From Candidatus Eiseniibacteriota bacterium (GTDB lineage: Bacteria > Eisenbacteria > RBG-16-71-46 > SZUA-252), in assembly GCA_005893275.1 (NCBI GenBank), contig VBOW01000020.1, positions 23,870-87,869 of the forward strand: 64,000 nucleotides of DNA. Reading direction: 5' to 3'. This document shows positions 1 through 64,000 of this stretch, one piece after another. The position numbers were made by a program, and so were the translations under genes. The notes under the pieces were generated by a model that had not been told where the DNA came from, made no database searches, and worked only from the letters and a program-made list of their open reading frames with translations. Position 1 is the first letter of the stretch; every line of letters starts with the position of its first letter.

Positions 1-638
1 CCGCCCTCGTGCTGGCGGTCTCGGCCGGCTACCTGCTCGCGGGAGGGATGGAGGAGATGACCCGCCTCCTCGCCGCCCGGATCGACGAGCTCAGGCGCAT
101 GGAAACCGAGCATCGCCTCTCGCAGACGCTCGGGATTTCGGCGAGCGAGTTCAACCGGGCGCTCGAGCAGACGGGACGTCTCTGGGCGCTCCTGCTTCCG
201 TCCCTGTTCGCGCTCAAGTGGATCATCGTGATCGCCATCAATTGCTGGCTGGCCTCGGTTCTCTTTCAGGAGGAGGAGGGAGGATTCCCCGCCTTTTCGG
301 ATTTCTCGGTTTGGCGGGTTCATCCGGTGGGCGCGTGGGTTCTCGCGCTATCGCTCCTCCTGATGGTGACGCGGTGGAAGCCGGCGTTCGAGGCGGGGGT
401 GAATTTGGCGTTTCCGCTCGCGCTCGCCTACATCGTGCAAGGCTTCGCGGTCGCCCGGTACGTCGCCCAGGCGCTCCACATCCGGGGCCTCGTTCAGGCG
501 GCCGTGCTGGTCCTGCTGGTGCTCATGCCGATCCTCATCACCACCCTGTTGGCTGTGGGATTGCTGGATGTTTGGTACGACTTTCGCCTTAGGGCCACAC
601 CCACTCCGGGCGCGCCGCTCGGGGGTGGGCGAGACTAG
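1..638 (+). CDS. Polytopic membrane protein, 5' end truncated by the window edge; possibly DUF2232/YybS-like (a family often linked to rplI)
   Basis: The reading frame is open from the window start (GTG at 9 is in frame). Several hydrophobic helices. It lies immediately upstream of rplI, as yybS does in Firmicutes. Confidence 0.5.
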   Translation, partial: ALVLAVSAGYLLAGGMEEMTRLLAARIDELRRMETEHRLSQTLGISASEFNRALEQTGRLWALLLPSLFALKWIIVIAINCWLASVLFQEEEGGFPAFSDFSVWRVHPVGAWVLALSLLLMVTRWKPAFEAGVNLAFPLALAYIVQGFAVARYVAQALHIRGLVQAAVLVLLVLMPILITTLLAVGLLDVWYDFRLRATPTPGAPLGGGRD

Positions 639-647
639 GAGGAGCTG

Positions 648-1091
648 ATGGAGGTCATTCTGCTGGAGGATATCGGAGGGCTGGGAAAGCGCGGAAGTGC
701 CATCCGCGTTGCGGACGGATACGCCCGCAATTTCCTCATCCCGCGCAAGAAGGCGATCGAGGCGGTCGGGAACGCCCGCGCCGTGTTCAAGGATCGCGAG
801 CGGGCGCGGGTGGCCCTCGAGGCGAAGCAGCGGCAGGCGGCCGAGCGGCTCCGTGACGAGCTGGCGCAGATCTCGCTCCAGTTCAGCGTCGAGGCGGGAG
901 AGGACGACCAGTTGTACGGCTCCGTGAGCGCTCACGAAGTCCAGGACGCCCTCGCCGCGAAGGGCTACACGATCGAACGCAAGAACGTGCGCCTGCCGGA
1001 ACCGATCAAATCGCTCGGAGTATTCGAGATCGTCGTCCACCTCTACGAAGACATCGAGGCCCCGGTCAAAGTCTGGGTCGTGCGCAAATGA
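648..1091 (+). CDS. rplI: 50S ribosomal protein L9
   Basis: The N-terminus MEVILLEDIGGLGKRGSAIRVADGYARNFLIPRKKAIEA is the canonical L9 signature. 147 aa. Confidence 0.92.
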   Translation: MEVILLEDIGGLGKRGSAIRVADGYARNFLIPRKKAIEAVGNARAVFKDRERARVALEAKQRQAAERLRDELAQISLQFSVEAGEDDQLYGSVSAHEVQDALAAKGYTIERKNVRLPEPIKSLGVFEIVVHLYEDIEAPVKVWVVRK

Positions 1092-2404
1092 GAGGACGGT
1101 TCGCCAATTCCATGATTCACAAACGCTCGCTTTATCTCATTCTCGCCGGGGTGTCGGTCGCGCTCGGTCTCTGCGGCTGCGCCGGGACCTCTTCGGAAGC
1201 CAAGAAGGCCGCCTCCCGGGCGGCGCAAGTCTGGAAACCCTCCGGACCGAGCGCTTCGGGCCCAACCCTGGCCATCGTGGGAGGCCGGCGGATCACCATG
1301 CGCGACGTCGACTCGGTTCTCGCCACCGCCCCGCCGGCGATCCGGGAGGAATATTCAGATCCCGCCGAGTTCAAGACGCTGGTCGAGCGGATCGCGCAGC
1401 AGTGGGCGCTCTATCTCGAGGCCGAGAAAACAGGCATTGAGGACGATCCCGCCTACCGCCGGGAGCTCGCCACCGCGCAACGGCAGATGCTCATCAAATA
1501 CTACTATCAGAAGGCAATGCGCTCGCTTCCCGCCATTCCGGATTCGGCGATGCAGCGCTTTTATGAACAGCACCCCGACGAATTCAAGGTTTCGGGGCGC
1601 GCGCGCGTGCGGCACATTCAGGCCCCGACCCTTGCGAAAGCCCGCGAGGTCGTGAAACGGCTCCGATCGGGCTCGACCTGGGAAGAGGTCTGCACGAAGT
1701 ACTCCAACGACAAAGGGAGCGCAACGACAGGCGGGCTCCTCGGATACGTCACAACCGACAGCGATCTGGTGCCCGCCATCGGCAAGGCACCCGCCATCGT
1801 GGCCGCCGCGTTCAAGCTCAAGGAAGGGGAGACGAGCGAGCCGTTGAAGAGCGACCGCGGGTGGCACGTGATCCGCGCGGACCAGCAGTCCCCCGCCGGG
1901 CAGTTGCCGTTCAAGGACGTGACTCCGCGGATTCGGGCGAGCTTGGAAGGGGAACGCAACGACCTCTTCGAAAGCACCCTGATGGACTCCCTCAAGCGTC
2001 AGTACGGAATCGTTCTGTTCCCCGACTCCGTGCAGGCCGCGCTCAATCCGGCGCGTTCGCCTGCCGAGCTCTTCGCGCAGGCCCAGGCCGACGTTTCCCC
2101 CCGAGACCGGATCGAGCTTTTCGAGCGGCTCATCTCGAAGTTTCCCAACGACAAGTCGGCCGTGCAGGCTGCCTTCATGATCGGATTCACGTACGCCGAG
2201 GAGCTGAAGGACTATCCCGCAGCGCGCGCGGCGTTCGAGAAATTTCTGCGGGAGCATCCCGATTCGGATCTCGTGCCGTCCGCGAAATGGATGATCGAGA
2301 ACATGGGAAGCGGAACGCCTCCGCCTGGCGTGGGGTCGCCCTCGGGCGGCTCCCTCGAAGTGCTTCCCGCGCCCGGCGGCGATTCCAAGAACTCGAAGCC
2401 ATGA
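1088..2404 (+). CDS. Lipoprotein PpiC-type peptidyl-prolyl cis-trans isomerase (SurA/PrsA-like) with C-terminal TPR-like region
   Basis: Signal peptide with lipobox LGLCGCAG. Parvulin-like domain (GLLGYVTTDSDLVPAIG...GWHVIRADQ). Its 4-nt ATGA overlap with rplI and with the next gene suggests an operon. Confidence 0.75.
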   Translation: MRGRFANSMIHKRSLYLILAGVSVALGLCGCAGTSSEAKKAASRAAQVWKPSGPSASGPTLAIVGGRRITMRDVDSVLATAPPAIREEYSDPAEFKTLVERIAQQWALYLEAEKTGIEDDPAYRRELATAQRQMLIKYYYQKAMRSLPAIPDSAMQRFYEQHPDEFKVSGRARVRHIQAPTLAKAREVVKRLRSGSTWEEVCTKYSNDKGSATTGGLLGYVTTDSDLVPAIGKAPAIVAAAFKLKEGETSEPLKSDRGWHVIRADQQSPAGQLPFKDVTPRIRASLEGERNDLFESTLMDSLKRQYGIVLFPDSVQAALNPARSPAELFAQAQADVSPRDRIELFERLISKFPNDKSAVQAAFMIGFTYAEELKDYPAARAAFEKFLREHPDSDLVPSAKWMIENMGSGTPPPGVGSPSGGSLEVLPAPGGDSKNSKP

Positions 2405-2916
2405 GCATGATCCCGGTCCGCGTGGGCGGCCTCGCGATTGATGAGCGCACCAAGAGCCCGGTGGTCCTCTTGCAGGAGATCGAGGGCAACCGGGTGCTTC
2501 CCATCTGGATCGGCCCCATGGAAGCGAGCGCCATTCACATGGAGCTTCTCGGCAAGAAATACCAGCGTCCCCTCACGCACGATCTCATGATCAACATTCT
2601 CGAGGGATTGAACGCCAAGGTATCGCGCGTGGTCATCACCGACCTCAAGGACAGCACGTTTTTCGCCAACATCTATGTCGACGGCGGCACGGGTGCCGTC
2701 GCGGTCGACGCCCGTCCAAGCGACTCCATCGCGATCGCGCTGCGATCGCGGGCGCCCATTTTCATCATGGACAAGCTCTTCGAGAAATCGGTCGCGGAGA
2801 ACATCGCCCCGCCCAAGACCGAGAGGACGGCCGAGGAGAAAGCCGAGGAGCTGAGGAAGTATCTCGAGGGGCTCAATCCGGAAGATTTCGGCAAATTCAA
2901 TCCCGAGGAGCTATAG
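2401..2916 (+). CDS. Bifunctional nuclease (BFN/DUF151) domain protein
   Basis: MSMIPVRVGGLAIDERTKSPVVLLQEIEGNRVLPIWIGPMEASAI...ARPSDSIAIALR matches the BFN domain. The ATG at 2401 is in frame within the longer track ORF, whose upstream part is overlap with the previous gene. Confidence 0.7.
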   Translation: MSMIPVRVGGLAIDERTKSPVVLLQEIEGNRVLPIWIGPMEASAIHMELLGKKYQRPLTHDLMINILEGLNAKVSRVVITDLKDSTFFANIYVDGGTGAVAVDARPSDSIAIALRSRAPIFIMDKLFEKSVAENIAPPKTERTAEEKAEELRKYLEGLNPEDFGKFNPEEL

Positions 2917-2926
2917 GCTCCCGGGC

Positions 2927-3463
2927 GTGGTCACCCGACCTCTCATCGCGGCCTTTCGGGGAATCTCGCCCAGGATTCCGGCGTCCGCATTCATCGCGCC
3001 CACCGCAACCGTGGTGGGCGACGTCGTTTTGGGGGAGGAGGCGAGCCTCTGGTACGGCGCGGTCGTCCGCGGGGACGTGGGAGCGATCCGAATCGGCTCG
3101 AGGAGCAACATTCAGGATGGATGCGTCCTGCACGTCACGGGCGGGGGCCAACCGCTTGTCGTGGGCGCGGAGGTGACGGTGGGGCATCGGGCGATCCTGC
3201 ATGGGGCGACCGTCGAGGATCGCTGTCTGATCGGTATGGGCTCCGTGCTGCTGGACGGCTGTGTGATCGGAGAGGAATCTCTGGTGGCCGCAGGCAGCAT
3301 CGTGCTCGAGGGCACCCGGGTCCCGCCCCGCTCCTTCGTCGCGGGGGTCCCCGCCCGGATCAAAGGACCCATTCCCGATGCCGTGCACGCGCGTCTCCGG
3401 GAATCCGCGGAAGGCTACGTCCGTCTCGCGCGCGAACACGCCGGGGTGCGCGATGCGGGCTGA
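2927..3463 (+). CDS. Gamma-carbonic anhydrase family / hexapeptide-repeat (PaaY/YrdA-like) protein
   Basis: SAFIAPTATVVGDVVLGEEASLWYGAVVRGDVGAIRIGSRSNIQDGCVLHV shows a left-handed beta-helix hexapeptide repeat and conserved His. Confidence 0.8.
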   Translation: MVTRPLIAAFRGISPRIPASAFIAPTATVVGDVVLGEEASLWYGAVVRGDVGAIRIGSRSNIQDGCVLHVTGGGQPLVVGAEVTVGHRAILHGATVEDRCLIGMGSVLLDGCVIGEESLVAAGSIVLEGTRVPPRSFVAGVPARIKGPIPDAVHARLRESAEGYVRLAREHAGVRDAG

Positions 3464-4874
3464 GGGCCGCTCGGCGGCCGGCGCTCTCCTCGGGCTGGGG
3501 TTCTGCCTGGCGCTCGCGGTCGCTCTGCCCATCCGCCCCGCCGGGAGCGAAACGGCCGAGAAACGCTACCCCTCGAGCAAGGCGGCGGAATTGAAAGCCC
3601 GGCTGCTCGACCGCCCCGCCGCGGCCGAAGCGCCGTCCTGGGCGGCGCAGTACGTGGTCCAACCCGAAATCGACCGGCTCGACCCGGTCGCGCGGGCCGC
3701 GGAGCGAATCTGGGCCGCGCGGGTCGGTCTCGCCGCTGGGGCGCGGGGCGCCGAGCAGAAAAAGCTGCGCCAGATCCTGGCCTCCATGGAGGAGTGCCCA
3801 CTCGACTCCCTCGCGCTCCGGCGGGCGGCCAGCGGCTTGGTCCGGATCGGTGTGGTGATCCCGCTCACGGGCCGTTTCGACCGCTACGGGAAGACGTTCG
3901 TCCAGGGCCTTCGGCTCGCCATGGAGGAGCACAATCGCGAGTGGGCGCCCAACCTCGCTCTCATCCTCCACGATTCCGAAGGAGACCCGCTCGTCGGTGC
4001 GCGCAAGGCGCGGTGGCTTCTTCGCGATCACGGCGTCTCGGTGATTATCGGGGAGCTGTTCAGCGCCAACACCGCTCCATTGGCGGCCGCGAGCCAAGTC
4101 GTGGGCGCGGTGCTGGTATCGCCATCGGCGACGAACGAACGGCTTGCGATCCTGGGGGACGCGGTTTTTCAGCTCCATCTTGGAAACGGGGTCCTGGCGC
4201 AGGCGCTGTCGCGGGCCCTCGCCAAGGATGCGCCGAAAAGCGCCGTGGGGCTCCTCGTCGCGGACACCCCTGAGGATTCCGCCAAAGCGGCGGCATTGCT
4301 CCCCTCGTGCAAGACCGCCGGCGTGGAGGTGGCGGGCACGGAGGTCATTGCGGAGAACGCGGTCGATCTGACCCGGGCGATCGCCTCGCTGCGCGAGAAG
4401 CACGCGGATGCGCTCGTTCTCCTGGTCCCGCCGCGTCTCGCCGGCATCGCCGCGGCGCAGCTCCCCACGGCCTGGCCCAAAGCGCGGGTCTTCGGACTCG
4501 ACGACCTGGACCCTGCGGGGCTCAACGCCGAGGCCCGGGCGGCGCTCGAGGGGGCGACGTATTTCGCGGCGGACTACGTGATGACCGGGGCACCGCAGGA
4601 CTCTTTCGAGACCCGATACAAGCACGCCTACGGTGAGCCGCCGACCCGGATGTCGGTCCGCGGGTACCTCGTCGGCCTCTCGGTCACCCGAGGCATCGAG
4701 CGTGGAAGCTTGAACGCCTCCATGTTGCGCGAGGCCCTCCGGGCGCAGCTCTACGATAGCGACGAGGGCCGCGCGCTTCGTGCCCTTCGCCCGCTGGTCC
4801 CCGCCGAGCCGGAGCGGTTCGTCATACGGGCAGGTAAGGCGACACAGGTGAGTCAGAATCCGCTATCCCCTTGA
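3453..4874 (+). CDS. Periplasmic binding protein type-1 (Leu/Ile/Val-binding-like) substrate-binding protein with ~130-aa N-terminal extension
   Basis: Signal-peptide-like MRAEGRSAAGALLGLGFCLALAVA. PBP1 fold starts at LVRIGVVIPLTGRFDRYGKTFVQGLRLAMEEHN. ATG at 3453 overlaps the upstream stop. Confidence 0.6.
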   Translation: MRAEGRSAAGALLGLGFCLALAVALPIRPAGSETAEKRYPSSKAAELKARLLDRPAAAEAPSWAAQYVVQPEIDRLDPVARAAERIWAARVGLAAGARGAEQKKLRQILASMEECPLDSLALRRAASGLVRIGVVIPLTGRFDRYGKTFVQGLRLAMEEHNREWAPNLALILHDSEGDPLVGARKARWLLRDHGVSVIIGELFSANTAPLAAASQVVGAVLVSPSATNERLAILGDAVFQLHLGNGVLAQALSRALAKDAPKSAVGLLVADTPEDSAKAAALLPSCKTAGVEVAGTEVIAENAVDLTRAIASLREKHADALVLLVPPRLAGIAAAQLPTAWPKARVFGLDDLDPAGLNAEARAALEGATYFAADYVMTGAPQDSFETRYKHAYGEPPTRMSVRGYLVGLSVTRGIERGSLNASMLREALRAQLYDSDEGRALRALRPLVPAEPERFVIRAGKATQVSQNPLSP

Positions 4875-4963
4875 AAGGCTCGGCCGGCTTGGGCTAGGGT
4901 GGCGCCCGGTCTGGGAATGGAAAATTCCTTTGGACTCAAACACTTACGCCATGGAGGGTCACC

Positions 4964-6157
4964 ATGATCCGGATCCCTAGGGTCCTACCCCTTTTCGCCC
5001 TCGCGCTGCTTCCCCTGGCGACGCTCCAGGGCTGTGCCAAGCGCGAAGGGGAAATCAAGGTCGGGGAATACGGCTCGCTTACCGGCAGCACCGCCACGTT
5101 TGGGATCTCCTCGAAGAACGGGATCGAGCTCTTCGTGGACAACCTGAACGCGCAGGGGGGCATTGCCGGGAAGAAAGTCCACGTGCTCGTGGAGGACGAC
5201 CAGAGCAAACCCGAAGAGGCGGCGACCGCGGTGAACAAGCTCATCGCGCAGGACGGGGTCGTCTCGGTCCTGGGTGAGGTGGCGAGCAGCCGGAGTCTCG
5301 CGGCGGCTCCGATCTGCCAAAGCGCCGGGGTTCCGATGATCAGCCCTTCCTCCACGAATCCCCGCGTGACCGAGATCGGCGATCATATCTTCCGGGTCTG
5401 CTACATCGATCCGTTTCAGGGCATGGTGATCGCGAAATTCGCCAAGAACACGCTCCATTTCTCCAAGGCCGCGATTTTCCGGGACAACAAGAACGACTAC
5501 AGCGTCGGCCTCGCGAATTTCTTCTCCGACGCCTTCCGCGGTATGGGCGGAACGATCGTGTCGGACGAGTCCTACAGCGAGGGGGATCAGGATTTCAAGG
5601 CGCAGCTCACCGTGATCAAGAGCAAGAAGCCCGAGTTCATCTTCATCCCCGGCTACTACACCGAAGTCGGCTTGATCGCGCGACAGGCGCGCGAGCTCGG
5701 GCTCAAGGTTCCGATGCTCGGCGGGGACGGCTGGGTCTCGGACCGGCTGCTGGAGATCGCTCAGGACGCGCTGAACGGCTCCTACCTCGTCAATCACTAC
5801 TGGGAGCAGGACCCCAATCCCCTCGTCCAGGGATTCGTCCAGAGCTATCGCAAGCGATACAACGCCACCCCGGACGGGCTCGCCGCCTTGGCGTACGACG
5901 CCGCGGGCGTGCTGGCGAACGCGATGCAGCGGCTCTCGACGGAGAATCCCAAGGCGTTCGATACGCTGTCCGGCCCCCCGAATGCCGAGCAGAAGGCGGC
6001 CCGCGCCAAGCTGCGCGAGCTGATCGCCGCGACCCGCGATTACCCGGGGGTCACGGGGAAGATATCGCTCGACGAGCACCGAAACGCCGTGAAGCCGGCC
6101 GTCTTCCTCGGCATCGAGAACCGAGGCTACAAGTTCGTCGCCACGGTCGAGCCGTAG
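4964..6157 (+). CDS. livK: Branched-chain amino acid ABC transporter substrate-binding lipoprotein
   Basis: Lipoprotein signal (LATLQGCAKREG). EIKVGEYGSLTGSTATFGISSKNGIELFVDNLNAQGGIAGKKV is the classic LivJ/K family signature. Confidence 0.85.
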   Translation: MIRIPRVLPLFALALLPLATLQGCAKREGEIKVGEYGSLTGSTATFGISSKNGIELFVDNLNAQGGIAGKKVHVLVEDDQSKPEEAATAVNKLIAQDGVVSVLGEVASSRSLAAAPICQSAGVPMISPSSTNPRVTEIGDHIFRVCYIDPFQGMVIAKFAKNTLHFSKAAIFRDNKNDYSVGLANFFSDAFRGMGGTIVSDESYSEGDQDFKAQLTVIKSKKPEFIFIPGYYTEVGLIARQARELGLKVPMLGGDGWVSDRLLEIAQDALNGSYLVNHYWEQDPNPLVQGFVQSYRKRYNATPDGLAALAYDAAGVLANAMQRLSTENPKAFDTLSGPPNAEQKAARAKLRELIAATRDYPGVTGKISLDEHRNAVKPAVFLGIENRGYKFVATVEP

Positions 6158-6185
6158 GCGCGGCCCCAAGGTCCCCGGTCACCCG

Positions 6186-7094
6186 GTGCAGGAGTTTTTT
6201 CAGCAGCTTGCGAACGGCGTCGCCTGGGGAAGCATCTATGCTCTGATCGCGCTCGGGTACACCATGGTCTACGGGATCCTGCGCCTCATCAACTTTGCGC
6301 ACGGCGACGTGTACATGGTGGGGGCGTTCGCGGCCTATTTCCTGGCCCGCGCGCTGGGCGTCGGGACCGTCGTGAGCGCCTCGCCGCTCGTCGCCGCCGC
6401 GGTCCTCCTGGGTTCGATGGCGGCCTGCGCGGGGCTCGGGGTCCTGATCGAGCTCTTCGCCTACCGCCCGGTCCGCCGGTCTTCCAGGCTCACGGCCCTC
6501 ATCACGGCCATCGGGGTCTCGCTCTTCCTCGAGAACGCCGGCATCCGTTTCTTCGGCGCCGATCCGAAGTTCTTCCCGCAAGTGATCGCTCCCCGCACCA
6601 TCGCCCTCGCGGAGGGTGTCATCGTGACCAACCATCAGATCATGGTGGTTCTGGTCTCGGTGCTTCTCATGGTGGCGCTCACGCTCTTCATCCAGCGGAC
6701 CCGCACCGGGAAGGCCATGCGGGCCGTCTCCTTCAACCGGGATGCCGCGAGCCTCATGGGCATCCCGGTCGATCGAATCATCACCATCACCTTCGCCATC
6801 GGTTCGGCGCTGGCCGCGGCGGCGGGATTCCTGGTGGGGCTCACGAACCCCAAGATCGAGCCTTTGATGGGCATCATGCCCGGCGTGAAGGCGTTCGTCG
6901 CGGCGGTGCTCGGCGGAATCGGGAGCATTCCCGGGGCCATGATCGGCGGGCTGGTGATGGGGATCTCCGAGTATCTGGTGGTGGGCTACCTCTCCTCCAG
7001 CTACCGCGACGCGATCGCTTTCGTGATCCTGATCATCGTGCTCTTGATCAAGCCGACCGGCCTCCTGGGTCGGAACGTGGCGGAGAAGGTGTGA
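6186..7094 (+). CDS. livH: Branched-chain amino acid ABC transporter permease
   Basis: IYALIALGYTMVYGILRLINFAHGDVYMVGAF is the LivH signature. Multi-TM. Confidence 0.9.
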   Translation: MQEFFQQLANGVAWGSIYALIALGYTMVYGILRLINFAHGDVYMVGAFAAYFLARALGVGTVVSASPLVAAAVLLGSMAACAGLGVLIELFAYRPVRRSSRLTALITAIGVSLFLENAGIRFFGADPKFFPQVIAPRTIALAEGVIVTNHQIMVVLVSVLLMVALTLFIQRTRTGKAMRAVSFNRDAASLMGIPVDRIITITFAIGSALAAAAGFLVGLTNPKIEPLMGIMPGVKAFVAAVLGGIGSIPGAMIGGLVMGISEYLVVGYLSSSYRDAIAFVILIIVLLIKPTGLLGRNVAEKV

Positions 7095-8080
7095 GCCCGG
7101 CGCGCGGGTTGATCGGGACGGTCGCGGCGATCGCTCTCGTCTGGGGGATCGACTGGGTCGGCTCCCGGGTGCTGAATCCGTACATCTACCGGGTCCTCGT
7201 TCTCTGCTCGATCAACGTCATCCTGGCGCTGAGCCTGAATCTCGTGAACGGGATCACGGGGCAATTTTCGATCGGCCACGCGGGATTCATGGCGGTGGGC
7301 GCCTACGCCTCGGCTGCGTACACCGTGTACGCCGTTCCCCTGATGCTCGGGGCCCAGGGCTCGGCGGGCGGTTGGGTGACCGCGGCGGCGTTTCTTCTCG
7401 CGATCCTCGTCGGCGGGCTCGCGTCGGCGGTGGCGGGCTTCCTGGTCGGGCTCCCTTCGATGAGGCTTCGGGGGGATTATCTCGCGATCGTGACGCTCGG
7501 GTTCGGCGAGATCATCCGCGTGGTGATCCTGAATATCGACGCCGTGGGGGGCGCGCGAGGCTTCGCGGGCGTTCCGCAGCGCACGAGCCTCGCCTGGGTG
7601 CTCGGGGGCGCCTGGCTCACGTTCGCGCTGATCCGGAATCTCATGAGGTCCTATCACGGACGCGCCCTCCTCGCGATCCGCGAGGACGAGATCGCCGCGG
7701 AGGCCCTCGGCGTGCCCACGACGCGGTACAAGATCACCGCGTTCGTGATCGGGGCCTTCTTCGCGGGGATGGCGGGGGCGCTCTTCTCCCACTACACCTA
7801 CCTCCATACGAACAGCTTCACGTTCATGAAATCGATCGAGGTCATCATCATGGTCGTCCTGGGCGGGATGGGGAGTCTGACCGGATCGATTCTGGGGGCG
7901 ATCCTCCTGACCGCGCTCCCGGAGCTTCTTCGATTCGCGAGCGCCGAACGGCTCATCATCTACTCACTGCTTCTGATCCTGCTCATGATCGCACGTCCCC
8001 AGGGAATCCTGGGCCGCCGCGAAGTGTCCTTCCGGGCGTGGTTCCCGCGCCGCCGCTCGCGTCCGACCCCGGCGACATGA
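7091..8080 (+). CDS. livM: Branched-chain amino acid ABC transporter permease
   Basis: Second permease of the liv operon. Polytopic. 4-nt overlap with livH. Confidence 0.85.
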   Translation: MSPARGLIGTVAAIALVWGIDWVGSRVLNPYIYRVLVLCSINVILALSLNLVNGITGQFSIGHAGFMAVGAYASAAYTVYAVPLMLGAQGSAGGWVTAAAFLLAILVGGLASAVAGFLVGLPSMRLRGDYLAIVTLGFGEIIRVVILNIDAVGGARGFAGVPQRTSLAWVLGGAWLTFALIRNLMRSYHGRALLAIREDEIAAEALGVPTTRYKITAFVIGAFFAGMAGALFSHYTYLHTNSFTFMKSIEVIIMVVLGGMGSLTGSILGAILLTALPELLRFASAERLIIYSLLLILLMIARPQGILGRREVSFRAWFPRRRSRPTPAT

Positions 8081-8847
8081 GCGAGTCCCTCCTTTCGCTG
8101 CGCCGGCTCGGGGTCACGTTCGGAGGGCTCAAGGCCGTTTCGAACCTCGACTACGACCTTCCGCGCGGGATGCTGGGCGGATTGATCGGCCCGAACGGCG
8201 CGGGGAAAACCACGGTCTTCAACGTGATCACCGGCGTCTATCGGCCGACCGAGGGAACGATCCTTCTCGAGGGGAAACCGATCCAGGGGCGTCCGACCAA
8301 CGTGATCGCCCGGCGCGGAGTGGCGCGCACGTTCCAGAATCCGCGCCTCTTTTCGGATTTGACGTGCGTCGACAATGTACGCATCGCGTGCCACCTCCAT
8401 TGCGGCACGGCCCTCGCCGACAGCATGCTCGCCACCTCCCGGTCGGCGCTCGAAGAGAGGGACATCCTGAGACGATCGGAGGAGCTGCTCGACTCCTTCG
8501 GGCTCACCAAGTACCGGGACAGTGAGGCCCGAAGCCTTCCCTACGGGGAGCAGCGACGGCTCGAGATCGCCCGCACACTGGCGACCGAGCCGAAGCTGCT
8601 CCTGCTCGACGAGCCCGCCGCGGGGATGAACCCCCAGGAGACGGAAGCGCTGATGCGGCTGGTTCACGACGTCCGGGACCGGTACGGTCTCACGGTTCTC
8701 CTGATCGAGCACGACATGAAAGTGGTCATGGGAATTTGCGAGAAGATCGCGGTGCTGGACTATGGCGAGAAGATCGCAGAAGGAACTCCGGAGGAGATCC
8801 GCCGGAACCCGAAGGTGATCGAGGCGTACCTGGGGGAGGAGCCATGA
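8077..8847 (+). CDS. livG: Branched-chain amino acid ABC transporter ATP-binding protein
   Basis: Walker A GPNGAGKTT and ABC signature. ATG at 8077 overlaps the livM stop (ATGA). The longer track ORF 7372-8847 is an out-of-context 5' extension. Confidence 0.9.
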   Translation: MSESLLSLRRLGVTFGGLKAVSNLDYDLPRGMLGGLIGPNGAGKTTVFNVITGVYRPTEGTILLEGKPIQGRPTNVIARRGVARTFQNPRLFSDLTCVDNVRIACHLHCGTALADSMLATSRSALEERDILRRSEELLDSFGLTKYRDSEARSLPYGEQRRLEIARTLATEPKLLLLDEPAAGMNPQETEALMRLVHDVRDRYGLTVLLIEHDMKVVMGICEKIAVLDYGEKIAEGTPEEIRRNPKVIEAYLGEEP

Positions 8848-9560
8848 GCCTCCTCGAGCTGGAAGATCTTCACGTCCATTACGGGGCGATCCACGCCCTG
8901 AAGGGGATCTCGATCGCGGTCGAAGAGGGCGGGATCGTCACCCTGGTGGGCGCGAACGGCGCGGGGAAGAGCACGACCCTTCGGGCGATTTCGGGCCTCA
9001 TCAAGCCGAGCGGCGGCGTGATCCGCTTCCGGGGGAAATCGCTCGTGGGAGTGAAGCCCCACGAGATCGTCCGGGCGGGGGTGTCCCACGTCCCCGAAGG
9101 CCGCATCGTATTCGCGAATCTGACGGTGCTCGACAATCTCGAGCTGGGCGCGTATCTGCGGAGGGACCGCGCCGGCTTCCACGAGGACTTGAAGAAAGTC
9201 TTCCGCCTCTTTCCGAGGCTCGAGGAACGGCGCCGCCAGGCGGCGGGCACGTTGAGCGGCGGGGAGCAACAAATGCTGGCGATCGGCCGCGCCCTCATGG
9301 CGAAGCCCACGCTCCTCCTGATGGACGAGCCCTCGCTGGGCCTGGCGCCGATCCTCGTGCGTGAGATTTTCTCGGTGATCCGCGAGATCCGCGCCCACGG
9401 CACCACGATCGTTCTGGTCGAGCAAAACGCCCGCCTCGCGCTCGCGACGGCGGATCAGGGTTACGTGCTCGAGACAGGCTCGGTTCGAATGTCCGATCGC
9501 GCCCAGGCGCTCCTGGAAAGTCCGTTCGTCCAGGCGGCCTACCTGGGCGGACCGGGCTGA
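8844..9560 (+). CDS. livF: Branched-chain amino acid ABC transporter ATP-binding protein
   Basis: MSLLELEDLHVHYGAIHALKGISIAVEEGGIVTLVGANGAGKSTT. ATGA overlap with livG. Confidence 0.9.
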   Translation: MSLLELEDLHVHYGAIHALKGISIAVEEGGIVTLVGANGAGKSTTLRAISGLIKPSGGVIRFRGKSLVGVKPHEIVRAGVSHVPEGRIVFANLTVLDNLELGAYLRRDRAGFHEDLKKVFRLFPRLEERRRQAAGTLSGGEQQMLAIGRALMAKPTLLLMDEPSLGLAPILVREIFSVIREIRAHGTTIVLVEQNARLALATADQGYVLETGSVRMSDRAQALLESPFVQAAYLGGPG

Positions 9561-10990
9561 TGGGAGAGGAGCCCGCCATTCCCAAGCGCCTCGAGCTTCG
9601 ATCGTTGCCCTCGGTCGGCTCCCTGCTCGAATCCAAGGAGATGGCCGAGCTTCAGGGGCTTGCGCCCCGCGGGGTGCTCGTCTCTGCGGCGCGCGAGGCG
9701 ATCGCCGCCGCGCGCTCGGCGATCCGGCGCGCGGGTGGGGCCAAACGGGCTGGCCTTCCCGGGCGCGAGGCCATCCTGCGCGACGCGGTGCGGCGGGTCG
9801 GGGCGGCGGTCCGCCCGGCGTTTCACGCCGTGATCAACGCCACCGGAATCGTCCTCCATACGAACCTCGGACGTGCCGCGCTGGCGGAGGAGGCGGTTTC
9901 CGCCGTGGCCGAGGCCGCGCGGCGCTATACCAATCTGGAGCTCGACTTGGAGAGCGGGTCGCGCGGCTCGCGGATGGCGCATCTGGAACCGCTTGTCACC
10001 GAGCTTCTGGGCGCCGAGGCTGCGCTCGTCGTGAACAACAACGCGGCCGCGATGCTCCTCGCGCTGAACACCTTCTCCCTCGGCAAGGAGGCAATCGTCT
10101 CGCGCGGGCAGCTGGTCGAGATCGGCGGCTCCTTTCGAATTCCGGAAATCTTGGAGCGGGCGGGGGCCCGACTCCGCGAGGTCGGCACGACCAACAGGAC
10201 CCGTCTCCGCGACTACGAGCGCGCCATCGGCCCCGAAACCGGGATGCTCCTCCGTGTCCACCCGAGCAATTTCGCGATGATAGGTTTCACGGAGGAGGTC
10301 ACGCGGGAAGAGCTTACCGCGTTGAGCCGGAAGAAACGGCTGCCGCTCCTCGAGGATATCGGAAGCGGCGCGCTCATCGATTTCGGGCGATGGGGGTTGC
10401 CGGCGGAGCCGATCGCGCGCGAGGCCCTCGCGCAGGGCATGCCGCTTATTTGCTTCAGCGGCGACAAATTGCTCGGGGGCCCCCAGGCAGGAATCCTCGC
10501 GGGGCGAAGGGGTCTCGTCGCGTCGCTCAAGGCAAATCCTCTATCGCGCGCGCTCCGCGTGGACAAGCTCACGCTGGCGGCCCTGGAGGCGACCCTTCGT
10601 CTTTACCGCGATCCCGAGAAGCTCGCGGCCTCGATTCCAACCCTGCGCATGCTCGCCGAGCCCGCTGCGAGCGTCCGGGCGCGCGCCAAGGCGGTGCTTC
10701 GGGCGATCGGAGCGGATCGCGCTTCTCACAACCGCGTGGAGGTGGTAGCCTGCACAACCGAAGTGGGTGGAGGCGCGATGCCGCTCGCCCGCGTTCCCTC
10801 GTACGCCCTGGCGCTGCGTCCCGCGCGGGGCAAGGTCGAGCACCTAGCCCGCTCGCTCCGTACGGGTCCCGAGCCGGTGATTGGTCGGATCGAGTCGGGT
10901 CGGCTCCTTTTGGACCTCCGTACGGTGAGTCGCGGCGAACTTTCCAAGCTCGCCGCCTCGCTGCTGCGCGTGCTCGAGGAGGAACCCTGA
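9560..10990 (+). CDS. selA: L-seryl-tRNA(Sec) selenium transferase
   Basis: Collinear with E. coli SelA over its length. Shared motifs are VINATGIVLHTNLGRA, VVNNNAAAMLLAL, SRGQLVEIGGSFRIPEI, FSGDKLLGGPQAGI (the PLP-binding Lys) and RVDKLTLAALEATLRLY. Confidence 0.85.
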   Translation: MGEEPAIPKRLELRSLPSVGSLLESKEMAELQGLAPRGVLVSAAREAIAAARSAIRRAGGAKRAGLPGREAILRDAVRRVGAAVRPAFHAVINATGIVLHTNLGRAALAEEAVSAVAEAARRYTNLELDLESGSRGSRMAHLEPLVTELLGAEAALVVNNNAAAMLLALNTFSLGKEAIVSRGQLVEIGGSFRIPEILERAGARLREVGTTNRTRLRDYERAIGPETGMLLRVHPSNFAMIGFTEEVTREELTALSRKKRLPLLEDIGSGALIDFGRWGLPAEPIAREALAQGMPLICFSGDKLLGGPQAGILAGRRGLVASLKANPLSRALRVDKLTLAALEATLRLYRDPEKLAASIPTLRMLAEPAASVRARAKAVLRAIGADRASHNRVEVVACTTEVGGGAMPLARVPSYALALRPARGKVEHLARSLRTGPEPVIGRIESGRLLLDLRTVSRGELSKLAASLLRVLEEEP

Positions 10991-11004
10991 CGCCGTCCGC
11001 CGAA

Positions 11005-12624
11005 TTGGAAGTCGAGCGGTATTCCGATCCCCAGAGCTTCGCGCGGGAAGTCAACCTCCCGCTCATCGGCACCGTTCGCGTGACCCCCGTCTTGTCCGGC
11101 GCCCCCGCCTCGACCTTCTTGGAGACCACCGATCGGGAAGGGTTGAGGCCGGCCATCGAGGTCCTGACCCAGACCCGCAAATCGCTCACGCTTCGGTCCC
11201 TCTTTCTGACCGGATTCCCGCACGATCCGGAATTCTTCGCCTCCGGATTGGCGCTCGCCCGCGAATGGAGCCGCCAGGGGCTCAAGGTGGCCGTCGTGGA
11301 CCTTGATTATCGCCACCCGACGGTGGTCCGGCCGCGCCCCGATGCCAACGAGGGCTACGTGGACGCCCTCGAGTACGGCTGCTCCTTTCAGCGGATCGCG
11401 TGGGAGATTGTCGCCGACGGCCTTTGGTTGGTCGGCGCGGGGAGCCACCCTCCCGATGAGGAGCGGTTCGCCGAGCATCCCGACTGGGCCAGGGTCATGC
11501 GGATCTTCTCGTCACGTGTTGACGTGACGCTCTACCTGGCGCCTTTTCTCGACCGAAAGGGGTTTACGGGGCGTCTTTCCAAACGGATGGACGGGGTTCT
11601 CCTCCTCGCTTCGGTCGAGCGGGCGAGCCGGGCCGCCCTCCGGGATGCATTCCTCGAGCTGTGGGGCTCGGACGCGCCGATGATCGGTTGTCTCGGGATC
11701 GCGGTGCCGCATACGCGAGCCCCGAAGGTCGCCGGGGCAGCGGACGCGATCCCGTCGGAGAGCGTGGTAGCGCAGACGGAAATCCGTGCGACCGGAAGCC
11801 CGGAGCGCTCGGGGCCGGAGCGCTCGGGTCCGGAGCGCGCCGGCCCAGCCCCGCGGCGGCCGTCCGCGTCGCCTATGGCTGAGGAATCGAGCGACGTGGC
11901 GCCCCGCGCGCTCGTCACGAAGCTATCCGATGAAGTGAAGCAGGGCCGGCTGCCACCACGCGTGGGAATCCGCCTGAACTCGCGTACCCTGTTTTACGCC
12001 CTCGCGGCCATTCTGGTGCTCGAGGGAGCCTTTGCGATCTACCAGGTGGTGCACCACAGGACGCCCAGGGTCACGGGCGGCGGGGAAACGCTGCCGGCCG
12101 GCACGGAGCCGGTCCTTCCCGCGGATGTCGGCCCCGCAAAACCCCAAAAGGCTCCCCAAGCCGGTGCAACGGGTGCCGGGGTCGAAACCCCCGAGGCGAA
12201 CCGGGCTTCGAACCCAGCGGCCGGCGCGCCCGGCTCGATCGAGGCGACCTCACCGCCCCCGGGTCTCGAGTCGGAGACGCCCGCGCCGGAGACGCACGCC
12301 CCCGCGCCTGCGCCGGAGACGTCCGCCTCCGCGCCCGCGCCATCACCGCCGGCAAGCGCGGGCCAGCCCGGAGCGCCCGAGGCGCGGCCCTATCGCGTCC
12401 ACATCGCCTCGTTCCGTTCCCAGGCCAAGGTCCGCGACATGGTGAAAAGCCTCCGCGCGCGCGGCGTCAGCGCGTGGTACGCGGCCGCCGGCGATCAGCC
12501 GGGCTGGTATCGAGTGTTCGTCGGTCATTACGCAACCCACAGGGAAGCCGAGCGAAAGGCCTCGTGGCTGCTCGATCATGGCCTGGTGGATCGCGCCGTG
12601 GCGTATCCCGACAACGAGAGGTAA
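11005..12624 (+). CDS. Membrane protein: N-terminal degenerate BY-kinase/MinD-like domain (Walker A lost) + TM helix + Pro/Thr/Ala-rich linker + C-terminal SPOR domain
   Basis: Residues LTGFPHDPEFFASGLALAREWSRQGLKVAVVDLDYRHPTV...DGVLLLASVERASRAALRDAF align in order to Wzc/CapB BY-kinase C-domains, but GEGKST is replaced by GFPHDPEF. TM segment LFYALAAILVLEGAFAIYQVV. C-terminal YRVHIASFRSQAKVRDMVKSLRARGVSAWY...YRVFVGHY is a SPOR fold. The start is uncertain: TTG 11005 or GTG 11080. Confidence 0.55.
   Translation: MEVERYSDPQSFAREVNLPLIGTVRVTPVLSGAPASTFLETTDREGLRPAIEVLTQTRKSLTLRSLFLTGFPHDPEFFASGLALAREWSRQGLKVAVVDLDYRHPTVVRPRPDANEGYVDALEYGCSFQRIAWEIVADGLWLVGAGSHPPDEERFAEHPDWARVMRIFSSRVDVTLYLAPFLDRKGFTGRLSKRMDGVLLLASVERASRAALRDAFLELWGSDAPMIGCLGIAVPHTRAPKVAGAADAIPSESVVAQTEIRATGSPERSGPERSGPERAGPAPRRPSASPMAEESSDVAPRALVTKLSDEVKQGRLPPRVGIRLNSRTLFYALAAILVLEGAFAIYQVVHHRTPRVTGGGETLPAGTEPVLPADVGPAKPQKAPQAGATGAGVETPEANRASNPAAGAPGSIEATSPPPGLESETPAPETHAPAPAPETSASAPAPSPPASAGQPGAPEARPYRVHIASFRSQAKVRDMVKSLRARGVSAWYAAAGDQPGWYRVFVGHYATHREAERKASWLLDHGLVDRAVAYPDNER
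11798..11845 (+). repeat. Imperfect 15-nt tandem repeat (x3) CCGGAGCGCTCGGGN inside the SPOR-protein linker, encoding SGPER-SGPER-SGPER
   Basis: Read directly: gcccggagcgctcggg gccggagcgctcggg tccggagcgcgccgg. Confidence 0.6.
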
Positions 12625-12627
12625 CCC

Positions 12628-15600
12628 GTGTTCCTGAAGCGTCTCGACATCCAGGGCTTCAAGTCCTTCCCGCAGCGCATCCGCGTCGACTTCGGTCCGG
12701 GGATCACGTCGGTCGTGGGGCCGAACGGGAGCGGCAAGACCAACATCGTCGAAGCCATCCGCTGGGTGCTGGGCGAACAGAACATGAGGCACCTCCGCGG
12801 CGACACGCTGGAGGACGTGATCTTCACCGGCTCGGCCCAGCGAAAGCCTCTCGGCATGGCCGAGGTGTCGCTCACGATGTTCAACAACCGGGGGGTCCTG
12901 CCCGTCGAGTACACGGAAATCGCGATCTCGCGCCGTACGTTCCGCAACGGACAGAGCGAGTATTTCATCAACAGAAAACCCTGCCGCCTGCGCGACCTGC
13001 GCGACCTCTTTCTGGACACCGGGATGGGCTCCCACGCCTACTCCCTCATCGAACGAGGCATGGTCGACAACGTCCTCTCCGACGAGAGCGGCCACCGGCG
13101 CTTCCTGTTCGAGGAGGCGGCGGGAATCATGCGCTACAAGACCCGAAAGAAGGAGGCGCTCCAAAAGCTCGATCTGACCCTCGCCGATCTGACGCGCGTG
13201 AACGACGTCGTCGCCGAGATCGAGCGCGAGATTCGATCGCTCGCCCGGCAGGTGGGGAAGGCCCGGCGGTTCAATCGTCTGCGCGAGGAGATCAAGACGT
13301 TCGACCTGGGTCTGGCGAAGGAGGACTACGAACGCCTCGCCGGCGCCGGAGGCGCGTTGCACGAGCAGCAGGCCAGGGCCGAAGACCGCCGGGGCTCGCT
13401 CGCGGGCGTGCTCGCCCGGCACGAGGCGGAGCTGGAGCAGCTCAAGCTCGAGCTCCTGAAGCGAGAGGCGGAGGTGCGTCTCGCGCAGGAAGAGCTCGAC
13501 GAGCGCGAAGCGCGCGGCGCGGCGCTCCTGAACGAAGTCGCCGTGCTCCGGGAGCGGCGCGCGGGGCTGCTCGAGAAGCTCGAGCACGCGCGCTCGGAAG
13601 GGGTGCGGCTCAAGGCCAGCTTGGAGGAGCTGAGACGCGCGAAGGAGAAGCTCGAGGAGGAACGAACGCGGCTGGGAGCGGCCCAGGCGGAGAAGGCGCG
13701 CGAGCTACTGGAATTGGATGCGGCGATCGAGGCGATGCTCCCGCAGCTCGAAGCCCGGCGCGAGGCCCTGCGGGAGCGAAAGCAGCTCTCGCTGGATCTG
13801 TTCCAGACCCGCGTGAAGCAGCAAAGCGCCGCGCAGAGCTGGGCGGAGAAGGAGAATGAGCTCACCCGAAAGAAGGGGCAGCTTCTCGAGGAATTGAAGG
13901 CGCTCGAACTCGAGGAGCGGTCGCTTGCCGAAACGCTGGAGGGTATCGGCCGCGCGGCGGACTCCTCCGCCGTGGAGGTGGAGCGGGCGCGCTCGCGCGT
14001 CGAAAGCGAAACCCGCGCGATCGCCGGGATCGAGGAGCAAATCCGCGTCCAGGACGAGTCGGAGAAACGGGCGCGCGAGGAATTTGCGGCGCTCGAATCA
14101 CGCCGCGCCACCCTTCGCGAGCTCAAAGACCGCTACGAGGGCTACGACGAGAGCGTCCGCTCCTTGGTGGCCGGTCCGACCCGCCCCGCGCGGATCCTCG
14201 GGACGGTCGGCGACGTGTTGCACGCCTCCGGCGACTGGCTGGCCGCGCTCGAAGCCTCGCTCGGCGAGGCGGTCCAGTTCATCGTCGCGGAGCGCACGGA
14301 GGCGGCGCTCAAGGCGCTCAAGGCGCTGGAATCGGGCGGCGGAGGCCGCGCGACCTTTATCGCGCTGGACCGGCTTTCCTGGGCCCGCGCCGCCGAGATA
14401 CCGGAGAAGGTGCTCGCGGCGCCGGGCGTCCACGGACTGCTGCTCGAACATGTCCGCTTCGAGCCGGGATTCGTGGCGCTGGCGTCCTTCCTGCTTTCGG
14501 GTGTGGTGGTCGTGGATTCGATCGAGGTCGGGTTGAAGCTCTTGGAACAGCATCGCGAGCTCAGGCTGCACTTCGTGACGCGGCACGGGGAGCACGTTCG
14601 GTCCCCGGGAATTTACCAGGGCGGAGGGGGACCCACGCGCGCGGGCTCGGTCCTGCGCCGCGAGGAGGAGCTGGAGCGGCTCGAAAAGGAGATCACGCGC
14701 TCCTCCGCCGAGCTCAAGACGGCGCTCACGCTCACGGAAACGCTGCGAGGGGGGCGGGTCGAGGCGCAGGCCGCGCTCGAGGACGCGAATCGCGAGCTTC
14801 GGGAAGCCGAGGAAGCCCAGCGCGCCGAGGAGGCGAGGCGCGCCGAGCATGAGATCAGGAAGGAAGCCGCCGTGCGCTCCCAGGCTGCGCTCCACGCGGC
14901 GCTCGGTGCCGTCGAGTCGGAGCTCAAAGCCGCCCTCGCCGAGGCCGAGATCGCCGGGCTCGCGCTCAAGTCCTCGGACGAGGAGCAAGGCCGTCTCGAG
15001 GCGGACGTGGCGCGCGAGGAGGCGGGGATGCGCGAGCTGGAGGAGGAGCGCGCGCGTCTCGGCGCGCGGCACGCGGACCTGCGAATCGAGACGACCCGCG
15101 CGGAGGCCGCCTTCGAGGCAAGCCTCGGCGAGATCGAGCGGATTCGGCTCAGCGCCGAGGAAGCGGAGCGCGAGATCCGCGCGCGAAGCGAAGAAGGGGC
15201 CGAGACGGAACGGCGAATTCGTGAGGCCCAAGAGGAGGGCGAGCGCAAGGAGCGGGATCTGGAGGGGGAGATCGCGCTCAAGGCGGAGAAGGACCGGGCG
15301 GTCCAGGCTTCTCGGGAGCGGTTCGGGGGAGTGAAGGGCGCGGCCGACGATCTCGAGATCAAGGCCCGCGACAGCCGCCGGGAGCTGAACGAGCTGACCG
15401 AACGGCTCCACCGGGCGGAGCTCGAGCACGCCGAGTCCGAATCGGAAATGCGCGTCCTGGTCGAGCGCGTCCGAAACGAGTACGAGCTGGACCTCGCGAC
15501 CTGGACCGAGCCGCCGGCGGGGGTCGCCGCGGGCCCCGGCCCCCTCGCGGAGCTGGAAGATGTGGACTTCGAAGGGGAAGAAGGGCAGGTGTCGGATGAA

Positions 15601-16362
15601 GCGATTGTGACCCGCGCGGTCGAAGGGCCGGGCCCGGGCGCCGGGTCCCCGCCCGCTTCACGCCAGGAACGTCGCGAGCGCCTGCGTCTCTTACAAGAGA
15701 AGCTCCGTTCCCTGGGCCCCGTCAATCTTCTCGCGATGCAGGACTACGAGGAGCGCCGGCAGCGCCTCTCCTTCCTCACCGGCCAGCGCAAGGACCTCGA
15801 CGAGGCGCGGCAGTCGCTCCTCGAGGCGATCCAGAAGATCAACCGGACCGCCTCGGAGCTGTTTCAAAAAACCTTCGGCGAGGTGAACGAGAACTTCCAA
15901 AAGGTGTTCCGCACGCTCTTCGAAGGGGGCGAGGCGGCGCTCACCCTGAGCGGGGACGATCCGCTCGAGGCGGAAATCGAGATCCTCGCGCGCCCGCGCG
16001 GGAAGAAGCCGCAGTCGCTCTCGCTCCTTTCCGGCGGCGAGAAGGCTCTGACCGCGATCGCCCTCCTCTTCGCGATCTATCTGGTCAAGCCCAGCCCCTT
16101 CTGCATCCTCGACGAGGTGGACGCGCCGCTCGACGACGCCAACATCGACCGCTTCGTTCTCCTGCTTCGGGAGTTCAGCCAGAACACCCAGTTCATCGTC
16201 GTGACGCACAACAAGAAGACGATGGAGGTCGCGGACTGCCTCTACGGGGTCACGATGGAGGAGCCGGGTGTCTCGAAGCTGGTCTCCGTCCGCTGGAATA
16301 CCGAAGCGGCTCGCGAATCCGAGCCCGAAGAGGAGCGGGAGTTGGCGCGGGCGGAAACGTAG
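12628..16362 (+). CDS. smc: Chromosome segregation protein SMC
   Basis: MFLKRLDIQGFKSFPQRIRVDFGPGITSVVGPNGSGKTNIVEAIRWVLGEQ. Long coiled coils. C-terminal LSGGEKALTAIALLFAI...DEVDAPLDDAN. 1244 aa. Confidence 0.92.
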   Translation: MFLKRLDIQGFKSFPQRIRVDFGPGITSVVGPNGSGKTNIVEAIRWVLGEQNMRHLRGDTLEDVIFTGSAQRKPLGMAEVSLTMFNNRGVLPVEYTEIAISRRTFRNGQSEYFINRKPCRLRDLRDLFLDTGMGSHAYSLIERGMVDNVLSDESGHRRFLFEEAAGIMRYKTRKKEALQKLDLTLADLTRVNDVVAEIEREIRSLARQVGKARRFNRLREEIKTFDLGLAKEDYERLAGAGGALHEQQARAEDRRGSLAGVLARHEAELEQLKLELLKREAEVRLAQEELDEREARGAALLNEVAVLRERRAGLLEKLEHARSEGVRLKASLEELRRAKEKLEEERTRLGAAQAEKARELLELDAAIEAMLPQLEARREALRERKQLSLDLFQTRVKQQSAAQSWAEKENELTRKKGQLLEELKALELEERSLAETLEGIGRAADSSAVEVERARSRVESETRAIAGIEEQIRVQDESEKRAREEFAALESRRATLRELKDRYEGYDESVRSLVAGPTRPARILGTVGDVLHASGDWLAALEASLGEAVQFIVAERTEAALKALKALESGGGGRATFIALDRLSWARAAEIPEKVLAAPGVHGLLLEHVRFEPGFVALASFLLSGVVVVDSIEVGLKLLEQHRELRLHFVTRHGEHVRSPGIYQGGGGPTRAGSVLRREEELERLEKEITRSSAELKTALTLTETLRGGRVEAQAALEDANRELREAEEAQRAEEARRAEHEIRKEAAVRSQAALHAALGAVESELKAALAEAEIAGLALKSSDEEQGRLEADVAREEAGMRELEEERARLGARHADLRIETTRAEAAFEASLGEIERIRLSAEEAEREIRARSEEGAETERRIREAQEEGERKERDLEGEIALKAEKDRAVQASRERFGGVKGAADDLEIKARDSRRELNELTERLHRAELEHAESESEMRVLVERVRNEYELDLATWTEPPAGVAAGPGPLAELEDVDFEGEEGQVSDEAIVTRAVEGPGPGAGSPPASRQERRERLRLLQEKLRSLGPVNLLAMQDYEERRQRLSFLTGQRKDLDEARQSLLEAIQKINRTASELFQKTFGEVNENFQKVFRTLFEGGEAALTLSGDDPLEAEIEILARPRGKKPQSLSLLSGGEKALTAIALLFAIYLVKPSPFCILDEVDAPLDDANIDRFVLLLREFSQNTQFIVVTHNKKTMEVADCLYGVTMEEPGVSKLVSVRWNTEAARESEPEEERELARAET

Positions 16363-16372
16363 ATCCTCGGTC

Positions 16373-17311
16373 GTGCCGTTCCTCGGGAAGATCACCCAGG
16401 GCCTCAAGAAGACCCGCGACGTGCTCTTCGGGCAGGCGGCCGCCGTGTTCCAGCGCGGCCGCGACCTGAGCGCGGAGGACTACGAGGCGCTCGAGACGGC
16501 GCTTCTTCGCGCCGACGTCGGGCCTTCCACGACGGACAAGATCCTCGACGGGGTCAAGCGGCGGCTCCGCGACGCGTCGTTCGCGGGAGACGCGCAGGAG
16601 GCGCTGGGCGCGGAGATCGAAGGGATTCTCGCGGGGGGGAGCGATGAATTGGGTTCGGGCTCAAAGCAACGACCAGCTCCTCGCTCCCTGGACGCGACCC
16701 CCTACGTGATCCTCGTCGTCGGCGTCAACGGATCCGGGAAGACGACGAGCATCGCCAAGCTCGCGAGCCGCTTCAAGGAAGCCGGAGATTCGGTTCTTCT
16801 CGTCGCGTGTGACACCTTTCGGGCCGCGGCGGCGGATCAGCTCGAGGTCTGGGCCGCGCGGGCTCGTGTGGAAATCGTGAAGCAAAGACCGGGGGCCGAC
16901 CCCGCCGCGGTCGCCTTCGACGGAATGGCCCGCGCGAGGACCCGCGGCATCGCGCGCGTTCTGGTCGACACCGCGGGAAGGCTTCACGTGAAGGTCAATC
17001 TCATGGAAGAAGTGAAGAAGATCCGGCGCGTGATCGAGCAGCAGATTCCCGGCGCGCCGCACGAAGTGCTGCTCGTGCTCGACGCGACCACGGGGCAGAA
17101 CGGGGTGAGCCAGGCGCGCGAGTTCCATCACGCGCTCGGCGTCACGGGGCTCGTGCTCGCGAAGCTCGACGGGAGCGCGAAGGGGGGCGTGGTGCTTGCC
17201 ATCGCCGATACGCTCAAGCTTCCGATCCGCTGGGTGGGCGTGGGGGAGGGCATGGGGGATCTCGTGCCCTTCGACGCGGCCGAGTTCGCGCGGGCGCTCG
17301 TCACCCCGTAG
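16373..17311 (+). CDS. ftsY: Signal recognition particle receptor FtsY (short form without acidic A domain)
   Basis: VVGVNGSGKTTSIAKLA, DTFRAAAADQL and DTAGRLH are GTPase motifs of the SRP family. GTG at 16373 lies 11 nt after the smc stop. smc-ftsY synteny is conserved. Confidence 0.85.
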   Translation: MPFLGKITQGLKKTRDVLFGQAAAVFQRGRDLSAEDYEALETALLRADVGPSTTDKILDGVKRRLRDASFAGDAQEALGAEIEGILAGGSDELGSGSKQRPAPRSLDATPYVILVVGVNGSGKTTSIAKLASRFKEAGDSVLLVACDTFRAAAADQLEVWAARARVEIVKQRPGADPAAVAFDGMARARTRGIARVLVDTAGRLHVKVNLMEEVKKIRRVIEQQIPGAPHEVLLVLDATTGQNGVSQAREFHHALGVTGLVLAKLDGSAKGGVVLAIADTLKLPIRWVGVGEGMGDLVPFDAAEFARALVTP

Positions 17312-18791
17312 GGCTCGCGCGCCGCCCCTCGCCTACGGCACCCTCGCCGAACACCACCTGGTTTTTCCCCAGGGATTTCGCCTGGCGGAGATTGACGTTC
17401 GCCCGGTTCCAGAGCTCGTGTGAAATTTTCTCGCGTCCGCCGGCATCCAGCCCGCGCGTGCGGTCGGCGCCGAGCGAGACGTCGGCCGGGAACATGGCCC
17501 CTCCGAGGCTCATCGTGACCCGCACCGCGTTCTCACGCCCCTCCATCGTGGGGACCACGATCGCGAGGTTTTGAATCTTGAGCCTCAGCCGCTCGCAGAT
17601 GTCGCGTGCCTCCGTGGGTGTCGTCTCGGCGCTCAGGATGAGCGCGAATTCCTCGCCCCCCCATCGCGCGACCGTGTCGAAGGGTCTCACGCTCGACGCG
17701 AGCATTTGCGATACGTCGCGGAGGACGGCGTTTCCCGCCTCATAGCCGTAGAGGTCGTTCAGCTGCTTGAAATTGTCGAGATCCCCGATCACGAGCGACA
17801 TCGGCCGGCCTTCGCGATAGGCGCGGGCGATCTCGCGGTCGAGCTGGCGGCCGAAATAGGGCCGATTGTAGACGCCGGTCAGCTCGTCGATCATCACGAG
17901 CATCCCGAGCTTCTTGAGCGTGACAAGAAGGTCGGTCGCATGCTCGGCGACCACGCTCAGGAGCCCCATTCTTTCCTCGGAGAAGAATTCGGGCGTTCGG
18001 CTCCATGCCTCCAAAACATAGAGAAAGGGCGTCCCCGGCTCGCCGACCCGCGCCATCGCGAGCGAGCGAAAACCATCCGGCGGGCTCGGCTGCTCGTACG
18101 GCGCGATCGCGACGTGCATGGTCGCGTCCATCGCTTCCGCATCGATCATGACGCGCACGTATCCCGGCTTTGCCAGATCTTCGACGTAAACGGGAAGGGC
18201 GCGTCGGCCGACCCAATTCTCCGCGATCGTTCGGTTCCACGGCCCCCCCTCGCTCACCGGCTGGGCGTACCGCGTGTCGAAGCCGCGCGCCAGCGAATAG
18301 AGGCGCGTCTCGTCGCATTCGAGGATCTTCGTGGCCGAAAGCTGGATCGTGCGAAGGATATCCGCGGGGTCGGTCTGGAGGTATTCGGCATTGCGCTCGT
18401 CGCGGGTGAAGAGCTTCCGCTCCACCGCAATCAGGTGCGAGATCACCCGGTACAGAAGGCGGCTCCGGGTTTGCCAGTGGGGTTTCGAAGCGCGGACGAG
18501 TTTCTCGTCCCCCGGGGCGCGTCGTTCCGCCGCCGCAAGAAGGAAGGATTCGCCGGAGCCCGGCGTGCGGTACCGGACGTAGGCTTTCCCGTCGCGCTGA
18601 AAGCGGTCGACGCTCTCGAGAAGACCGGCCTCGATCAGCCGCTCTGCAATCTCGTAGGTGATCTCATCCCGGCGACCCGCGTCCAGGTCCCCGAGGGCGA
18701 GGTCGATCGGGCGCTTCCCTTCGAGGGGGGATTCTTCATGAAGGCGGAGCGAGGAAAAAATTGCCGTACGGATGCGCTGGGATTCGTTCAT
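17301..18791 (-). CDS. Diguanylate cyclase, GAF-like N-terminal region + GGDEF domain
   Basis: LTGVYNRPYFGRQLDREI...GDLDNFKQLNDLYGYEAGNAVL...RWGGEEFALIL has an intact GGEEF active site. Confidence 0.85.
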   Translation of the reverse strand: MNESQRIRTAIFSSLRLHEESPLEGKRPIDLALGDLDAGRRDEITYEIAERLIEAGLLESVDRFQRDGKAYVRYRTPGSGESFLLAAAERRAPGDEKLVRASKPHWQTRSRLLYRVISHLIAVERKLFTRDERNAEYLQTDPADILRTIQLSATKILECDETRLYSLARGFDTRYAQPVSEGGPWNRTIAENWVGRRALPVYVEDLAKPGYVRVMIDAEAMDATMHVAIAPYEQPSPPDGFRSLAMARVGEPGTPFLYVLEAWSRTPEFFSEERMGLLSVVAEHATDLLVTLKKLGMLVMIDELTGVYNRPYFGRQLDREIARAYREGRPMSLVIGDLDNFKQLNDLYGYEAGNAVLRDVSQMLASSVRPFDTVARWGGEEFALILSAETTPTEARDICERLRLKIQNLAIVVPTMEGRENAVRVTMSLGGAMFPADVSLGADRTRGLDAGGREKISHELWNRANVNLRQAKSLGKNQVVFGEGAVGEGRRASPTG

Positions 18792-18837
18792 TCCCTACGG
18801 TCTCGGGTGCCGCGCGATGATGATCGGGAATCGTTCA

Positions 18838-18860
18838 GCTATAATCCACCTAATTATAGC
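18838..18860. promoter_or_regulatory. Inverted repeat GCTATAAT-N7-ATTATAGC (a TATAAT -10-like hexamer on both strands) in the divergent intergenic region
   Basis: Read directly: agCTATAATccacctaATTATAGc. It lies 47-69 bp upstream of the minus-strand GGDEF start, in the AT-richest stretch of the window. Confidence 0.35.
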
Positions 18861-19226
18861 ATGCATTGGCCGCTCCCAGGCCGGGGGGCATGCCCTCGGC
18901 TTCCGAATGGGCCCTCTAAGGCCTTTTTGCGGTTGATTTTGGCTCTTCGTTGTGCTAGCTTCCAACAGGTAGCCGGTTCGCCTGCCCAAAGGAAGGGTGC
19001 GCATGGCTCCAATCGGTCCAAACGATGATCGGACGGCGGTGCCTGCCGACACTCCGTCCCTGGAATTCCCCCCGCCAAAGTCCCCTTTCATTCATTCCGT
19101 CCGAAAAGAGCGCGACGTGGAATCGTCTATCGCTCGGGAGCGTTCATTATGGGTCGATCACATGGTTCCGGGGAATCCCCTCCCCAGCACGGAAACGCAC
19201 GGGCCGGAATCGCGGGGGTGGCGCCG

Positions 19227-19553
19227 ATGATGACGCTTCGCAACCGGCTGATTCGTTTCGGATTTCTCCTGGGCCTGCTGGCGGTTCTGGCGTTCGGGAC
19301 CTCCTTCGGGCCGACCCAGGCTCTAGCCAGACCGGCCGGCACGGGCGGGCCGGACGGCGAGCCCTACACCGGCGATCCAACCGGGGACGATCTGCCCAGC
19401 CCGACCCCGAAACCGCTCGCGCGCGTCGCGAAGCTCGGCGTGGAAGATACCCATGCGACGAAGGGTGCGCTCGTATTGCGCTACGGAGGGTTCGATTCGT
19501 CCAACCGCTGGAGTCTCTATTTCAGCATCTTGGTCCGCCTCGGCCTGCGCTAG
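19227..19553 (+). CDS. Hypothetical small secreted protein
   Basis: Predicted signal peptide MMTLRNRLIRFGFLLGLLAVLAFGTSFGPTQALA, then a Pro/Gly/Asp-rich region. No recognisable domain. Confidence 0.3.
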   Translation: MMTLRNRLIRFGFLLGLLAVLAFGTSFGPTQALARPAGTGGPDGEPYTGDPTGDDLPSPTPKPLARVAKLGVEDTHATKGALVLRYGGFDSSNRWSLYFSILVRLGLR

Positions 19554-19610
19554 GCGGCGAGAAGGAGCGACCGACCGGGGGGCGGGCGCAAAGCCCGCTC
19601 CCATAAGCTC

Positions 19611-21926
19611 ATGATTCACGACCACGCACACGGATTCGATGCGGCGACGCTCCAGCGGCGCCTGGACGAGCTGATCGGACACGCCCGCTTCGGCGCGGCG
19701 CTCGACCTGATCGCGGAGTTCCAGGGCCGCGGCCCGCTGCCTTCCGAGATCGAGCACCCGATCCACCTCGCGCGCTGCCGCGCCCTGCTCGGTCTCGGAA
19801 GGTGGCGCGAGGTTGCCGACCTCGCCGAGAAAAAACTCGAAGAGTTGTACGCGCTGCGTCCGGAGGACAAGAGGCCCATCCTCGAATACCACATCGCCGC
19901 GGGACGCGCGGTGTGGCGGATCGGCCGTCCATCCAGGGCCGAGGAGCACTTCCGCGCCGCCTACCATATCAGCCGCTGGGATTTCGAAGACCTCGAGGCG
20001 ATGCTTCGAAGCAGGAATCTGCTCGGCCTCTGCTTCCTCGGCGCCGGCGAGATCCAGCGCGCCGTGGGCGAGTTCGCCCGCGGCCAGCTCCAGGCACGCG
20101 GTGCCGGGCTCTACCATGAAGAGGCGAACTTCTCGCTCAACTTGAGCATCGCCCTGGCGAAGCTTGGCCGATTCGAGCAAGCGGACCAGGAGCTCTCCCG
20201 CGCGCGCTCCCTGTTTGGCGAGCGCGGGCACTCCCGGGGCAAGGTTCAGACGCGGCTTTGTCTCGGGCAGCATCTCCGCATCCGAGGGGACCTGCGCGAC
20301 GCGGAATCCCATATCCGCGGCGCGCTCTCGGAAGCGGAGGAGCACGGCTTTGAGCGCGAGCATGTCATCGCCCTCGAATACCTCGGGGACATCGCGCTCG
20401 ATCAATTCGACAACCAGGCTGCGATCGAACGCTACGACCAGGCCCTTCTGCTCGCGGAAAGGCTCGCGCCCGAAGGGGACTTGATTCCGGAGCTCTGTCG
20501 CCGGATTGCCGAGGTCCACGTTCGCATCGGCGAGCCGAATCGCGCCCTCATTACATGCGAGCGGGGCCTCCGCATCGCGCGGCGGATCAACGACCGCTTC
20601 GAGGAGGCCGCCACCTGCCGCGTCATGGCCATGGCCCATCAGATTCTCGGGCATCGGGAGCGCGCGCTCCGGGCGGCCCGGGAGGGCATCCAACTCCTGC
20701 GCAAGATCGAGGCGATGTACGAGCTGACCCGCATCCTTGTCTGGAGCGGTGAAGCGCAGCTCGCGGGAAGGGATCCCGAGGAACGCGGCGTCGCGCGCGA
20801 CCATCTCTGGGAGGCACGCAGCCTCGCGATGACGATGAACCTCGAGCGCTGGGTCGAGCGCATCGAGAAGGTGCTGGGCGTGGATCTCGAACCCGCGCCG
20901 CCCAGGCCCGCGTTCCGAGGCGTTCCCACCGACGCAATGCCCGCGGGAGCGGAGCCCGAGTGCTTCCGTTTCGGCATCGTCACGCAGGATCCAAGGATCA
21001 CCGAGCTGATCCGGATCCTCGAGCGCGCCGCCAGCAGCCGGCTGCCCATCCTCATCCTCGGCGAGAAGGGAAGCGGGCGGGAGCTTCTGGCCCGCGCCGC
21101 GCATGAGCTGGGAGACCGCAGGGACCGGCCTTTCGTCGTGGGCCGGTGCTCGACGCTTCCCGACGGCCACCTGGATGCCGACCTCTTCGGACACGATCGT
21201 GGCGGCGGGCCCGGAGCCGGCGCGCCGAGGGTGGGCCTCTTCGAAGGGGCGGACGGCGGGCTGATGTACCTGGACGAGGTGAGCGAGCTTCTCGTCGGCG
21301 CCCAGGCGAAGCTTCTTCGGGTGATCGAGATGGGCGAGCTGCGCCGCGTGGGTGCGGCGGGCGTACGCCACGTGGACGTCCGCGTGATCGCGGCTTCCAC
21401 GAAGGACCTCGGTGGTCTGGTGCGCCGGGGTCTCTTCCGGGACGACCTCTACTACCGTCTGAACGGGATCCGCCTCGAGGTTCCGCCGCTCCGCGATCGG
21501 ATCGAGGATGTGGAACTGATCGGACGGTACTTGCTGGAACGGGCCTGCGCACAGGCGAAGAAGCGCGTGGCCTTCACCGCGGACGTCTGGGCCCAGTTCC
21601 GGAGCCATACGTGGCCCGGCAACGTGGAGGAGTTGAGGGGCACCATCGACCGCGCGGTCGCGCTCGCGAGAGACGGGGACCTGATCGGAGCCGAGCTGAT
21701 CCCGCTCCGGCCCGCGCGGCGCCCGGCGCGCGTCCCGACCGGATCGCCGGAGCCCTCGCGCGGCGAGAATCGGAGTGAGCGGGAGCGGATCGTGACGGCG
21801 CTTCGAGCGCACCGCGGCAACCAGTCCGAAGCCGCCCGCAGCCTGGGCGGGATGAAGCGGACCACGCTCTTATACAAGATGAAGAAACTCGATATCCGCC
21901 CCGAGGAGTATGGCTCCACCCCTTGA
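19611..21926 (+). CDS. Transcriptional regulator: N-terminal TPR-like domain + bEBP-family AAA+ domain (degenerate GAFTGA and Walker A) + C-terminal Fis-type HTH
   Basis: AAA+ region ILILGEKGSGRELLARAAH...DLFGHDRGGGPGAGAPRVGLFEGADGGLMYLDEVSEL...RVIAASTKDL...FRDDLYYRLNGIRLEVPPLRDR. HTH QSEAARSLGGMKRTTLLYKMKKLDI. Confidence 0.8.
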   Translation: MIHDHAHGFDAATLQRRLDELIGHARFGAALDLIAEFQGRGPLPSEIEHPIHLARCRALLGLGRWREVADLAEKKLEELYALRPEDKRPILEYHIAAGRAVWRIGRPSRAEEHFRAAYHISRWDFEDLEAMLRSRNLLGLCFLGAGEIQRAVGEFARGQLQARGAGLYHEEANFSLNLSIALAKLGRFEQADQELSRARSLFGERGHSRGKVQTRLCLGQHLRIRGDLRDAESHIRGALSEAEEHGFEREHVIALEYLGDIALDQFDNQAAIERYDQALLLAERLAPEGDLIPELCRRIAEVHVRIGEPNRALITCERGLRIARRINDRFEEAATCRVMAMAHQILGHRERALRAAREGIQLLRKIEAMYELTRILVWSGEAQLAGRDPEERGVARDHLWEARSLAMTMNLERWVERIEKVLGVDLEPAPPRPAFRGVPTDAMPAGAEPECFRFGIVTQDPRITELIRILERAASSRLPILILGEKGSGRELLARAAHELGDRRDRPFVVGRCSTLPDGHLDADLFGHDRGGGPGAGAPRVGLFEGADGGLMYLDEVSELLVGAQAKLLRVIEMGELRRVGAAGVRHVDVRVIAASTKDLGGLVRRGLFRDDLYYRLNGIRLEVPPLRDRIEDVELIGRYLLERACAQAKKRVAFTADVWAQFRSHTWPGNVEELRGTIDRAVALARDGDLIGAELIPLRPARRPARVPTGSPEPSRGENRSERERIVTALRAHRGNQSEAARSLGGMKRTTLLYKMKKLDIRPEEYGSTP

Positions 21927-22059
21927 CCCTCCGGCCGTGCCCCGCCTATAATCGGGTCGTAGTCTAACCAGCCGACTTTCAATACCTTGTGGCAGCCGAG
22001 GCGGCGCGTCCGTGCCTTCTTCGGCGTGCCGATCTCCATCGACCCCCTGGGAGCGACGC

Positions 22060-22515
22060 ATGATCTCCGAGCTGATGAAGGGCCTTTCGATCACGCTGTC
22101 GCATTTTTTCAAGAAGCCGGTGACGCTCCGCTATCCCGAGGTGAGGATGGAGATGTTTCCCAGATTTCGCGGCTTGCACGAGCTTCACCGCTACGAAAAC
22201 GGGCTCGAGCGCTGCGTCTGCTGCGGGCTTTGCGCCGCGGTGTGCCCGGCCGACGCGATCTACATGGAGGCAGCGGAAAACTCGGAAACGGAGCGCTATT
22301 CGGCGGGGGAGCGTTATGCCAAGCGATACGAAATCGACATGCTGCGATGCATCTTTTGCGGATACTGCGAGGAGGCGTGTCCGGAAGACGCGATCTTCCT
22401 CGGACATAATTTCGAACTCTCCGACTACTCGCGGGATTCCTTCATCTACTCCAAGGAGCAGCTCTTAGTGCCTGTCGGCACGACCCACACTCCCGGCATC
22501 GTGCGCGGGCGCTAG
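22060..22515 (+). CDS. nuoI: NADH-quinone oxidoreductase subunit I
   Basis: Two 4Fe-4S ferredoxin motifs CVCCGLCAAVCP and CIFCGYCEEACP. The N-terminus MISELMKGLSITLSHFFKKPVTLRYPE is typical of NuoI. Confidence 0.85.
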   Translation: MISELMKGLSITLSHFFKKPVTLRYPEVRMEMFPRFRGLHELHRYENGLERCVCCGLCAAVCPADAIYMEAAENSETERYSAGERYAKRYEIDMLRCIFCGYCEEACPEDAIFLGHNFELSDYSRDSFIYSKEQLLVPVGTTHTPGIVRGR

Positions 22516-22541
22516 CCGGCTCAAGGCGCGAGGGGGCGCGA

Positions 22542-23303
22542 GTGCTCGAGGGCTGGATCCTCGCTCTTGGCTTCGGCTTGGTCGCCGGCCTCGCGAATGT
22601 CGCCGGCGGGTTGCTCGCGCTGAGTCAGCGGAGCTGGGACCGTGTCCGGCAGAGCTATTTCGTGGCCGCGGGCGCAGGCTTCATGCTGGCCGCGGTCCTG
22701 CTGCGGATGACCCCGGAGAGCTATCGACTCGCCGCCGGGCAGGGGCACCCGGGAATCACCGTCGGGACCCTTCTGCTCCTGGGATACCTTTGCGTACACG
22801 CCGCCGAGCACGTGCTCGTGGGCCACTTCCATTTCGGTGAGGAGACCCACCACGAGCACTGGGTCGAGCCGGTCGTGGGGACCACGGCGCTCCTGGGTCT
22901 TCTTCTCCACGCCTTTTTCGATGGGGTCTCGATCGGCTCGGGGTTCCTCGTGCAGCCGGGGCTGGGAATCCTCGTCGCGATCGCCATCCTCTTGCACAAG
23001 ATCCCCGAGGGCTTCACGGTCGCGTCGATCATGACCGCCGCGGGGCGCTCGCCGCGCGAGGCCGGATTGAGCGCAACCTGGCTCGGGCTGGCGACCCTTT
23101 GCGGCGTGGCGACGATCTCGCTCTGGTCCGGGCTCGTACGCTTCGCGCTCCCGTTCTCGGCGGGGGCCGCGCTTTATGTCGCGGCTTCGGATCTGATCCC
23201 GGCGGTGAACGAGACCAAGGGGATCCGTATGGCCCTCTGGGTGTTCGGGGGCGTGATCTTTTTCTACGCGACCGAGGCGCTCCTCGATTCCCTGGGGTTC
23301 TAA
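22542..23303 (+). CDS. ZIP family metal cation transporter (ZupT-like)
   Basis: HEHWVEPVVG...LLHAFFDGVSIGSGF...LLHKIPEGFTVASIM are ZIP signature helices. Confidence 0.8.
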   Translation: MLEGWILALGFGLVAGLANVAGGLLALSQRSWDRVRQSYFVAAGAGFMLAAVLLRMTPESYRLAAGQGHPGITVGTLLLLGYLCVHAAEHVLVGHFHFGEETHHEHWVEPVVGTTALLGLLLHAFFDGVSIGSGFLVQPGLGILVAIAILLHKIPEGFTVASIMTAAGRSPREAGLSATWLGLATLCGVATISLWSGLVRFALPFSAGAALYVAASDLIPAVNETKGIRMALWVFGGVIFFYATEALLDSLGF

Positions 23304-23407
23304 TTGACGGCGTGACGGGTGGCTGTTAAATTAACGCTGGTCGGCTTTCCTGAGATGGCACAAGAGCTTGGCCGGTTCCCCGGCCGGGCCATGAAAGGCG
23401 TGATGGC

Positions 23408-23944
23408 ATGGGCTTGGAAGAGCTGGTTCCGGACGGAATCCTCACCACAACCGTCGAGAAGATGATCAACTGGGCGCGCCGGTCCTCGCTTTGGCCGGCG
23501 ACCTTCGGGCTGGCGTGTTGCGCCATCGAGATGATGGCCACGAGCGCGTCGCGCTACGACCTTGCCCGGTTTGGAGCCGAGGTGTTCCGCGCGTCTCCCC
23601 GGCAGGCGGATCTCATGATCGTCGCCGGACGCGTGAGCAAGAAAATGGCGCCGGTCCTGAAGCGGATTTACGACCAGATGCCCGAGCCGAAGTGGGTCAT
23701 CTCGATGGGGGCGTGTGCCTCGTGCGGAGGAATTTTCAACAACTACGCGATCGTCCAGGGAGTCGATACGGTCGTGCCGGTGGACGTCTACGTCCCCGGG
23801 TGCCCGCCGCGTCCGGAGGCGCTCATCTACGGAATCATGAAGCTCCAGGAGAAGATTGACAAACAGCGCCTGAAGCAGGCTCCCCCCGTGGCCGAGAGCG
23901 AGCCTCCGCGCATCGCGACCGAAACGAGCAGCGCCACCGCCTGA
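23408..23944 (+). CDS. nuoB: NADH-quinone oxidoreductase subunit B
   Basis: [15 protein letters not shown]...[11 protein letters not shown]...[10 protein letters not shown]. Confidence 0.9.
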
Positions 23945-23948
23945 CCCG

Positions 23949-25136
23949 ATGGCCACAGCGATTTCTCCCGAATTCAAGACCATCACGATCAACATGGGGC
24001 CGCAGCACCCCTCGACCCACGGGGTGCTGCGCCTCGTGATCGAGCTGGACGGCGAGACCGTGGTTTCCCTGAAACCGGTGATCGGTTATCTCCACACCGG
24101 CATGGAGAAAACCATGGAATCGAAGAACTACCACAAGTCGATCACCGTGACCGATCGGATGGACTACCTCTCGCCCCTCGGGAACAACATGGCGTACGTG
24201 GGCGCCGTCGAAAAGCTCATGAACCTCGAGCTTCCGGAGCGCGCGCAGGTGCTGCGGGTCATCCTGCTCGAGCTGACCCGCATCTCCTCTCATCTGGTCT
24301 GGCTGGGGACCCACGCGATCGATCTGGGCGCGATGAGCGTTTTTCTCTATTGCTTCCGCGAACGGGAGAAGCTCCTCGACGTGAACGACATGGTCGCCGG
24401 CTCCCGGCTCACGCCGAGTTACTTCCGCGTGGGAGGATTTTTCCAGGACGTCCCGGACACGTTCGTGCCTCATGTCAGCAAGTTCCTGGACGAGTTTCCG
24501 ATCGCCCTCGGCGAGTACCAAGATCTTCTCACCAAAAATCGCATCTGGATGAAGCGGACGATCGGCGTGGGGGTCATCAGCGCGGAGCAGGCGATCGATC
24601 TCGCGGTCACGGGGCCCACCCTCCGCGGCAGCGGAGTCCGCTACGACGTCCGCAGGGCGCAACCCTACAGCGGTTATGAGACCTACGACTTCGAGGTGCC
24701 GCTCGGGCGAAACGGCGACGTGTACGATCGCTTTCTATGCCGGATCGAGGAGATGAAGCAGTCGCTCTCGATCGTGCGCCAAGGTCTGGATCGTCTCCGG
24801 CCCGGGCCGGTGCGGTGTGATAACCCCTACCTCTTTCCGGCGGATCGGACCGACGTGAAGCTCAACATGGAGGAGCTGATCTATCACTTCAAGATCATGT
24901 CGGAGGGGTATAGCGCTCCTCCCGGCGACGCGTACTTCGCGATCGAATCCCCGAAAGGGGAGCTCGGCTTCTATGTCGTGAGCGATGGGGGACCGATTCC
25001 CCACAGGACGCGGGTACGACCCCCGTCGTTCATCAATCTGCAGGCGCTCGAGGACATGTGTGTCGGGCGCATGGTGGCCGACACGGTGGCGTGCATCGGG
25101 AGCATCGACATCGTTCTGGGCGAGGTGGACCGCTGA
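23949..25136 (+). CDS. nuoD: NADH-quinone oxidoreductase subunit D
   Basis: ITINMGPQHPSTHGVLRLVIELDGE...HTGMEK. 395 aa, not fused to NuoC. Confidence 0.9.
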   Translation: MATAISPEFKTITINMGPQHPSTHGVLRLVIELDGETVVSLKPVIGYLHTGMEKTMESKNYHKSITVTDRMDYLSPLGNNMAYVGAVEKLMNLELPERAQVLRVILLELTRISSHLVWLGTHAIDLGAMSVFLYCFREREKLLDVNDMVAGSRLTPSYFRVGGFFQDVPDTFVPHVSKFLDEFPIALGEYQDLLTKNRIWMKRTIGVGVISAEQAIDLAVTGPTLRGSGVRYDVRRAQPYSGYETYDFEVPLGRNGDVYDRFLCRIEEMKQSLSIVRQGLDRLRPGPVRCDNPYLFPADRTDVKLNMEELIYHFKIMSEGYSAPPGDAYFAIESPKGELGFYVVSDGGPIPHRTRVRPPSFINLQALEDMCVGRMVADTVACIGSIDIVLGEVDR

Positions 25137-25137
25137 C

Positions 25138-26427
25138 ATGCTGACCGCGACGTTCGAGCCCGTCCTCACCAAGACCATGGGATACCCGGACTCTCACACG
25201 CTCGAGGTGTACAAGAAACACGGCGGGTACGAGGCGCTCGACATGGCGCTTCAGAAGCAGCCCGATGAAATCATCGACATGGTGAAGCGGTCGGGGCTGC
25301 GCGGCCGGGGCGGCGCAGGATTCCCGACGGGTACCAAGTGGGGGTTCGTCCCGAAATCAATCGACAGGCCGAAGTACATGTGCGTGAACGCGGACGAGAG
25401 CGAGCCGGGCGCGTTCAAGGACCGGCTCATCTGCCAGAAGGATCCGCACCAGCTTCTGGAGGGAACGCTGATCGGCTCCTACGCGATCGGGGCGAACCGC
25501 GCCTACATCTACATCCGGGGGGAGTTCGCGCACGAGGCGCGCCTGCTCGAGGAAGCCATCGAGGAGGCTCGCGGGGCGGGCCTCGTCGGCAGGGATATCC
25601 TGGGCTCCGGCTGGTCGTGCGAGGTCACGATGTACGTGGGCGCGGGCGCCTACATCTGCGGTGAAGAGACCGGGCTCATCGAATCGCTCGAGGGAAAGCG
25701 CGGGTGGCCGCGTCTCAAGCCGCCCTTCCCGGCGGTCGTAGGGCTCTTCGGCTGCCCGACCGTCGTGAACAACGTGGAGACCCTGGCGTGCGTGCCTCAC
25801 ATCGTGAAGCGCGGCTGGGAGTGGTTCGGCTCGATCGGCCCCGAGCGGAACAGCGGCCCCAAGCTCTACGGCCTGAGCGGCCATGTCAACAATCCCGGTG
25901 TCTACGAGCTGCCGATGGGGGTTTCCCTGCGCGAGCTGATCGACGAGTACGGTGGGGGCGTCCCGGGGGGCCGGCCGGTGAAGGGGGTCATCCCCGGCGG
26001 CGCGTCCTGCCCGGTCCTCCGCGGCGATGAAATCGACCTCTCGATGGATTTCGATTCCCTGACGAGGGCCGGATCGCTTTTCGGGACGGGCACGCCGATC
26101 GTCATGGACGACACGACGTGCATGGTCCGCGCGGCGTGGATCACGGCAAGATTTTTCGCGCACGAGTCGTGCGGCCAATGCACTCCGTGCCGCGAGGGAT
26201 GTGGTTGGATGCAGCGCCTGCTCTGGAAGATCGAAACGGGCGAGGGGGAGGAACGCGACCTGGATACGCTTCTCTCCGTCACCGATCAGATCGAAGGGAA
26301 CACGATCTGCGCTCTGGGTGACGCGGCCGCGTGGCCCGCCCGCGGCTTTGCGAAGAAGTACCGGGAGGAGTTCCTCCAGCACATCCGCGAGAAGCGCTGC
26401 CCCCTGAGCGGCGGCTCGCTCCACTAG
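25138..26427 (+). CDS. nuoF: NADH-quinone oxidoreductase subunit F
   Basis: GLRGRGGAGFPTGTKWGF, CGQCTPCREG (4Fe-4S), ESCGQCTPC. ATG at 25138 is 2 nt after the nuoD stop. Confidence 0.9.
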   Translation: MLTATFEPVLTKTMGYPDSHTLEVYKKHGGYEALDMALQKQPDEIIDMVKRSGLRGRGGAGFPTGTKWGFVPKSIDRPKYMCVNADESEPGAFKDRLICQKDPHQLLEGTLIGSYAIGANRAYIYIRGEFAHEARLLEEAIEEARGAGLVGRDILGSGWSCEVTMYVGAGAYICGEETGLIESLEGKRGWPRLKPPFPAVVGLFGCPTVVNNVETLACVPHIVKRGWEWFGSIGPERNSGPKLYGLSGHVNNPGVYELPMGVSLRELIDEYGGGVPGGRPVKGVIPGGASCPVLRGDEIDLSMDFDSLTRAGSLFGTGTPIVMDDTTCMVRAAWITARFFAHESCGQCTPCREGCGWMQRLLWKIETGEGEERDLDTLLSVTDQIEGNTICALGDAAAWPARGFAKKYREEFLQHIREKRCPLSGGSLH

Positions 26428-26435
26428 AGGGTCGG

Positions 26436-28064
26436 ATGGCTCCTGTAACCATCAAGGTCGACGGGCGGGAGGTCTCGGTCGAGAAGGGCACGAATCTCAT
26501 CGAGGCCGCGAAGAAGGCGGGGGTCTTCGTGCCGCATTTCTGCTACCACCCCGGGCTGCCCGTGGTCGGAGTGTGTCGGATCTGCCTCTGCGAGCTCGAG
26601 GGACGCCCGAAGCTTGTCGCGGGGTGTGCGACCCCGGCCGAGGAGGGAATGCACATCATCACCCGCTCTCCCAAAGTGGCCGACGCGCGCCGGGCCGTCA
26701 TGGAATTCCTGCTCATCCATCATCCGCTCGATTGCCCCATGTGCGACAAGGGCGGAGAGTGCACGTTACAGGACTACACGATGCTCATGGGCCCGGCGCG
26801 GAGCCGGTTCAAGTTCGAGAAGATCACCTGGCCCGAAGAGGACGTGGGCGGGAAGCTCGTTCTGAACAAGAACCGCTGCATTCTCTGCATGCGCTGCGTC
26901 AACCTCTGCAAGGAGGTCGCCGGGCTGGACGAGATCGCGGTCCTGAATCGCGGGGAACAGACCTACATCGGAACGGTCGACGGGAGAAAGATCGAGAACG
27001 AGCTCGCGGGGAACATCGCGGATATCTGTCCCGTCGGCGCCCTGACCAGCAAGGACTTCCGTTTCCGAGCGCGCCCCTGGGAGCTCGCCAACACGCCCTC
27101 GGTCTGCCCGCACTGCTCCAAAGGATGCAACATCACCGTGGGGTACCATCCGCGCAAGAACGAGATCCTCCGCATCACGGCACGCACGAACATGGACGTG
27201 AACCAGTGGTGGATCTGCGACCGTGGCCGCGGTGGCTTCCATTTCGTCCACGATTCCAAGCGGCTTCTCGCCCCGGCGCGCGGGGCGAACGGTAACTCCC
27301 GGAGTGTCGCGTGGAAGCAAGCGATCCTGGAAATCGCCCAATCCTTGAGGGATATCATCGTTCGTCACGGCGCGCGCGCGGTCGGGGTCGTCGGATCCGG
27401 GACGATGACGAACGAGGAGTGCTACCTCGCCCGGGCCGTCTTCAAGGACGGGCTCGGCGTCTCGAATCTCGACTTCCCCCCGAGACCCCAGCAGGAGGTC
27501 GTCTACAAGCAATTCACGATCGAAGGGGACAAGGATCCGAACGCGCGGGGCGCCGCGCTCTGCGGCATGGCACCGGGAGCGAGCGGCCTCGGTGTCCGCG
27601 ACATGATGCGCGCCGCCGCCGAGGGCACGATCAAAGCGCTCGTGTTCCTCCGCGGAGGCCCGCTCGATCTCTTCGGCGATCCTGCGATCGTGGAGCGCGC
27701 GCTCAAGAAGGTGGACCTGCTGCTGGTGATCGATTTCACTCCTTCGCCGGTCTCCGAACGGGCGCACTGGGTTCTGCCGGGAGTCACGTTCGCCGAGAAG
27801 GAAGGGACCTTCACCAACTCGAAGGGGCGCGTCCAGCGCATTCGGAAGATCCTCACGATCCGCGGAGACACCCGCGAAGACTGGCGTATTCTCCAAGATT
27901 TGGGCATGGCGCTCGGCGTCTTGCCCGCGAGCGATCCCGATCCGGAGCGGGTATTCCTCCGGCTTGCCCAAGCAGTCCCCGCATTCTCGGGACTCTCGTA
28001 CGCCACCCTGGGAGAGCTTGGTGCGCCGATCGCCGCCGCGACGGCGGACGTCGCCGTGGGGTGA
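26436..28064 (+). CDS. nuoG: NADH-quinone oxidoreductase subunit G (short, 542 aa)
   Basis: MAPVTIKVDGREVSVEKGTNLIEAA...CYHPGLPVVGVCRICLCE...HPLDCPMCDKGGECTLQD. The 2Fe-2S and 4Fe-4S motifs are present. Confidence 0.85.
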   Translation: MAPVTIKVDGREVSVEKGTNLIEAAKKAGVFVPHFCYHPGLPVVGVCRICLCELEGRPKLVAGCATPAEEGMHIITRSPKVADARRAVMEFLLIHHPLDCPMCDKGGECTLQDYTMLMGPARSRFKFEKITWPEEDVGGKLVLNKNRCILCMRCVNLCKEVAGLDEIAVLNRGEQTYIGTVDGRKIENELAGNIADICPVGALTSKDFRFRARPWELANTPSVCPHCSKGCNITVGYHPRKNEILRITARTNMDVNQWWICDRGRGGFHFVHDSKRLLAPARGANGNSRSVAWKQAILEIAQSLRDIIVRHGARAVGVVGSGTMTNEECYLARAVFKDGLGVSNLDFPPRPQQEVVYKQFTIEGDKDPNARGAALCGMAPGASGLGVRDMMRAAAEGTIKALVFLRGGPLDLFGDPAIVERALKKVDLLLVIDFTPSPVSERAHWVLPGVTFAEKEGTFTNSKGRVQRIRKILTIRGDTREDWRILQDLGMALGVLPASDPDPERVFLRLAQAVPAFSGLSYATLGELGAPIAAATADVAVG

Positions 28065-29142
28065 CGCCCGGCGCCGCCGCCCGATCCTCCACGCGCTGCC
28101 CAAGACCGACCTTCATGTTCACCTGGACGGATCCATCCGTCCCAAGTCGCTCTTCGCGCTGGCGAAGGACCAGGGCGTCCGCCTCGAGGTGCGGGGCGAG
28201 GCCGAGCTTCGGAGCTTCCTTCACAGGCTGACCGCGGGGGTCAGCCTCCCGACCTACCTCAAGGCGTTCGACTTGACGCTCTCGATCTTGCAAGAGCGAG
28301 AAGCGCTCGAGCGCGTCGCCTTCGAGCTGGCCGAGGATGCGCACCTCGAAAATATCCGCTACATGGAGGTCCGTTACTGCCCGGCGCTCCACGTGAGGCA
28401 CGGGCTCGAGCTCCACGACACCGTCGACGCCGTGTTGCGGGGGCTCTCCGAGGCGGGACGGAACTACGGGATCAGGACCGGCACGATCATCTGCGGCATC
28501 CGGCACCTGAGCCCGAAGCTCTCCTTGGAGCTGGCCGATTTGGCCGTGGCCTACGTCGGACGCGGGGTGGTCGGCTTCGACCTGGCCGGCGCGGAGAAGG
28601 ACTACCCCGCGAAGGCGCATCGGGAGGCCTTCGACCGGGTCTTGCGCAACAACGTCAACGTGACCGTCCACGCGGGCGAGGCGTTTGGGCCCGGGAGCAT
28701 CCGCCAGGCGCTCCATCACCTGGGGGCGCATCGGATCGGCCATGGGACGCGGCTCCGCGAGGACCGGATGACCCTCGACTATGTGAACGACCACCGCATC
28801 CCGCTCGAGATGTGCCTCACCTCCAACGTGCAGACCAAGGCCACTCCTTCCTTCGAGGAGCACCCCTTTCGCGATTACCTCAGGCTGGGCGTCCGCGTCA
28901 CGCTCAATACCGACAACAGGCTCGTCTCCTCGACGACGATGACCGACGAGCTGGATCGGGCCGTGCGCACGTTCGCGCTGAGCCCGATGGACGTCCGGCA
29001 AGTCCTCATGAACGGGTTCAAATCCGCTTTCGTGCCGTACCAGGACAAGGGGGCTTTCTTGCGAGATGCTGTCTTGGAGATCGACCGGGAGCTCACGCGC
29101 GCCCGGATCGCGACCGGTGAATCGGAACGCGACCTTCTGTGA
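28021..29142 (+). CDS. Adenosine/adenine deaminase family metallo-hydrolase
   Basis: LPKTDLHVHLDGSIRP...HAGE...NTDNRL are ADA metal-binding motifs. There is no ATG/GTG/TTG between the nuoG stop (28064) and the conserved LPKTDLH, so the start is called at GTG 28021 inside nuoG. The true start is uncertain. Confidence 0.7.
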   Translation: MRRSPPRRRTSPWGDARRRRPILHALPKTDLHVHLDGSIRPKSLFALAKDQGVRLEVRGEAELRSFLHRLTAGVSLPTYLKAFDLTLSILQEREALERVAFELAEDAHLENIRYMEVRYCPALHVRHGLELHDTVDAVLRGLSEAGRNYGIRTGTIICGIRHLSPKLSLELADLAVAYVGRGVVGFDLAGAEKDYPAKAHREAFDRVLRNNVNVTVHAGEAFGPGSIRQALHHLGAHRIGHGTRLREDRMTLDYVNDHRIPLEMCLTSNVQTKATPSFEEHPFRDYLRLGVRVTLNTDNRLVSSTTMTDELDRAVRTFALSPMDVRQVLMNGFKSAFVPYQDKGAFLRDAVLEIDRELTRARIATGESERDLL

Positions 29143-29222
29143 GTCGCGGCATCCAAAATCCCGTGGGGGCCCTTGAATGAGCCGGCCGGGTCCCCTAGTA
29201 TGAGATCGGTGAGGATCAAATC

Positions 29223-30263
29223 ATGAATCAGATGGGTCGTGCGGCGGGGCCTCTCCCTTCGGTGTCGGGGCGTCGTAGCCCTGTTCCTATCTTGCATGTG
29301 GCAACGGGGTTCTGGGCCAGTCAGGCGCTCTTGACCGCTGTGGATCTCAAGGTTTTCACCCTTCTCTTCGGCGGCCCCAGGACCGCCCCCGATATCGCCC
29401 AGGAGACGGGCTCCAATCCGGTGGCGATGGAAGCGCTCCTGGACGCGAACTGTGCGCTGGGGTTTCTTCATCGGAACGGCGACCGCTACCGGAACGACGA
29501 AGTCTCGAACGCCTATCTCGTGGAAGGATCTCCCGGATCCTACGTGGATCTCGTCCGGTTCATGCGCGATCCCTTGTTCGGCATTTGGCAAGGGCTCGGG
29601 GACACGGTGCGCCAGGGAGCGCCCCCGGTCGCGCCGGCGGCAATGGACGGGGTGGACCTGGCGCTCGCGCGCGCGTTCCACAACGGCGCCTACGCTTTGA
29701 TGACGCGCTTGGCCGAGATCCTCGACATCGAATTCAGCACGTATTCCCGCATGCTCGACGTCGGCAGCCACACGGGCGCCGGGGCGCTTTGCCTGGCCCG
29801 CCGCTACCCGCAACTCCAGGCCACCCTCTTCGACCGGCCGATTTTCCGGGAGCTGGCGGAAGAGTTCATTCGCTCGACCAAGCTCGATGACCGGGTTCAT
29901 TTCGAGGAAGGCTACCCCGACGAGGGAAAGCCGGGCGGCGAGTACGACCTGGTTCTTCTCTCGCACTACCTTTCCCAGCGGGGACGGCCGGACCTCCCGA
30001 AGATCCTCGAGGCGGTGACGAAGTCCCTTCGCAAAGGCGGCATGGCCCTCGTGACCGAGTTCCTCCTGGAGGATTCGAAGGCCGAGCCGCGGGAGGCCGC
30101 CTTGTTCCGGCTCAACGCGCTGGCGAGCTACGGGCCGCGCTTCGCGGAGGCGTTGACTCGGTCCGATCTCTGCTCGCTCCTCGCGCAGGCGGGATTCAAG
30201 GACGTGGACATGGTCGGACTTCCCATGTTCGGCATCACGGCGATCACCGCGTGTAAGGCCTGA
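29223..30263 (+). CDS. Class I SAM-dependent O-methyltransferase (OMT family 2-like)
   Basis: N-terminal dimerisation-like region. MLDVGSHTGAGALCLARRYP...FDRP...YDLVLLSHYL is a SAM-binding fold. Confidence 0.7.
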   Translation: MNQMGRAAGPLPSVSGRRSPVPILHVATGFWASQALLTAVDLKVFTLLFGGPRTAPDIAQETGSNPVAMEALLDANCALGFLHRNGDRYRNDEVSNAYLVEGSPGSYVDLVRFMRDPLFGIWQGLGDTVRQGAPPVAPAAMDGVDLALARAFHNGAYALMTRLAEILDIEFSTYSRMLDVGSHTGAGALCLARRYPQLQATLFDRPIFRELAEEFIRSTKLDDRVHFEEGYPDEGKPGGEYDLVLLSHYLSQRGRPDLPKILEAVTKSLRKGGMALVTEFLLEDSKAEPREAALFRLNALASYGPRFAEALTRSDLCSLLAQAGFKDVDMVGLPMFGITAITACKA

Positions 30264-30265
30264 CC

Positions 30266-30907
30266 GTGCGGCTGGAGCGGTTCTCGGTCGGCCCGCTCGA
30301 CAACAACCTCTATCTGCTCACCGCCGCGTCGGGAACCGAAGCGGTGGTCGTCGACCCCTCGCTCGAGAGCGAGCACGTGCTCGCCGAGATATCGCGGCGC
30401 GGGCTTGACGTGCGGCGGATCCTCCTCACCCACGCCCACATCGACCATATCCTCATGGTGAAGCGTTTCCACGACGCGACCGGGGCGCCGGTGTGGCTCC
30501 ATGCCGCAGATCGGTTCCTGTACGAGCGTGGGTCGGAACAGGCCGCCTCCATCGGGTTCCCCTGGCCGGGCTCGGTTCCCATCGCGCACACGATCGAAGA
30601 CGGCGAGGCGGTCGGGATCCCGGGCATCGAGATCCGGGCGATCCACACGCCGGGGCATTCACCCGGAAGCGTGACCTTCGAGACGACAGAAGGGTTGATC
30701 GTGGGCGACGTGCTCTTCCGAGGCTCGGTCGGACGGGCCGATCTTCCGGGGGGCGACTGGCCGACCCTCGTCCGTTCCATCCGAGAGCGGCTCTTCCCGT
30801 TCCCCGGAGATACCCGGGTCTACCCCGGGCACGGCCCCGAGACCACGATCGGCCTCGAGATCCGGACGAATCCCTTCGTCGGGGAGCCGGCGCTCGAGGG
30901 GGCGTAG
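30266..30907 (+). CDS. MBL-fold metallo-hydrolase (glyoxalase II / hydroxyacyl-thiol hydrolase-like)
   Basis: LLTHAHIDHI shows the THxHxDH motif. 213 aa. Confidence 0.8.
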   Translation: MRLERFSVGPLDNNLYLLTAASGTEAVVVDPSLESEHVLAEISRRGLDVRRILLTHAHIDHILMVKRFHDATGAPVWLHAADRFLYERGSEQAASIGFPWPGSVPIAHTIEDGEAVGIPGIEIRAIHTPGHSPGSVTFETTEGLIVGDVLFRGSVGRADLPGGDWPTLVRSIRERLFPFPGDTRVYPGHGPETTIGLEIRTNPFVGEPALEGA

Positions 30908-30912
30908 GCTTC

Positions 30913-32058
30913 GTGGCCGAGCGCGCCGACGCGCTCATCATCGGCGGGGGTGTGATCGGCGCGAGCATCGCCTACCACCTGACGCTTCGCGGGCTGAAAC
31001 CTCGCGTCTTCGAGCGCAATCTTCTCGGCAGCGGAAACACGGGTCGCTCCGCGGGAGGGATCCGCGCGCAGTTTACGACCGAAACCAATATCAGGCTCTC
31101 GCTCCACTCGATCGCGTTTTACGAGCGTTTCCGGGAGATTCTCGGTGCGGATGCGGAGTTTCACCAGGTCGGCTATCTCTTTCTCGCCGTTTCCCCCGAG
31201 CAGCTCCGACAGTTCGAGGAGCGTGTCGCGTTCCAGCGGCGCTTCGGGGTCCAGGTCTCGCTCCTGACCCGCGAGGAGGTGGCGTCCGGCTGGCCCTTCC
31301 TGCGCACGGACGACGTCTACGGTGCGACCTACTCCACCAAGGACGGATTCGCCGGGCCCTATGAAGTGACGATCGCGTTCGCGAACGCGGCCAAACAGCG
31401 TGGAGCGGTCTTCCACGAGCAGGCAGAAGTGTTGGAGATCGTCGCGGAGCGCGGCGCCGTCCGGGGCCTGAAGACTTCGATCGGCGAGTTTTCCTCGGGT
31501 GTTGTCGTCGCCGCCGCGGGCCCCGCGATCCCGGCGCTCGTGAAACCGCTCGGGATCGAGGTGCCGGTCCTGCCCTATCGAAGGCATCTCTTCATGACCG
31601 AGACCTTCCCGGAGATCCCGGACAATATTCCCTTCATCATCGACTCGGGAACCGGGCTCTATTTCCGGAAGGAGACCGGCGGCATCATGCTAGGCATGGT
31701 GGACAAGAGCGACCCTCCCACGTTCAGCACGAATGTCGATGAGGGCTACCTGGAAAAGCTCGTGGAGGCCGCCCTGATGCGCGCGCCGATTCTCGAGAAG
31801 GCCAACATCCTGAACGGCTGGGCCGGGCTGTACGATACGACACCGGATCATCACGCCATCGTGGGCCCCGTGGACGAGGTGAAAGGGCTCTATCTCGCGG
31901 TCGGCTTCAGCGGCCACGGGTTCATGCACAGCCCCGCGATCGGCGCGGCCCTCTCGGAGCTCATCGTGGATGGGGCGGCGCGGTGCGTGAAACTCGACGC
32001 GCTGAGCTTGAATCGGTTCGCGGCGGGAGCCGTGGTGGAGGAGACCAACGTCATCTGA
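30913..32058 (+). CDS. FAD-dependent oxidoreductase (DAO family; glycine/sarcosine oxidase beta-like)
   Basis: ADALIIGGGVIGASIAYHL is a Rossmann FAD motif. GTG at 30913 lies 6 nt after the MBL stop. Confidence 0.8.
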   Translation: MAERADALIIGGGVIGASIAYHLTLRGLKPRVFERNLLGSGNTGRSAGGIRAQFTTETNIRLSLHSIAFYERFREILGADAEFHQVGYLFLAVSPEQLRQFEERVAFQRRFGVQVSLLTREEVASGWPFLRTDDVYGATYSTKDGFAGPYEVTIAFANAAKQRGAVFHEQAEVLEIVAERGAVRGLKTSIGEFSSGVVVAAAGPAIPALVKPLGIEVPVLPYRRHLFMTETFPEIPDNIPFIIDSGTGLYFRKETGGIMLGMVDKSDPPTFSTNVDEGYLEKLVEAALMRAPILEKANILNGWAGLYDTTPDHHAIVGPVDEVKGLYLAVGFSGHGFMHSPAIGAALSELIVDGAARCVKLDALSLNRFAAGAVVEETNVI

Positions 32059-32119
32059 GCTCGAAAGGCTGCTCCACCCCTCCGCGCTCTATCGGGATTT
32101 TCTGAACGCGCCGGAACGG

Positions 32120-33673
32120 GTGCGCCGCTTTTACCCCGTCGACTACCGGAATCCGGCGTCGTGCGTCGGAGCGGGAGCCGCGCGTGATTATCCCCCCTCA
32201 CGCCGGGCGGATATGGCGTCGATTCTGAAACGCCAGGCCGAGCGCTGGGGATTCCTCGAAGCTTCGCGCCGGAGCCTGGATCGATTCGCGCGGCCGGACA
32301 CCTTGGTCGTCGTGGCGGGACAGCAGCCCGGCCTCTTCGGCGGGCCGCTCTACACCCTTTACAAGGCGATCACCGCGATCGCGTTCGCGCGGGATCTGGA
32401 GGCCGCCACCGGCCGCCCCGTCGTGCCGATTTTCTGGATCGCCTCCGATGACCACGATTTCGAGGAGGTGCGCCGGATCATCGTGGGAGATGGCGCCGCG
32501 GAGCCGCGGGAATTCGAGTACCCTCTCGGGGCCGCTCCGCGCGGCGTGTCGCTCTCGCGCATCCCCCTCGCCGATCCCATCGCGGATCTCGTGCGGGGGG
32601 TGGACGAGGCGCTCGCCCCGGCCGGATTCCGGAAGGAAGTCGTGGATCGGCTTCGCGGATCCTACGCGCCCGGATCCGGATGGATCGACGCGTTTGCGCG
32701 GCTCGCGGGGGGGTGGGTTGTGCCTTGGGGCGCGCTCGTCTTCGATCCCGGCGACCGCGATGCGAAACGCCTCGCCCTGCCGGTCTTCGAGCGGGAAATC
32801 GAGCTGGGCGGGCGTTCGTCGGAGGCGGCCCGTTCCACCGGGGCGGAGCTGGAAGCGGCCGGATACCACGCCCAGATCACCCGCACCGGCCAGGAGCTGA
32901 ATCTTTTCTGGCACGGGGAGATCCGCGAGGCGCTCCGACTTTCGGGGGACGGAACCCTGAGGCTCGCGGAGAGCGGCCGCGCGCTGGCGTCCCGGGAGCT
33001 CCTCGCGAACGCGCGCAAGCGGCCGGAGGATGTGAGCCCCGGAGTGCTCCTACGGCCGCTCATGCAGGATCATATTTTTCCGACGGCGGCTTACGTCGGC
33101 GGCCCCGCGGAGGTGGCGTATTGGGCTCAGGTGAACGCCCTGTATCCGCTGTTCGGGATGAACCCGCCGGCGATCGTGCCGCGCGCCGGAGCCACAATCC
33201 TCGAGCCAAGAGTTGCGAAGACGCTCGAGCGCTTTGGGGTGGAATGGAGCTCTCTGGCGGGGGACGTGGAGGTCGTGATCCGCGAAGCGCTCTCCCGCTT
33301 CCTGCCGGTCGATTTCCCCGCTCTCTTCGAGAGGGAGCGATCCGGGTGGATCGAGAGCATGAGGAGGCTCGAAGCCGCGGTGACCTCGTTCGACCCCTCG
33401 CTCCAAGCGGCCGTCGAGACCGCGACGGGCAAGGTCATCCACGAGGGGCAGGTCTTGGAAAAGAAGCTCATGCAGGTCTGGAAACGGCGCCACGAAGAAT
33501 CCGTGCAGAAAATCCGCCGCGCCAGGGGAAGCCTTTTTCCCCGAGCCGGCCTCCAGGAGCGCGGCATGTCGATTCTGGGCTACGAGGCGCATCACGGGCC
33601 GGGGCTCATCGAGGAGCTCCGGGAAAAGGTAACGAAGCCGGGCGCGCACGTGCTCGTCTCGGTGGGGGGTTAA
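32120..33673 (+). CDS. bshC: Bacillithiol biosynthesis cysteine-adding enzyme BshC
   Basis: VVAGQQPGLFGGPLYTLYKAITAIAFA matches the BshC GQQ(A/P)G...GPLYT...K signature. C-terminal coiled-coil-like region. The N-terminal conserved block appears to continue upstream of the only canonical start (see findings). Confidence 0.75.
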   Translation: MRRFYPVDYRNPASCVGAGAARDYPPSRRADMASILKRQAERWGFLEASRRSLDRFARPDTLVVVAGQQPGLFGGPLYTLYKAITAIAFARDLEAATGRPVVPIFWIASDDHDFEEVRRIIVGDGAAEPREFEYPLGAAPRGVSLSRIPLADPIADLVRGVDEALAPAGFRKEVVDRLRGSYAPGSGWIDAFARLAGGWVVPWGALVFDPGDRDAKRLALPVFEREIELGGRSSEAARSTGAELEAAGYHAQITRTGQELNLFWHGEIREALRLSGDGTLRLAESGRALASRELLANARKRPEDVSPGVLLRPLMQDHIFPTAAYVGGPAEVAYWAQVNALYPLFGMNPPAIVPRAGATILEPRVAKTLERFGVEWSSLAGDVEVVIREALSRFLPVDFPALFERERSGWIESMRRLEAAVTSFDPSLQAAVETATGKVIHEGQVLEKKLMQVWKRRHEESVQKIRRARGSLFPRAGLQERGMSILGYEAHHGPGLIEELREKVTKPGAHVLVSVGG

Positions 33674-33677
33674 TCGC

Positions 33678-34847
33678 GTGAAAATCGGAATCACCTGCTA
33701 CCCGACGCACGGCGGCTCGGGCGTGGTCGCGACCGAGCTGGGAATGGAGCTCGCGAGGCGCGGGCATGAGGTGCACTTCATCTCCTACGCGCTCCCGTTC
33801 CGGCTCAAGAGGTTCCAGGAGAACGTGGTGTTCCATGAAGTGCAGATGCTCGCGTATCCGCTTTTCCAATATCCCCCGTACACGCTCGCGCTCGCGGCGA
33901 AGCTTGCCGAGGTTGCGGACGAGATCCAGCTCGACGTGCTGCACGCCCACTACGCGGTGCCGCATGCGGTCTGCGCGTATCTCGCGCGGCAGGTGGCGCG
34001 ATCGACCAAGCTCAAGATCGTCACCACGCTCCACGGGACGGACATCACCCTGGTCGGCGCGGATCCCTCGTTCCGGCCGCTGACACGATTCGGCATCGAG
34101 CAAAGCGACGGGGTGACCGCGGTATCCCGCTACCTCAAAGAGAAGACGCTCGAGGTCTTCGATCTGGATCGCCAAATCGAGGTGATCCCGAACTTCGTGG
34201 ACACGACCCGCTTCGCCCCGCGCCGGGAGGGCTCGTGTCCGCGGGAGCGGTTCGCGAAGAAAGGAGAGCGGGTGCTGCTCCACATTTCAAACTTCCGCCC
34301 GAGCAAACGCGTCGAGGACGTGGTGCGGGTTTTCGCCGCGGTGCGGCGCGAGGTGCCCGGCCGGCTTCTCCTGGTGGGGGACGGGCCGGATCGGGTTCCT
34401 TCCCGGGAAGTCGCCGAGGCGCTCGGCGTCGAGAAGTGGGTCCGATGGCTGGGGCAGCTCGACGCCGTCGAGGACGTGATCTCGCTCGCGGACCTGTTCA
34501 TCCTGACGAGCAAGAACGAGAGCTTCGGCCTGGCCGCGCTGGAGGCGATGTCCGCGGGGGTGCCGGTCATCGGCACGACGGCCGAAGGGCTGCCGGAGCT
34601 CGTGCGGTCCGAGGAAACCGGCTATCTGCTTCCGGTCGGCGATGTGGAGGGAATGGCGCGCCGCTCGATCGAGATCCTATCGGACTCCAAGCGCTACGCG
34701 GCCATGTCCGAGGCTGCGCGCCGCGACGCGATCGAGCGCTTCGACGCCCAACGCGTGATCCCGCTCTACGAAGATTTCTATGGGCGGGTGCTGGGCCAGC
34801 CGGTGCGGGTCCCCGAGCCGTTCACGCCGCCGGATGCCCTGGCCTGA
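33678..34847 (+). CDS. bshA: N-acetyl-alpha-D-glucosaminyl L-malate synthase (GT4)
   Basis: MKIGITCYPTHGGSGVVATELGMELARRGHEVHFISYALPFRL...FQYPPYTLALAAKLAEV...LHAHYAVPHAVCAYLARQ is near-collinear with B. subtilis BshA. Confidence 0.85.
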   Translation: MKIGITCYPTHGGSGVVATELGMELARRGHEVHFISYALPFRLKRFQENVVFHEVQMLAYPLFQYPPYTLALAAKLAEVADEIQLDVLHAHYAVPHAVCAYLARQVARSTKLKIVTTLHGTDITLVGADPSFRPLTRFGIEQSDGVTAVSRYLKEKTLEVFDLDRQIEVIPNFVDTTRFAPRREGSCPRERFAKKGERVLLHISNFRPSKRVEDVVRVFAAVRREVPGRLLLVGDGPDRVPSREVAEALGVEKWVRWLGQLDAVEDVISLADLFILTSKNESFGLAALEAMSAGVPVIGTTAEGLPELVRSEETGYLLPVGDVEGMARRSIEILSDSKRYAAMSEAARRDAIERFDAQRVIPLYEDFYGRVLGQPVRVPEPFTPPDALA

Positions 34848-36028
34848 CGGCGCGTGAGGAGCACCCGCCCGCTCGACGGCGAAAGGAGCACGTCGAAGAT
34901 CGAATCGTTCACCGCCTCCATGCCTTCGAGGTGGCCCTCGAGGCCCTGCTCGTAGGACTCCGCGCGGACATCGTAGATCCCATACTGCTTGACCACGAAG
35001 CTGAAGTCGCCGGCCGGCCCCGACGTCACGTACGCGGTTCCATAGGCCGAGCGCCCATACACCGAGACCGGGATCGAGGGGACAGGCTCGCCGGTTGAGG
35101 CCAAGCGCACGGTGCCGCTCCAGGTCACGCCGGAGAGATCGAAGTCCTTCGTCTGCGGCGCCGTGACGGTCGTCGTGGGAAAAATCCGCGACACGATATT
35201 CGAATTGAGGATCCCGGGTTGCACGAACCAATCGTAATCACCGCCGGGAACGTATACCTCGTAGGCGCCGCTGGCGTTTGTTCGGGCTGTCGATCGCGCG
35301 CGCAGGTTCGTGCCCCCCACCCGGGCCCCGATCAGAGGCTGCCCGCCTGGACCGGTGACCGTTCCGCCTACGAGATACCCATCCAGGGAAAAGGTGAGGG
35401 TCGTGTCCGAAGCGAACCGGAGGCCGAAATAGGTCCGGGTCGGAATCCCGGACTCATAATCAGAGGGTCCGACGGTGACCTGATACGATCCCGCAGGGAG
35501 AAAAAGCGAGAAAACGCCGGACGCGATGTACGCGCTGGCGACGGAATTCCCCCCGTACGCGCTGGCGGCTCCCGAGGCGAGAGGTGCCCCGCCGGGTACT
35601 GTTACGACCCCGGTCACCTTGAGTCCTGAGAAGCGATAGCTGAACGTCGCGGGGGCGGTGCGGAGCTCGACCCCGCGGACCCGGGCAGTGGCGTACCCCG
35701 AAGAGAACGGCGGCTGCGCCGAGACGTCGTACCGTCCGGCCACCAGCGTCACGGCGTACGCGCCTGCCGCGTCCGTCTGGACCTGCGCATGGGTCGAGGG
35801 ATCATAGGGATACGTGGGGTCGGCGTTGTCGAAGGCGATCCACGCACCCGCCATTGGCGCTCCGTCACGATCCGCGATCATCCCGCTGACCCGCACGGGA
35901 ACCTTGGGCTTGAGCGCGATATCGGAGCAGGAGAGAGAGGCCGATGCGAGGAGCAGCAGCGTGAAGGCGGTCGCGAATCTTCGGGCGGATCGGAGCCGTG
36001 CCACGCGCGCGATACCGGGAGCGGCCAT
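34778..36028 (-). CDS. Secreted lipoprotein with repeated CarboxypepD_reg-like (Ig-like beta-sandwich) domains
   Basis: Signal peptide + lipobox (LLLASASLSCSD). Repeats of ...GAYAVTLVAGRYDV.../...GAYEVYVPGGDYD.../...GDFSFVVKQYGIYDV. Its 3' end overlaps bshA convergently by ~70 nt. Confidence 0.6.
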   Translation of the reverse strand: MAAPGIARVARLRSARRFATAFTLLLLASASLSCSDIALKPKVPVRVSGMIADRDGAPMAGAWIAFDNADPTYPYDPSTHAQVQTDAAGAYAVTLVAGRYDVSAQPPFSSGYATARVRGVELRTAPATFSYRFSGLKVTGVVTVPGGAPLASGAASAYGGNSVASAYIASGVFSLFLPAGSYQVTVGPSDYESGIPTRTYFGLRFASDTTLTFSLDGYLVGGTVTGPGGQPLIGARVGGTNLRARSTARTNASGAYEVYVPGGDYDWFVQPGILNSNIVSRIFPTTTVTAPQTKDFDLSGVTWSGTVRLASTGEPVPSIPVSVYGRSAYGTAYVTSGPAGDFSFVVKQYGIYDVRAESYEQGLEGHLEGMEAVNDSIFDVLLSPSSGRVLLTRRQARASGGVNGSGTRTGWPSTRP

Positions 36029-36029
36029 A

Positions 36030-36641
36030 TCAGAACCCGAAAACCAGGCCGAGCGCAATCGTGCCGAGCCCCTGCGTGGTCTTCGGCGAGCGCCTCAGCT
36101 CCTGTCCGGTCGAGCTGTAGACGATCGTGCGGTTGCGGTAGAGGTCCAGATCTCCCTCGAGCATGACGCGCGGGCTGCCCGCGAATCGATGCTCGAGGCC
36201 ATACCCCATGGTCAAAGTCCCGGTCGCGTAATCCTGCGCGTCGTTGAAGTCGAAGAGGACCCCGCCCGCGCCGGTCACGACATAAGGCCGCGTGCTGCCC
36301 CCGAGGATGTCGAATCGGGCAAGCATGCGGAGCGCGTGGACGGTCGCGGTCCCCGTTCCAACGCTGCGGTTCGCGCCGCTCACGGTGAAATCGGTCATGA
36401 GGACCACGCGCGGGGCGACTCCCAGCCCGAGCCTCAAGCCGGCCGAGGCGTCGTCTCTTAGGCCGAGCTGCGAGCTGAAAATCCTCCACCCGCCCACGAT
36501 CGAGACCAAGGCCGGGCGTGCCCCCGCTCCCACGGACGCGGCCGCCCGGTCCGGAGCGGACGGAAGCGCGGCGAGCGTCAGCAGCATCAAAAGGGCGCGG
36601 AAGTCTGATAGCGGAAAGGGCCGTCCTCGAAGGGGTTGCAC
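36030..36641 (-). CDS. Small outer-membrane beta-barrel protein (OmpA-N/OmpW-like)
   Basis: Signal peptide ...FRALLMLLTLAALPSA. Alternating hydrophobic beta-strand pattern. C-terminal ...ALGLVFGF ends in an aromatic residue as OMPs do. Start at GTG 36641 or ATG 36589. Confidence 0.5.
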   Translation of the reverse strand: MQPLRGRPFPLSDFRALLMLLTLAALPSAPDRAAASVGAGARPALVSIVGGWRIFSSQLGLRDDASAGLRLGLGVAPRVVLMTDFTVSGANRSVGTGTATVHALRMLARFDILGGSTRPYVVTGAGGVLFDFNDAQDYATGTLTMGYGLEHRFAGSPRVMLEGDLDLYRNRTIVYSSTGQELRRSPKTTQGLGTIALGLVFGF

Positions 36642-36784
36642 GATGGCTGCCTCCGATCCCGGGGCTCCGGCGTGGTCTCGAGCGGACTTGTGGGGGGTGC
36701 TTATACCGTGTACGATCCATACCTTACGCTCGTCCCTCACGAAATTGCAACGACGTCCGCGGCCACCGTTTGCAAAGGAAACCC

Positions 36785-37780
36785 ATGACCAGACGCGAGC
36801 GGATTCGCACGACCCTCCAGGGCGGCCGCGTGGACCGGCCCGCGATGTCCTTGTGGCGGCATTTCTACGACCGGGAGGCCTCTGCGGCGGCTCTGGCCGA
36901 GGCCATGCTCTCATTCCAGAAGACGTACGACTGGGACTTCATGAAGGTGAACCCGCGCGCCTCGTATCACGTGGAAGATTGGGGAGTGCGGACGGAGAGG
37001 CCGGGCAACGGGCCGCTCGACAAGCCCACGGTGGTGGCATCCCCCGTGCGGGAACCCGGCGACTGGGACAGGATCCGTCCCCTCGATCCCACGAAAGGGA
37101 CGCTGGGAGAGATGCTCGACGCCGAGGAGCGGATCGCGGCGCAGGTTCAAGGGGACACCGACTGGCTCATGACCGTGTTCAATCCGATTTCGATCGCCGC
37201 GGACCTGGTGAACGACGACGCGGTCTTCGTGGATCACCTCCGCCGCCACGGCGAGCGGGTCCACGGCGCGCTCCGGGCGATCACGCAGACCTTTGCCGCG
37301 TTCGTCCGCGAGACGATGCAGCGAGGGTGCTCCGGGATTTTCTTCGCGACGACCGATTATGGGAACGCGACGGTGATCGACAAGGAGCTGCTCTTGGAAT
37401 TCGGCCGCCCCTATGACCTCCGCGTGCTCGACGAGGCGAAGCGCGGCCCGCTCAACGCGATTCACGTGTGCGGTCCGCGCGCGTTTCTGCGCGAGCATCT
37501 GGACTACCCGGTCTCGATCCTTTCGTGGGCCGCTCACGAGCCCACCAATCCCTCGATCGCCGACTTGAGGCCGCTCACCGAAAAGACCCTTCTTACCGGG
37601 ATCGACCATGAGGGCGTCATGGTTGACGGACCGGCCGAGGCCGTGCAGGCGCAAGCGCGCGCTGCGATCGAGGCGTCCGGCGGGACCCGCTTCATCCTGG
37701 GGCCCGGCTGCGCCGTCCCACCCACCGCGCCGGAGAGCCACTTCGCCGCCGCCAGGGAGGCCGTGCTCGCGTGCGCCTAG
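36785..37780 (+). CDS. Uroporphyrinogen decarboxylase (URO-D/MtaA-like) family protein
   Basis: [28 protein letters not shown]...[10 protein letters not shown]... is the URO-D family N-terminal signature. 331 aa. Confidence 0.7.
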
Positions 37781-38154
37781 CCGCGTTCAAGTCGAAAATC
37801 CATCGCGCCACCGTCACCGAAGCCGACTTGAACTACGAAGGCTCGGTGACGATCGACGCGGATCTCATGGACGCCGCCGACATCCTCCCGCACGAGCAGG
37901 TCCAGATCCTGAACGTCAATAACGGCGAACGGTTCGACACCTACGCCATCCGCGGCGCGAGGGGATCGGGGGTCATTTGCCTCAACGGGCCCGCGGCGCG
38001 CCTCGCGCACGTCGGAGACACCGTGATCATCCTCACCTACGCGCTCGTGGAGCGCGAGGAGCTCCTCCGGCACGTTCCGACCATCGTGTACGTCGACGAA
38101 CGGAACCGAATCCGCCGCCCTGAGACGATTCAGGCGTCCAAGGAACGGAGCTGA
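37771..38154 (+). CDS. panD: Aspartate 1-decarboxylase
   Basis: [55 protein letters not shown]; the pyruvoyl-forming serine sits in the GS motif. Confidence 0.9.
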
Positions 38155-38155
38155 C

Positions 38156-39463
38156 ATGCGGCGCCTCGCGGCGGCTGCGTGGGCCGCCATCCTCCTTCTC
38201 GGAGCCGCCCCGCCCGCGCGCTCCACCTCCACCGCTCCCGCCAAGGAGAAGCCGGTGGTCGACGTCCTCACGGTGGAAGGCGCGATTCAGCCGATCTCGG
38301 CCCAGGTGATCGTCCAGGCGATCGCGCGGGCCGAACGTGATAAGCGCGAAGCGCTCATTATCAGGCTCGACACACCGGGCGGGCTCGACACCGCCATGCG
38401 CGACATCATCAAACGCATCCTCGTCTCCGAGGTTCCGGTTGTCGTCTACGTCGCCCCCGCCGGCAGCCGTGCCGCCTCCGCGGGGACCTTCATCGCCTAC
38501 GCCGCCCACGTCGCGGCCATGTCGCCGGGCACCTCGATCGGCGCCGCGACCCCCGTCAACTTGGGGGGAGGGGACACCGGCAAGGACCTGGCCCGGAAGG
38601 TGAGGAACGACGCCGTCAGCTATATCCGGTCCCTCGCCGCGCAACGCGGACGCAACGCCGACTGGGCGGAGAAGGCCGTGCGCGAGGGCGGCTCGCTCCC
38701 CGAAGACGAAGCCCTGAGGCTCCACGTCATCGACTACATCGCCCGCGACCTGAACGAGCTCCTGCGGCGGATGGACGGGAGGAGGGTCACGGTCGCGGGG
38801 CTCACGCGGACCCTGCACACGAAGGACGCCGTGACGCACGAGGTCGCGGCGAGCTGGCGGCAGAAGATCCTCGGCCGCATCCTCGATCCGAACATCGCGT
38901 ACATCCTCTTCATCCTCGGGTTCTACGGAATCCTTTTCGAGCTTTCGAACCCCGGGGCGATCCTGCCGGGCATTGTGGGCGGGATCTGTCTCCTCCTGGC
39001 ATTCCTCGCGTTCCAGGCTCTTCCGGTGAGCATGACCGGCTTGTTCCTGATTCTCTTCGCGATGCTGCTCTTCGCCGCGGACATCAAGGTGCAGAGCCAT
39101 GGCCTGCTCGCGGTGGGGGGAGTGGTGTCCCTTGTGCTCGGTTCTCTGGTGTTGTTGAGCGGAGACGGAGGCGCGATGCGCGTGTCGCTCTCGGTGATCG
39201 TTACGGTGACGGTCGCGACGATGCTATTCTTTGCCTTCGTGGTCGGCGCCGGAGTTCGCGCGCTGAAGCGAAAACCTCTCACCGGCCGGGAAGGGCTCGT
39301 GGGAGAGCGCGGCGTGGCGTTGACGGAGCTTGGCCCCCACGAGGGGAGGATTTTCGTGCACGGGGAATACTGGGAGGCGGAAGCGGACGAGCGAATCGAG
39401 AAGGGAGCGCCCGTGGTCGTCGATCGCGTCGACGGCATGCGGCTGCGCGTCCGGAGAGCTTAG
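38156..39463 (+). CDS. NfeD-family membrane-bound ClpP-class serine protease
   Basis: Signal peptide. ClpP-like domain [15 protein letters not shown]...[31 protein letters not shown]. Multi-TM. C-terminal OB-fold. Confidence 0.8.
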
Positions 39464-39474
39464 GGGGGAAGGCG

Positions 39475-40239
39475 ATGGTTTCTATTTCCGCGGCGGTGCT
39501 GATCTTTCTGGCGATCCTGGTGCTCTCGAGCGCCATCAAGGTGCTTCGCGAATACGAGCGCGGGGTGGTGTTCCGCCTGGGGCGGGCGATCGGTGCCAAG
39601 GGTCCGGGTCTCATCCTTCTCATCCCCGTGGTCGACAAGATGGTGCGCGTGCAGCTCCGCACGGTCGCCATGGACGTGCCGCCGCAGGACGTGATCACAA
39701 AGGACAACGTGACGGTCAAGGTGAACGCGGTGATCTATTTCCGCGTCCTCGACGCGAACCGTGCCGTCCTCGAGGTGGAGAACTACCTCTACGCAACGTC
39801 CCAGATCGCGCAGACCACGCTGCGCAGCACCCTGGGTGAGTCGGATCTGGACGAGCTGCTCTCGAACCGCGAAAAGATAAACCAGGAGCTCCAGCTCGTG
39901 ATCGACCGCCACACGGAGCCGTGGGGAATCAAGGTAAGCACCGTCGAGGTGAAGAACGTCGATTTGCCTCAGGAAATGCAGCGTGCCATCGCCCGGCAGG
40001 CGGAAGCGGAGCGCGAGCGGCGCGCCAAGGTGATCAACGCGGAAGGCGAGCTTCAAGCGTCGAAGAAGCTCTCCGAGGCGGCCGCGGTCATCGCCACGCA
40101 GCCGCTCGCGATGCAGCTCCGGTACCTTCAAACGCTGGCCGAGATCGCGACCGAAAACAACTCGACGACGATCTTCCCGATACCCATCGATCTGTTCGAG
40201 CCGATCATTCGGGCGAGGCTCGCCCAGCCGAAAACGTAA
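39475..40239 (+). CDS. SPFH/Band 7 (stomatin-like) protein
   Basis: [72 protein letters not shown] conserved operon partner of NfeD. Confidence 0.9.
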
Positions 40240-40251
40240 CCAGGAGGTCTG

Positions 40252-41649
40252 ATGAACGGCGAACGCTTCGACGTCGCCATCTTGGGCGGCGGACCAGGCG
40301 GGTACGTCGCCGCGATCCGGGCGGGCCAGCTCGGGCTCAAGACGGCGCTCGTCGAGAAGGAGAAGGTGGGCGGCACGTGCCTTCACCTGGGCTGCATTCC
40401 CACGAAGGCGCTGCTCGAGACCGCCGAGGTCCTCCTGCTCGCCCGTCGCGCCGGGGAGTTCGGGGTTCGAGTCTCGGAGGCCTCCCTGGATCTGAAGGCC
40501 GCGATGGAGCGAAAAGACCGCGTCGTGAAGAAGAACCTCATGGGCACCGAGTCCCTGCTCAAGAAGAACAAGGTCGTCACGATCAAAGGAGAGGGCCGGC
40601 TCAAAGCCAAGGACCGGATCGCGGTGACCGACGCCGTCGGCGGGACGAGCGATGTCCAAGCGGGGGCGATCGTGCTCGCGACCGGATCGCGCGTGGGTTC
40701 GCTGCCCATGGTGCCGGTGGACGGCCGCGTCGTGCTTTCGAGCGACGACATCTTGAGCCTGGACCGGGTCCCGGAATCGCTGCTCGTGATCGGCGCGGGA
40801 GCGGTGGGAGTCGAATTCGCGTCCATCTATCACTCGTTCGGTTCCAAGGTGATCCTGATCGAGAGGGAGCCTCGGCTCGTGCCGCTCGAGGACGCCGACA
40901 TTTCCGAGGCGCTCCAGCGCTCGTTCACACGGCAGGGCATGGAGGTCCTGGTCGGCGCTTCGATCAAGAGCGTGCGCGTGGAAGGGGATCAAGCGTGGAG
41001 TGAGGTCGAGACCCAGGGCAAGGTCGAGCGCTATCATACCGAGCGCGTGCTGATGGCGGCGGGACGGAAGCCGCGCACGGACGGCATCGGGCTCGAGGCG
41101 CTGGGCGTCACGGTGGAACGCGGGTTCGTTCGCGTGAGCGAGTATATGGAGACGAGCGTTCCCGGGGTCTATGCGATCGGGGACATCGTCCCCGGCCCGG
41201 CGCTCGCGCACGTCGCCTCGCACGAGGGCATCGCCGCGGTCGAGAAAATCGCCGGCAGGCACCCGCACCCGGTGAATTACGAGGCGATCCCGAGTTGCAC
41301 CTACTGCCATCCGCAGGTCGCGAGCGTCGGCATGACCGAGGCGCAGGCGCGCGCTTCGGGGCGGGCGGTCAAGATCGGCAAGTTCCCGTTCATCGCGAAT
41401 TCCAAGGCCGGGATCCTGGGGGAAGGAGACGGTTTCGTGAAGGCGGTCGCCGATGCCTCGAGCGGGGAGCTTCTGGGGGTTCACATCATCGGTGTGCTGG
41501 CGACCGAGCAGATCGCGGAATCCGTGGTCGCGCGCCACTTCGAGGCGACCGCGCTCGAGCTGGCCGACGTCGTTCACGCGCACCCGACGCTGGCGGAAGC
41601 GACGATGGAGGCCATGTTCGCGACCGATGGACGATCGATCCACTTCTGA
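40252..41649 (+). CDS. lpdA: Dihydrolipoyl dehydrogenase
   Basis: FDVAILGGGPGGYVAAIRAGQLGLKTALVEKEKVGGTCLHLGCIPTKALL has the redox-active CLHLGC disulfide. Confidence 0.9.
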   Translation: MNGERFDVAILGGGPGGYVAAIRAGQLGLKTALVEKEKVGGTCLHLGCIPTKALLETAEVLLLARRAGEFGVRVSEASLDLKAAMERKDRVVKKNLMGTESLLKKNKVVTIKGEGRLKAKDRIAVTDAVGGTSDVQAGAIVLATGSRVGSLPMVPVDGRVVLSSDDILSLDRVPESLLVIGAGAVGVEFASIYHSFGSKVILIEREPRLVPLEDADISEALQRSFTRQGMEVLVGASIKSVRVEGDQAWSEVETQGKVERYHTERVLMAAGRKPRTDGIGLEALGVTVERGFVRVSEYMETSVPGVYAIGDIVPGPALAHVASHEGIAAVEKIAGRHPHPVNYEAIPSCTYCHPQVASVGMTEAQARASGRAVKIGKFPFIANSKAGILGEGDGFVKAVADASSGELLGVHIIGVLATEQIAESVVARHFEATALELADVVHAHPTLAEATMEAMFATDGRSIHF

Positions 41650-42661
41650 GCGGCTCGCGTCGCCGGCCGGAGCCTCCTCGCCCGCCCCGCCGCGGGGCGC
41701 GCCGATTCCGCTCGGGCTCGCCTCCGATAGACGAAGCGAGGCGGGCGAGAAGCGAAAGCCGCTCCGCTCCTATCACAGGCTGAGCGCCGAGGCGCCTCCC
41801 CCTCGACGGCCGGAATGGCTCAAGGCGAAGATTCCGGCCGGCAAGGAGTACCTCGAGACCAAGGCGATTCTCCGCACGCTCGATCTCCACACCGTGTGCG
41901 AGAGCGCGAACTGCCCGAATATCGGCGATTGTTTCTCGCGTCACACCGCGACCTTTCTCATTCTGGGAAACATCTGCACGCGTGCCTGTCCCTTCTGCGA
42001 CATCCGGAGCGGGAAGCCGCTCCCGGTCGATCCCGAAGAGCCCGGCCGCGTGGCCGAAGCCGCGCGCCGGCTCGGGCTCCATTACGTCGTCGTGACCTCG
42101 GTCAACCGGGACGAGCTTCCCGACGGCGGGGCCTTCCAATTCGCCGCCACGATCCGCGCCATTCGGTCCGAGATCCCGGCCGCGCGGGTGGAGGTTCTGA
42201 TTCCCGACTTCTTGGGAAACGGCGACGCGTTGCGGAGCGTGCTCACGGCCGGGCCGGACGTCTTGAACCACAACATGGAGACGGTCCGGAGGCTCTATCC
42301 GCGCGTCCGGCCCGCCGGAAGGTACGACCGTTCGCTCGAGCTCTTGCGGCGGGTCACGCTGATGACGCCGAAGATCCCGGCCAAGTCGGGGATCATGCTC
42401 GGCGTGGGGGAGACCGTGGAGGAGGTGGAGGAGCTCTTGCGTGACCTGAAGGCACACGGGTGCTCGATGGTGACGCTGGGGCAATACCTGCCGCCCTCGG
42501 GATCGCACCTGCCGCTCGAGCGCTACGCTCCTCCGGAGGAATTCGCCCATTACCGGGAGTACGGGCTCGCCCTCGGGTTCCGCCAGGTAGCTTCGGGGCC
42601 CCTCGTGCGCAGCTCGTATCACGCCGAAGAGCAGGCGGGCGAAACCATCCTCGTCTCCTGA
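41627..42661 (+). CDS. lipA: Lipoyl synthase
   Basis: PEWLKAKIP...CESANCPNIGDCF...ICTRACPFCDI carries both Cys clusters. ATG at 41627 overlaps the lpdA 3' end by 23 nt. The track ORF 41453-42661 is an over-extension. Confidence 0.85.
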   Translation: MDDRSTSERLASPAGASSPAPPRGAPIPLGLASDRRSEAGEKRKPLRSYHRLSAEAPPPRRPEWLKAKIPAGKEYLETKAILRTLDLHTVCESANCPNIGDCFSRHTATFLILGNICTRACPFCDIRSGKPLPVDPEEPGRVAEAARRLGLHYVVVTSVNRDELPDGGAFQFAATIRAIRSEIPAARVEVLIPDFLGNGDALRSVLTAGPDVLNHNMETVRRLYPRVRPAGRYDRSLELLRRVTLMTPKIPAKSGIMLGVGETVEEVEELLRDLKAHGCSMVTLGQYLPPSGSHLPLERYAPPEEFAHYREYGLALGFRQVASGPLVRSSYHAEEQAGETILVS

Positions 42662-42679
42662 CCGGGCTTAGGCCGCCCG

Positions 42680-44071
42680 CTAGAGGAGCGTCCCGGAGAG
42701 GACGATCCGCGCCGTCGTGAAGTAGATCACGAGCCCCGTCACGTCCACGAGCGTCGCCACGAAGGGCGCCGACGCGCTCGCCGGATCGAACCCAAGCCTT
42801 CGCAGAAGGAACGGAAGCATCGAGCCCACGAGCGTGCCCCAAAGCACCACGCCCACCAGGCTGGCCGCCACGGTGAGCGCCACGAGCAGGTGGTACGGGC
42901 CGTAGGTATGGAACAGCGCCTGCCAGGTGAGAATGCGGATCACGCCGATCGTGGCGAGAATCAGCCCGAGGCCCAAACCGGAAAAAATTTCGCGGCGCAC
43001 GACGCGCCACCAGTCGCGCAGCCGGACCTCCCCCAGCGCCATGGCCCGGATGATCAAGGTCGTCGCCTGGCCGCCCGAGTTCCCGCCGCTCGAGATCACG
43101 AGCGGAACAAAGAGCGCCAGAACGACGGCGCGGCCGATCTCGGCTTCAAAGTACCCCATCGCCGTCGCGGTCAGCGTCTCGCCGATGAAGAGGGCGGCCA
43201 GCCAGCCGGCGCGCTTCTTGATCATGTCCATGATCCCGATCCGGAGATAGGGCGCGTCGAGCGCGGCCGTTCCGCCGATCTTCTGGATATCCTCGGTGGC
43301 TTCCTCGCGGACGACGTCCACGATGTCGTCCAGGGTCACGATGCCCTTCATGCGGCCCTCTGCGTCCACGACCGGAAACGACACGAGGCGATATGTGGCG
43401 AAGAGGCGGCTCAGGTCCTCCTGGTCCATCGCCTCGGGCACCGTGATCAGGTCGGTCTGCATCAGCTCTTCGACCCGCTGCTCCGGTCTCGCCGACAAGA
43501 GCTTTCGGAAGGAAACGACGCCGCGCAGCTTCTGCTCGGGATCGAGCACGTAGGCGTAATACATCGCCCCGGCGCGATCCGCAGCTTGACGTCTCAAGTA
43601 GGTGATCGCCTCATCGACGCTCATGTCGGGGCGGACACGGACGTAGCGTGGGTTCATGAGCCCGCCCGCGTCGTCCTCGGCGTACGCAAGCAGCCCGTTC
43701 ACTTCCTTTCGAGTCGTGTCGTCGAGGAGGGCCAGGATTTCCTCCCGCTCTTCGGGCGGGATTTCCTGAATCAGGTCCGCCGCGTCGTCCGGCGCGAGAA
43801 GGCGGATCCAGGAGCGGCGCTCGGCGTGAGGCAGCGCGCGCAGAAGCTCCGCCTGGTCGCGCGCGCTCAAGCTCAGGAAAAGATCCTCGGCCTCGGGGCG
43901 CGGCAATGCCTGAAAGCTTTCCAAGCGGTCCTCGGGGACGAGCAGGTTCCATGCTTCGAGAAGATCCTCGGCTGCGAGGCGCTCGGCGACATTGGACTCG
44001 GGATTGGGAGGCGGCATGGGATCCCCCTGGTACGGTCGGGTATCGCTCTCCGGCGAAGAGCGCGGGCGCAC
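42680..44071 (-). CDS. mgtE: Magnesium transporter MgtE
   Basis: N-domain, tandem CBS (VRVRPDMSVDEAITYL.../...VVDAEGRMKGIVTLDDIVDVV) and TM domain. The start may be the internal ATG at 44020. Confidence 0.85.
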   Translation of the reverse strand: MRPRSSPESDTRPYQGDPMPPPNPESNVAERLAAEDLLEAWNLLVPEDRLESFQALPRPEAEDLFLSLSARDQAELLRALPHAERRSWIRLLAPDDAADLIQEIPPEEREEILALLDDTTRKEVNGLLAYAEDDAGGLMNPRYVRVRPDMSVDEAITYLRRQAADRAGAMYYAYVLDPEQKLRGVVSFRKLLSARPEQRVEELMQTDLITVPEAMDQEDLSRLFATYRLVSFPVVDAEGRMKGIVTLDDIVDVVREEATEDIQKIGGTAALDAPYLRIGIMDMIKKRAGWLAALFIGETLTATAMGYFEAEIGRAVVLALFVPLVISSGGNSGGQATTLIIRAMALGEVRLRDWWRVVRREIFSGLGLGLILATIGVIRILTWQALFHTYGPYHLLVALTVAASLVGVVLWGTLVGSMLPFLLRRLGFDPASASAPFVATLVDVTGLVIYFTTARIVLSGTLL

Positions 44072-44218
44072 ATCCTAGTGGATCGATCGGCCGGGCATCA
44101 ACCGCGGCTTGGTTAACCCGTTTGTAATAGGCTACTTATGAGGAACGGTCCATCGCCTTCGGGCCGTTTCATTTCGCGTGGACAGCGCCGGGCCGGCTGA
44201 ATAGACTGAAGCGATCCC

Positions 44219-47149
44219 GTGAGACATTCCCCGCACCTACGCCTCCTTGTCGCGGCCATTCCGCTCCTTCTCGGCGTCCTCCCTCGGCAAAGCGTTTCCG
44301 CGAAGCAGGCTCCTCCACCCGGACGCGGCGCCTCGGAGCTCATCGCCGTCGTCGATGGGATCCCGATCACCAATCTCGAGTGGGACCGCCTCGCGGATCC
44401 GTACTTCGCGGAGATCGAGGCTCGCGCGGGACGAAAACTCACCGACGAGGAGAAGGGGCTGCTTCGCAAGAACGTTCTGAACGAGCTTGTCCGCGAACGG
44501 CTCTGGGTAGCGGACGCCAAGCGGCGAGGATTCACGGCGACCGAGGCGGAGCTCGACGCGCGGCTTCAGCGAAACGACTACTTCAAGACGAAGGGGAAAT
44601 TCGATCCGGCGAAGTTCCGGGAGTTCAAGTTCTCGCCGGCGTCCAACTACCGGCAGATCGTGGGCCAGGTCCAAAACGCGGTGCTGCTCGATAAGTACGT
44701 CGCCTGGATGAAGGCCCGTTACGCCGTGCCCGAGGCAGAGCTCAGGAAAGAGTTCGTGAAGAGGACGGCGCAGGCGTCGATCCGTTACCTCTGGCTGACG
44801 CCCGACGTGGTCTCGCTCGAGGCGCAGGCGACCGTCGGGCAGATGCGCGCCTACTACGACGGTCATGCCGACGAGTTCAAGGGCGCCGAGGAAGCCCGCT
44901 TGACCTATATCCGCGTGCCGATCGAAACGACGGGGCTCACGTCGGACACCCTCCGCGCCATCGCCCGAGCCCGCGCCCTCGGCGCAGCGAAGGGCCTTCT
45001 CGCCTCGGTGAAGGCCGCCCGATCCGCCGATGCCGCGGCGAGGGAATTCGGCGGAGTCAAGGACACGGGGTTATTCCGGGTAGGCGAGCCGATCCGGGGA
45101 CTCGGGAGGTCGGACGCGCTGACGAATGCGATCCGGGCGGCCCAGCCGAAGCAATGGCTCCCGGAACCTATCGGCGTGGGACCCGATTACGTCGTGGCCA
45201 GGCTCGAGGAGCACCACGAGCCGGCCGTGCGGCCGTTTCGGGAGGCGGTCGGTCTCGCGAAACGACGCGCCGACGGTCTGCTCCGCGAGGCGCAGCTCGA
45301 CTCGCTGGCCCGCCTGGATTATGCCTCGCGCCCCGACCGTTATCGCGTGCCGCTCCTCCGCGCTTCGGTCATCGCACGCGCCACGGATTCGTTTCTGGAT
45401 TCGCGTCCCGCTTCAGACCACGACATCGCCAGGGCGCTGGAGCGGATCCGAAGATCATCGGGAATCCCGGACACGGCGCACGCCTGGGCGGACTCAGTCC
45501 TGAAAACCCTTCCGGACCTGGTCCGGAAGGAGCGCCGGCTCGACCTTGCGTTCAAGGCGATGGGAGAGGCATCCGCGCGCCTCAAGCGTGGCGAGCGCCC
45601 CGAGGAGGTGGCCCGCCGTTTCGGCGCCACGCTGGATCAGGTCTCGATCTACCAGGGGCAGCCTCCCGAGGCGCCGAGCCTCGTCGAGGGAGGGCTGCTG
45701 GATTCCCTCTACAAGAAAAGCCCTGGAACGCTGGTGGGCCCGCGCGTCCTCCGCGATTCGGTTTTCGTCGTCCGCGTAACGGACGTGGATGCCAAGTTCC
45801 TTCCGGCGTACGAGGCGGTTCGCGGCATCGCCCGCGCCGAGGCCGAGCTGATGCGCCGGACCGAGACGGAAAAGGAGGCCGAGGGCTATTTCGAATCCCA
45901 CCGCGAGCGATACCGGACGCCTCAGCGCTGGGCGTTCGATTACGTCTTGTTCCGGAAATCGAAGCCGGACTCCGTGCCGGTCCCGGAGGATTCGATCCGG
46001 GCCTATTACGACCAGCACCCGCTCGAATTCACCGTCCCGGCCCGGGCGCACGCGCGGCACATTCTGATCGCCTACCGTCCTGGGGACGGACCGGGGGCGC
46101 GAGGCGCGGCCCGCAAAAAGGCGCTCGATCTCCTGAAGCGGGTCAAGGACGGGGAGGATTTCGGCGCGCTCGCCAGGGAATACTCCGACGACCGGGACAC
46201 GGCCGCAAAAGGGGGGGACTTGGGCGAGATCACGCGCGGCGAGGTCGCGAAGGAGTTCGGCGATTTCGTGTTCGCGCTCAAGCCGGGGCAAACCGGCGAG
46301 CTCCTCGAGAGCAAGTACGGTTTCCACATCATCCGGCTCGAGGGCATGACGCCCCAGCGACTCCGCACGCTCGAGGAGTGTCGCGCGGAGATCCACGGCG
46401 TCTTGGGCGAGGGCGTCGCCGATTCGCTCGCGCGCGGCGAGGCGGCGGCGTTTTCGGCGGCCGCGTCGAAGCCCGAGGCGCGATTCGAGGAGCTGGCCAA
46501 GCCGTACGGCGGGGCCTCGACGAGCGGTCCGCTCGCACGGCTCGAGCCGATTCCCGGCTTGGGCCCTCTTCCCGCGATCGAGTCGGTCATCGGATCCCTG
46601 CCGGAGGGGGGCGTCTCGCATCCGATCGCCGTGGAGGCGGGCTACGTCGTGGCCCGGCTCACGAGCTCCGTGGCGCCCCGCCCGGCCGTCTTCCGCGAGG
46701 TGAAGGAGGAAGTGCTTCGCGACATGCTGACCGAGAGGAAGCGCGCGCTGGCGGATTCCATCGACGCGGCGCTCGCGCAGGGTCTCCGATCGGGGAAGGA
46801 TCTCGAAACCCTGGCTCTGCCGCTCGGCGGCCTCAGGGTATCGCGATTCTTCCCGCGGCACGGGCCGATCCCGGATCTGGCGCGTGACTCGCTTCTCTCG
46901 AGGGATTCCACCCTCTACGACGAGATCTTCTCGTCGCGCTCGGGGAACGTGCTCAAGCCGCGGACCGGATCGCTCGGAAGGCTTTACGCCGTGGTGGACT
47001 CGCTCATCGCGCCGAGCCCGAAGCAATACGCGGAGCACCGGGAGGAGCTGAGGGAGGAGCTCTTCGAGCAGCGATCGGCCGCCTGGACCGACCGGCTCAG
47101 GGCGCAGGGGAAAATCCAGATCTACCGGAAGGACCTGAAGCTCGAATAG
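44219..47149 (+). CDS. Large periplasmic chaperone/peptidyl-prolyl isomerase (SurA-N-like region + PpiC/parvulin domain), 976 aa
   Basis: Signal peptide MRHSPHLRLLVAAIPLLLGVLPRQSVSA. Parvulin domain ARHILIAY...GGDLGEITRGEVAKEFGDFVFALKPGQTGELLESKYGFHIIRLEG. Confidence 0.7.
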   Translation: MRHSPHLRLLVAAIPLLLGVLPRQSVSAKQAPPPGRGASELIAVVDGIPITNLEWDRLADPYFAEIEARAGRKLTDEEKGLLRKNVLNELVRERLWVADAKRRGFTATEAELDARLQRNDYFKTKGKFDPAKFREFKFSPASNYRQIVGQVQNAVLLDKYVAWMKARYAVPEAELRKEFVKRTAQASIRYLWLTPDVVSLEAQATVGQMRAYYDGHADEFKGAEEARLTYIRVPIETTGLTSDTLRAIARARALGAAKGLLASVKAARSADAAAREFGGVKDTGLFRVGEPIRGLGRSDALTNAIRAAQPKQWLPEPIGVGPDYVVARLEEHHEPAVRPFREAVGLAKRRADGLLREAQLDSLARLDYASRPDRYRVPLLRASVIARATDSFLDSRPASDHDIARALERIRRSSGIPDTAHAWADSVLKTLPDLVRKERRLDLAFKAMGEASARLKRGERPEEVARRFGATLDQVSIYQGQPPEAPSLVEGGLLDSLYKKSPGTLVGPRVLRDSVFVVRVTDVDAKFLPAYEAVRGIARAEAELMRRTETEKEAEGYFESHRERYRTPQRWAFDYVLFRKSKPDSVPVPEDSIRAYYDQHPLEFTVPARAHARHILIAYRPGDGPGARGAARKKALDLLKRVKDGEDFGALAREYSDDRDTAAKGGDLGEITRGEVAKEFGDFVFALKPGQTGELLESKYGFHIIRLEGMTPQRLRTLEECRAEIHGVLGEGVADSLARGEAAAFSAAASKPEARFEELAKPYGGASTSGPLARLEPIPGLGPLPAIESVIGSLPEGGVSHPIAVEAGYVVARLTSSVAPRPAVFREVKEEVLRDMLTERKRALADSIDAALAQGLRSGKDLETLALPLGGLRVSRFFPRHGPIPDLARDSLLSRDSTLYDEIFSSRSGNVLKPRTGSLGRLYAVVDSLIAPSPKQYAEHREELREELFEQRSAAWTDRLRAQGKIQIYRKDLKLE

Positions 47150-47243
47150 GATCGTGCTTGCGCCGGGTCCGGTTCCTCCCTAGCATCCGGGCTACCTCGC
47201 GCTTCACACCACCGCGGTCCCGCTCCCGGGGGAGAACACTGGG

Positions 47244-47933
47244 ATGCGGCGTACGAAGCGATCCACGATCGAAGACATGGCAGACGGCGAGCGGCCGCCG
47301 GAGCGGCTGCTCGGCTCGGGCCCCGGCGTCTTGACGGACGCGGACTTGGTGGCCGTGCTCTTCGGCACGGGCGGGCCCGGCGAAGGAATTCTCGAGTTAT
47401 CGGCGCGGGTCACCGGGGCGATCCCGCTTCGCCAGCTCCATCGCGTGCCGGTGGAGGAGCTTCTACAAATACGCGGGATGGGCAAGGCGCGCGCTGCGCA
47501 GCTCCTCGCCGCCGCGGAGCTGGGGCGGAGGCTGTGGCCGGATGGGGACCCCGCGCCCCTCGTGCGCGGTCCGGAGACGGTCTTCGATCTGACGCGGGAC
47601 ATTCGCACCGCGAACCGGGAGCACTTCGTCGGCTTCTATTTGAACTCGCGGAACCAGGTGCTTCGCCGCGAGATCATTTCCATCGGGAGCCTGAACGCGA
47701 GCATCGTCCACCCGCGTGAGGTCTATCAGCCCGCGATCGCGGTCTCGGCCGCGAGCTTGATCCTCGCGCATAATCACCCAAGCGGAGACCCGACCCCCAG
47801 CGAGGAGGATCTGGCGATCACCCGCCGCCTCGTGGAGGCGGGGCGGATCCTGGGCATCGACATCCTGGATCACGTCGTGGTCGCGAGGGATGCGTACGCA
47901 AGCTTCAAGGAAAGAAAGCTGCTTCATGGCTAA
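47244..47933 (+). CDS. radC: RadC/UPF0758 (JAB/MPN domain) protein
   Basis: HhH region GMGKARAAQLLAAAELGRR. JAMM region HFVGFYLNSRNQVLRREIISIGSLNASIVHPREV...LILAHNHPSGDPTPSEEDLAITRRL. Confidence 0.85.
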   Translation: MRRTKRSTIEDMADGERPPERLLGSGPGVLTDADLVAVLFGTGGPGEGILELSARVTGAIPLRQLHRVPVEELLQIRGMGKARAAQLLAAAELGRRLWPDGDPAPLVRGPETVFDLTRDIRTANREHFVGFYLNSRNQVLRREIISIGSLNASIVHPREVYQPAIAVSAASLILAHNHPSGDPTPSEEDLAITRRLVEAGRILGIDILDHVVVARDAYASFKERKLLHG

Positions 47934-49101
47934 GGCGACCCTTTTCGGTGTCATCCTCTGCGCCGTCGTCGCGGGCTGTGCCGGAGGGCGCGGCGCAGGC
48001 CCCTCGATTCCCGAGGGGACGGTCGCGATCCCGGGGCTGCTCGCGGAGGCCGATTCGGCCGCCGCGCGGGGGAACGCGGCGGACGCGCGCAGCATCTACG
48101 CGCGCGCGGCGCGGGCGGCGGAGCGCTCGGGGGCGCGCCCGCTCGAGATCCGCGCGGAGCTGGGCGCGGGCCTCATGTCGCTCGCGCTCGCCGACGCCGA
48201 GTCCGCCCGGCGCTCCCTTCTGCGCGCGGTCGAATTGGATCCGAATAACGCGGCGGCGCACGTGGCGCTCGGGCGCTACCACGCCGCGATCCACCACTAC
48301 AAAGACGCCAAGGAGGAATTCGATCGCGCCGCGGCTCTGGACTCGCTGAGCGCGGAACCGCTCTATCGCTTGGGCCTTGCCTATATTGGGGCGGGGGAGA
48401 CGAAGCTCGCCGCCGAGGCGCTCACCCGCGCCCTGGGACGCGATCCGGGGCATGCCCCATCCCAAGAGGCTCTGAGCACCCTCTTGGATTCGCGCTATCT
48501 CGCCGCGGGCCTGCCGGCCGGCTACGGCGCGCTGCGCACCCATCCGAGCGTCTCCCGCGGGGAGCTGGGGGTGATGCTCGCCGCGGAGCTGGGCGCCGAT
48601 CCGGAGCGGCCGAGCTGGCGCGGCGCGAAGGACTATCCATCGGACACGGAGGAGGCGCGCGGTGCCTGGGGGGAGCGTTGGGTCCGGGTCTCGCTGGCAC
48701 GCGGATGGATTTCTCCTTTTCCCGACGGCTCCTATCATCTGGGCGATCCGGTCACGCGCGGAGCGCTCGCGCTCTTGATCGCGGACATCGAGAGGGGCTG
48801 GGCGCAGGGTGCGTCCGGGTCGCGGGCAGCCCCGTCGGGCGCGCGGGCGGAGGATCCGGCCGCGGCAGGAGGGCTCTCGACGCCCGATCCATTTCCCGAC
48901 CTTGGCACCCGCCACTACCTCTTCCGCCCTGCGCAGGAGGCGGTGCGGGTCGGCCTCCCGCTTCGTCCGGAAGGGCGCTTCGAGCCCTGGGCGTCGGTAA
49001 CCGGATCGGAGGCGCTCGCCGCGCTCAAGGGCCTCGCGCGGACGGTGGGTGTCGAGGCCGTTCTTCCGGGGGAACCGGGCAAGGAGGGCATGGTAAAATA
49101 G
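47926..49101 (+). CDS. Lipoprotein with TPR repeats and two C-terminal SLH-like domains
   Basis: Lipobox VVAGCAGG. TPR helices (ARGNAADARSIYARAARAAERSG...). SLH-like GWISPFPDGSYHLGDPVTRGALALLIADI and FPDLGTRHYLFRPAQEAV. ATG at 47926 overlaps the radC stop. Confidence 0.55.
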   Translation: MAKATLFGVILCAVVAGCAGGRGAGPSIPEGTVAIPGLLAEADSAAARGNAADARSIYARAARAAERSGARPLEIRAELGAGLMSLALADAESARRSLLRAVELDPNNAAAHVALGRYHAAIHHYKDAKEEFDRAAALDSLSAEPLYRLGLAYIGAGETKLAAEALTRALGRDPGHAPSQEALSTLLDSRYLAAGLPAGYGALRTHPSVSRGELGVMLAAELGADPERPSWRGAKDYPSDTEEARGAWGERWVRVSLARGWISPFPDGSYHLGDPVTRGALALLIADIERGWAQGASGSRAAPSGARAEDPAAAGGLSTPDPFPDLGTRHYLFRPAQEAVRVGLPLRPEGRFEPWASVTGSEALAALKGLARTVGVEAVLPGEPGKEGMVK

Positions 49102-49104
49102 GGC

Positions 49105-51924
49105 GTGACCCTCCCTCGCGCCGCTGCTTCCCCGCTGGTCATCGCGCTTTGCGCGATGGGGGGCCTTGCACCAGGGCAGGGGCGGGCGGGTGTTGACGCA
49201 TCTTCTTCGTTTGAAGGTACTTCCGCTTTAGCCTCTACCAAAGCCTACCCCCAGCCGAGCCTCGGCAGCGTGAGCCCTGTTCGCGCACGCGCGCCGTCGG
49301 CGCGCACCTATCGCAGCGGCCAGGCGAACCAGGCGGGCGACACCGTCTGGGTCTTCCGCGACAGCCTGGAGACCAGGTCCAGCCCCTCGAACGAGGGTGG
49401 CTGGACCCACCAGGACGCCTCGTTTCAGCCCGCCGCCTGGCACATCGACACGGTGTACGGCTGTGAGGGGCACTCCTTCTGGTGCGGCCGGATCGATTCG
49501 AGCTGGGTCAATGACGCGAATAGGCGCGGATACGACAACAGCTGGACGCAGATGCTGAGCAACTACGTGAATCTCTTGTCGGCGGCGAGCCCGGTGAAGA
49601 TCTCGTTCCGACACCAACTGGAAGCCGAATCAGGATTCGATTACGGGACCCTCGAGGTGCTCGATCTGGACGCCGGCTGGCTCCCCCTGAGGACCTGGAC
49701 AGGGTCGGTCCACGGCCAGAGCGGCGCGCCCTGCGATACGTTCACGATCCAGATCCCCGACTCGATTATGGCGAAATACAACCCCGTCCAGTTCCGGTTC
49801 GTCTTCACGAGCGATATCCAAGGGTCCGCCGCGGACGGCATCTCCGCGCCGGCAGATGGCTGGTCCGTGGACAACGTGACGGTGAAAGCGGGGACCACCG
49901 ACCTTCGATTCTTCGATGATTTCGAATCCGGCCCCGGAACCTGGACCGTATCGACCTTTCCCGCCGTGGGGGACAACTGGCGGATTCAGGCGAACGTCCC
50001 GGGGGAGCAGGTGTGCACGAGCAACACCAGCAAGGTCTGGACGGTGACCAGCCCTTCGACCGGGGCGCTCATCCCCCGGATGGACGACAAGCTGATCAGC
50101 CCGCCTGTCTTCGTGAACCGGGCCGACCAGGTGTTTGCCGCATTCGACGTCTACCGGAATCTGCCGCTTTTCTCCTGCTTTTACTACAACGTCAAGTTCC
50201 GCACGCGGAACGCGGGCGCGGCGTGGTCCCTGTGGAGCCAGTCCTCGAGCCAGATCTATTTCGGGACCGAGAAGGAATGGATGCGGCAGACGGTGGCCCT
50301 CCCGGGCGCCGCCGGCAAGGATTCGGTGGAGTTCATGTTGAACGTGAAGGATTACTCCCAGGTCTACTGCGACGGCGTCTCCACGCCCAGCGGGACCGCC
50401 GTCTATTTCGATAACCTGGCGCTCGGGGTCCGGGGGCTCGCCCCGCCGTCGATCCTCGTGTCGGAACAGGACCTGTTCCAGGACACGTTCAACACCGCCC
50501 CCTTCTGGGCGGACGACAACTTCAACTCCCCCGCCGGGGACAGCACGTCGGTCCGGCTCTCCGCGTCCCGCGGGCTCAAGCAGGCCACCTTCTTCTACAG
50601 CCTGAACGGCGGTTCCTTCGCGGGCCTCCCGCTCGCGCCCTTCGGCCCCTCGATCCCGGCCGCCTATTCGGCCGACGTTCCCGCGGGCTCCTACCCGCGG
50701 GGCACGCGGCTTCGATACTACTTCTCGGTAACCGATTCTCTCAACGAGACAGTCACGCTCCCGTCGGACGCGCTTGCGGCATCCCATTATTTCGACGCGA
50801 CCGTGCTGCCCGCGATCCAGGCCCCGTCCGCTGCCTGCGCGGGAGACACGGCCAAGGTGCTCTACGTGAACGCGTTCTCGGGACCGGACGGCGGAGCTTC
50901 CATGGATCAGGCTCTCACGGCGCTGGGCCTGCGCTTCGACCGCTACGACGTGAACGCAGCGGCGAACTCATTCGGCAACTCGCCCGGAGGCGGCACGCCG
51001 GGCCCGACGCGCACCTGGCCGGCCACGACGGCCGCCACGCTCGGAATGTACTCGGCGATCATCTGGGATGTCGGCGAGCGCTCTTCTTCCACCCTCACCC
51101 GGGAAGATCAGCAGCTCCTGGAAGCGTGGGTCAAGCGTCCCGGGAAGAATCGGGGGCTCCTGGCCGCGGGCGACAACCTCGCGTACGACCTCGTGGTCAA
51201 CGCGCAGGATATCGGCACCTTCCTCACCTGCACGCTCGGGACCACGTACGTCCGGGACATCTGGGAGAACACGCCCCAGGATTCGCTCACCCCGACCTTG
51301 GCGGGGGCGGCGGGAACCCGGATCACGTCCGAGCCCTTCCCGCTGGACGGACGATGCCCGTCGCTCAACCGATTCGACGCGCTGGCGACGTCCTCTTGCG
51401 CCGGGCCCAAGGCACGGGGTTGGATCGCGTATCCGAACGCGATGCTTGCTTCGATCGAGAAACGAGATTCCGTCGGCGTCGTCGCGGACTCCTCGCGCTC
51501 CGTCCTGCTCGGGTTCAGCCTGGCGGGCATTTCCAGCTCCACGCGGCGCAACCTGCTTCTCTACCGGACGATCGTCGGGGAGTTCGAGGTCCCGGGCTGT
51601 TACGTCGCGACGGGGGTCGAGGAAACGTCCGCGGAGGCCGCGTCGCCCACCGCGCGCCTTTTCGGGGCCGCGCCGAACCCGTTCAATCCACGGACGTCGA
51701 TCCGATTCACGCTCTCACGCCCCGCGCGCATCCGGCTCCTCATCTTCGACGTCTCGGGCGCCCGGGTCCGCAGCCTTGCCGACGGGATGCTTCCGGCCGG
51801 TGACCATCACATCACCTGGGATGGGAAGAACGACCGCGGGCGAGACCTGGCGAGCGGCGCCTACTTCTACCGGCTCGAGGCGGACCGGGAGGCCCAGGCC
51901 AAAAAGCTCATCCTCTTGCGCTGA
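49105..51924 (+). CDS. Large secreted protein with C-terminal FlgD-Ig-like / T9SS-type sorting domain
   Basis: C-terminal NPFNPRTSIRFTLSRPARIRLLIFDVSGARVRSLADGMLPAGDHHITWDGKNDRGRDLASGAYFYRLEA matches the TIGR04183/FlgD_ig family CTD. No catalytic domain recognised. Confidence 0.65.
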   Translation: MTLPRAAASPLVIALCAMGGLAPGQGRAGVDASSSFEGTSALASTKAYPQPSLGSVSPVRARAPSARTYRSGQANQAGDTVWVFRDSLETRSSPSNEGGWTHQDASFQPAAWHIDTVYGCEGHSFWCGRIDSSWVNDANRRGYDNSWTQMLSNYVNLLSAASPVKISFRHQLEAESGFDYGTLEVLDLDAGWLPLRTWTGSVHGQSGAPCDTFTIQIPDSIMAKYNPVQFRFVFTSDIQGSAADGISAPADGWSVDNVTVKAGTTDLRFFDDFESGPGTWTVSTFPAVGDNWRIQANVPGEQVCTSNTSKVWTVTSPSTGALIPRMDDKLISPPVFVNRADQVFAAFDVYRNLPLFSCFYYNVKFRTRNAGAAWSLWSQSSSQIYFGTEKEWMRQTVALPGAAGKDSVEFMLNVKDYSQVYCDGVSTPSGTAVYFDNLALGVRGLAPPSILVSEQDLFQDTFNTAPFWADDNFNSPAGDSTSVRLSASRGLKQATFFYSLNGGSFAGLPLAPFGPSIPAAYSADVPAGSYPRGTRLRYYFSVTDSLNETVTLPSDALAASHYFDATVLPAIQAPSAACAGDTAKVLYVNAFSGPDGGASMDQALTALGLRFDRYDVNAAANSFGNSPGGGTPGPTRTWPATTAATLGMYSAIIWDVGERSSSTLTREDQQLLEAWVKRPGKNRGLLAAGDNLAYDLVVNAQDIGTFLTCTLGTTYVRDIWENTPQDSLTPTLAGAAGTRITSEPFPLDGRCPSLNRFDALATSSCAGPKARGWIAYPNAMLASIEKRDSVGVVADSSRSVLLGFSLAGISSSTRRNLLLYRTIVGEFEVPGCYVATGVEETSAEAASPTARLFGAAPNPFNPRTSIRFTLSRPARIRLLIFDVSGARVRSLADGMLPAGDHHITWDGKNDRGRDLASGAYFYRLEADREAQAKKLILLR

Positions 51925-51954
51925 CGGCCGTTTCGCTCTAAGATCCCCTCGATC

Positions 51955-52090
51955 AGCAGACATCCTTCGGGGCGGGGTGAAAGTCCCCACCGGCGGTGAC
52001 AGCCCGCGAGCCAAAGGGTCGAGGACCCGGCGGCAGATCCGGCGAGATTCCGGAGCCGACAGTTACAGTCTGGATGGGAGAAGGATGGCC
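51955..52090 (+). ncRNA. FMN riboswitch (RFN element) aptamer
   Basis: P1 ATCCTTC(51962-68)...GAAGGAT(52080-86). Conserved core GGGGCGGGGTGAAAGTCCCCACCGGCGGTGACAGCCCGCGAGCC...GGCAGATCCGGCGAGATTCCGGAGCCGACAGTTACAGTCTGGATGGGAGAAGGAT. It lies directly 5' of ribD. Confidence 0.85.
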
Positions 52091-52126
52091 ACATTTGGAC
52101 GGATGCGTCCGGCCCCTGGCCGCGTG

Positions 52127-52162
52127 CGCCCCGCGGGTGTCTGCCTGCGGGGCGTTTATTTT
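52127..52162 (+). terminator. Rho-independent terminator (riboswitch expression platform)
   Basis: GC stem CCCCGCGGG/CCTGCGGGG (one G·U wobble) followed by CGTTTATTTT, ~10 nt upstream of the ribD SD GAGGAGG. Confidence 0.55.
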
Positions 52163-52173
52163 ATGAGGAGGTC

Positions 52174-53349
52174 ATGAATATCCGGGTCGCACCGATCGGC
52201 AAGGACTCCCGGGAGAAGGGGCCGTCCCGTCCCGTCTCGACGGCCGAAGAGAGCATGATGCGCGCGGCGATCCGGCTCGCGCGGCGAGGCATCGGCACGA
52301 CCCATCCCAATCCGCGCGTCGGAGCCTTGGTCCTTCGCGGCGGAGAAGTCGTGGGCCGGGGCTACCACGCGCGCGCCGGCGAGCCACACGCGGAGGTGCG
52401 GGCGCTCCAAGAAGCGGGGGCCCGTGCCCGAGGGGGGACGCTCGTCTCGACCCTGGAGCCCTGCGCGCACCAGGGCCGCACCCCGCCGTGCGTCGATGCG
52501 ATCCTTGGTTCCGGAGTTCGGCGGGTCGTGCTCGGCATGCGCGATCCGAACCCGCTCGTGGACGGACGCGGCGTGAGCAGTCTTCGGGCGGCGGGCATCG
52601 AGGTCGTCGAGGACGTGCTGAGCGCGGACTGCCGAGACCTGAATCTTCCGTATCTGAAGTTCCTCGCGACCGGCTTTCCGTGGGTGACGCTCAAATCGAT
52701 GGTGTCGCTCGACGGGCGGGTCGCGAGCGAGAGCGGCGATTCGCGGGGGTTGGGGGGAGCGGCGGAGCTCAAGCTGTGCCACAAGCTGCGCGCCGGCCAG
52801 GACGCGGTCCTGGTCGGGATCGGGACCGTGCTCGCCGATGACCCCGAGCTGACGGTTCGCCTCGCGCGGGGGAGGAGCCCGCTTCGGATCGTGCTCGACT
52901 CGCATCTCCGCATTCCGCTCGGTTCGCGGCTGGTCCAATCGGCCGCGTGGGTTCCGCTTTTGATCGCGACCGTGTCGGAGGATCGCGACCTGGGCGACGC
53001 CCTTGCCCGCCGCGGAGCCCGGATCTGGCGCTTCGAGGGCGATGGAACGGGGCGCGTGCCGCTGCGCCCGCTCTTCAAGCGGCTCGCGGGGGAGGGGGTG
53101 CTCTCCATCCTCGTGGAAGGGGGGCCAACGGTGCATACCGCCCTCCTGCGCGAGGGGCTCGCCGACCGCGTTGCGATCGGCCTGGCACCCCTCATCGTGG
53201 GCGGCACGAAGGCTCCGACCTGGACCCGGGACCTGGGACGCCCGCGCTTAGACGAGGCCTTGGAGGTCGACTCGCTCGTGATGCGGCGCGTGGGACGCGA
53301 TCTTTGGATCGAGGGGTCGCTCCGCACGCAGGGGCCCCGCGATGTTTAG
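52174..53349 (+). CDS. ribD: Bifunctional diaminohydroxyphosphoribosylaminopyrimidine deaminase / 5-amino-6-(5-phosphoribosylamino)uracil reductase
   Basis: HAEVRAL...EPCAHQGRTPPC is the CDA zinc motif, plus a C-terminal reductase domain. SD GAGGAGG lies 6 nt upstream of ATG 52174. Confidence 0.9.
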   Translation: MNIRVAPIGKDSREKGPSRPVSTAEESMMRAAIRLARRGIGTTHPNPRVGALVLRGGEVVGRGYHARAGEPHAEVRALQEAGARARGGTLVSTLEPCAHQGRTPPCVDAILGSGVRRVVLGMRDPNPLVDGRGVSSLRAAGIEVVEDVLSADCRDLNLPYLKFLATGFPWVTLKSMVSLDGRVASESGDSRGLGGAAELKLCHKLRAGQDAVLVGIGTVLADDPELTVRLARGRSPLRIVLDSHLRIPLGSRLVQSAAWVPLLIATVSEDRDLGDALARRGARIWRFEGDGTGRVPLRPLFKRLAGEGVLSILVEGGPTVHTALLREGLADRVAIGLAPLIVGGTKAPTWTRDLGRPRLDEALEVDSLVMRRVGRDLWIEGSLRTQGPRDV

Positions 53350-53980
53350 CGGCATCGTGGAGCGCATCGGGCGAGTCGAAAGGGTCGAGCGCACGCCGGA
53401 AGGCTCGGCTCGGCTGGCGATACGAGCCGGGTTCGGGACGCCGCCTCCGCCGGGGGCTAGCGTCGCGGTGAACGGCGTCTGCCTCACCGTCGAGAGCGCG
53501 CACGGCGACCTCATCCATGCCACGGCCGTGCCGGAAACGCTCCGCCAGACGACGCTGGGGAGGCTCTCGGCCGGCAGCCGGGTCAACCTCGAGCGCGCGC
53601 TCAGGGTCGGCGACGAGATCGGCGGGCATTGGGTGCAGGGACACGTGGACGCCGCGGCGAGGGTCGCCTCGATCGGGCGTACGGGAAGCGACGTGCTCCT
53701 CGCGGTGGAGATTCCCGGTGCGCTCCGACCGTACGTGGCCCCGAAGGGGTCCTTGGCGGTGGACGGAGTGAGCCTGACGGTCGCCGCGTGGGAGGAGCCT
53801 CACGCGACCGTGGCGCTCGTGCCCTACACGCTCGAGCACACCATCGCATCGGAATACCAAGAAGGGGGAATCGTGAACCTGGAGGTGGATATCCTGGCGC
53901 GATACCTCGAGCGCCTCATGGTGTCTCGGGGGATCGTCGCACCGTCCCGCCCCGCCGCGGCGGACGCGAGGCGGTCATGA
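53342..53980 (+). CDS. ribE: Riboflavin synthase
   Basis: [12 protein letters not shown]...[10 protein letters not shown]...[10 protein letters not shown] is the lumazine-binding repeat pair. Confidence 0.9.
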
Positions 53981-55305
53981 AGCGCGCGGGCTCGTTGCAC
54001 GGCCGCGCGGGTGGTCGCGATGCGCCCGCGGGGCGCGCCGAGGGATTCGCCGCGTCTCTCTCGACGATCGAAGAGGCGCTCCGAGATATCCAGGCGGGCA
54101 GGATGGTCGTGGTGGTGGACGACGAAGACCGCGAGAACGAGGGGGACTTCGTGATGGCCGCCGAGAAGACCACGTCCGCCGACGTCAACTTCATGGCGCG
54201 CGAGGCCCGCGGCCTGATCTGCGTCTCCATGACCAGCGGGAGGCTCGGCGCGCTGGGGCTATCGCTCATGGCGCCGATCAACACGGCGCGTTTCTCCACT
54301 CCGTTCACGGTCTCGGTCGATCTGCTTCGGGGCACGACCTCCGGTTCTTCGGCTCATGACCGCGCGCTCACAATTCGCGCGCTCGCCGATCCGAAGACAA
54401 AGCCCGAGGACTTGGCCCGGCCGGGGCACGTGTTCCCGCTCCGGGCTTTGGACGAGGGGGTCCTGAAGCGACCCGGGCACACCGAAGCGGCGCTCGATCT
54501 GGTGCGGCTCGCGGGATTGCGTCCGGCGGGGCTCCTCTGCGAGATCCTTTCGCCGGACGGGCGGATGGCGAGCGGTCATGAGCTGATCCGGATCGCCCGG
54601 CGCCACCGGCTCAAGCTCGTCACGATCCGCGATCTGATCCGCTACCGGTACCGCCACGAGCGCCACGTCAAGCGGGTCGCGTCCTCGCGGCTCCCGACGC
54701 GCTTCGGGAATTTCCGCGTGGTCGTTTACGAGAGCCTGGTGGATGGCCACCACCACGTCGCGCTCGTCAAGGGATCGGGCGGCGGCAAGCCGCGGCTCGT
54801 GAGGGTTCACTCCCAGTGCCTGACCGGAGACGTGTTCGGCTCGCTGCGGTGCGATTGCGGCGAGCAGATGGAAGCCGCCCTCGAGCGGATCGATCGCGAG
54901 GGCGCGGGCGCGTTCCTCTACATGCGCCAGGAGGGACGGGGCATCGGTCTCGCGAACAAGCTGCGAGCCTACGAGCTGCAAGACCTGGGGCTGGATACGG
55001 TCGAGGCGAATCTCAAGCTCGGATTCGCTCCCGACCTGCGCGATTACGGCGTGGCCGCGCAGATCCTGCGCGATCTGGGCTACGCGAGAGTCCGGCTCCT
55101 CACCAACAATCCGCGGAAGATCGATGCGCTCCGCGAGTACGGGATCGAGGTCGTCGCCCGGGAGCCGCTCGAGATCATACCGAACGCCGCCAATGCCCGT
55201 TACCTCGCGACGAAGCGTGAGCGGCTGGGGCATCTGCTTCACCATCCCGCTCTCGGAGGCGCCGCCCCGGCGCACACCAACGGAAAACGGGGAACCCGGG
55301 CGTGA
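53977..55305 (+). CDS. ribBA: Bifunctional 3,4-dihydroxy-2-butanone-4-phosphate synthase / GTP cyclohydrolase II
   Basis: DHBP synthase [41 protein letters not shown]...[15 protein letters not shown] overlap with ribE. Confidence 0.9.
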
Positions 55306-55367
55306 GCCCTGCGCGTCGCCCCGCGCCGGCGCGCCGTTCGCCACGGAGGGCTGCCGAGTTCCCGGAA

Positions 55368-55838
55368 GTGATCCAAGGCTCCCTCGACGGCGCGGGGCTC
55401 AGGATCGCGATCGTGGTCTCGCGGTTCAACGAGTTCGTCGGGAATCGACTCCTGGACGGCGCGCTCCGCGCCCTCGAGGGCCACGGAGTCCGGGCGCGCG
55501 ACACCGTCGTGATCAAGGTCCCGGGAGCTTTTGAGATCCCGCCCGTCGCGAGGCTCCTGGCGGATTCGGGTCGCCACGACTCCGTGATCTGCCTCGGCGC
55601 CGTGCTGCGGGGGGAGACGCCGCACTTCGATCGGGTCGCCGGAGAGGCTTCGCACGGGATCGCGCGCGCGTCGTTTGAAACCGGTGTGCCCGTGCTCTTC
55701 GGCGTTCTCACCGTCGATACCCTCGATCAGGCGCTCGACCGCTCGGGAGGGAAGCATGGGAACAAGGGCGCGGAGGTCGCGGAGGGCGCCATCGAGATGG
55801 CCAGGCTCGTGCGCGCGCTCGCCGCGAAACAGCGTTGA
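55368..55838 (+). CDS. ribH: 6,7-dimethyl-8-ribityllumazine synthase
   Basis: GLRIAIVVSRFNEFV...VPGAFEIP...VLRGETPHFD. GTG at 55368 gives a canonical N-terminus; the track ORF starts earlier at 55302. Confidence 0.88.
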   Translation: MIQGSLDGAGLRIAIVVSRFNEFVGNRLLDGALRALEGHGVRARDTVVIKVPGAFEIPPVARLLADSGRHDSVICLGAVLRGETPHFDRVAGEASHGIARASFETGVPVLFGVLTVDTLDQALDRSGGKHGNKGAEVAEGAIEMARLVRALAAKQR

Positions 55839-56254
55839 CCCGCCGGCGACAGGCGCGCGAGCTCGCCTTTCGGGCCGCGTACCAGGCGGACGTCACCGGG
55901 GATCCAATCGACCGCTGCCTCGAGGAGATTCTGGAGGACCTCGAACAAGCGGCGGATCCCGAGACCAAGGAATTCGCCTCCTCGCTCGTGTCCACGCTCG
56001 CGCGGCATCAGCCCGAAATCGACTCTGTGGTCTCCCGGATCGCCAAGAACTGGTCGCTCTCGCGCATGGCGGCCACCGATCGCTCGGTCATCCGGCTCGC
56101 CGCGGCGGAGCTTCTCTACCACGCCGAGGTGCCGGTGCGGGTTACGCTTGACGAAGCGATCGAAATCGCCAAGAAATACGGCATGGAAACGTCCGGCGCG
56201 TTCGTGAACGGTATCCTGGATCGCCTGGCCCACGACGTGCGGCCTCCTGGATGA
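55835..56254 (+). CDS. nusB: Transcription antitermination factor NusB
   Basis: ARELAFRAAYQADV...VIRLAAAELLY...VNGILD. Classic ribH-nusB adjacency. Confidence 0.9.
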   Translation: MTRRRQARELAFRAAYQADVTGDPIDRCLEEILEDLEQAADPETKEFASSLVSTLARHQPEIDSVVSRIAKNWSLSRMAATDRSVIRLAAAELLYHAEVPVRVTLDEAIEIAKKYGMETSGAFVNGILDRLAHDVRPPG

Positions 56255-56976
56255 AGACGGCTCTTCTCTCGGACGTTCACGCCAATCTCGAGGCGCTGGA
56301 GGCGGTCCTCAACGCCGTGGACGAGCGCGGCGCGGGCCGGATCCTCTGCCTGGGCGACGCCGTCGGCTACGGCGCGAGCCCGAACGAGTGTCTCAAGCTC
56401 ATCCGCGAGCGTTGCCAGGTGGTTCTCTTGGGAAATCACGATTCCGCGGCGAGCGGCGGACCGGAAGCCGCGCGATTCAACCCGAACGCGAAAGCGGCCG
56501 CGCTCTGGACCGCCAAGACCCTGACGCCCGATCACCGCGATTACCTGCGCGGGCTCTCTCCGTGCGAGAGAGTCGAGCCGTATTTCTACACTCACGCATC
56601 GCCCGCGGCACCGCGTGATTGGGAATACATCTTCGATCGCTTCGACGCCGAGCCCCAGTTTCAATTCTTCACCGAGCCCGCGTGCTTCATCGGCCACACC
56701 CACCAGCCCGCCATCTTCGAGCGCTCCGACTCGGGGTGCGTCTTCTTGCCGCCCACGCGCCTCCTGTTCCATCCCGCCTACCGCTACATCGTGAACGTCG
56801 GGAGCGTTGGACAGCCCCGGGACCACGATCCGAGGGCCTGCTTCGTCCTCCTCAACGAGTCCGCGGGGGACATCGAATTCGTTCGTGTGCCCTATGATAT
56901 CGAGGCCGCGCAGGGGAAGATCCGGGCCGCGCGGCTGCCGGCGGTGCTGGCCTCGCGGCTCGCGACCGGAGAGTAG
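56251..56976 (+). CDS. Metallophosphoesterase (calcineurin-like, YfcE/Icc family)
   Basis: LSDVHANLEAL...CLGDAVGYG...GNHD are phosphoesterase motifs. Confidence 0.8.
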   Translation: MKTALLSDVHANLEALEAVLNAVDERGAGRILCLGDAVGYGASPNECLKLIRERCQVVLLGNHDSAASGGPEAARFNPNAKAAALWTAKTLTPDHRDYLRGLSPCERVEPYFYTHASPAAPRDWEYIFDRFDAEPQFQFFTEPACFIGHTHQPAIFERSDSGCVFLPPTRLLFHPAYRYIVNVGSVGQPRDHDPRACFVLLNESAGDIEFVRVPYDIEAAQGKIRAARLPAVLASRLATGE

Positions 56977-56981
56977 GCGGC

Positions 56982-57788
56982 GTGCGAACGTCCACCGAAG
57001 CCCACTGGTCGCGCTTCTGGCGCGAGCGCTCCGAGATCGAAGACGTGTACCCGACGGAAGGCCGTGTGGTGGAACAGATCCTCGGGGAGGGGCCGGTCGC
57101 GGGGAGGCTGGTTCTCGAGGTCGGCGCCGGATCGGGGCGCGACAGCGTCGCCCTGGCCGAGGCGGGGGCGACGGCGGTTCTCCTCGACTATTCGGCGCCT
57201 TCCCTCGAAGTCGCGCGGGGCGTGGCCTCGCGAGCGGGCCGGAGCGTGCATCTGGTTCGCGCGGACGCGCTCCGGATGCCCTTTCGGGACGGCTCCTTCC
57301 ACGTCGTGTTCCACCAGGGGCTTCTCGAGCACTTCCGCGATCCGCTGCCGCTCCTGCGTGAGAACGTTCGCGCGCTCGGGGACCGCGGCATCCTCCTTGT
57401 GGATGTGCCGCAGCGTTTCCATCTCTACACGGTCCTCAAGCACCTTCTGATCGCGGTCGGAAGATGGTTCGCCGGATGGGAGACGGAATTCACGATCGAC
57501 GAGCTGGAGCGGCTCCTGGGCGCGGCGGGGGTCACGGTCACGCGGAGATACGGCAACTGGATGGTGCCCGGTCTGTTCTATCGTTCGCTCCGCCTGGTCC
57601 TTCTTCGCTCGCGTGTCGCGCGCCTCCCGCTGTATCCACCGCCTGTTCCCATCCTGTCGAAGCTCGCGGGCTCGTTTCGCGAGCGTTTCCGCCGCACCCG
57701 GGTGTCCTTCTATACCTACTTCGTCATCGGCGTTCTGGGTCGAAAAGAGACGGCGGATCCGCCCCGCTCCGGTGTACCTATCGGGTGA
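56982..57788 (+). CDS. Class I SAM-dependent methyltransferase
   Basis: LVLEVGAGSGRDSVALAE (motif I) ...FHVVFHQGLLEH. Confidence 0.75.
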   Translation: MRTSTEAHWSRFWRERSEIEDVYPTEGRVVEQILGEGPVAGRLVLEVGAGSGRDSVALAEAGATAVLLDYSAPSLEVARGVASRAGRSVHLVRADALRMPFRDGSFHVVFHQGLLEHFRDPLPLLRENVRALGDRGILLVDVPQRFHLYTVLKHLLIAVGRWFAGWETEFTIDELERLLGAAGVTVTRRYGNWMVPGLFYRSLRLVLLRSRVARLPLYPPPVPILSKLAGSFRERFRRTRVSFYTYFVIGVLGRKETADPPRSGVPIG

Positions 57789-58897
57789 AGCTGCTCGCGT
57801 TCAACTGGCGTGATCCCAAGCATCCGGAGGCGGGCGGCGCCGAGCTTCACCTTGTGGAAATCCTGAGCCGGGCGGTCCAGGACGGCGACCAAGTGACCTG
57901 GCTTGCCGAGGCCTTCCCAGGCTCGGAGCCCGAGGAGGAGCACCGGGGCATCCGCATTCTCCGGAGGGGGTCGTGGTACAATGCGCACCTTGCTCTGGCC
58001 CAGCTCTATCGACGGAGGCTTCGGGGAGAGCGGTTTGATCTTGTCCTGGAAGACATCAACAAAGTTCCATTCTTCACGCCGTGGTACGTCCGCGCGCCCG
58101 TGCTCGCCGTGGTGCCTCACCTCTTCGGCGCCACCGTGTTCCGGGAAGCGTCGCCCGCCGTCGGCGCTCTGGTCTGGGCACACGAGAGTTTGATCCCGCT
58201 CGTGTACCGCGATGTCCCCTTCCTCGCGATCTCCGAGAGCACCCGTGACGACCTCGTCCGCCGCGGCCTGCGCCGCGAAAACATCTCGGTGGTTCGCTGC
58301 GGCCTGGATCAGAGCGGCTACACGGTGACCGTCCCACCGGGGGACCGGACGGAGCCGGTTGTGGTTTTCGTGGGCCGGCTTCGCAAGTACAAGGGGGCGC
58401 AATACCTCATCCGGGCGTTCCCGGACGTGCTGCGGGCGGTGCCGGAGGCTCGGCTCCGGATCGTGGGGGACGGCCCCTACCGGGAGAACCTGGAACGACT
58501 CTCTCGCTCCCTGAGGATTCGGGAGAAGGTCGAGTTCCTCGGAGCGCTCAGCCAGCGGGACAAGGTGGCCGCGCTGAACCGGGCCCAGGTCGCCGCCGCC
58601 CCCTCGCCCAAAGAGGGTTGGGGGCTCACGGTGATCGAGGCGAACGCGTGCGGCGCGCCGGTCGTGGCGAGCAAGAGCCCCGGTTTGGTCGAGTCGGTCC
58701 GCGATGGCGAGACGGGTCTCCTGGTTCCGCACGGTGACGCCGGCGCGCTCGCACGCGCCACGATCCGCCTTCTCACCGACCCGAACCTTCGCCTTTCCAT
58801 GGCGGGTGCCGGGCTCCGCTGGGCCCATGGGTTCACCTGGGACCGCTGCTACCGCGAGAGCAGGGCGGTGATCGCGCGCGCGGCGGGGGCCGCGTGA
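57785..58897 (+). CDS. Glycosyltransferase family 4
   Basis: C-terminal GT-B motif EGWGLTVIEANACGAPVVASKSPGLVESVRDGETGLLV. GTG at 57785 overlaps the methyltransferase stop. Confidence 0.8.
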   Translation: MKLLAFNWRDPKHPEAGGAELHLVEILSRAVQDGDQVTWLAEAFPGSEPEEEHRGIRILRRGSWYNAHLALAQLYRRRLRGERFDLVLEDINKVPFFTPWYVRAPVLAVVPHLFGATVFREASPAVGALVWAHESLIPLVYRDVPFLAISESTRDDLVRRGLRRENISVVRCGLDQSGYTVTVPPGDRTEPVVVFVGRLRKYKGAQYLIRAFPDVLRAVPEARLRIVGDGPYRENLERLSRSLRIREKVEFLGALSQRDKVAALNRAQVAAAPSPKEGWGLTVIEANACGAPVVASKSPGLVESVRDGETGLLVPHGDAGALARATIRLLTDPNLRLSMAGAGLRWAHGFTWDRCYRESRAVIARAAGAA

Positions 58898-59943
58898 CCG
58901 GCGCGACTTCGGGGGTTTTTCGAAAGCTCAAGCTGCCGCTCATCGCGCTCAAGATCATGTTGAGCTTCGCCCTGTTCGCCTATGTGATCGCCAAGGTCTC
59001 GCCGCGGAACGTTTGGGTCACGATGAAACACGCGGACCCGAAGCTGCTCGCGGCCGCCGCGGGGTTATTCCTCGTCTCGAGCCTCATCGGGAGCTGGCTC
59101 TGGGCGAGGCTCTTACGCGCCCAAGGTGTCTCGATCCCGTATGCCAAGGCGGCCTCGTATTATTTTGTGGGGCTTTTCTTCAACAACTTCCTGCCATCGA
59201 ACATCGGCGGCGACATCGCGCGAATCTCCGATGCCGCGAAACACGCCGATCACGTGAGCCCCGTCTTCTCCGCGACGGTCATGGATCGCTTGATCGGCAT
59301 TCTGGCGATCGGGCTCCTGGCCGTGGTGGCCTCGGTCGCGGTGATCGACCGTCTGCATCTCTACGCGATCTACTGGGCCATCCTGATCGTCTTTCTCGTG
59401 GCGGCCGCGTTCTTCGCGAGCATCTTCAACCGGAATATCCTCGAGGCCTTCGAGCGTCCCTTCCGCGCGATCGGCGCCCGCAAGATCGAGCGCGGGATCG
59501 CCCGTCTGATGGACGACCTCCACGGATTCCGGAGCGAGCGGGGCGCGCTTCTGGCCGCGTTCGCCGCTTCCACTCTGGTCCAGATCAGCCGGATCTACGT
59601 CCATTCCCTGGTGGGGCTCGCGCTTGGAGTGCGAATCTCCCTCGCGTACTACTTCCTGTTCGTGCCCGTGCTGGCCGCGCTCATCTCGCTTCCAATCTCG
59701 CTGAACGGAATCGGCGTGCGTGAAGGGGCCGCGGTCGTGCTGTTCCGGCTTGCCGGGCTGACGCGCGAGGAGGCGTTCAGCATTCCGTTCCTCACGTACA
59801 TTCTGTCGGTACTGATCAGCCTGCTTGGAGGGCTCATCTTCATCTCGCGACCGCCGCGGCGCGCGCTCGGGAAGCATCTCCAACGCCGAAAGCTCGCCCG
59901 TACCGGTGGGGGCGGCGCCTCCCCCGGAGAGGGCCGGGCATGA
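58894..59943 (+). CDS. Flippase-like UPF0104/LPG-synthase-TM-type membrane protein
   Basis: IALKIMLSFALFAYVIAKV...YFVGLFFNNFLPSNIGGDIAR belongs to the TIGR00374 family. Polytopic. Confidence 0.7.
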   Translation: MTGATSGVFRKLKLPLIALKIMLSFALFAYVIAKVSPRNVWVTMKHADPKLLAAAAGLFLVSSLIGSWLWARLLRAQGVSIPYAKAASYYFVGLFFNNFLPSNIGGDIARISDAAKHADHVSPVFSATVMDRLIGILAIGLLAVVASVAVIDRLHLYAIYWAILIVFLVAAAFFASIFNRNILEAFERPFRAIGARKIERGIARLMDDLHGFRSERGALLAAFAASTLVQISRIYVHSLVGLALGVRISLAYYFLFVPVLAALISLPISLNGIGVREGAAVVLFRLAGLTREEAFSIPFLTYILSVLISLLGGLIFISRPPRRALGKHLQRRKLARTGGGGASPGEGRA

Positions 59944-62549
59944 CTTCCGGAAAGCGCTGGCACCAGGTCGCCGCGGCGCTCGCGTTCGGCTTGCCTCTCT
60001 TCGTCTATCTCTGCACGCTCACCCGGACGGTGCCGTTCTGGGATTCCGGCGAGTTCATCGCCACGTCCTATATTCTGGGTCTGCCGCACCCGCCGGGAAA
60101 CCCGGTCTACACGATGCTCGGTCGGATCATGAGCTTTCTCCCGATCGAGACCGTCGCATGGCGCGTGAATTTCATGAGCGCGCTGGCGTCCGCCCTCACG
60201 GCGCTCTTCACCTTCCTGATTACGGTCCGCTCGCTTCGACGCTGGTTCATGGACCAGGCCCCGACTCCCGCGAGGGAGCTCGCCTGCGAGGTGGGCGGGC
60301 TCGTCGCCGCGTTCTTCATCGCGTTCTCGAATTCCTTCTGGGACAGCGCGATCGAGGCCGAGGTCTACTCGCTTTCGTCGTTCCTGGTGGTGTTCTCGAT
60401 CTGGCTCGCCTTCAACTGGTGGGATCATCTGGGGGAAACCAACAACGACCGCCTGCTCGTCCTGATCGTCTACATCCTGTCGATCTCCGCCGCGGTGCAC
60501 CTCGGCACGATCCTGGTCGCGCCCGGGCTCCTCCTGCTCTTCGCGATGAACCGGACCCGTTACTTCACCACGGGACGGTTCTGGGCCTCGGCGGCCCTGC
60601 TCGGCGGGTTCATCCTCTTTCTCTGGTACAACGAGTTTTCGGCGGACGTCGACGTGCCGCTCCCGCTCATCCTCATCATCCTTGCGCTGCTCCTCGTCGT
60701 GTACGCGCTGAATTCCAAGAAGCTGGTGAAAAACAATCTCTTCACGTGGTGGACGATCGCGCTGGTCGTAGGGTTCACGGTGCAGCTCTTTCTGCTGGTG
60801 CGGAGCCAGCAGCACCCCGCCGTGAACGAGGGCGCGCCGGAGACATTCAACACGTGGAAGGACTACCTGCTGCGGAAGCAATACGGCCCTTCGAACCCGT
60901 TCGAACGCCGCGCGGATCTTTGGTATCAGATCAATCACATGTATTTCCGGTACGTCGGGATGCAGTTTGCGCTCACCAGGGGGCTGGGGCCGTTTGGACC
61001 CGATTCCTTCTGGGTGATGGCCGTGAACGCGATCCCGTATCTCCTGTTGGCTCTCGGCGCCTATTGGAACTGGAAGCGGGACAAGAAGACCTTCTGGTTT
61101 TTCCTGACGCAGAACTTCGTCATGGGACCGGCACTCATCTTTTATCTCAACTTCACGGACCACGAGGTTCGGGAGCGCGACTACTTCTTCACCAATTCCT
61201 ACCACTTTCTCGCGATCTGGATGGGGATGGGCGCGGCCGGGGTCGTGAAGTGGCTCGCGAGCGCTTTCGAGCCGGCGAAGGCGCCGGCCCCGGCCGGGGT
61301 TCCGTCCGGGGCCCCGGCTCCCGCGGGAGCAACCGGAGGCTTCATGCCCTACCGGGCGGGGGTGGCGCTCGGGGCCGCGGCGCTGATCGGAATCTCGCTC
61401 CTTCCGATGAAGGAAGGGTGGTACGAACACGACCGGTCGCGTTTCTACATCGCCCACGATTACGCCTACAACATGCTCACGCCCTTGGAACCGGGCGCGA
61501 TCGTGATGACGAACGGCGACAACGACACGTTCCCGCTCTGGTATATCCAGGAAGTGGAACACGTGCGGAGGGACGTGCGGGTCGTGAATCTGAGCCTGCT
61601 CAACACGCCCTGGTACATCAAGCAGCTCCGCGATCAGGAGCCGCGCGTTCCGTTCTCGTTCACCAACGCGCAGCTCGACGCGCTCCAGCCCTATCAGGAG
61701 GAGAAGAGCGGCAGGATCATCTGGGTCAAAGACCAGGCCGTGACGGACATGGTCCGGGCCAACCAGTGGAAGCGGCCCGTCTATTTGGCGGTCACGGTGC
61801 CCGAGCAGCTCGGGTTCGACAAGCACCTCATGCTGGAGGGACTCGTCTTCCGCATCTACCCGAAGGAGGTCGGGGAGCATAGCGTCGACGCCGGGAAAAC
61901 GCTCAACAATCTCTACCACGTGTTCCGGTATGTGGGCCTGCTCGACAAGAACCGCAACTACGACTCGACCGTGTACAAGGACGACAACGCCTACAAGCTC
62001 GTGCAGAACTACAGCGCGGCCCACGTCCAGGTTGCCTACGAGATGCAGAAGGCCGGGCAGGGCAAGGACGCGATCTCCCTGCTGCGGGACGCGGTCAAGA
62101 TGACCCCCGATTTTCCGGGGCTCCTCGAGTACCTTGGGAAATCCTACCAGGACACGGGGGACACCGCCGAAGCGGAGCGCGTCTTCACGCAAGCCCTGCG
62201 GCGTTTCCCCAACTCGGCCGAGTTCTATTTTCACCTCGGCGTGATCCACTGGCAGAAGGGGCACAAGGAGCGCCGCGCCGATCTGGTCGACCAGGGGCTT
62301 CAGGAGCTCCGGCGCGCGTGCTCGCTCGACCAGCGCTACTTCGACTGGTTCGGCGGCCTCTTCAGCGCGCTCTGGCTCGAGGGGCATCACGAGGAGGCCG
62401 TGGACGTGCTGCGGAGCTGGACGCGCGCGCATCCCGAAGATCCGCAGGGGGCCGCGTGGCTCCGGAATTACGAGGACTCGCTGAAGGTGCTCTCGGCGGC
62501 CCCTCCACGCGGGGGCGCGGGCGGGCGCGCGGCGGGCGGGAGGCGCTGA
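59940..62549 (+). CDS. DUF2723-family GT-C glycosyltransferase-like membrane protein (PMT/TMEM260-like) with C-terminal TPR repeats
   Basis: First-loop acidic motif TRTVPFWDSGEFIATSYILGLPHPPGNPVY. More than 10 TM helices. C-terminal TPR-like helices (AEAERVFTQALRRFPNSAEFYFHLGVIHWQKGH...). Confidence 0.7.
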   Translation: MTSGKRWHQVAAALAFGLPLFVYLCTLTRTVPFWDSGEFIATSYILGLPHPPGNPVYTMLGRIMSFLPIETVAWRVNFMSALASALTALFTFLITVRSLRRWFMDQAPTPARELACEVGGLVAAFFIAFSNSFWDSAIEAEVYSLSSFLVVFSIWLAFNWWDHLGETNNDRLLVLIVYILSISAAVHLGTILVAPGLLLLFAMNRTRYFTTGRFWASAALLGGFILFLWYNEFSADVDVPLPLILIILALLLVVYALNSKKLVKNNLFTWWTIALVVGFTVQLFLLVRSQQHPAVNEGAPETFNTWKDYLLRKQYGPSNPFERRADLWYQINHMYFRYVGMQFALTRGLGPFGPDSFWVMAVNAIPYLLLALGAYWNWKRDKKTFWFFLTQNFVMGPALIFYLNFTDHEVRERDYFFTNSYHFLAIWMGMGAAGVVKWLASAFEPAKAPAPAGVPSGAPAPAGATGGFMPYRAGVALGAAALIGISLLPMKEGWYEHDRSRFYIAHDYAYNMLTPLEPGAIVMTNGDNDTFPLWYIQEVEHVRRDVRVVNLSLLNTPWYIKQLRDQEPRVPFSFTNAQLDALQPYQEEKSGRIIWVKDQAVTDMVRANQWKRPVYLAVTVPEQLGFDKHLMLEGLVFRIYPKEVGEHSVDAGKTLNNLYHVFRYVGLLDKNRNYDSTVYKDDNAYKLVQNYSAAHVQVAYEMQKAGQGKDAISLLRDAVKMTPDFPGLLEYLGKSYQDTGDTAEAERVFTQALRRFPNSAEFYFHLGVIHWQKGHKERRADLVDQGLQELRRACSLDQRYFDWFGGLFSALWLEGHHEEAVDVLRSWTRAHPEDPQGAAWLRNYEDSLKVLSAAPPRGGAGGRAAGGRR

Positions 62550-63484
62550 TGCGCGCGCTCGTGACCGGTGTCGCGGGATTCCTCGGCTCGACGCTGGCGG
62601 AGACACTCCGGAGCTCGGGGTTCGACGTGGTGGGGGTGGACGCGTTCACGCCGAACTACGAGGCCGCGAGGAAACGCGCGAACCTCGAAGGGCTGCTCCG
62701 CGATCCGGGATTTCGGTTCGTCGAGGCGGATCTGCGAAACGTCGCGCTCGAACCCTTGCTCGACGGGGTGACTCACGTCGCGCACCTGGCGGCGCTTCCG
62801 GGGGTGAGATCCAGCTGGGGGGACGCATTTCGCGCCTATGCCGAACACAACATCGTCGTCACCCAGCGGCTGCTCGACGCCCTGCGCGGTCGGACGGTCG
62901 AGCGCGTCGCGGTCGCGTCGAGCTCCTCCGTCTATGGCGTGCCGACCCGCTTTCCGACGCCGGAGGATGAGCCCCGGCGGCCCATCTCCCCGTACGGCGT
63001 GACCAAGCTCGCCACCGAAGCGCTTGTCCACGCGTATCGGCACGAGCAGGGGTTGCCGGCCGTCGCGCTCCGCTACTTCACGGTGTACGGCCCCCGGCAG
63101 CGGCCCGACATGGGGTTTCACCGATTTTTCGAGGCGTGCCGCCGCGGAGAGCCGGTGACCATCTACGGCGACGGCGCCCAGACGAGGGACTTCACCTTCG
63201 TCGAGGACGCGGTTTCGGCCACCGTCGCGAGCCTGACCCGCCCCGCCGAGGAGCTGGTCTACAATGTCGGCGGAGGGCATCGCGTGACGCTCCGCGAGGT
63301 GCTCGATCAGATCGAACGTCTGGTCGGCCGCCCGATGCAGCGCCGCCACATCGAGCCCCAGCACGGGGATCCGCGCGACACCTCGGCCGACACGAGACTC
63401 GCGCGGCGCGATCTGGGATACGAGCCGCGTACCGCTCTGGAGCGGGGTCTCGAACGCCAATGGGAATGGCAACGGAACAGGTGA
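62549..63484 (+). CDS. NAD-dependent epimerase/dehydratase (extended SDR; UDP-sugar 4-epimerase/decarboxylase-like)
   Basis: MRALVTGVAGFLGSTLAE (Rossmann) ...SPYGVTKLATE (YxxxK). The ATG overlaps the upstream stop (TGATG). Confidence 0.85.
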   Translation: MRALVTGVAGFLGSTLAETLRSSGFDVVGVDAFTPNYEAARKRANLEGLLRDPGFRFVEADLRNVALEPLLDGVTHVAHLAALPGVRSSWGDAFRAYAEHNIVVTQRLLDALRGRTVERVAVASSSSVYGVPTRFPTPEDEPRRPISPYGVTKLATEALVHAYRHEQGLPAVALRYFTVYGPRQRPDMGFHRFFEACRRGEPVTIYGDGAQTRDFTFVEDAVSATVASLTRPAEELVYNVGGGHRVTLREVLDQIERLVGRPMQRRHIEPQHGDPRDTSADTRLARRDLGYEPRTALERGLERQWEWQRNR

Positions 63485-64000
63485 TGGAGAAGGAGTCGTC
63501 GCTGGGGAAGCCGTCGTACGCCGTGGAGATCACGGCATTGATTCCCGTTTACGACGAGGCGGAGAATCTGAAACCGCTCCTCGAGAAGCTGACGGCGGAC
63601 CTGGCCGCCCTGCGCAAGCCGTACGAGATCCTGGTCGTCGATGACGGCAGCACCGACGGCACGATCGACCGGCTCCGGGAGCTACATCGCTGCATCCCGC
63701 ATCTTCGCGTGGTCTCGTTCCGGCGAAACTACGGCAAGTCGGCCGCTCTATCGGTCGGGTTCGCCGAGGCGCGCGGCCGTCATCTCGTGACGCTCGACGG
63801 GGATCTCCAGGACGATTCCGCGGAGATCGGACCCTTGCTTCGAAAGCTCGAGGAGGGCTATGACCTAGTCTCGGGCTGGAAACAGAAGAGGAAGGACCCG
63901 ATCACGAAGACGATTCCTTCCAGGCTCTTCAACGCGGTGACCTCCTCGATGACCGGGGTCAGGCTCCACGACATGAACTGCGGGCTCAAGGCCTACCGCG
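63484..64000 (+). CDS. GT2 polyprenyl-phosphate sugar synthase-like glycosyltransferase (GtrB/ArnC/DPM1 family), 3' end truncated by window edge
   Basis: ITALIPVYDEAENL...ILVVDDGSTDGT...LDGDLQDD. It has no stop within the window, so it is absent from the ORF track. ATG at 63484 overlaps the epimerase stop. Confidence 0.8.
   Translation, partial: MEKESSLGKPSYAVEITALIPVYDEAENLKPLLEKLTADLAALRKPYEILVVDDGSTDGTIDRLRELHRCIPHLRVVSFRRNYGKSAALSVGFAEARGRHLVTLDGDLQDDSAEIGPLLRKLEEGYDLVSGWKQKRKDPITKTIPSRLFNAVTSSMTGVRLHDMNCGLKAYR

Follow-up and report, generated by a model that had tools for sequence, protein, structure and literature searches.

A BY-kinase-fold domain predicted to be catalytically dead is joined to a SPOR domain and encoded beside smc in three bacterial phyla

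The locus and the encoded protein

The window analysed, a 64000 nt stretch of DNA from a Candidatus Eiseniibacteriota bacterium (GenBank accession number VBOW01000020.1; coordinates 23870 to 87869), carries a gene for a protein with a kinase-like N-terminal domain and a C-terminal SPOR domain (here the pseudokinase-SPOR protein) in the order selA, pseudokinase-SPOR gene, smc, ftsY (Table 1). The identities of the three neighbouring genes, which had been proposed in an original prediction made from the DNA sequence, were each confirmed by Pfam. The smc gene begins 3 nt past the stop codon of the pseudokinase-SPOR gene (TAA, 12622 to 12624), and GAGAGG is located 7 nt upstream of the smc GTG start codon. 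The start of ftsY could be either GTG at 16268, which has a good GGAGG and gives a 95 nt overlap with smc, or GTG at 16373. Promoter and terminator scans across the selA to ftsY region found nothing above shuffled expectation, a result that is compatible with an operon and is not evidence for one.

The pseudokinase-SPOR gene had been thought to start at 10990, where the codon is ACG and not a start codon. The probable start is instead TTG at 11005, which is the sole canonical start codon upstream of the conserved N-terminus. The equivalent position is ATG in one relative, TTG in two and CTG in four, and the N-termini of homologues are found 2-9 residues ahead of a conserved ERY. The sequence blocks quoted originally (GFPHDPEF, KVAVVDLDYRHP and DGVLLL) were all found in the frame from 10990 to 12624.

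Table 1. Coordinates of genes and protein features at the pseudokinase-SPOR locus
Feature	Coordinates	Strand	Basis and remarks
selA (selenocysteine synthase)	9560..10990	+	Pfam SelA, E=1.5e-154; upstream neighbour
Pseudokinase-SPOR gene	11005..12624	+	539 aa, from the BY-pseudokinase domain through two linkers flanking a TM helix to SPOR
BY-kinase-fold (SIMIBI P-loop NTPase) domain, aa 1-233	11005..11703	+	Profile, hhalign, Foldseek, AlphaFold; predicted catalytically dead
N-terminal segment ERYSDPQSFAREVNLPLIGTV	11014..11076	+	Equivalent of the juxtamembrane/CapA C-terminal 'activator' peptide before BY-kinase domains
Degenerate Walker A, TGFPHDPEFFA, for TSxxxxEGK(S/T)T	11209..11241	+	HMMER to CapB; MAFFT with 8 canonical kinases
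Retained Walker A', KVAVVDLDYRHP (hhhhDxDxRxP; VAVVDLDYRHP)	11284..11319	+	HMMER and MAFFT alignments
Family signature EGYVDALEYGCSF (EG-h-h-D-x-h-x-[YFW]-G-x-S)	11350..11388	+	Conserved in alignment A5
Degenerate Walker B, VDVTLYLAPFL, for hhhhD(S/T)PP	11518..11550	+	MAFFT alignment; Asp to Leu
Cytoplasmic Pro/Ala/Arg/Ser-rich linker	11704..11985	+	Disordered and tyrosine-free; 15-nt repeat and pre-TM helix
Single TM helix TLFYALAAILVLEGAFAIYQVV, N-in/C-out (predicted)	11986..12051	+	Kyte-Doolittle 1.88 over 19 aa; one hydrophobic segment
Periplasmic juxtamembrane motif ETLPAGTEPVLPA	12085..12123	+	Eisenbacteria subfamily only
Periplasmic Pro/Ala/Gly/Thr/Glu-rich low-complexity linker	12124..12384	+	Repeat-bearing
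C-terminal SPOR domain	12385..12621	+	Pfam PF05036, E=1.8e-10
smc	12628..16362	+	Pfam SMC_N, SMC_hinge; downstream partner, conserved
ftsY	16268..17311	+	Pfam SRP54, E=3.6e-73; start uncertain

The pseudokinase-SPOR protein is predicted to be a bitopic inner-membrane protein with its N-terminus inside the cell and a linker in the periplasm. Each of the 55 family members inspected has an Arg/Lys-rich segment ahead of its TM helix, and the pre-TM helix in the cytoplasmic linker, ALVTKLSDEVKQG, is conserved. The topology had been described as inverted relative to Wzc, which is correct for the order of the domains, but the prediction still places the kinase-like domain in the cytoplasm. A 15 nt tandem repeat had been assigned to a Pro/Thr/Ala-rich linker after the TM helix. 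Although TRF gives a degenerate 15-mer there, the periplasmic linker is better described by a 27 nt repeat (2.4 copies; 12278 to 12341), and the clean 15 nt repeat, SPERSGPERSGPERAGP (2.6 copies; 11800 to 11838), lies in the cytoplasmic linker ahead of the TM helix. Within the juxtamembrane motif, P..G.E...PA is invariant or nearly so in alignment A1, and the motif is absent from other subfamilies. A periplasmic LPxG(T/S)E motif was rejected as a feature of the whole family, being confined to Eisenbacteria-type subfamilies.

The SPOR domain foreseen at the C-terminus was identified by Pfam with 41.4 bits against a cutoff of 21. Among the representatives recovered in the family search, SPOR was detected in 49 of 83, and some members, such as the 320 aa P0050, have a TM helix and no SPOR domain, indicating that SPOR-mediated targeting is not universal. 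The NCBIfam equivalogs for FtsN (17.9 against a cutoff of 107.65; E=0.0018) and DedD (19.1 against a cutoff of 150; E=0.0013) gave scores too low to assign orthology with either protein.

The N-terminal region has a BY-kinase fold

No Pfam family, AAA_31 and CbiA included, matched the N-terminal region, either alone or in each of 15 family members, and the sole kinase-type match in NCBIfam was to eps_fam (TIGR01007) at 17.2 bits, below the cutoff of 108.05. The fold could be reached only with profiles and structure. Using hhalign, the domain was aligned with canonical BY-kinases over 219 columns (98.8%; E=1.1e-16). In a search of 1.8 billion proteins, the family profile matched canonical Wzz/GNVR (Wzc-type) kinases at 1e-9 to 1e-7. 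A wider profile matched a 'non-specific protein-tyrosine kinase' at 3.4e-24. CapA/CapB chimeras were the only PDB sequence-profile matches of the region at E<=10. The top 50 Foldseek matches were BY-kinases throughout for both of two AlphaFold models. The model derived from the family only gave a TMq of about 0.6 in Foldseek with the same top matches as the second model (pLDDT 95), which had a TM of about 0.8 to CapAB and Wzc and is not independent of the canonical kinases because its input alignment contained them. The expectation that this region would retrieve a P-loop NTPase fold was therefore upheld by the PDB profile, hhalign and Foldseek, and the fold is specifically that of a BY-kinase.

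The leader of the domain, ERYSDPQSFAREVNLPLIGTV, pairs with RIKDEEDVEKELGLPVLGSI of the CapA/CapB chimera, aligns with DVEKE(L/V)GLPLLG of canonical kinases and forms a helix and a strand in the AlphaFold models. Together, these comparisons show that the first 233 aa, predicted to lie in the cytoplasm, adopt the fold of a BY-kinase (Wzc/CapB) and that this fold takes in the activator-like leader.

Loss of the Walker A motif had been noted originally and is explicit in the alignments to CapB and to canonical kinases, in which the catalytic Lys and the Ser/Thr are each replaced by Phe (HMMER and MAFFT). In the AlphaFold model, the degenerate motif remains a strand-loop-helix. The former P-loop holds conserved acidic residues, D74 and E76, and when HMM coordinates were mapped onto 108 representatives of the N-terminal domain, none had GK[ST] at this position. 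The Walker B Asp and the tyrosine cluster are also gone, which had not been noticed; there is no Tyr in aa 178-330, whereas the canonical kinases aligned with it have YYYY-rich tails at their ends. D99 of Walker A' is nearly invariant over the whole family, and G117, D120, G125 and S127 of the family signature are invariant or nearly so in alignment A5, a very diverse alignment of the family. With no Lys or Ser/Thr in Walker A, no Asp in Walker B and no Tyr-rich tail, the domain is classed as a BY pseudokinase and, judging from these residues, cannot be expected to bind Mg-ATP or to autophosphorylate. It also differs from ParA/MinD proteins as defined by a deviant Walker A motif (KGGxxGK[ST]) and ATP-dependent dimerisation.

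The ExxRxxR oligomerisation motif of BY-kinases, in helix alpha-2, reads E-V-L-T-Q-T-R, with the Glu and the last Arg (R58, which is invariant) kept and the middle Arg replaced by Thr. As this ring motif is only half kept (E-x2-T-x2-R), oligomerisation is uncertain. The alignments show the predicted dead domain to be under strong purifying selection; its mean column identity within Eisenbacteria is 73%, and the linkers are unalignable.

The family and its linkage to smc

The combination of pseudokinase domain, TM helix and SPOR domain is not private to one genome, but marks out a large, unannotated family with members in Eiseniibacteriota, Krumholzibacteriota and Gemmatimonadota. Loss of the catalytic residues was found throughout this family of hundreds of clusters. 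The names given to relatives in JGI annotation are DedD, DamX or FtsN, and no published description was found in the searchable literature, in agreement with the original prediction.

GTDB genomes were scanned with alignment A6 and with the signature block EGYVDALEYGCSF as a pattern. The smc gene was directly downstream in 41 of 42 loci by a strict criterion, and the remaining locus also has smc. It was immediately downstream in every further context examined as well, with the other neighbours differing between phyla, and the linkage holds where the pseudokinase-SPOR protein has diverged to 22-32% identity. Upstream, selA was present in all 41 loci with enough flanking sequence, which are of the Eisenbacteria/Krumholzibacteria type. 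Loci assigned to Gemmatimonadales by a subgroup profile search have the order rsfS, Tricorn, a gene for a second SPOR protein, pseudokinase-SPOR gene, smc, with 4 nt overlaps, and have neither selA nor ftsY after smc. On the question originally posed, whether the fusion always neighbours smc-ftsY, the answer is therefore yes for smc and no for ftsY. No polysaccharide genes (Wzx, Wzy, PCP, OPX or glycosyltransferase) were found adjacent in roughly 60 contexts.

The smc-ftsY genes are a widespread housekeeping pair and the three phyla, as members of the FCB group, are related to one another; some of the synteny with smc could thus be inherited. Adjacency to smc is also not proof of a physical or functional interaction with SMC.

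Possible role and comparison with known systems

The presence of a dead kinase domain on the cytoplasmic side of the membrane and a SPOR domain on the outer side, and the constant place of the gene before smc, make the pseudokinase-SPOR protein a candidate for connecting cell division with the handling of the chromosome. The likeliest role suggested by these features is that of a nucleotide-independent, septum-anchored scaffold co-expressed with SMC. By analogy with FtsN, DamX and DedD, and from what is known of the SPOR family only, the SPOR domain would bind denuded septal glycan and enrich the protein where the septum constricts. Like the BY pseudokinases EcpK and HfsB, the pseudokinase domain would be a scaffold for protein-protein contacts that needs no nucleotide, and it might self-assemble as BY-kinase domains do. 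As the gene would be co-transcribed, and probably translationally coupled, with smc, a cytoplasmic partner may belong to the chromosome organisation/segregation machinery (SMC-ScpAB or ParB), in which case the protein would couple nucleoid clearing to closing of the septum. BY pseudokinases are known to work as scaffolds (PMC12004946), and CpsD, a BY-kinase that binds ParB, is localised at the septum and influences chromosome segregation (PMC4574921). Taken as a whole, the explanation of a septal, SPOR-anchored pseudokinase scaffold coupling nucleoid clearing to septum closure is given an even chance of being correct. A bolder form, that these three phyla have an unrecognised division-segregation coupler or division-site marker, in which a ring of dead BY-kinase domains anchored to septal peptidoglycan binds SMC-ScpAB or ParB, is unlikely. 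If true, such a ring would link closure of the septum to clearing of the chromosome in phyla without Min, MipZ, PomZ and MapZ, systems that are absent from Gemmatimonadota (PMC11271474).

It is possible, if somewhat doubtful, that the protein is a plain SPOR divisome protein of the FtsN/DamX/DedD type with a large cytoplasmic domain that contacts FtsA, FtsZ or FtsK, and that it lies before smc through inherited gene order or common regulation in the cell cycle, with no functional link to segregation. The layout of a cytoplasmic part, TM helix, short conserved periplasmic motif, low-complexity linker and SPOR domain is FtsN/DamX-like, and the weak NCBIfam matches to DedD and FtsN, the JGI names and the other SPOR protein in the Gemmatimonadales operon point the same way. 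However, the equivalog scores are far under their cutoffs, and the pairing with smc, which persists with all other neighbours changed, at 22-30% identity and with overlapping stop and start codons, exceeds what would be expected of passive synteny. Direction of capsule or EPS assembly to the septum, by a pseudokinase that like EcpK/HfsB serves as scaffold to a PCP-2 co-polymerase lacking a kinase and encoded at another site, and in the manner of pneumococcal CpsC/CpsD, is improbable. The closest relatives in sequence and structure are indeed polysaccharide BY-kinases, BY pseudokinases that partner PCP-2 are known (PMC12004946) and CpsD is active at the septum (PMC4574921), but polysaccharide genes are missing from all of the contexts described above, and as the protein brings both an activator-like leader and a membrane anchor of its own, a PCP partner is not needed for membrane attachment.

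Retention of enzyme activity, with nucleotide bound through a non-canonical site, would be in keeping with the nearly invariant Walker A' (DxD) and with D74 and E76 in the former P-loop, but is highly improbable given that the whole family has lost the phospho-acceptor tyrosines, the Asp of Walker B and both the Lys and the Ser/Thr of Walker A. An annotation artefact, whether a frameshift that merges two genes or a true start located beyond the kinase-like region, is scarcely credible. In its favour, the 5' end lacks a nearby ATG or GTG start, internal Met or Val starts have been called in some relatives and the gene is broken in one long-read assembly. Against this, full-length homologues with a continuous frame and the same architecture are found in dozens of genomes from three phyla, the N- and C-terminal parts belong to a single gene in all relatives, and the extreme N-terminus is conserved at the protein level up to ERYxxPxxFAREVNLPLLG and is structurally part of the BY-kinase fold, which contradicts a downstream start.

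A septum-anchored pseudokinase scaffold co-expressed with SMC would be a concrete, testable candidate for the coordination of segregation and division in poorly studied soil phyla, including Gemmatimonadota, for which cultured species exist and a division-site placement system is not known. An unannotated 'SPOR domain-containing protein' family also gains a defined cytoplasmic domain.

Relative to canonical BY-kinases (Wzc, Etk, CapB, BceF, VpsO and CpsD), the protein has lost Walker A, the Walker B Asp and the Tyr cluster, and has no Wzz/GNVR periplasmic domain. In Wzc, the kinase domain is C-terminal, after TM2, whereas here it is N-terminal and followed by the TM helix. MapZ/LocZ of Streptococcus pneumoniae is likewise bitopic: it has a cytoplasmic domain for interactions and, outside the cell, a domain that binds peptidoglycan and marks the site of division. 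This likeness is an analogy of layout with no relationship in sequence or fold, and MapZ is under StkP phosphorylation control. FtsN, DamX and DedD share the predicted N-in bitopic topology, the low-complexity periplasmic linker and the C-terminal SPOR domain, and the short conserved motif just after the TM helix in the Eisenbacteria subfamily is placed like the FtsN essential domain. However, the cytoplasmic parts of these proteins are short and unrelated, and none includes a P-loop-fold domain.

EcpK of Myxococcus xanthus and HfsB of Caulobacter crescentus similarly have a BY-kinase fold without the catalytic residues or a Tyr-rich tail, and are thought to scaffold via protein-protein contacts and not phosphorylation (PMC12004946). 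Such pseudokinases have been recognised only recently, and solely in the role of assisting polysaccharide co-polymerases. Both EcpK and HfsB occur as soluble, stand-alone proteins that are encoded in Wzx/Wzy clusters and bind the PCP-2 C-terminus. The pseudokinase-SPOR protein has instead its own activator-like leader, TM helix and SPOR domain and is encoded with smc, extending the known uses of the BY-kinase fold to a predicted dead domain joined to a septum-targeting SPOR domain and locked to smc in three phyla.

Fold and catalytic motifs of the N-terminal domain

A profile of 15 close homologues of X, the gene product encoded between selA and smc, whose N-terminal domain spans aa 1-233, was run against all PDB sequences and 1.84 billion cluster representatives. 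Only two PDB sequences matched at E≤10, both of them the S. aureus CapA/CapB chimera, in an alignment that begins in the activator peptide and continues across Walker A and A'. The cluster representatives gave 747 matches at E≤1e-3, among them classic Wzc-type proteins that carry Wzz/GNVR domains and an intact GK[ST] (1e-9 to 1e-7), and a broader X-family profile matched a protein labelled 'non-specific protein-tyrosine kinase' by JGI (3.4e-24). Using hhalign, the family was aligned with five canonical kinases at 98.8% probability (E=1.1e-16, 219 columns), and a structure model of the domain from a deeper alignment (pLDDT 95.2, pTM 0.92) superposed on CapA1B1 with TM 0.83/0.84; this model, the second of the domain, is not independent of the canonical kinases. 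The P-loop NTPase-type fold in the original prediction was thus recovered, with PDB profile search, hhalign and model all giving BY-kinase, and as judged from profiles and modelling the fold is specifically that of a BY-kinase and not generic MinD/ParA.

When X was aligned with eight canonical kinases, the predicted loss of Walker A was borne out: TGFPHDPEFFA replaces TSxxxxEGK(S/T)T, the Lys and Ser/Thr both becoming Phe, which puts H-D-P-E-F-F at the former nucleotide pocket. Walker A' is retained (VAVVDLDYRHP), Walker B has changed from hhhhD(S/T)PP to VTLYLAPF with Asp replaced by Leu, and ExxRxxR reads E-x2-T-x2-R. The Tyr-rich tail was not found, as there are zero tyrosines from aa 178 to 330. 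By its motifs, X matches a BY pseudokinase as defined in the literature (PMC12004946).

Domain architecture, start codon and breadth of the family

Pfam identified a SPOR domain at aa 466-522 of the frame read from 10990 (E=1.8e-10) and no match in the N-terminal half, and NCBIfam gave solely weak matches, to DedD, FtsN and the BY-kinase subfamily model eps_fam (aa 88-233; E=0.003, 17 bits). As X contains one hydrophobic helix, which has a basic N-terminal flank, the N-terminal domain is predicted to be cytoplasmic and the SPOR domain periplasmic. The predicted 15-nt tandem repeat is present and clean but is located in the cytoplasmic linker; the periplasmic Pro/Ala/Thr linker carries a 27-nt repeat, for which Tandem Repeats Finder gave a degenerate 15-mer as an alternative reading. 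About 12 aa past the helix is a short periplasmic motif, ETLPAGTEPVLPA, of which the P..G.E...PA positions are invariant or nearly so in the Eisenbacteria subfamily. A sister subfamily has the related LPGSDG, and other subfamilies are without the motif, whose placement recalls the position of the essential domain of FtsN.

The frame is open from within selA through 12624 in the window translation, and all of the sequence blocks originally quoted are present in the frame from 10990. That position, proposed as the start, is an ACG codon and also closes the stop codon of selA. The first canonical start 5' of the conserved N-terminus is TTG, giving a 539-aa product; the start codon at this position is TTG, ATG or CTG across eight related Eisenbacteria genomes, and distant homologues start 5-9 residues ahead of the conserved ERYxxPxxFAREVNLPLLG. 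These homologue starts and the conserved N-terminus place the true start within about 15 nt of 10990, and it is certain that the kinase-like region is translated. A 23-nt block, CTCGAGGAGGAACCCTGACGCCG, is unchanged in the eight genomes though their proteins are only about 75-90% identical. It comprises the selA codons for the C-terminal LEEEP, the selA stop and the opening bases of the intergenic region, includes GGAGG, and is followed 15 nt downstream by the variable start codon. The block may act in translational coupling or as an RBS, but its spacing to TTG, about 21 nt, is long.

An initial word-indexed search found just 24 close relatives, from Candidatus Eisenbacteria where the source names an organism. 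In the top 131 representatives of the exhaustive search, 108 have an N-terminal copy of the domain whose P-loop position lacks GK[ST], and the few seeming exceptions are stand-alone canonical kinases or have GK[ST] elsewhere in the sequence. Pfam SPOR was found in 49 of 83 representatives scanned, and each of the 55 members inspected has a TM helix after the domain, preceded by a basic flank. Some members are without SPOR and still joined to smc by a 4-nt overlap, such as P0050 (320 aa), which keeps the dead kinase domain and TM helix. Members with a named source come from Candidatus Eisenbacteria/Eiseniibacteriota and Candidatus Krumholzibacteria, and a large high-GC subgroup, labelled merely 'SPOR domain-containing protein' by NCBI, is from Gemmatimonadales; apart from Gemmatimonadota, all of these taxa are uncultured. 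Because subgroups sharing 17-30% sequence identity all carry the dead P-loop together with Walker A' and an EG-h-h-D-x-h-x-[YFW]-G-x-S signature, the inactive state is ancient and has been maintained; it does not reflect recent decay. Neither Pfam nor NCBIfam has a model for the N-terminal domain.

Genetic context of X

Features of the window and of homologous loci
Feature	Sequence	Coordinates	Strand	Remark
selA	window	9560-10990	+	stop 14 nt ahead of TTG
Conserved 23-nt block	window	10973-10995
X	window	11005-12624	+	probable start at TTG
15-nt repeat	window	11800-11838
TM helix	window	11986-12051
Periplasmic motif	window	12085-12123
27-nt repeat	window	12272-12341
smc	window	12628-16362	+	start 3 nt past X stop; GAGAGG 7 nt upstream
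ftsY	window	16268-17311	+	next after smc
496-aa ORF	window	17301-18791	-	convergent, downstream of ftsY; positional counterpart in syntenic L002
771-aa ORF	window	19611-21926	+	downstream of ftsY; positional counterpart in syntenic L002
P0050	L006	2867-3829
Second SPOR protein	L062	6700-8004		Gemmatimonadales
Second SPOR protein	L064	6964-8004		Gemmatimonadales
Second SPOR protein	L065	6631-8004		Gemmatimonadales
Broken selA and X	L002	8343-11365

A signature-block scan of GTDB species representatives identified 51 loci. The neighbourhood put forward for checking, smc-ftsY, held for smc, which is downstream in 41 of the 42 loci with enough flank (in the other, X is longer and the C-terminus of SMC lies farther along); selA is upstream in 41/41, even where identity is 24-38% for X and just 36-54% for SMC. 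Divergent members in independent metagenomic contexts have the same X-smc junction, several by 4-nt overlap. In Gemmatimonadales the order is rsfS, a Tricorn-like protease, a different SPOR protein, X and smc, with overlapping stops and starts. As these flanks differ and selA and ftsY are both missing, smc is the sole invariant neighbour of X across three phyla. The phyla are related, and part of this synteny may be inherited.

The second Gemmatimonadales SPOR protein is encoded just upstream of X with a 4-nt overlap, giving an operon of SPOR protein, pseudokinase-SPOR protein and smc. It is unrelated to X and did not match the pseudokinase profile, and from its sequence the N-terminal part looks periplasmic and beta-propeller-like. 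The pseudokinase protein there has two SPOR matches.

Six loci (L010, L012, L016, L023, L024, L025) in species-representative MAGs labelled Dormiibacterota, Binatia, Latescibacterota, Omnitrophota, Bacteroidota or Acidobacteriota carry X copies 63-81% identical in the same selA-X-smc context; except for L016, their contigs end near the match or are just 2.5-7 kb long. Mis-binning of Eisenbacteria contigs is the most likely explanation. In L002, a long-read MAG contig of 3.1 Mb, selA is in two pieces and the pseudokinase N-terminus is spurious (MTPSASRPGSPSRGS...), breaks that look more like assembly errors (indels or frameshifts) than real pseudogenes. Its positional counterparts of the 496-aa and 771-aa ORFs are a GGDEF-domain gene and a TPR/sigma-54 activator/HTH_8 regulator. 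The window ftsY frame opens at a GTG with a good GGAGG 7 nt upstream and would overlap the smc 3' end by 95 nt; an alternative GTG, at 16373, is right past the smc stop codon.

Possible role of X

SPOR domains direct proteins to septal, amidase-processed peptidoglycan, as established for FtsN, DamX, DedD and RlpA. From the observed architecture, fold, catalytic-motif loss, family breadth and smc linkage, we infer as the most economical model that X would be a scaffold that is anchored at the septum, works without nucleotide and is produced along with SMC, and that it would tie the organisation of the chromosome to septation. In the chief rival reading, X is a plain FtsN/DamX-like divisome component and its place beside smc is regulatory or historical. 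A role in polysaccharide synthesis is much less likely, as no polysaccharide genes were seen in any X context examined, and residual enzymatic activity of the domain or an annotation artefact are likewise much less likely.

BY pseudokinases are thought to act as scaffolds (PMC12004946), and the active BY-kinase CpsD is found at the septum in pneumococcus; it binds ParB and disturbs the segregation of chromosomes (PMC4574921). Gemmatimonadota reportedly have none of the known division-site placement systems, and orphan ParA-like proteins have been proposed as candidates for this role (PMC11271474). Full-text searches, with partial literature coverage, found no paper on the SPOR/BY-pseudokinase fusion or family. 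Both building blocks of X are of known kinds; new, as far as searched, are the joining of the two, the permuted order of the domains and the pairing with smc, which is conserved.

What the first reader, a model, noticed from the sequence alone, without database searches (positions are those of the whole stretch)
19611..21926. TPR-AAA+-HTH regulator of the sigma54-activator family that has lost both GAFTGA and the Walker A lysine
Against NtrC-type AAA+ domains, ELFGHEKGAFTGA...RFEQADGGTLFLDE aligns gap-free to DLFGHDRGGGPGAGAPRVGLFEGADGGLMYLDE. The sigma54-contacting GAFTGA loop is therefore GGGPGA, with Phe and Thr lost. Walker A is GEKGSGRE (Arg in place of the canonical Lys). This predicts a sigma54-independent and possibly ATPase-impaired regulator, of the TyrR/HupR-like logic, with an N-terminal TPR sensor or scaffold domain. 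It is transcribed divergently from a GGDEF cyclase across an AT-rich promoter region.
Basis: partly seen in the sequence, partly recalled or inferred. Interest (0 to 1): 0.55.

Follow-up and report, generated by a model that had tools for sequence, protein, structure and literature searches.

The report
Sigma-54 activator relative, motor residues lost
This gene encodes a conserved DNA-binding regulator of the uncultured phylum Eisenbacteria that descends from sigma-54 activators but has lost, in steps, the sigma-54 contact loop and key ATP-hydrolysis residues, making it a new variant of the already known 'atypical enhancer-binding proteins'.

Summary
ORF 19611-21926 (+) encodes a 771-aa TPR / sigma-54-type AAA+ / Fis-HTH protein. 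GAFTGA is replaced gap-free by GGGPGA, and the Walker A Lys is Arg.

The sensor II Arg is Glu, the 'glutamate-switch' Asn is Arg, and sensor I TN is ST. Walker B DE and both Arg fingers are kept.
- **Not an error or a pseudogene.** The protein belongs to an orthologous family present, with the same gene neighbours, in 36 Candidatus Eisenbacteria species genomes.
- **Stepwise change.** No family member has GAFTGA. An intermediate group changed sensor II and the Glu switch. Only the window's sub-clade (35/35 clusters) changed the Walker A Lys.
- **Selection.** The AAA+ domain is under strong purifying selection (dN/dS about 0.12). The loop tip evolves like a linker (about 0.53).
- **Intact paralogue.** The closest relatives are a canonical, GAFTGA-intact TPR activator family, also from Eisenbacteria and found on the same chromosome as one family member.
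- **Gene order.** The regulator is not directly divergent from the GGDEF gene. A conserved small secreted-protein ORF (19227-19553) lies between them and is probably co-transcribed with the regulator.

Verdict: a new variant of the known sigma-54-independent 'atypical EBP' class, of moderate interest.

The parts
19611..21926 (+). Regulator ORF, 771 aa: TPR / sigma-54-type AAA+ / Fis-type HTH
   Evidence: ORF list. Pfam, NCBIfam and PDB hits. Orthologues of 64-90% identity.
19638..20879 (+). N-terminal TPR superhelix (aa 10-423, 21 helices)
20976..21707 (+). AAA+ module: PF00158, aa 456-622, plus lid, aa 628-699
   Evidence: PF00158 164 bits, against about 192-214 bits for the six canonical TPR activators scanned. 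Foldseek target-normalised TM about 0.8 to NtrC1, PspF and FleQ. dN/dS 0.117.
21060..21083 (+). Walker A GEKGSGRE; Arg490 (codon 21078-21080, CGG) replaces the Lys
   Evidence: Arg in 35/35 sub-clade clusters and Lys in the other 76.
21144..21146 (+). Arg512 at the position of the PspF Asn64 'glutamate switch'
   Evidence: Arg in 35/35 of the sub-clade; in the rest His in 70, Arg in 3 and Asn in 3 of 76. Asn in the canonical paralogues.
21201..21218 (+). L1 loop tip GGGPGA (aa 531-536) in place of GAFTGA
   Evidence: Gap-free alignments. Variable, with indels, across the family. dN/dS about 0.53.
21273..21278 (+). Walker B Asp555-Glu556, retained
   Evidence: Glu in all 111 sequences; Asp in 110 of 111.
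21438..21458 (+). Arg fingers Arg610 and Arg616 (FRDDLYYRL), retained
   Evidence: invariant in all 111 sequences.
21627..21629 (+). Glu673 at the sensor II Arg position (PspF Arg227)
   Evidence: Gln in 34 of 35 sub-clade clusters and Glu here. Arg is kept in 70 of 76 other members.
21777..21890 (+). Fis-type HTH_8 DNA-binding domain (aa 723-760)
   Evidence: Pfam E 1.8e-9. Nearly invariant in the family. dN/dS 0.068.
19227..19553 (+). Conserved small ORF (108 aa): signal peptide with ALA|RP site, invariant GDPT[GA]DDxPSPTPK motif, conserved W..Y..R...R C-terminus
   Evidence: Found in 29 of the 37 loci examined by a motif scan; tblastn recovers it in most of the rest. It ends 53-68 nt before the regulator start. 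Homologues occur only in this lineage. No Pfam or NCBIfam hit.
19577..19602 (+). GC-rich hairpin between the small ORF and the regulator, with no U-tract
   Evidence: Present in all loci with different sequences. 6 of 8 pairs show compensatory changes.
18933..18961 (+). Conserved sigma-70-like promoter of the small-ORF/regulator unit: TTGATT, 17 nt, TGC-TAGCTT
   Evidence: Phylogenetic footprint in both clades. The simple consensus scan did not score it.
18969..19010 (+). Nearly invariant 42-nt non-coding element just downstream of that promoter; either an operator or a leader RNA
   Evidence: No Rfam hit. No covariation.
17301..18791 (-). GGDEF diguanylate cyclase gene (GGEEF, with an RxxD I-site at the usual spacing); conserved TGnTATAAT -10 element at 18853-18861 on the minus strand
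   Evidence: Pfam and NCBIfam. Conserved neighbour in all loci that reach that far. Promoter footprint. The I-site was read directly from the translation.

Best explanation
**What it is.** The gene encodes a functional, lineage-specific 'atypical enhancer-binding protein'. It is a transcription factor of Candidatus Eisenbacteria that arose from a canonical TPR-type sigma-54 activator. An intact paralogue family persists in the same phylum.

**How it changed.**
1. The family ancestor lost the GAFTGA sigma-54 contact.
2. A sub-lineage then changed the sensor II Arg and the glutamate-switch residue.
3. The window's clade finally changed the Walker A Lys to Arg.

**How it most likely works (inferred).**
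- It no longer remodels sigma-54 RNA polymerase and no longer hydrolyses ATP efficiently.
- The AAA+ domain is kept as an oligomerisation and possibly nucleotide-binding scaffold. Walker B, the Arg fingers and the fold are retained.
- The very conserved TPR superhelix receives the input, from a protein, peptide or small-molecule partner.
- The Fis-type HTH binds DNA to activate or repress sigma-70-type promoters, as TyrR, VpsR, NtrX and the NtrC proteins of Rhodobacter and Caulobacter do.
- It is probably co-transcribed with a small secreted protein from a sigma-70-like promoter, next to a diguanylate cyclase gene.

**Status of the steps.** Shown: the anatomy, the residue changes, their order, the selection pattern, the synteny and the paralogue. 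Inferred: sigma-54 independence, loss of ATPase activity, the type of target promoter, and the nature of the input.
For: - **Motif changes.** Gap-free alignments to solved bEBPs and to PspF.
- **Family-wide pattern (111 sequences).** No GAFTGA anywhere. Lys to Arg, Asn64 to Arg and Arg227 to Gln/Glu are correlated in 35/35 clusters. The other 76 clusters all keep the Walker A Lys; 70 of them keep the sensor II Arg and have His at the switch position.
- **Intermediate state.** L010 has the Lys kept, the switch position Arg and sensor II Gln. The Arg codons are two steps from AAG.
- **Selection in the sub-clade (dN/dS).** TPR 0.085, AAA+ 0.117, HTH 0.068, against 0.53 for the L1 tip and 0.25-0.33 for linkers.
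- **Fold.** The AAA+ fold is retained.
- **Descent.** The closest relative among 1.84 billion representative proteins is a full-length TPR activator with all motifs intact. That paralogue family carries Eisenbacteria names. All 114 of its sequences have G[AS]FTGA. One member sits on the same 3.12-Mb chromosome as family member P0046.
- **Conservation of the locus.** Synteny in 36 species genomes.
- **Promoters.** The three conserved promoters around the gene are of -35/-10 type. Sigma-54-type sites in the window are at chance level, 13 against 13.2 expected, with none perfect.
- **Precedent.** GAFTGA-defective EBP homologues act with sigma-70, and some without ATPase activity (PMC3162934; PMC6158489; bioRxiv 10.1101/2023.06.06.543975).
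Against: - No biochemical or genetic data exist for any member; the organism is uncultured.
- Walker B DE, both Arg fingers and the Glu97/Arg131 equivalents are invariant. Some nucleotide-dependent activity, even slow hydrolysis, cannot be excluded. Lys-to-Arg changes in P-loops often keep nucleotide binding.
- Targets are unknown. The sigma-70-like promoters seen are those of the neighbouring genes, not proven targets.
- rpoN itself was not located in any Eisenbacteria genome.
- The AAA+ alpha/beta subdomain of the model has only moderate confidence (pLDDT 50-80).
Confidence: 0.65

Rival explanations
1. c-di-GMP-responsive regulator of the FleQ/VpsR type. The degenerate nucleotide pocket or its surroundings bind c-di-GMP made by the conserved neighbouring GGDEF cyclase, and this switches DNA binding or oligomerisation. 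This reading is compatible with the best explanation and specifies the input.
For: - The GGDEF gene, with GGEEF and an RxxD I-site, is a conserved neighbour in every locus that reaches that far.
- The equivalents of the post-Walker-A Arg (FleQ R185) and of FleQ R334 are present: R495 in 111 of 111 sequences, and the R334 equivalent in 84 of 111.
- An invariant family-specific Arg453 in CFRFGIVTQ resembles the FleQ LFRSLVGTS 'R-switch'. The canonical paralogue has Leu there.
Against: - The FleQ N186 and E330 equivalents are Ala and Tyr/His.
- The R185 and R334 equivalents are common in ordinary bEBPs (80 and 38 of about 140 generic sequences).
- The LFRS match needs a one-residue register shift.
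- The whole 14-kb region is syntenic, so adjacency alone is weak evidence of functional linkage.
Confidence: 0.2
2. Peptide- or protein-sensing module. The co-transcribed small secreted protein, or a fragment of it, is the ligand of the TPR domain. The logic would resemble the RRNPP quorum-sensing regulators (PlcR-PapR, NprR-NprX, Rap-Phr).
For: - The small ORF with a signal peptide is conserved across the lineage and lies 53-68 nt upstream of the regulator. It carries an invariant 14-residue motif.
- A covarying hairpin between the two genes would allow unequal expression.
- The TPR domain is the most conserved part of the protein.
Against: - TPR structural matches are generic; TONSOKU, APC5 and MalT score as well or better.
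- No import or processing system was identified.
- The mature small protein is about 75 aa, far larger than RRNPP peptides.
- RRNPP systems are known only from Firmicutes and their mobile elements, and use other HTH types.
- No interaction was tested.
Confidence: 0.1
3. Non-catalytic partner subunit. The protein forms mixed rings with the canonical TPR activator paralogue. It donates its Arg fingers but does not hydrolyse ATP or touch sigma-54, and so tunes or poisons sigma-54 activation, as in HrpR/HrpS or the degenerate subunits of RFC and ORC.
For: - A canonical paralogue lies in the same genome.
- The trans-acting Arg fingers and Walker B are retained, while the cis-acting Walker A Lys and sensor II Arg are lost.
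Against: - The paralogues are only 39% identical.
- The family keeps its own highly conserved HTH and TPR domains.
- The earlier, Lys-containing members already lack GAFTGA.
- No co-localisation of the two genes was seen; they lie about 1.9 Mb apart on the chromosome.
Confidence: 0.05
4. Still a sigma-54 activator that uses a non-canonical loop. Alternatively, a decaying pseudogene.
For: - The PF00158 match is strong, and annotation pipelines name the protein 'sigma 54-interacting'.
- L2 and the Glu97/Arg131 equivalents are retained.
Against: - The loop tip lacks Phe and Thr in all 111 sequences and varies in sequence and length. Those residues are needed for activation (PMC3162934).
- A pseudogene is excluded. 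The ORF was intact in all 27 genomes from which a full-length gene could be extracted, and dN/dS is about 0.1 over all three domains.
Confidence: 0.03

Closest known systems
Atypical (sigma-54-independent) EBPs: E. coli TyrR, DhaR; R. capsulatus HupR and NtrC; Caulobacter NtrC; Brucella NtrX; P. putida PhhR; M. xanthus HsfA
   Same: PF00158 AAA+ domain plus a C-terminal HTH. GAFTGA is defective. Some have non-consensus Walker motifs. They act at sigma-70 promoters, and several do not need ATP hydrolysis (PMC3162934, PMC6158489, 10.1101/2023.06.06.543975).
   Different: Several of those proteins lost GAFTGA by deletion; here the loop keeps its full length and is substituted. Their sensor domains are REC, ACT/PAS or GAF, not TPR. 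The combined replacement of the Walker A Lys, the sensor II Arg and the Glu-switch Asn, with Walker B intact, did not appear in the papers read here. The phylum is different.
Vibrio cholerae VpsR
   Different: VpsR is degenerate in Walker B (ND for DE) and has a REC domain. Here Walker B is intact, Walker A and sensor II are changed, and the N-terminus is TPR. c-di-GMP binding is untested here.
P. aeruginosa FleQ
   Same: AAA+ plus HTH. c-di-GMP binds near Walker A. It works at both sigma-54 and sigma-70 promoters. The AAA+ domains are about 37% identical.
   Different: FleQ keeps GAFTGA and its ATPase activity. Only some of its c-di-GMP-contacting residues have equivalents here.
Canonical TPR / Sigma54_activat / HTH_8 activators, including the Eisenbacteria paralogue family (P0121, P0326)
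   Same: The same three-domain architecture over the full length. 39% identity and E 4.5e-145 for P0121.
   Different: They keep GAFTGA, the Walker A Lys, Asn64, sensor I TN and the sensor II Arg. PF00158 scores for the six scanned are about 192-214 bits, against 164 here. No experimentally characterised member was found in the literature searches made.
RRNPP regulators (PlcR, NprR, Rap, AimR)
   Different: RRNPP proteins have no AAA+ domain and use another HTH type. Their peptides are short and re-imported. They are known from Firmicutes only. The resemblance here is one of gene arrangement only.

Membership tests
Bacterial enhancer-binding proteins (sigma-54 activators, PF00158) | Sigma54_activat AAA+ domain and fold | tested here: met
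   PF00158 E 2.7e-48 over model positions 1-167 of 168. Foldseek target-normalised TM about 0.8 to NtrC1, PspF and FleQ.
Bacterial enhancer-binding proteins (sigma-54 activators, PF00158) | GAFTGA (G[AS][FY][TS]GA) L1 loop that contacts sigma-54 | tested here: not met
   GGGPGA here. Absent in all 111 family sequences.
Bacterial enhancer-binding proteins (sigma-54 activators, PF00158) | Walker A GxxGxGK(E) | tested here: not met
   GEKGSGRE. Arg in 35/35 clusters of the sub-clade.
Bacterial enhancer-binding proteins (sigma-54 activators, PF00158) | Walker B DE and trans-acting Arg fingers | tested here: met
   Asp555-Glu556, Arg610 and Arg616.
Bacterial enhancer-binding proteins (sigma-54 activators, PF00158) | Sensor II Arg, glutamate-switch Asn, sensor I Thr-Asn | tested here: not met
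   Glu673, Arg512 and Ser-Thr respectively.
Bacterial enhancer-binding proteins (sigma-54 activators, PF00158) | C-terminal Fis-type HTH | tested here: met
   HTH_8, aa 723-760.
Bacterial enhancer-binding proteins (sigma-54 activators, PF00158) | Acts on -24/-12 promoters with sigma-54 RNA polymerase; rpoN in the genome | tested here: inconclusive
   No sigma-54-type site above chance in the window. rpoN was not located. Canonical activator paralogues and one perfect -24/-12 core in an Eisenbacteria chromosome suggest that sigma-54 exists in the phylum.
Atypical, sigma-54-independent EBPs (TyrR, HupR, NtrX, VpsR class) | PF00158 homologue with a defective or absent GAFTGA and a retained DNA-binding domain | tested here: met
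Atypical, sigma-54-independent EBPs (TyrR, HupR, NtrX, VpsR class) | Regulates sigma-70-dependent promoters; ATP hydrolysis dispensable | not testable with these tools
   Only indirect evidence: conserved -35/-10 promoters flank the gene, and catalytic residues are replaced.
c-di-GMP-binding EBPs (FleQ type) | R144 (LFRS), R185, N186, E330 and R334 contacts | tested here: inconclusive
   The R185 and R334 equivalents are present but are generic among bEBPs. N186 is Ala and E330 is Tyr. The candidate R144 equivalent (Arg453) needs a register shift.
RRNPP peptide-sensing regulators | TPR sensor, adjacent small secreted precursor, XRE-type HTH or phosphatase output, Firmicutes host | tested here: not met
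   The TPR domain and the adjacent secreted ORF are present. The output is AAA+ plus a Fis-type HTH, the host is Eisenbacteria, and the precursor is about 108 aa.

The most novel reading that the evidence does not exclude
The conserved trio forms a new kind of signalling module in a candidate phylum. The trio is a diguanylate cyclase gene, a small secreted protein with an invariant GDPTxDDxPSPTPK motif, and a cytoplasmic TPR regulator built on an ATPase-dead sigma-54-activator chassis. In this reading the secreted product, or c-di-GMP, is sensed by the TPR or pseudo-AAA+ domains and read out at sigma-70 promoters. That would be an RRNPP-like or VpsR-like logic, evolved independently from an enhancer-binding protein.
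Probability: 0.1. Interest if true: 0.7.

Novelty: new variant of a known kind. Interest (0 to 1): 0.4.

Why it matters
Sigma-54 activators that have become sigma-70 regulators are a small, scattered class. They are thought to show how the two modes of transcription activation are linked.

This family offers a natural series within one phylum:
- an intact TPR activator paralogue;
- orthologues that lost only the sigma-54 contact;
- intermediates that also lost sensor II;
- a clade that additionally replaced the Walker A lysine.

All of these are under purifying selection. The series therefore makes a question directly testable: which AAA+ functions (nucleotide binding, ring formation, hydrolysis) are still needed once sigma-54 remodelling is abandoned?

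There is also a practical point. Annotation pipelines label all these proteins 'sigma 54-interacting', which is probably wrong for the whole family.

Tried and rejected
1. **Second GAFTGA, another bEBP, or an RpoN box.** A six-frame scan of the window found none.
2. **Sigma-54 promoters in the window.** Counts were at chance level.
3. **Rfam.** On the whole window it found only an unrelated FMN riboswitch. On the 1-kb upstream region it found nothing credible.
4. **The invariant 42-nt leader element as a structured RNA.** There were no compensatory changes, and the leader folds no better than shuffled sequences (z +1.25). It could not be assigned as RNA or as an operator.
5. **Further copies of that element in the window.** None.
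6. **The simple sigma-70 consensus scanner.** It scored nothing in the intergenic region. The promoters reported here rest on phylogenetic footprints instead.
7. **FleQ c-di-GMP residues.** Inconclusive.
8. **Pfam and NCBIfam for the small ORF.** No family.
9. **Literature search for Eisenbacteria plus rpoN.** No papers.
11. **Pseudogene and sequencing-error explanations.** Rejected.
Full report
**1. Observation**

ORF 19611..21926 on the + strand encodes 771 aa. Pfam finds TPR repeats over roughly aa 50-380. It also finds a full-length Sigma54_activat domain (PF00158, aa 456-622, model positions 1-167 of 168, E 2.7e-48), the AAA+ lid (aa 628-699) and a Fis-type HTH_8 (aa 723-760). NCBIfam hits NifA, RtcR, NorR, AtoC, NtrC, TyrR and others, all far below their family cut-offs. 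The protein is therefore a bEBP homologue but not a member of any curated equivalog.

HMMER alignments to the solved structures of NifA, ZraR and NtrC1 run without gaps from Walker A to Walker B. They put GGGPGA (aa 531-536) opposite GAFTGA and GEKGSGRE opposite GESGTGKE. No other GAFTGA-like motif, bEBP or RpoN box occurs in any frame of the window.

**2.

I aligned the family with E. coli PspF. I checked it by hand-numbering it against the published positions of K42, N64, F85, T86, D107, E108, T148, R162, R168 and R227, and it aligned to the family as expected. The results are:

| PspF position | Role | In the window protein |
|---|---|---|
| K42 | Walker A | Arg490 |
| N64 | 'glutamate switch' | Arg512 |
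| T148-N149 | sensor I | Ser-Thr |
| R227 | sensor II | Glu673 |
| D107-E108 | Walker B | retained |
| R162, R168 | Arg fingers | retained |
| E97, R131 | L1/L2 coupling | retained |

It is established knowledge of P-loop and AAA+ enzymes that the Walker A Lys and the sensor II Arg contact the beta- and gamma-phosphates. Lys-to-Arg changes typically abolish hydrolysis but may keep binding (RecA K72R is the classic case). This is inference here, not a test.

**3. A conserved family, not an accident**

A search of 5.8 billion proteins returns more than 110 full-length orthologues of 64-90% identity. Where named, nearly all are from Candidatus Eisenbacteria MAGs. A scan of one genome per GTDB species finds the gene in 36 genomes. 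Most are labelled Eisenbacteria; the few other labels are probably binning errors.

None of the 111 aligned sequences has GAFTGA. The loop tip is Gly/Pro/Ser-rich, differs between species, and carries 1-3-residue indels. The remaining changes split the family:

| Position | Window's sub-clade (35 clusters, ≥79% identity to the query) | Other members (76 clusters) |
|---|---|---|
| Walker A | Arg, 35/35 | Lys, 76/76 |
| Glu switch | Arg, 35/35 | His in 70 |
| Sensor II | Gln in 34, Glu in the query | Arg in 70 |

Codons show that the Walker A Arg is old. It is CGC or CGG in all ten sub-clade genomes examined (the window's included), against AAG in every other genome. Locus L010 (80% identity) is an intermediate: Lys is kept, the switch position is Arg and sensor II is Gln. 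Three other loci (L032, L022, L023) lost the sensor II Arg independently.

The order of events is therefore:
1. GAFTGA lost.
2. Sensor II and the Glu switch changed.
3. Walker A Lys changed.

**4. Selection**

Pairwise Nei-Gojobori estimates on codon alignments of ten genomes of the sub-clade (the window's and nine others) give these median dN/dS values:

| Region | dN/dS |
|---|---|
| TPR domain | 0.085 |
| AAA+ module | 0.117 |
| HTH | 0.068 |
| L1 tip | 0.53 |
| Inter-domain linkers | 0.25-0.33 |

The AAA+ domain is thus still needed, but the former sigma-54 contact is nearly free to drift. A pseudogene is excluded.

**5. Structure**

AlphaFold with a 60-sequence family alignment gives mean pLDDT 81.5. 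The TPR superhelix (aa 10-423, 21 helices) has pLDDT about 95. The lid and HTH score about 87-92. The alpha/beta subdomain scores 50-80, with low values at the L1 tip.

These matches are generic for TPR arrays.

**6. Origin, and the rpoN question**

An exhaustive HMMER search of 1.84 billion cluster representatives collapses the family into one 50% cluster. The next hit is P0121 (760 aa, 39% identity over the full length, E 4.5e-145). After it come many other TPR / PF00158 / HTH_8 proteins. Nearly all of those with an alignable AAA+ domain have an intact GAFTGA-type loop and the Walker A Lys, and most keep the other catalytic residues. The TPR-activator architecture is therefore common and canonical, and the window's family is a degenerate offshoot.

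A homologue search with P0121 shows that its family is also from Eisenbacteria (P0308, P0410, P0413 and P0414 carry that name). All 114 of its sequences carry G[AS]FTGA.

The two genes are about 1.9 Mb apart.

About 4.8 kb from P0326 lies a perfect TGGCAC-N5-TTGC core. It sits in an intergenic region 60 nt upstream of a small lipoprotein-like ORF, and 0.05 such sites are expected per locus.

I could not search for rpoN itself. These data nevertheless make it likely that Eisenbacteria use sigma-54. The family would then have lost GAFTGA after a duplication, not because sigma-54 was missing. This evidence comes from a Lys-clade genome. The Arg-clade genome of the window was not checked.

**7. 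Genomic context**

In every locus that is long enough, the gene order is: FtsY (+), GGDEF (-), small ORF (+), regulator (+), NuoI-like ferredoxin, ZIP, NuoB, NuoD, NuoF, NuoG. Its features are:
- an N-terminal signal peptide with an A-x-A|[RK]-P site;
- an invariant GDPT[GA]DDxPSPTPK motif;
- a variable linker;
- a conserved W..Y..R...R C-terminus.

It ends 53-68 nt before the regulator ATG. It has homologues only in this lineage and no family assignment. A GC-rich hairpin without a U-tract sits between the two genes. Its sequence differs between species, but 6 of 8 pairs show compensatory changes.

Phylogenetic footprinting shows three things:
- a conserved TTG(A/C)AT-N17-TGnTAnnnT promoter upstream of the small ORF (window 18933-18961);
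- a TGnTATAAT element for the GGDEF gene on the other strand (18853-18861);
- a TTGACC-N17-TATAAT/TATACT promoter for the nuoI-like gene just after the regulator stop.

All three are of sigma-70 type.

Directly after the first promoter lies a 42-nt element (18969-19010). It is almost invariant across both clades, is non-coding (it carries 2-nt indels), is unique in the window, has no Rfam match, and shows no covariation. It could be the regulator's own operator or a leader RNA motif. I could not decide which.

**8. Comparison with what is known**

GAFTGA-defective EBP homologues are an established, small class. Francke et al. list TyrR, DhaR, HupR, VpsR and YplP. They found about 110 such proteins among about 5000 homologues, with a preference for Thr-to-Pro at loop position 4, which is exactly what is seen here (PMC3162934). 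Hsieh et al. list TyrR, HupR, HsfA, PhhR and NtrX. They show that VpsR lacks GAFTGA, has a degenerate Walker B, has no ATPase activity, and activates sigma-70 RNA polymerase with c-di-GMP (PMC6158489). Caulobacter and Rhodobacter NtrC lack the loop by deletion (bioRxiv 10.1101/2023.06.06.543975).

The present protein fits this class in logic. It differs in four ways:
- it has a TPR input domain;
- the full-length loop is substituted, not deleted;
- the set of catalytic residues replaced is particular (Walker A Lys, sensor II, Glu switch, with Walker B intact);
- the degeneration is stepwise and resolved by phylogeny, alongside an intact paralogue.

A FleQ/VpsR-like c-di-GMP input is suggested by the conserved cyclase neighbour and some Arg residues, but the residue test is inconclusive (the FleQ sequence was verified against the PDB).

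**9. Verdict**

The divergent-promoter detail needs correction.

The finding is a new variant of a known kind, of moderate interest. It is a useful natural series for asking what an AAA+ domain does after it stops being a sigma-54 motor. It also flags a systematic mis-annotation. It is not a new category of system.

Noticed in passing
window 51959..52089 (+): FMN riboswitch (RF00050), 116.7 bits, covering the full model. It is unrelated to the finding.
   Followed up: no
window 18969..19010 (+): A 42-nt non-coding element, GTAGCCGGTTCGCCTGCCCAAAGGAAGGGTGCGCATGGCTCC. It is nearly invariant in 35 Eisenbacteria loci and starts about 8 nt after a conserved sigma-70-like -10 element. It has no Rfam hit and no covariation, and is unique in the window. 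It may be an operator or a leader RNA; a possible hairpin loop carries GGA.
   Followed up: partly
window 19577..19602 (+): A GC-rich hairpin between the small ORF and the regulator, 8-12 nt before the regulator ATG. It is conserved in position but not in sequence, and 6 of 8 pairs show compensatory changes. It has no U-tract, so it is not a canonical terminator.
   Followed up: partly
window 19227..19553 (+): A lineage-restricted small secreted protein with an invariant GDPT[GA]DDxPSPTPK motif and a conserved Arg- and aromatic-rich C-terminus. It has no known family.
   Followed up: partly
L040 5176..5190 (+) and L040 10001..11971: In a complete Eisenbacteria chromosome, a perfect sigma-54 core promoter (TGGCAC-N5-TTGC) lies 60 nt upstream of a 65-aa lipoprotein-like ORF. 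It is 4.8 kb from a canonical GAFTGA-bearing TPR activator, which sits next to a Ser/Thr kinase-AAA_16-TPR gene.
   Followed up: partly
window 21927..22100 and the equivalent region in loci L003-L035: A conserved TTGACC-N17-TATAAT/TATACT promoter for the nuoI-like ferredoxin, ZIP and nuoBDFG genes begins immediately after the regulator stop. A ZIP metal transporter is embedded between the nuoI-like gene and nuoB in all genomes.
   Followed up: no
loci L010, L011, L019, L020, L024, L026, L030, L031: Contigs that carry this Eisenbacteria-specific syntenic block are deposited under other phylum names (Latescibacterota, Binatia, Hyphomicrobiales, Bacteroidota, Limnocylindrales, Acidobacteriota, Dormiibacterota, Omnitrophota). 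Binning or labelling errors are the likely cause.
   Followed up: no

Follow-up and report, generated by a model that had tools for sequence, protein, structure and literature searches.

Human TMEM260 was recognised as an O-mannosyltransferase only in 2023. The enzyme (CAZy GT117; PDB 9RQL, 9RQM and 9RQN) O-mannosylates proteins at their IPT domains, and its structure was published in 2026 (bioRxiv 10.64898/2026.03.17.711096). An earlier sequence-only reading of the locus described here had called the bacterial DUF2723 homologues uncharacterised; indeed, the literature searched yielded no functional study of them and no characterised bacterial TMEM260-like member. One such homologue is encoded near the end of a 64,000-nucleotide stretch of DNA (the window) from Candidatus Eisenbacteria, described as a soil bacterium, and raises the question of what a TMEM260-like enzyme and its gene neighbours might do in a bacterium. 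The seven genes concerned are:

g1, 56251-56976, + strand: calcineurin-like metallophosphoesterase, 241 aa
g2, 56982-57788, + strand: SAM-dependent methyltransferase, 268 aa
g3, 57785-58897, + strand: GT4 (GT-B) cytoplasmic glycosyltransferase, 370 aa
g4, 58894-59943, + strand: polytopic membrane protein of the MprF-flippase-like family (PF03706/TIGR00374), 349 aa
g5, 59940-62549, + strand: TMEM260-like GT-C glycosyltransferase, 869 aa
g6, 62549-63484, + strand: SDR, probable UDP-glucuronate 4-epimerase, 311 aa
g7, 63484-64000, cut by the window end, + strand: GT2 of ArnC/GtrB type, first 172 aa

The gene models of these seven consecutive genes hold on the + strand, and so does the translational coupling proposed for them, with the exception of g1/g2, where a 5-nt gap separates the genes. 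Six junctions overlap, four of them by 4 nt at ATGA or GTGA (nusB/g1, where the g1 start overlaps the nusB stop, g2/g3, g3/g4 and g4/g5) and two by 1 nt at TGATG (g5/g6 and g6/g7). The chain of 4-nt overlaps begins upstream of g1, in ribD-ribE-ribBA-ribH-nusB (52174-56254), and the sole strong terminator-like hairpin lies at 52126-52155. Because the overlap chain is shared with the rib-nusB genes, coupling by itself is no proof of common function.

The cluster proposed from the window is real in its seven genes and does not end at position 64000. On the extended contig the island comprises 18 genes over ~23 kb between nusB and mraZ, ~15.6 kb of it beyond the window, and on the best reading the window covers the first third, at the 5' end, of an island for envelope glycosylation. 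The downstream part carries further GT4 and GT2 genes, a second GT-C (YfhO-like) that adjoins a DPM1-like polyprenol-phosphate-mannose synthase, and a fusion of a GT2 with a phosphoglycosyltransferase-like domain. About 10 GT2/GT4 genes in the island are additional to the g1-g7 set; together with the second GT-C and the fusion they form a pattern typical of pathways that build lipid-linked oligosaccharides or polysaccharides. The island contains no homologue of ArnA, ArnB, ArnD, ArnE or ArnF, no aminotransferase, formyltransferase, deformylase or ArnT-family gene, and no small flippase of the GtrA/GtcA/ArnEF type, in whose position g4 is found.

We consider it quite improbable that the adjacency of these genes is largely incidental, with g5 a housekeeping envelope enzyme of the FCB group whose donor pathway is encoded elsewhere, and with the nearby glycosyltransferases making an unrelated polysaccharide between nusB and the division-cell-wall cluster. 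The overlap chain that runs on from the rib and nusB genes is consistent with this explanation, and the origin of the operon in such housekeeping genes also counts against the functional reading developed below. Comparison of 80 loci with g5 homologues, 44 of them well covered, adds that g5 orthologues occur in three different housekeeping contexts (rib-nusB, ValRS-RecG and LepA-LepB-HemW) and that 19 of the 44 well-covered loci lack a glyco-gene neighbour. However, the most persistent neighbour of the GT-C gene is a GT4 gene, directly beside it in 25 of the 80 loci, in all three contexts, always on the same strand and at a median gap of 20 nt. The g5-g6-g7 order is likewise retained in Eisenbacteria loci down to 35% identity, and loci from unrelated phyla repeatedly have, no more than 10 kb away, a polyprenyl-phosphate-mannose (PPM) synthase of 55-62% identity. 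A methyltransferase orthologous to g2 adjoins the GT-C gene in 18/80 loci spread over all three contexts, a flippase-like gene of the g4 type is nearby in 14/80, and at least one polyprenyl-phosphate GT2 lies within 10 kb of the g5 orthologue in 19/80. Across phyla, g5 is accompanied most steadily by the mannose synthase, the flippase-like protein and the pair of methyltransferase and GT4.

The 869-aa g5 protein had been read as a DUF2723/TMEM260-like GT-C with TPR repeats, and the profile searches bear this out. Residues 35-206 match the TMEM260-like family PF11028 (E 2.7e-49; 167.8 bits against a gathering cutoff of 24.2), PF28495 is annotated as well, and several TPR families match at residues ~690-850. 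A profile match to human TMEM260 (E 5e-42) extends across the transmembrane core and the luminal domain, with an identity of only ~20-25% over two alignable blocks. The bacterial relatives of TMEM260 are numerous, with 15,912 cluster representatives at E<=1e-3, and occur in at least 598 FCB-group species genomes. In the AF2 model of g5, three parts are confidently predicted: a transmembrane core of ~13 helices with a GT-C fold, a Rossmann-like periplasmic domain (residues 498-680) with five beta-strands at 521-639 set between helices, like the Rl domain of TMEM260, and the TPR domain. As modelled, this order matches the TMEM260 cryo-EM architecture, and g5 shares with TMEM260 both PF11028 and PF28495. 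It differs in having ~13 rather than 11 transmembrane helices and nine TPR helices rather than five, and in its bacterial, periplasmic setting with undecaprenyl-type lipids; genes for an ArnC-like GT2 and a uronate epimerase flank it. We also considered g5 as a PMT (GT39) and rejected this assignment: PF02366, PF13231 and MIR are not among its Pfam matches at E<=0.01, and the likeness is at the level of fold only.

Mutagenesis of TMEM260 has defined six essential residues, D52, H67, R264, Y267, R355 and D441 (bioRxiv 10.64898/2026.03.17.711096). The corresponding features of g5, with its TPR domain, are:

60036-60056, + strand: FWDSGEF, first periplasmic loop, residues 33-39; D35 corresponds to TMEM260 D52
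60087-60089, + strand: H50, corresponding to H67 in HMMER and MAFFT alignments
60873-60884, + strand: RKQY (human motif REEY); R312 corresponds to R264 and Y315 to Y267
61164-61184, + strand: EVRERDY; R413 corresponds to R355
61509-61532, + strand: TNGDNDTF, Rossmann-like domain; D527 corresponds to D441
61983-62495, + strand: C-terminal TPR domain, residues ~682-852, nine helices

Conservation was scored among 82 homologues from 80 species (27-80% identity). D35 and H50 are each present in 81 of the 82, the single exception being a gap, and R312 and Y315 are kept in all 82. The mapping of these last two comes from MAFFT with human and vertebrate TMEM260 fragments, since the HMMER local alignment skips this stretch. 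R413 and D527 are also kept in 82/82 members, an invariance that is partly due to ascertainment, as EVRERDY and TNGDNDTF were the two search patterns. HMMER aligns g5 residues 498-572 to TMEM260 412-486, and the residues around the base differ (NGDND in g5, RGDLP in TMEM260). As aligned, all six essential residues of TMEM260 map to positions that are 99-100% conserved in the bacterial homologues, and the bacterial TMEM260-like proteins keep the complete catalytic apparatus.

The roles of these residues in TMEM260 refine what had been said of the FWDSGEF motif. The motif is present at residues 33-39, as the sequence-only reading had noted; in TMEM260, though, the first-loop Asp binds the donor and the catalytic base is D441 of the luminal domain, the equivalent of D527 (bioRxiv 10.64898/2026.03.17.711096). 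D52 and H67 together form the sugar-recognition motif of the first extracytoplasmic loop. In the same structure R264 contacts the phosphate and Y267 the sugar, both from a donor-loading loop, and R355 in TMH10 contacts the sugar, while the TPR domain forms an Asn ladder and "fingers" that grip the acceptor peptide (bioRxiv 10.64898/2026.03.17.711096). The donor class of g5 is presumably a polyprenyl-monophosphate sugar, as for TMEM260.

Genes for the synthesis of such donors lie on the 3' side of g5. The g6 protein matches the Epimerase family (PF01370, 2.2e-55), falls below the NCBIfam cutoffs for GalE and RmlB, and aligns end to end with the UDP-GlcA epimerase UGAepi of B. cereus (6zl6, 3.7e-74) and with MoeE5 (6kv9, 3.2e-65). 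The catalytic Tyr, Y149, is retained along with T178 and R185 within an identical RYFTVYGPRQRPDM block, and SSS replaces T126/S127/S128 in the Ser/Thr triad that, with T178, holds the GlcA carboxylate. R185 is the residue that holds the GalA carboxylate in UDP-GlcA 4-epimerase (PMC12338863). Thus g6 is a probable UDP-glucuronate 4-epimerase interconverting UDP-GlcA and UDP-GalA. The pentose or deoxy sugar previously suggested for this gene gives way to galacturonic acid, the sugar indicated by the closeness of g6 to UDP-GlcA 4-epimerases and its carboxylate-binding R185.

The window part of g7 matches Glycos_transf_2 (PF00535, 5.7e-27), with ArnC (1.8e-31) and PgfS (1e-27) as the best NCBIfam models. 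The full-length protein of 319 aa (L001:13545-14504 on the extended contig) matches the ArnC model at 9e-51 over positions 8-294 of 316, PgfS at 6e-39 and AglJ, below its cutoff, at 1.6e-21. Among solved structures it aligns end to end with ArnC (3e-46) and GtrB (5ekp, 1e-35) and also matches DPMS (2e-14), and it has C-terminal transmembrane helices at 245-263 and 280-298. Processive synthases such as PgaC and NodC align only over the first ~110 residues, and g7 belongs to the ArnC/GtrB polyprenyl-phosphate clade, as proposed. Neither of the two conditions that the sequence-only reading had set for its own refutation, an 869-aa protein outside DUF2723/GT-C or a GT2 of a processive family, was borne out. 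It was rejected as an ArnC orthologue, scoring 172.7 bits against an equivalog cutoff of 529 in an island lacking the Arn partner genes. The synthase ~9 kb downstream, named "polyprenol monophosphomannose synthase" by NCBI, is DPMS/Ppm1-like (5mlz, 9e-35). The proposed pairing of a DPM1-like enzyme with a TPR-bearing GT-C is strengthened by this true DPMS/Ppm1-like synthase, co-localised with the GT-C gene in several phyla.

On the 5' side of g5, g4 exceeds the cutoffs of both LPG_synthase_TM (PF03706, 1.6e-38) and the "flippase-like" TIGR00374 (6.1e-20), so that the three families named for profile search (PF11028 in g5, PF00535 in g7, PF03706 in g4) were all matched. With ~8 hydrophobic segments and no close relative, solved or characterised, by sequence search, g4 is a candidate translocator of a lipid-linked sugar. 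The g3 protein matches Glycos_transf_1 (2.2e-44), and its best solved relatives, over the C-terminal domain only, are PimB' (3oka, 2e-23), MshA and PimA. The g2 protein matches Methyltransf_11 (6.1e-18) and is possibly a sugar O-methyltransferase, its best solved relative being the D-glucose O-methyltransferase 6uv6 (5e-10).

Since a TMEM260-like enzyme is accompanied by genes for producing, and probably also for flipping, lipid-linked sugars, the island is a good candidate for a system that attaches sugars beyond the cytoplasm. From the gene order, domain and fold assignments, conserved catalytic residues and conserved neighbourhoods we infer a scheme for the sugars, the synthase feeding g5, flipping by g4 and the acceptor, in which a lipid-linked sugar would be produced inside and consumed outside. 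In this scheme g6 would convert UDP-GlcA to UDP-GalA and g7 would place a sugar on polyprenyl phosphate at the cytoplasmic face; the second, DPM1-like synthase 9 kb downstream would yield polyprenyl-phosphate-mannose. g4 would carry the lipid-linked sugar across the membrane, where g5 would hold it in the membrane core through D35, H50, R312, Y315 and R413. Inverting transfer would then proceed, with D527 as base, to a hydroxyl held in the periplasm by the Rossmann-like and TPR domains. The analogy with TMEM260 favours Ser/Thr of extended secreted or periplasmic polypeptides as acceptors, and g5 may thus carry out protein O-glycosylation; the window ORFs contain no IPT-type sequon. We give an even chance to periplasmic glycosylation dependent on a polyprenyl-phosphate sugar with a protein as the favoured acceptor. 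The logic of a GT2, a flippase and a GT-C is well established in three-component systems (PMC11127046).

Transfer of a single sugar to protein leaves unexplained the most persistent partners of g5, the cytoplasmic GT4 and methyltransferase. Given the second GT-C and the many cytoplasmic glycosyltransferases of the island, the acceptor may be a glycan or a lipid, or the unit transferred may be an entire oligosaccharide. The first of these keeps chemistry and donor and changes the acceptor to an envelope glycan or glycolipid: the Man or GalA branches added by g5 in the periplasm would go onto LPS/lipid A, a lipoglycan, or a polysaccharide that is either lipid-linked or polymerised. We regard it as possible, if doubtful. 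ArnT, Rhizobium RgtA-D, YfhO, GtrC, mycobacterial PimE/Mpt and ALG3/9/12 are precedents. LpsL and RgtE make dodecaprenyl-P-GalA for Rhizobium LPS, and the pair formed by the putative UDP-GlcA 4-epimerase g6 and the ArnC-like g7 mirrors them. The closest solved relatives of g3 include the PIM mannosyltransferases PimB' and PimA, and in PIM/LM synthesis, too, cytoplasmic GT4s work together with a polyprenyl-P-Man synthase and with GT-C enzymes. The richness of the island in GT2 and GT4 genes, with its phosphoglycosyltransferase-like fusion, also fits, and the neighbouring GT4 and methyltransferase must work on a lipid-linked intermediate before flipping. What speaks for protein instead is that g5 has the entire three-domain TMEM260 architecture, from the base placed in a soluble domain to the TPR "fingers" with which TMEM260 grips peptide, an arrangement absent from the characterised glycan- and lipid-directed GT-Cs (ArnT, Rgt, YfhO, Mpt); moreover, the ArnT/PMT_2 Pfam models do not match g5.

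Transfer of a whole oligosaccharide to protein, with g5 as an O-oligosaccharyltransferase, seems unlikely to us. The glycan would be begun by the AglJ/ArnC-like g7 or by the phosphoglycosyltransferase fusion, extended by GT4 and GT2 enzymes, methylated by g2 and translocated by g4. Outside, the YfhO-like GT-C with its adjacent polyprenyl-P-Man synthase would add the last mannose, much as the Haloferax Agl pathway does. Such a route accounts for the tight linkage of methyltransferase, GT4 and g5 across phyla and for the two adjacent sets of genes (g5-g6-g7, and the YfhO-like gene with the PPM synthase). Matches to AglJ by g7 and a short GT2, and the tandem g5 paralogues found at three loci (L019, L022 and L031), point the same way. 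Yet the donor of TMEM260 is a monosaccharide whose contacting residues are kept in g5, nine loci have a PPM synthase and g5 without a YfhO-like gene, and neither WWDxG nor DxD motifs of the OST type were identified.

Known systems resemble the island in part. Like the actinobacterial Ppm1 and Pmt (GT39) system, which mannosylates secreted proteins, it is bacterial and pairs its GT-C with a Ppm1-like gene; unlike that system, g5 is TMEM260-like rather than PMT and lacks MIR domains, the host is an FCB-group diderm, and the island has additional glycosyltransferases and a second donor pathway. With ArnC/ArnT and LpsL/RgtE/RgtA-D it shares an ArnC-type GT2 with C-terminal transmembrane helices beside a nucleotide-sugar SDR, and a GT-C at the periplasmic face; it differs from ArnC/ArnT in lacking ArnA/B/D/E/F and in that g5 is outside the ArnT/PMT_2 family and has a TPR domain. 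The combination of GT2 synthase, flippase and GT-C recalls GtrA/GtrB/GtrC and CsbB/GtcA/YfhO (PMC11127046), the more so with a YfhO-like GT-C downstream, but the MprF-like PF03706 protein sits where GtrA/GtcA would, and the GT-C family is new there. The enzyme mix matches that of the Haloferax volcanii Agl pathway, where a polyprenyl-monophosphate-initiating GT2 and further glycosyltransferases occur with uronic acids, a methyltransferase and two GT-Cs, and Dol-P-Man has a branch of its own. Agl (AglJ/G/I/E, the methyltransferase AglP, AglB and AglD/AglR/AglS) is archaeal and N-linked and uses an AglB-type OST; the AglJ matches in the island are weak (1.6e-21, below cutoff), and the likeness is one of logic only.

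With this analysis a "DUF" becomes a concrete hypothesis testable by knockout. A new kind of glycosylation of bacterial proteins or of the envelope could come to light in this way, and how animal TMEM260 arose in evolution is a question that the results also touch. Should the acceptors prove to be proteins, there may be a link to the transferase missing from Bacteroidota O-glycosylation as well: the O-oligosaccharyltransferase and core-glycan glycosyltransferases of that general system were still reported as unidentified in 2022 (PMC8729774), and our literature search found no later identification. It is a long shot that the TMEM260-like/TPR enzyme, with its methyltransferase-GT4, flippase-like and polyprenyl-P-mannose-synthase partners, forms the core of an ancient FCB protein O-glycosylation system and is, or is akin to, that transferase. 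Lastly, the g1 phosphoesterase (Metallophos_2, 3.2e-14; Metallophos, 7.5e-11) is kept beside nusB in 8/80 loci, in Eisenbacteria and Latescibacterota only.

Seven consecutive plus-strand genes, as proposed from the sequence, are borne out by the gene models in the window, and Pfam and NCBIfam uphold every domain call made for them:

g1, 56251-56976, plus strand: metallophosphoesterase
g2, 56982-57788, plus strand: class-I SAM methyltransferase
g3, 57785-58897, plus strand: GT4
g4, 58894-59943, plus strand: PF03706/TIGR00374 flippase-like membrane protein
g5, 59940-62549, plus strand: 869-aa PF11028 TMEM260-like protein (2.7e-49) with C-terminal TPRs
g6, 62549-63484, plus strand: SDR epimerase/dehydratase
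g7, 63484-64000, plus strand, truncated in the window: GT2, best models ArnC and PgfS

The identity of g5 as a DUF2723/TMEM260-type GT-C rests on that Pfam match and on human TMEM260 (9RQL/M/N), the sole non-TPR solved relative found by sequence (profile E 5e-42), which aligns in two blocks spanning the TM core and the luminal domain. An AlphaFold2 model built from 34 homologues was confident (pLDDT 86.6, pTM 0.83); in it, ~13 helices form the TM core, residues ~498-680 a five-stranded alpha/beta domain, and residues 682-852 nine TPR helices. A 2026 cryo-EM preprint divides TMEM260 into a GT-C 'wrist' of 11 TMHs, a Rossmann-like 'palm' and TPR 'fingers', and its mutagenesis found D52, H67, R264, Y267, R355 and D441 to be needed (bioRxiv 10.64898/2026.03.17.711096). 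In our alignments these residues correspond to g5 D35, H50, R312, Y315, R413 and D527. Among 82 homologues (80 species, only 27-80% identity) each of them is 99-100% conserved. The loci were retrieved with two peptide patterns that contain D527 and R413, which in part builds in the invariance of these two residues; D35, H50, R312 and Y315 do not depend on the patterns. The PMT-like acidic motif of the sequence-only reading is correctly placed. In TMEM260, however, its Asp serves to position the donor, and a luminal-domain Asp acts as the base; g5 has a counterpart of the latter too (D527). The g5 protein belongs to the TMEM260/GT117 family by every testable defining feature.

Four junctions (nusB/g1, g2/g3, g3/g4 and g4/g5) are 4-nt overlaps, two (g5/g6 and g6/g7) are 1-nt TGATG overlaps, and g1/g2 is a 5-nt gap. 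Translational coupling alone is no evidence for a common function of g1-g7. The ribD-ribE-ribBA-ribH-nusB genes (52174-56254) are chained by 4-8 nt overlaps and run straight into g1, so the glycosylation genes appear to be co-transcribed with the riboflavin and nusB genes. Just 5' of ribD, at 52126-52155, is a strong terminator-like hairpin with a 13-bp stem (10 GC pairs) and a T-run. GC content is 62% across the g5 membrane domain (60001-62000) vs ~67% window-wide, with negative AT skew; this is probably a codon composition effect of a membrane protein and not foreign DNA. A few kb 5' of the island, a SurA-like protein of unusual length (976 aa) that bears parvulin PPIase domains and then a 403-aa TPR protein (44219-49101) look like periplasmic chaperone-type genes.

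The g5 protein is identical to NCBI 'DUF2723 domain-containing protein [Candidatus Eisenbacteria bacterium]' and is present on several soil-metagenome contigs, which extend the cluster downstream as far as mraZ-rsmH. They give a full-length g7 of 319 aa, followed by these genes (virtual coordinates continue the window past 64000):

3' of g7, in order: GT4, GT2, GT4 (minus strand), TuaH-like GT4
L001:18949-21381 (virtual ~68888-71320): second GT-C-like membrane protein, 810 aa, YfhO-like, directly 5' of the next gene
next: 233-aa GT2, polyprenol-phosphate-mannose (PPM) synthase
next: 645-aa GT2 fused to a WbaP-type CoA_binding_3 region
L088:12692-14890 (virtual ~74020-76218): secreted 732-aa beta-propeller protein (Reg_prop, signal peptide)
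3' of this: FemAB/GNAT-like protein, two further GT4s, then mraZ-rsmH

Taken together, the upstream and downstream extensions make g1-g7 the opening 7.7 kb of an island of 18 genes and ~23 kb between nusB and the division-cell-wall cluster. The YfhO match of the 810-aa protein is weak (1.8e-07, C-terminal ~60 residues only), leaving its family assignment uncertain, and the Bac_transf part of the 645-aa fusion is detectable in the L026 orthologue only. The C-terminal 'YLYPNPSR...' of the 732-aa protein resembles, by eye, a T9SS-type sorting domain, and a large secreted 939-aa protein with a C-terminal FlgD_ig domain is encoded at 49105-51924. These two secreted proteins, inside or flanking the island, could speculatively be cell-surface cargo or acceptors.

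On the donor side, the complete g7 matches ArnC (model 9e-51; structures 3e-46) and GtrB (1e-35) from end to end, DPMS more weakly, and carries the expected C-terminal TM helices. This agrees with its proposed GtrB/ArnC/DPM1 type and rules out a processive, cellulose-synthase-like GT2, so the objection that g7 is such a synthase fails. An Ara4N (Arn) pathway was rejected: ArnA, ArnB, ArnD and ArnT are absent and g7 scores far under the ArnC equivalog cutoff, and for these reasons g7 is no ArnC orthologue. At a 40%-identity Eisenbacteria MAG locus (L010:13498-14392) the ArnC-like GT2 matches in two overlapping pieces, which suggests a frameshift or assembly error.

The suggestion that the epimerase/dehydratase yields a pentose or deoxy sugar did not hold up. 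Along its whole length g6 aligns with B. cereus UDP-glucuronate 4-epimerase (3.7e-74) and MoeE5 (3.2e-65), and it retains Y149, T178 and R185, the last of which holds the carboxylate of UDP-GalA; scores as a dTDP-glucose dehydratase or UXS relative were much lower. Our best guess is that the g6/g7 branch would produce polyprenyl-phosphate-galacturonate, with a pentose or deoxy sugar less likely. The Rhizobium LpsL/RgtE system likewise uses polyprenyl-phosphate-galacturonate. The downstream 233-aa GT2 matches Pyrococcus Dol-P-Man synthase (9e-35), is named 'polyprenol monophosphomannose synthase' at NCBI, and is the island's closest DPM1 analogue.

Databases already list the homology of g5 to TMEM260, and the family, not being peculiar to this window, occurs widely. 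Scanning one genome per species turned up at least 598 relatives, every one of them from a phylum of the FCB group (Eisenbacteria, Latescibacterota, Zixibacteria, Cloacimonadota, Marinimicrobia, KSB1, Gemmatimonadota, Ignavibacteria, Chlorobi, Bacteroidota, Fibrobacterota and WOR-3). When 1.84 billion cluster representatives were searched exhaustively with HMMER, 15,912 matched at E<=1e-3 and 1,150 still did so at E<=1e-30; no cultured taxa were found among the named cluster members.

Among the best 80 loci of these at least 598 relatives, a g3-like GT4 neighbours the g5 gene at 25, always on the same strand (median gap 20 nt), and a g2-like methyltransferase at 18. Generic GT2s (17 loci), flippase-like proteins (14), PPM synthases (13; 55-62% identical across phyla), ArnC-like GT2s (12) and SDRs (12) follow. 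PPM synthase accompanies g5 without a YfhO-like gene at nine loci, the g5-g6-g7 order is kept in Eisenbacteria down to 35% identity, and 19 of 44 well-covered loci have no glycosylation neighbour. Three housekeeping contexts recur in the 80 loci: rib-nusB, ValRS-DUF4139-RecG and LepA-LepB-LepB-HemW. NusB also adjoins the GT-C gene in Zixibacteria, Latescibacterota and Fibrobacterota. The green sulfur bacterium Prosthecochloris ethylica has a g5 orthologue at locus L068. At Bacteroidota/Ignavibacteria-type loci (L040, L045, L046, L052, L054, L055, L060, L065 and L081), the GT-C gene comes after LepA, a pair of signal peptidase I genes and a HemW-like radical-SAM gene, with all of them on one strand; for an enzyme whose substrates may be polypeptides in translocation, this closeness to signal peptidase is suggestive but may be coincidental. 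In some phyla (Cytophagia-like, KSB1 and others) TMEM260-like paralogues stand in tandem pairs (L019:10001-15379, L022:7233-12601, L031:584-5939), suggesting diversification of donor or acceptor. Across the family, 81 of 82 members retain D35 and H50, which leaves no more than one paralogue without them.

The model with the best support is one in which a polyprenyl-phosphate-linked sugar is used for glycosylation outside the cytoplasm. Either g7 or the PPM synthase, or both, would make this sugar; g4, which had no significant match among PDB sequences, would probably translocate it, and g5 would then transfer it to an acceptor. We favour protein Ser/Thr as the acceptor because g5 retains in full the architecture with which TMEM260 grips a peptide and because the base lies in the soluble domain. 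The persistent GT4-methyltransferase partners must act on a lipid-linked intermediate before flipping, as must the numerous cytoplasmic GTs and the fusion resembling a phosphoglycosyltransferase; all of these keep two other readings serious: that the acceptor is a glycan or glycolipid, as in PIM/LM, ArnT and Rgt systems, or that a whole lipid-linked oligosaccharide is transferred, as in the Haloferax Agl pathway. A regex search of the window ORFs found no IPT-type sequon.

The island's logic resembles that of known three-component systems and of actinobacterial Ppm1/Pmt O-mannosylation. Unlike in both, its GT-C family has never been characterized in bacteria, and a PF03706 protein stands where three-component systems have a GtrA- or ArnEF-type flippase. 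Full-text literature on DUF2723, GT117, bacterial TMEM260 and Bacteroidota O-OTase held no functional work on bacterial members, in line with the earlier remark that these are uncharacterized; Larsen et al. 2023 covered bacteria only as 'distant homologs in bacteria'. The transferase of Bacteroidota O-glycosylation was in 2022 still reported as unidentified (PMC8729774), and we consider it improbable that g5-type systems form the core of an FCB-wide protein O-glycosylation related to it. The function of the g5-type system is now sharply testable.

Lastly, g3 is unlikely to be BshA or MshA, its match being limited to the C-terminal domain and a BshC-BshA pair lying elsewhere in the window. That pair, a BshC-like gene followed by a BshA-like GT4 (~32213-34847), suggests bacillithiol biosynthesis in this Eisenbacteria genome and appears unrelated to the island.
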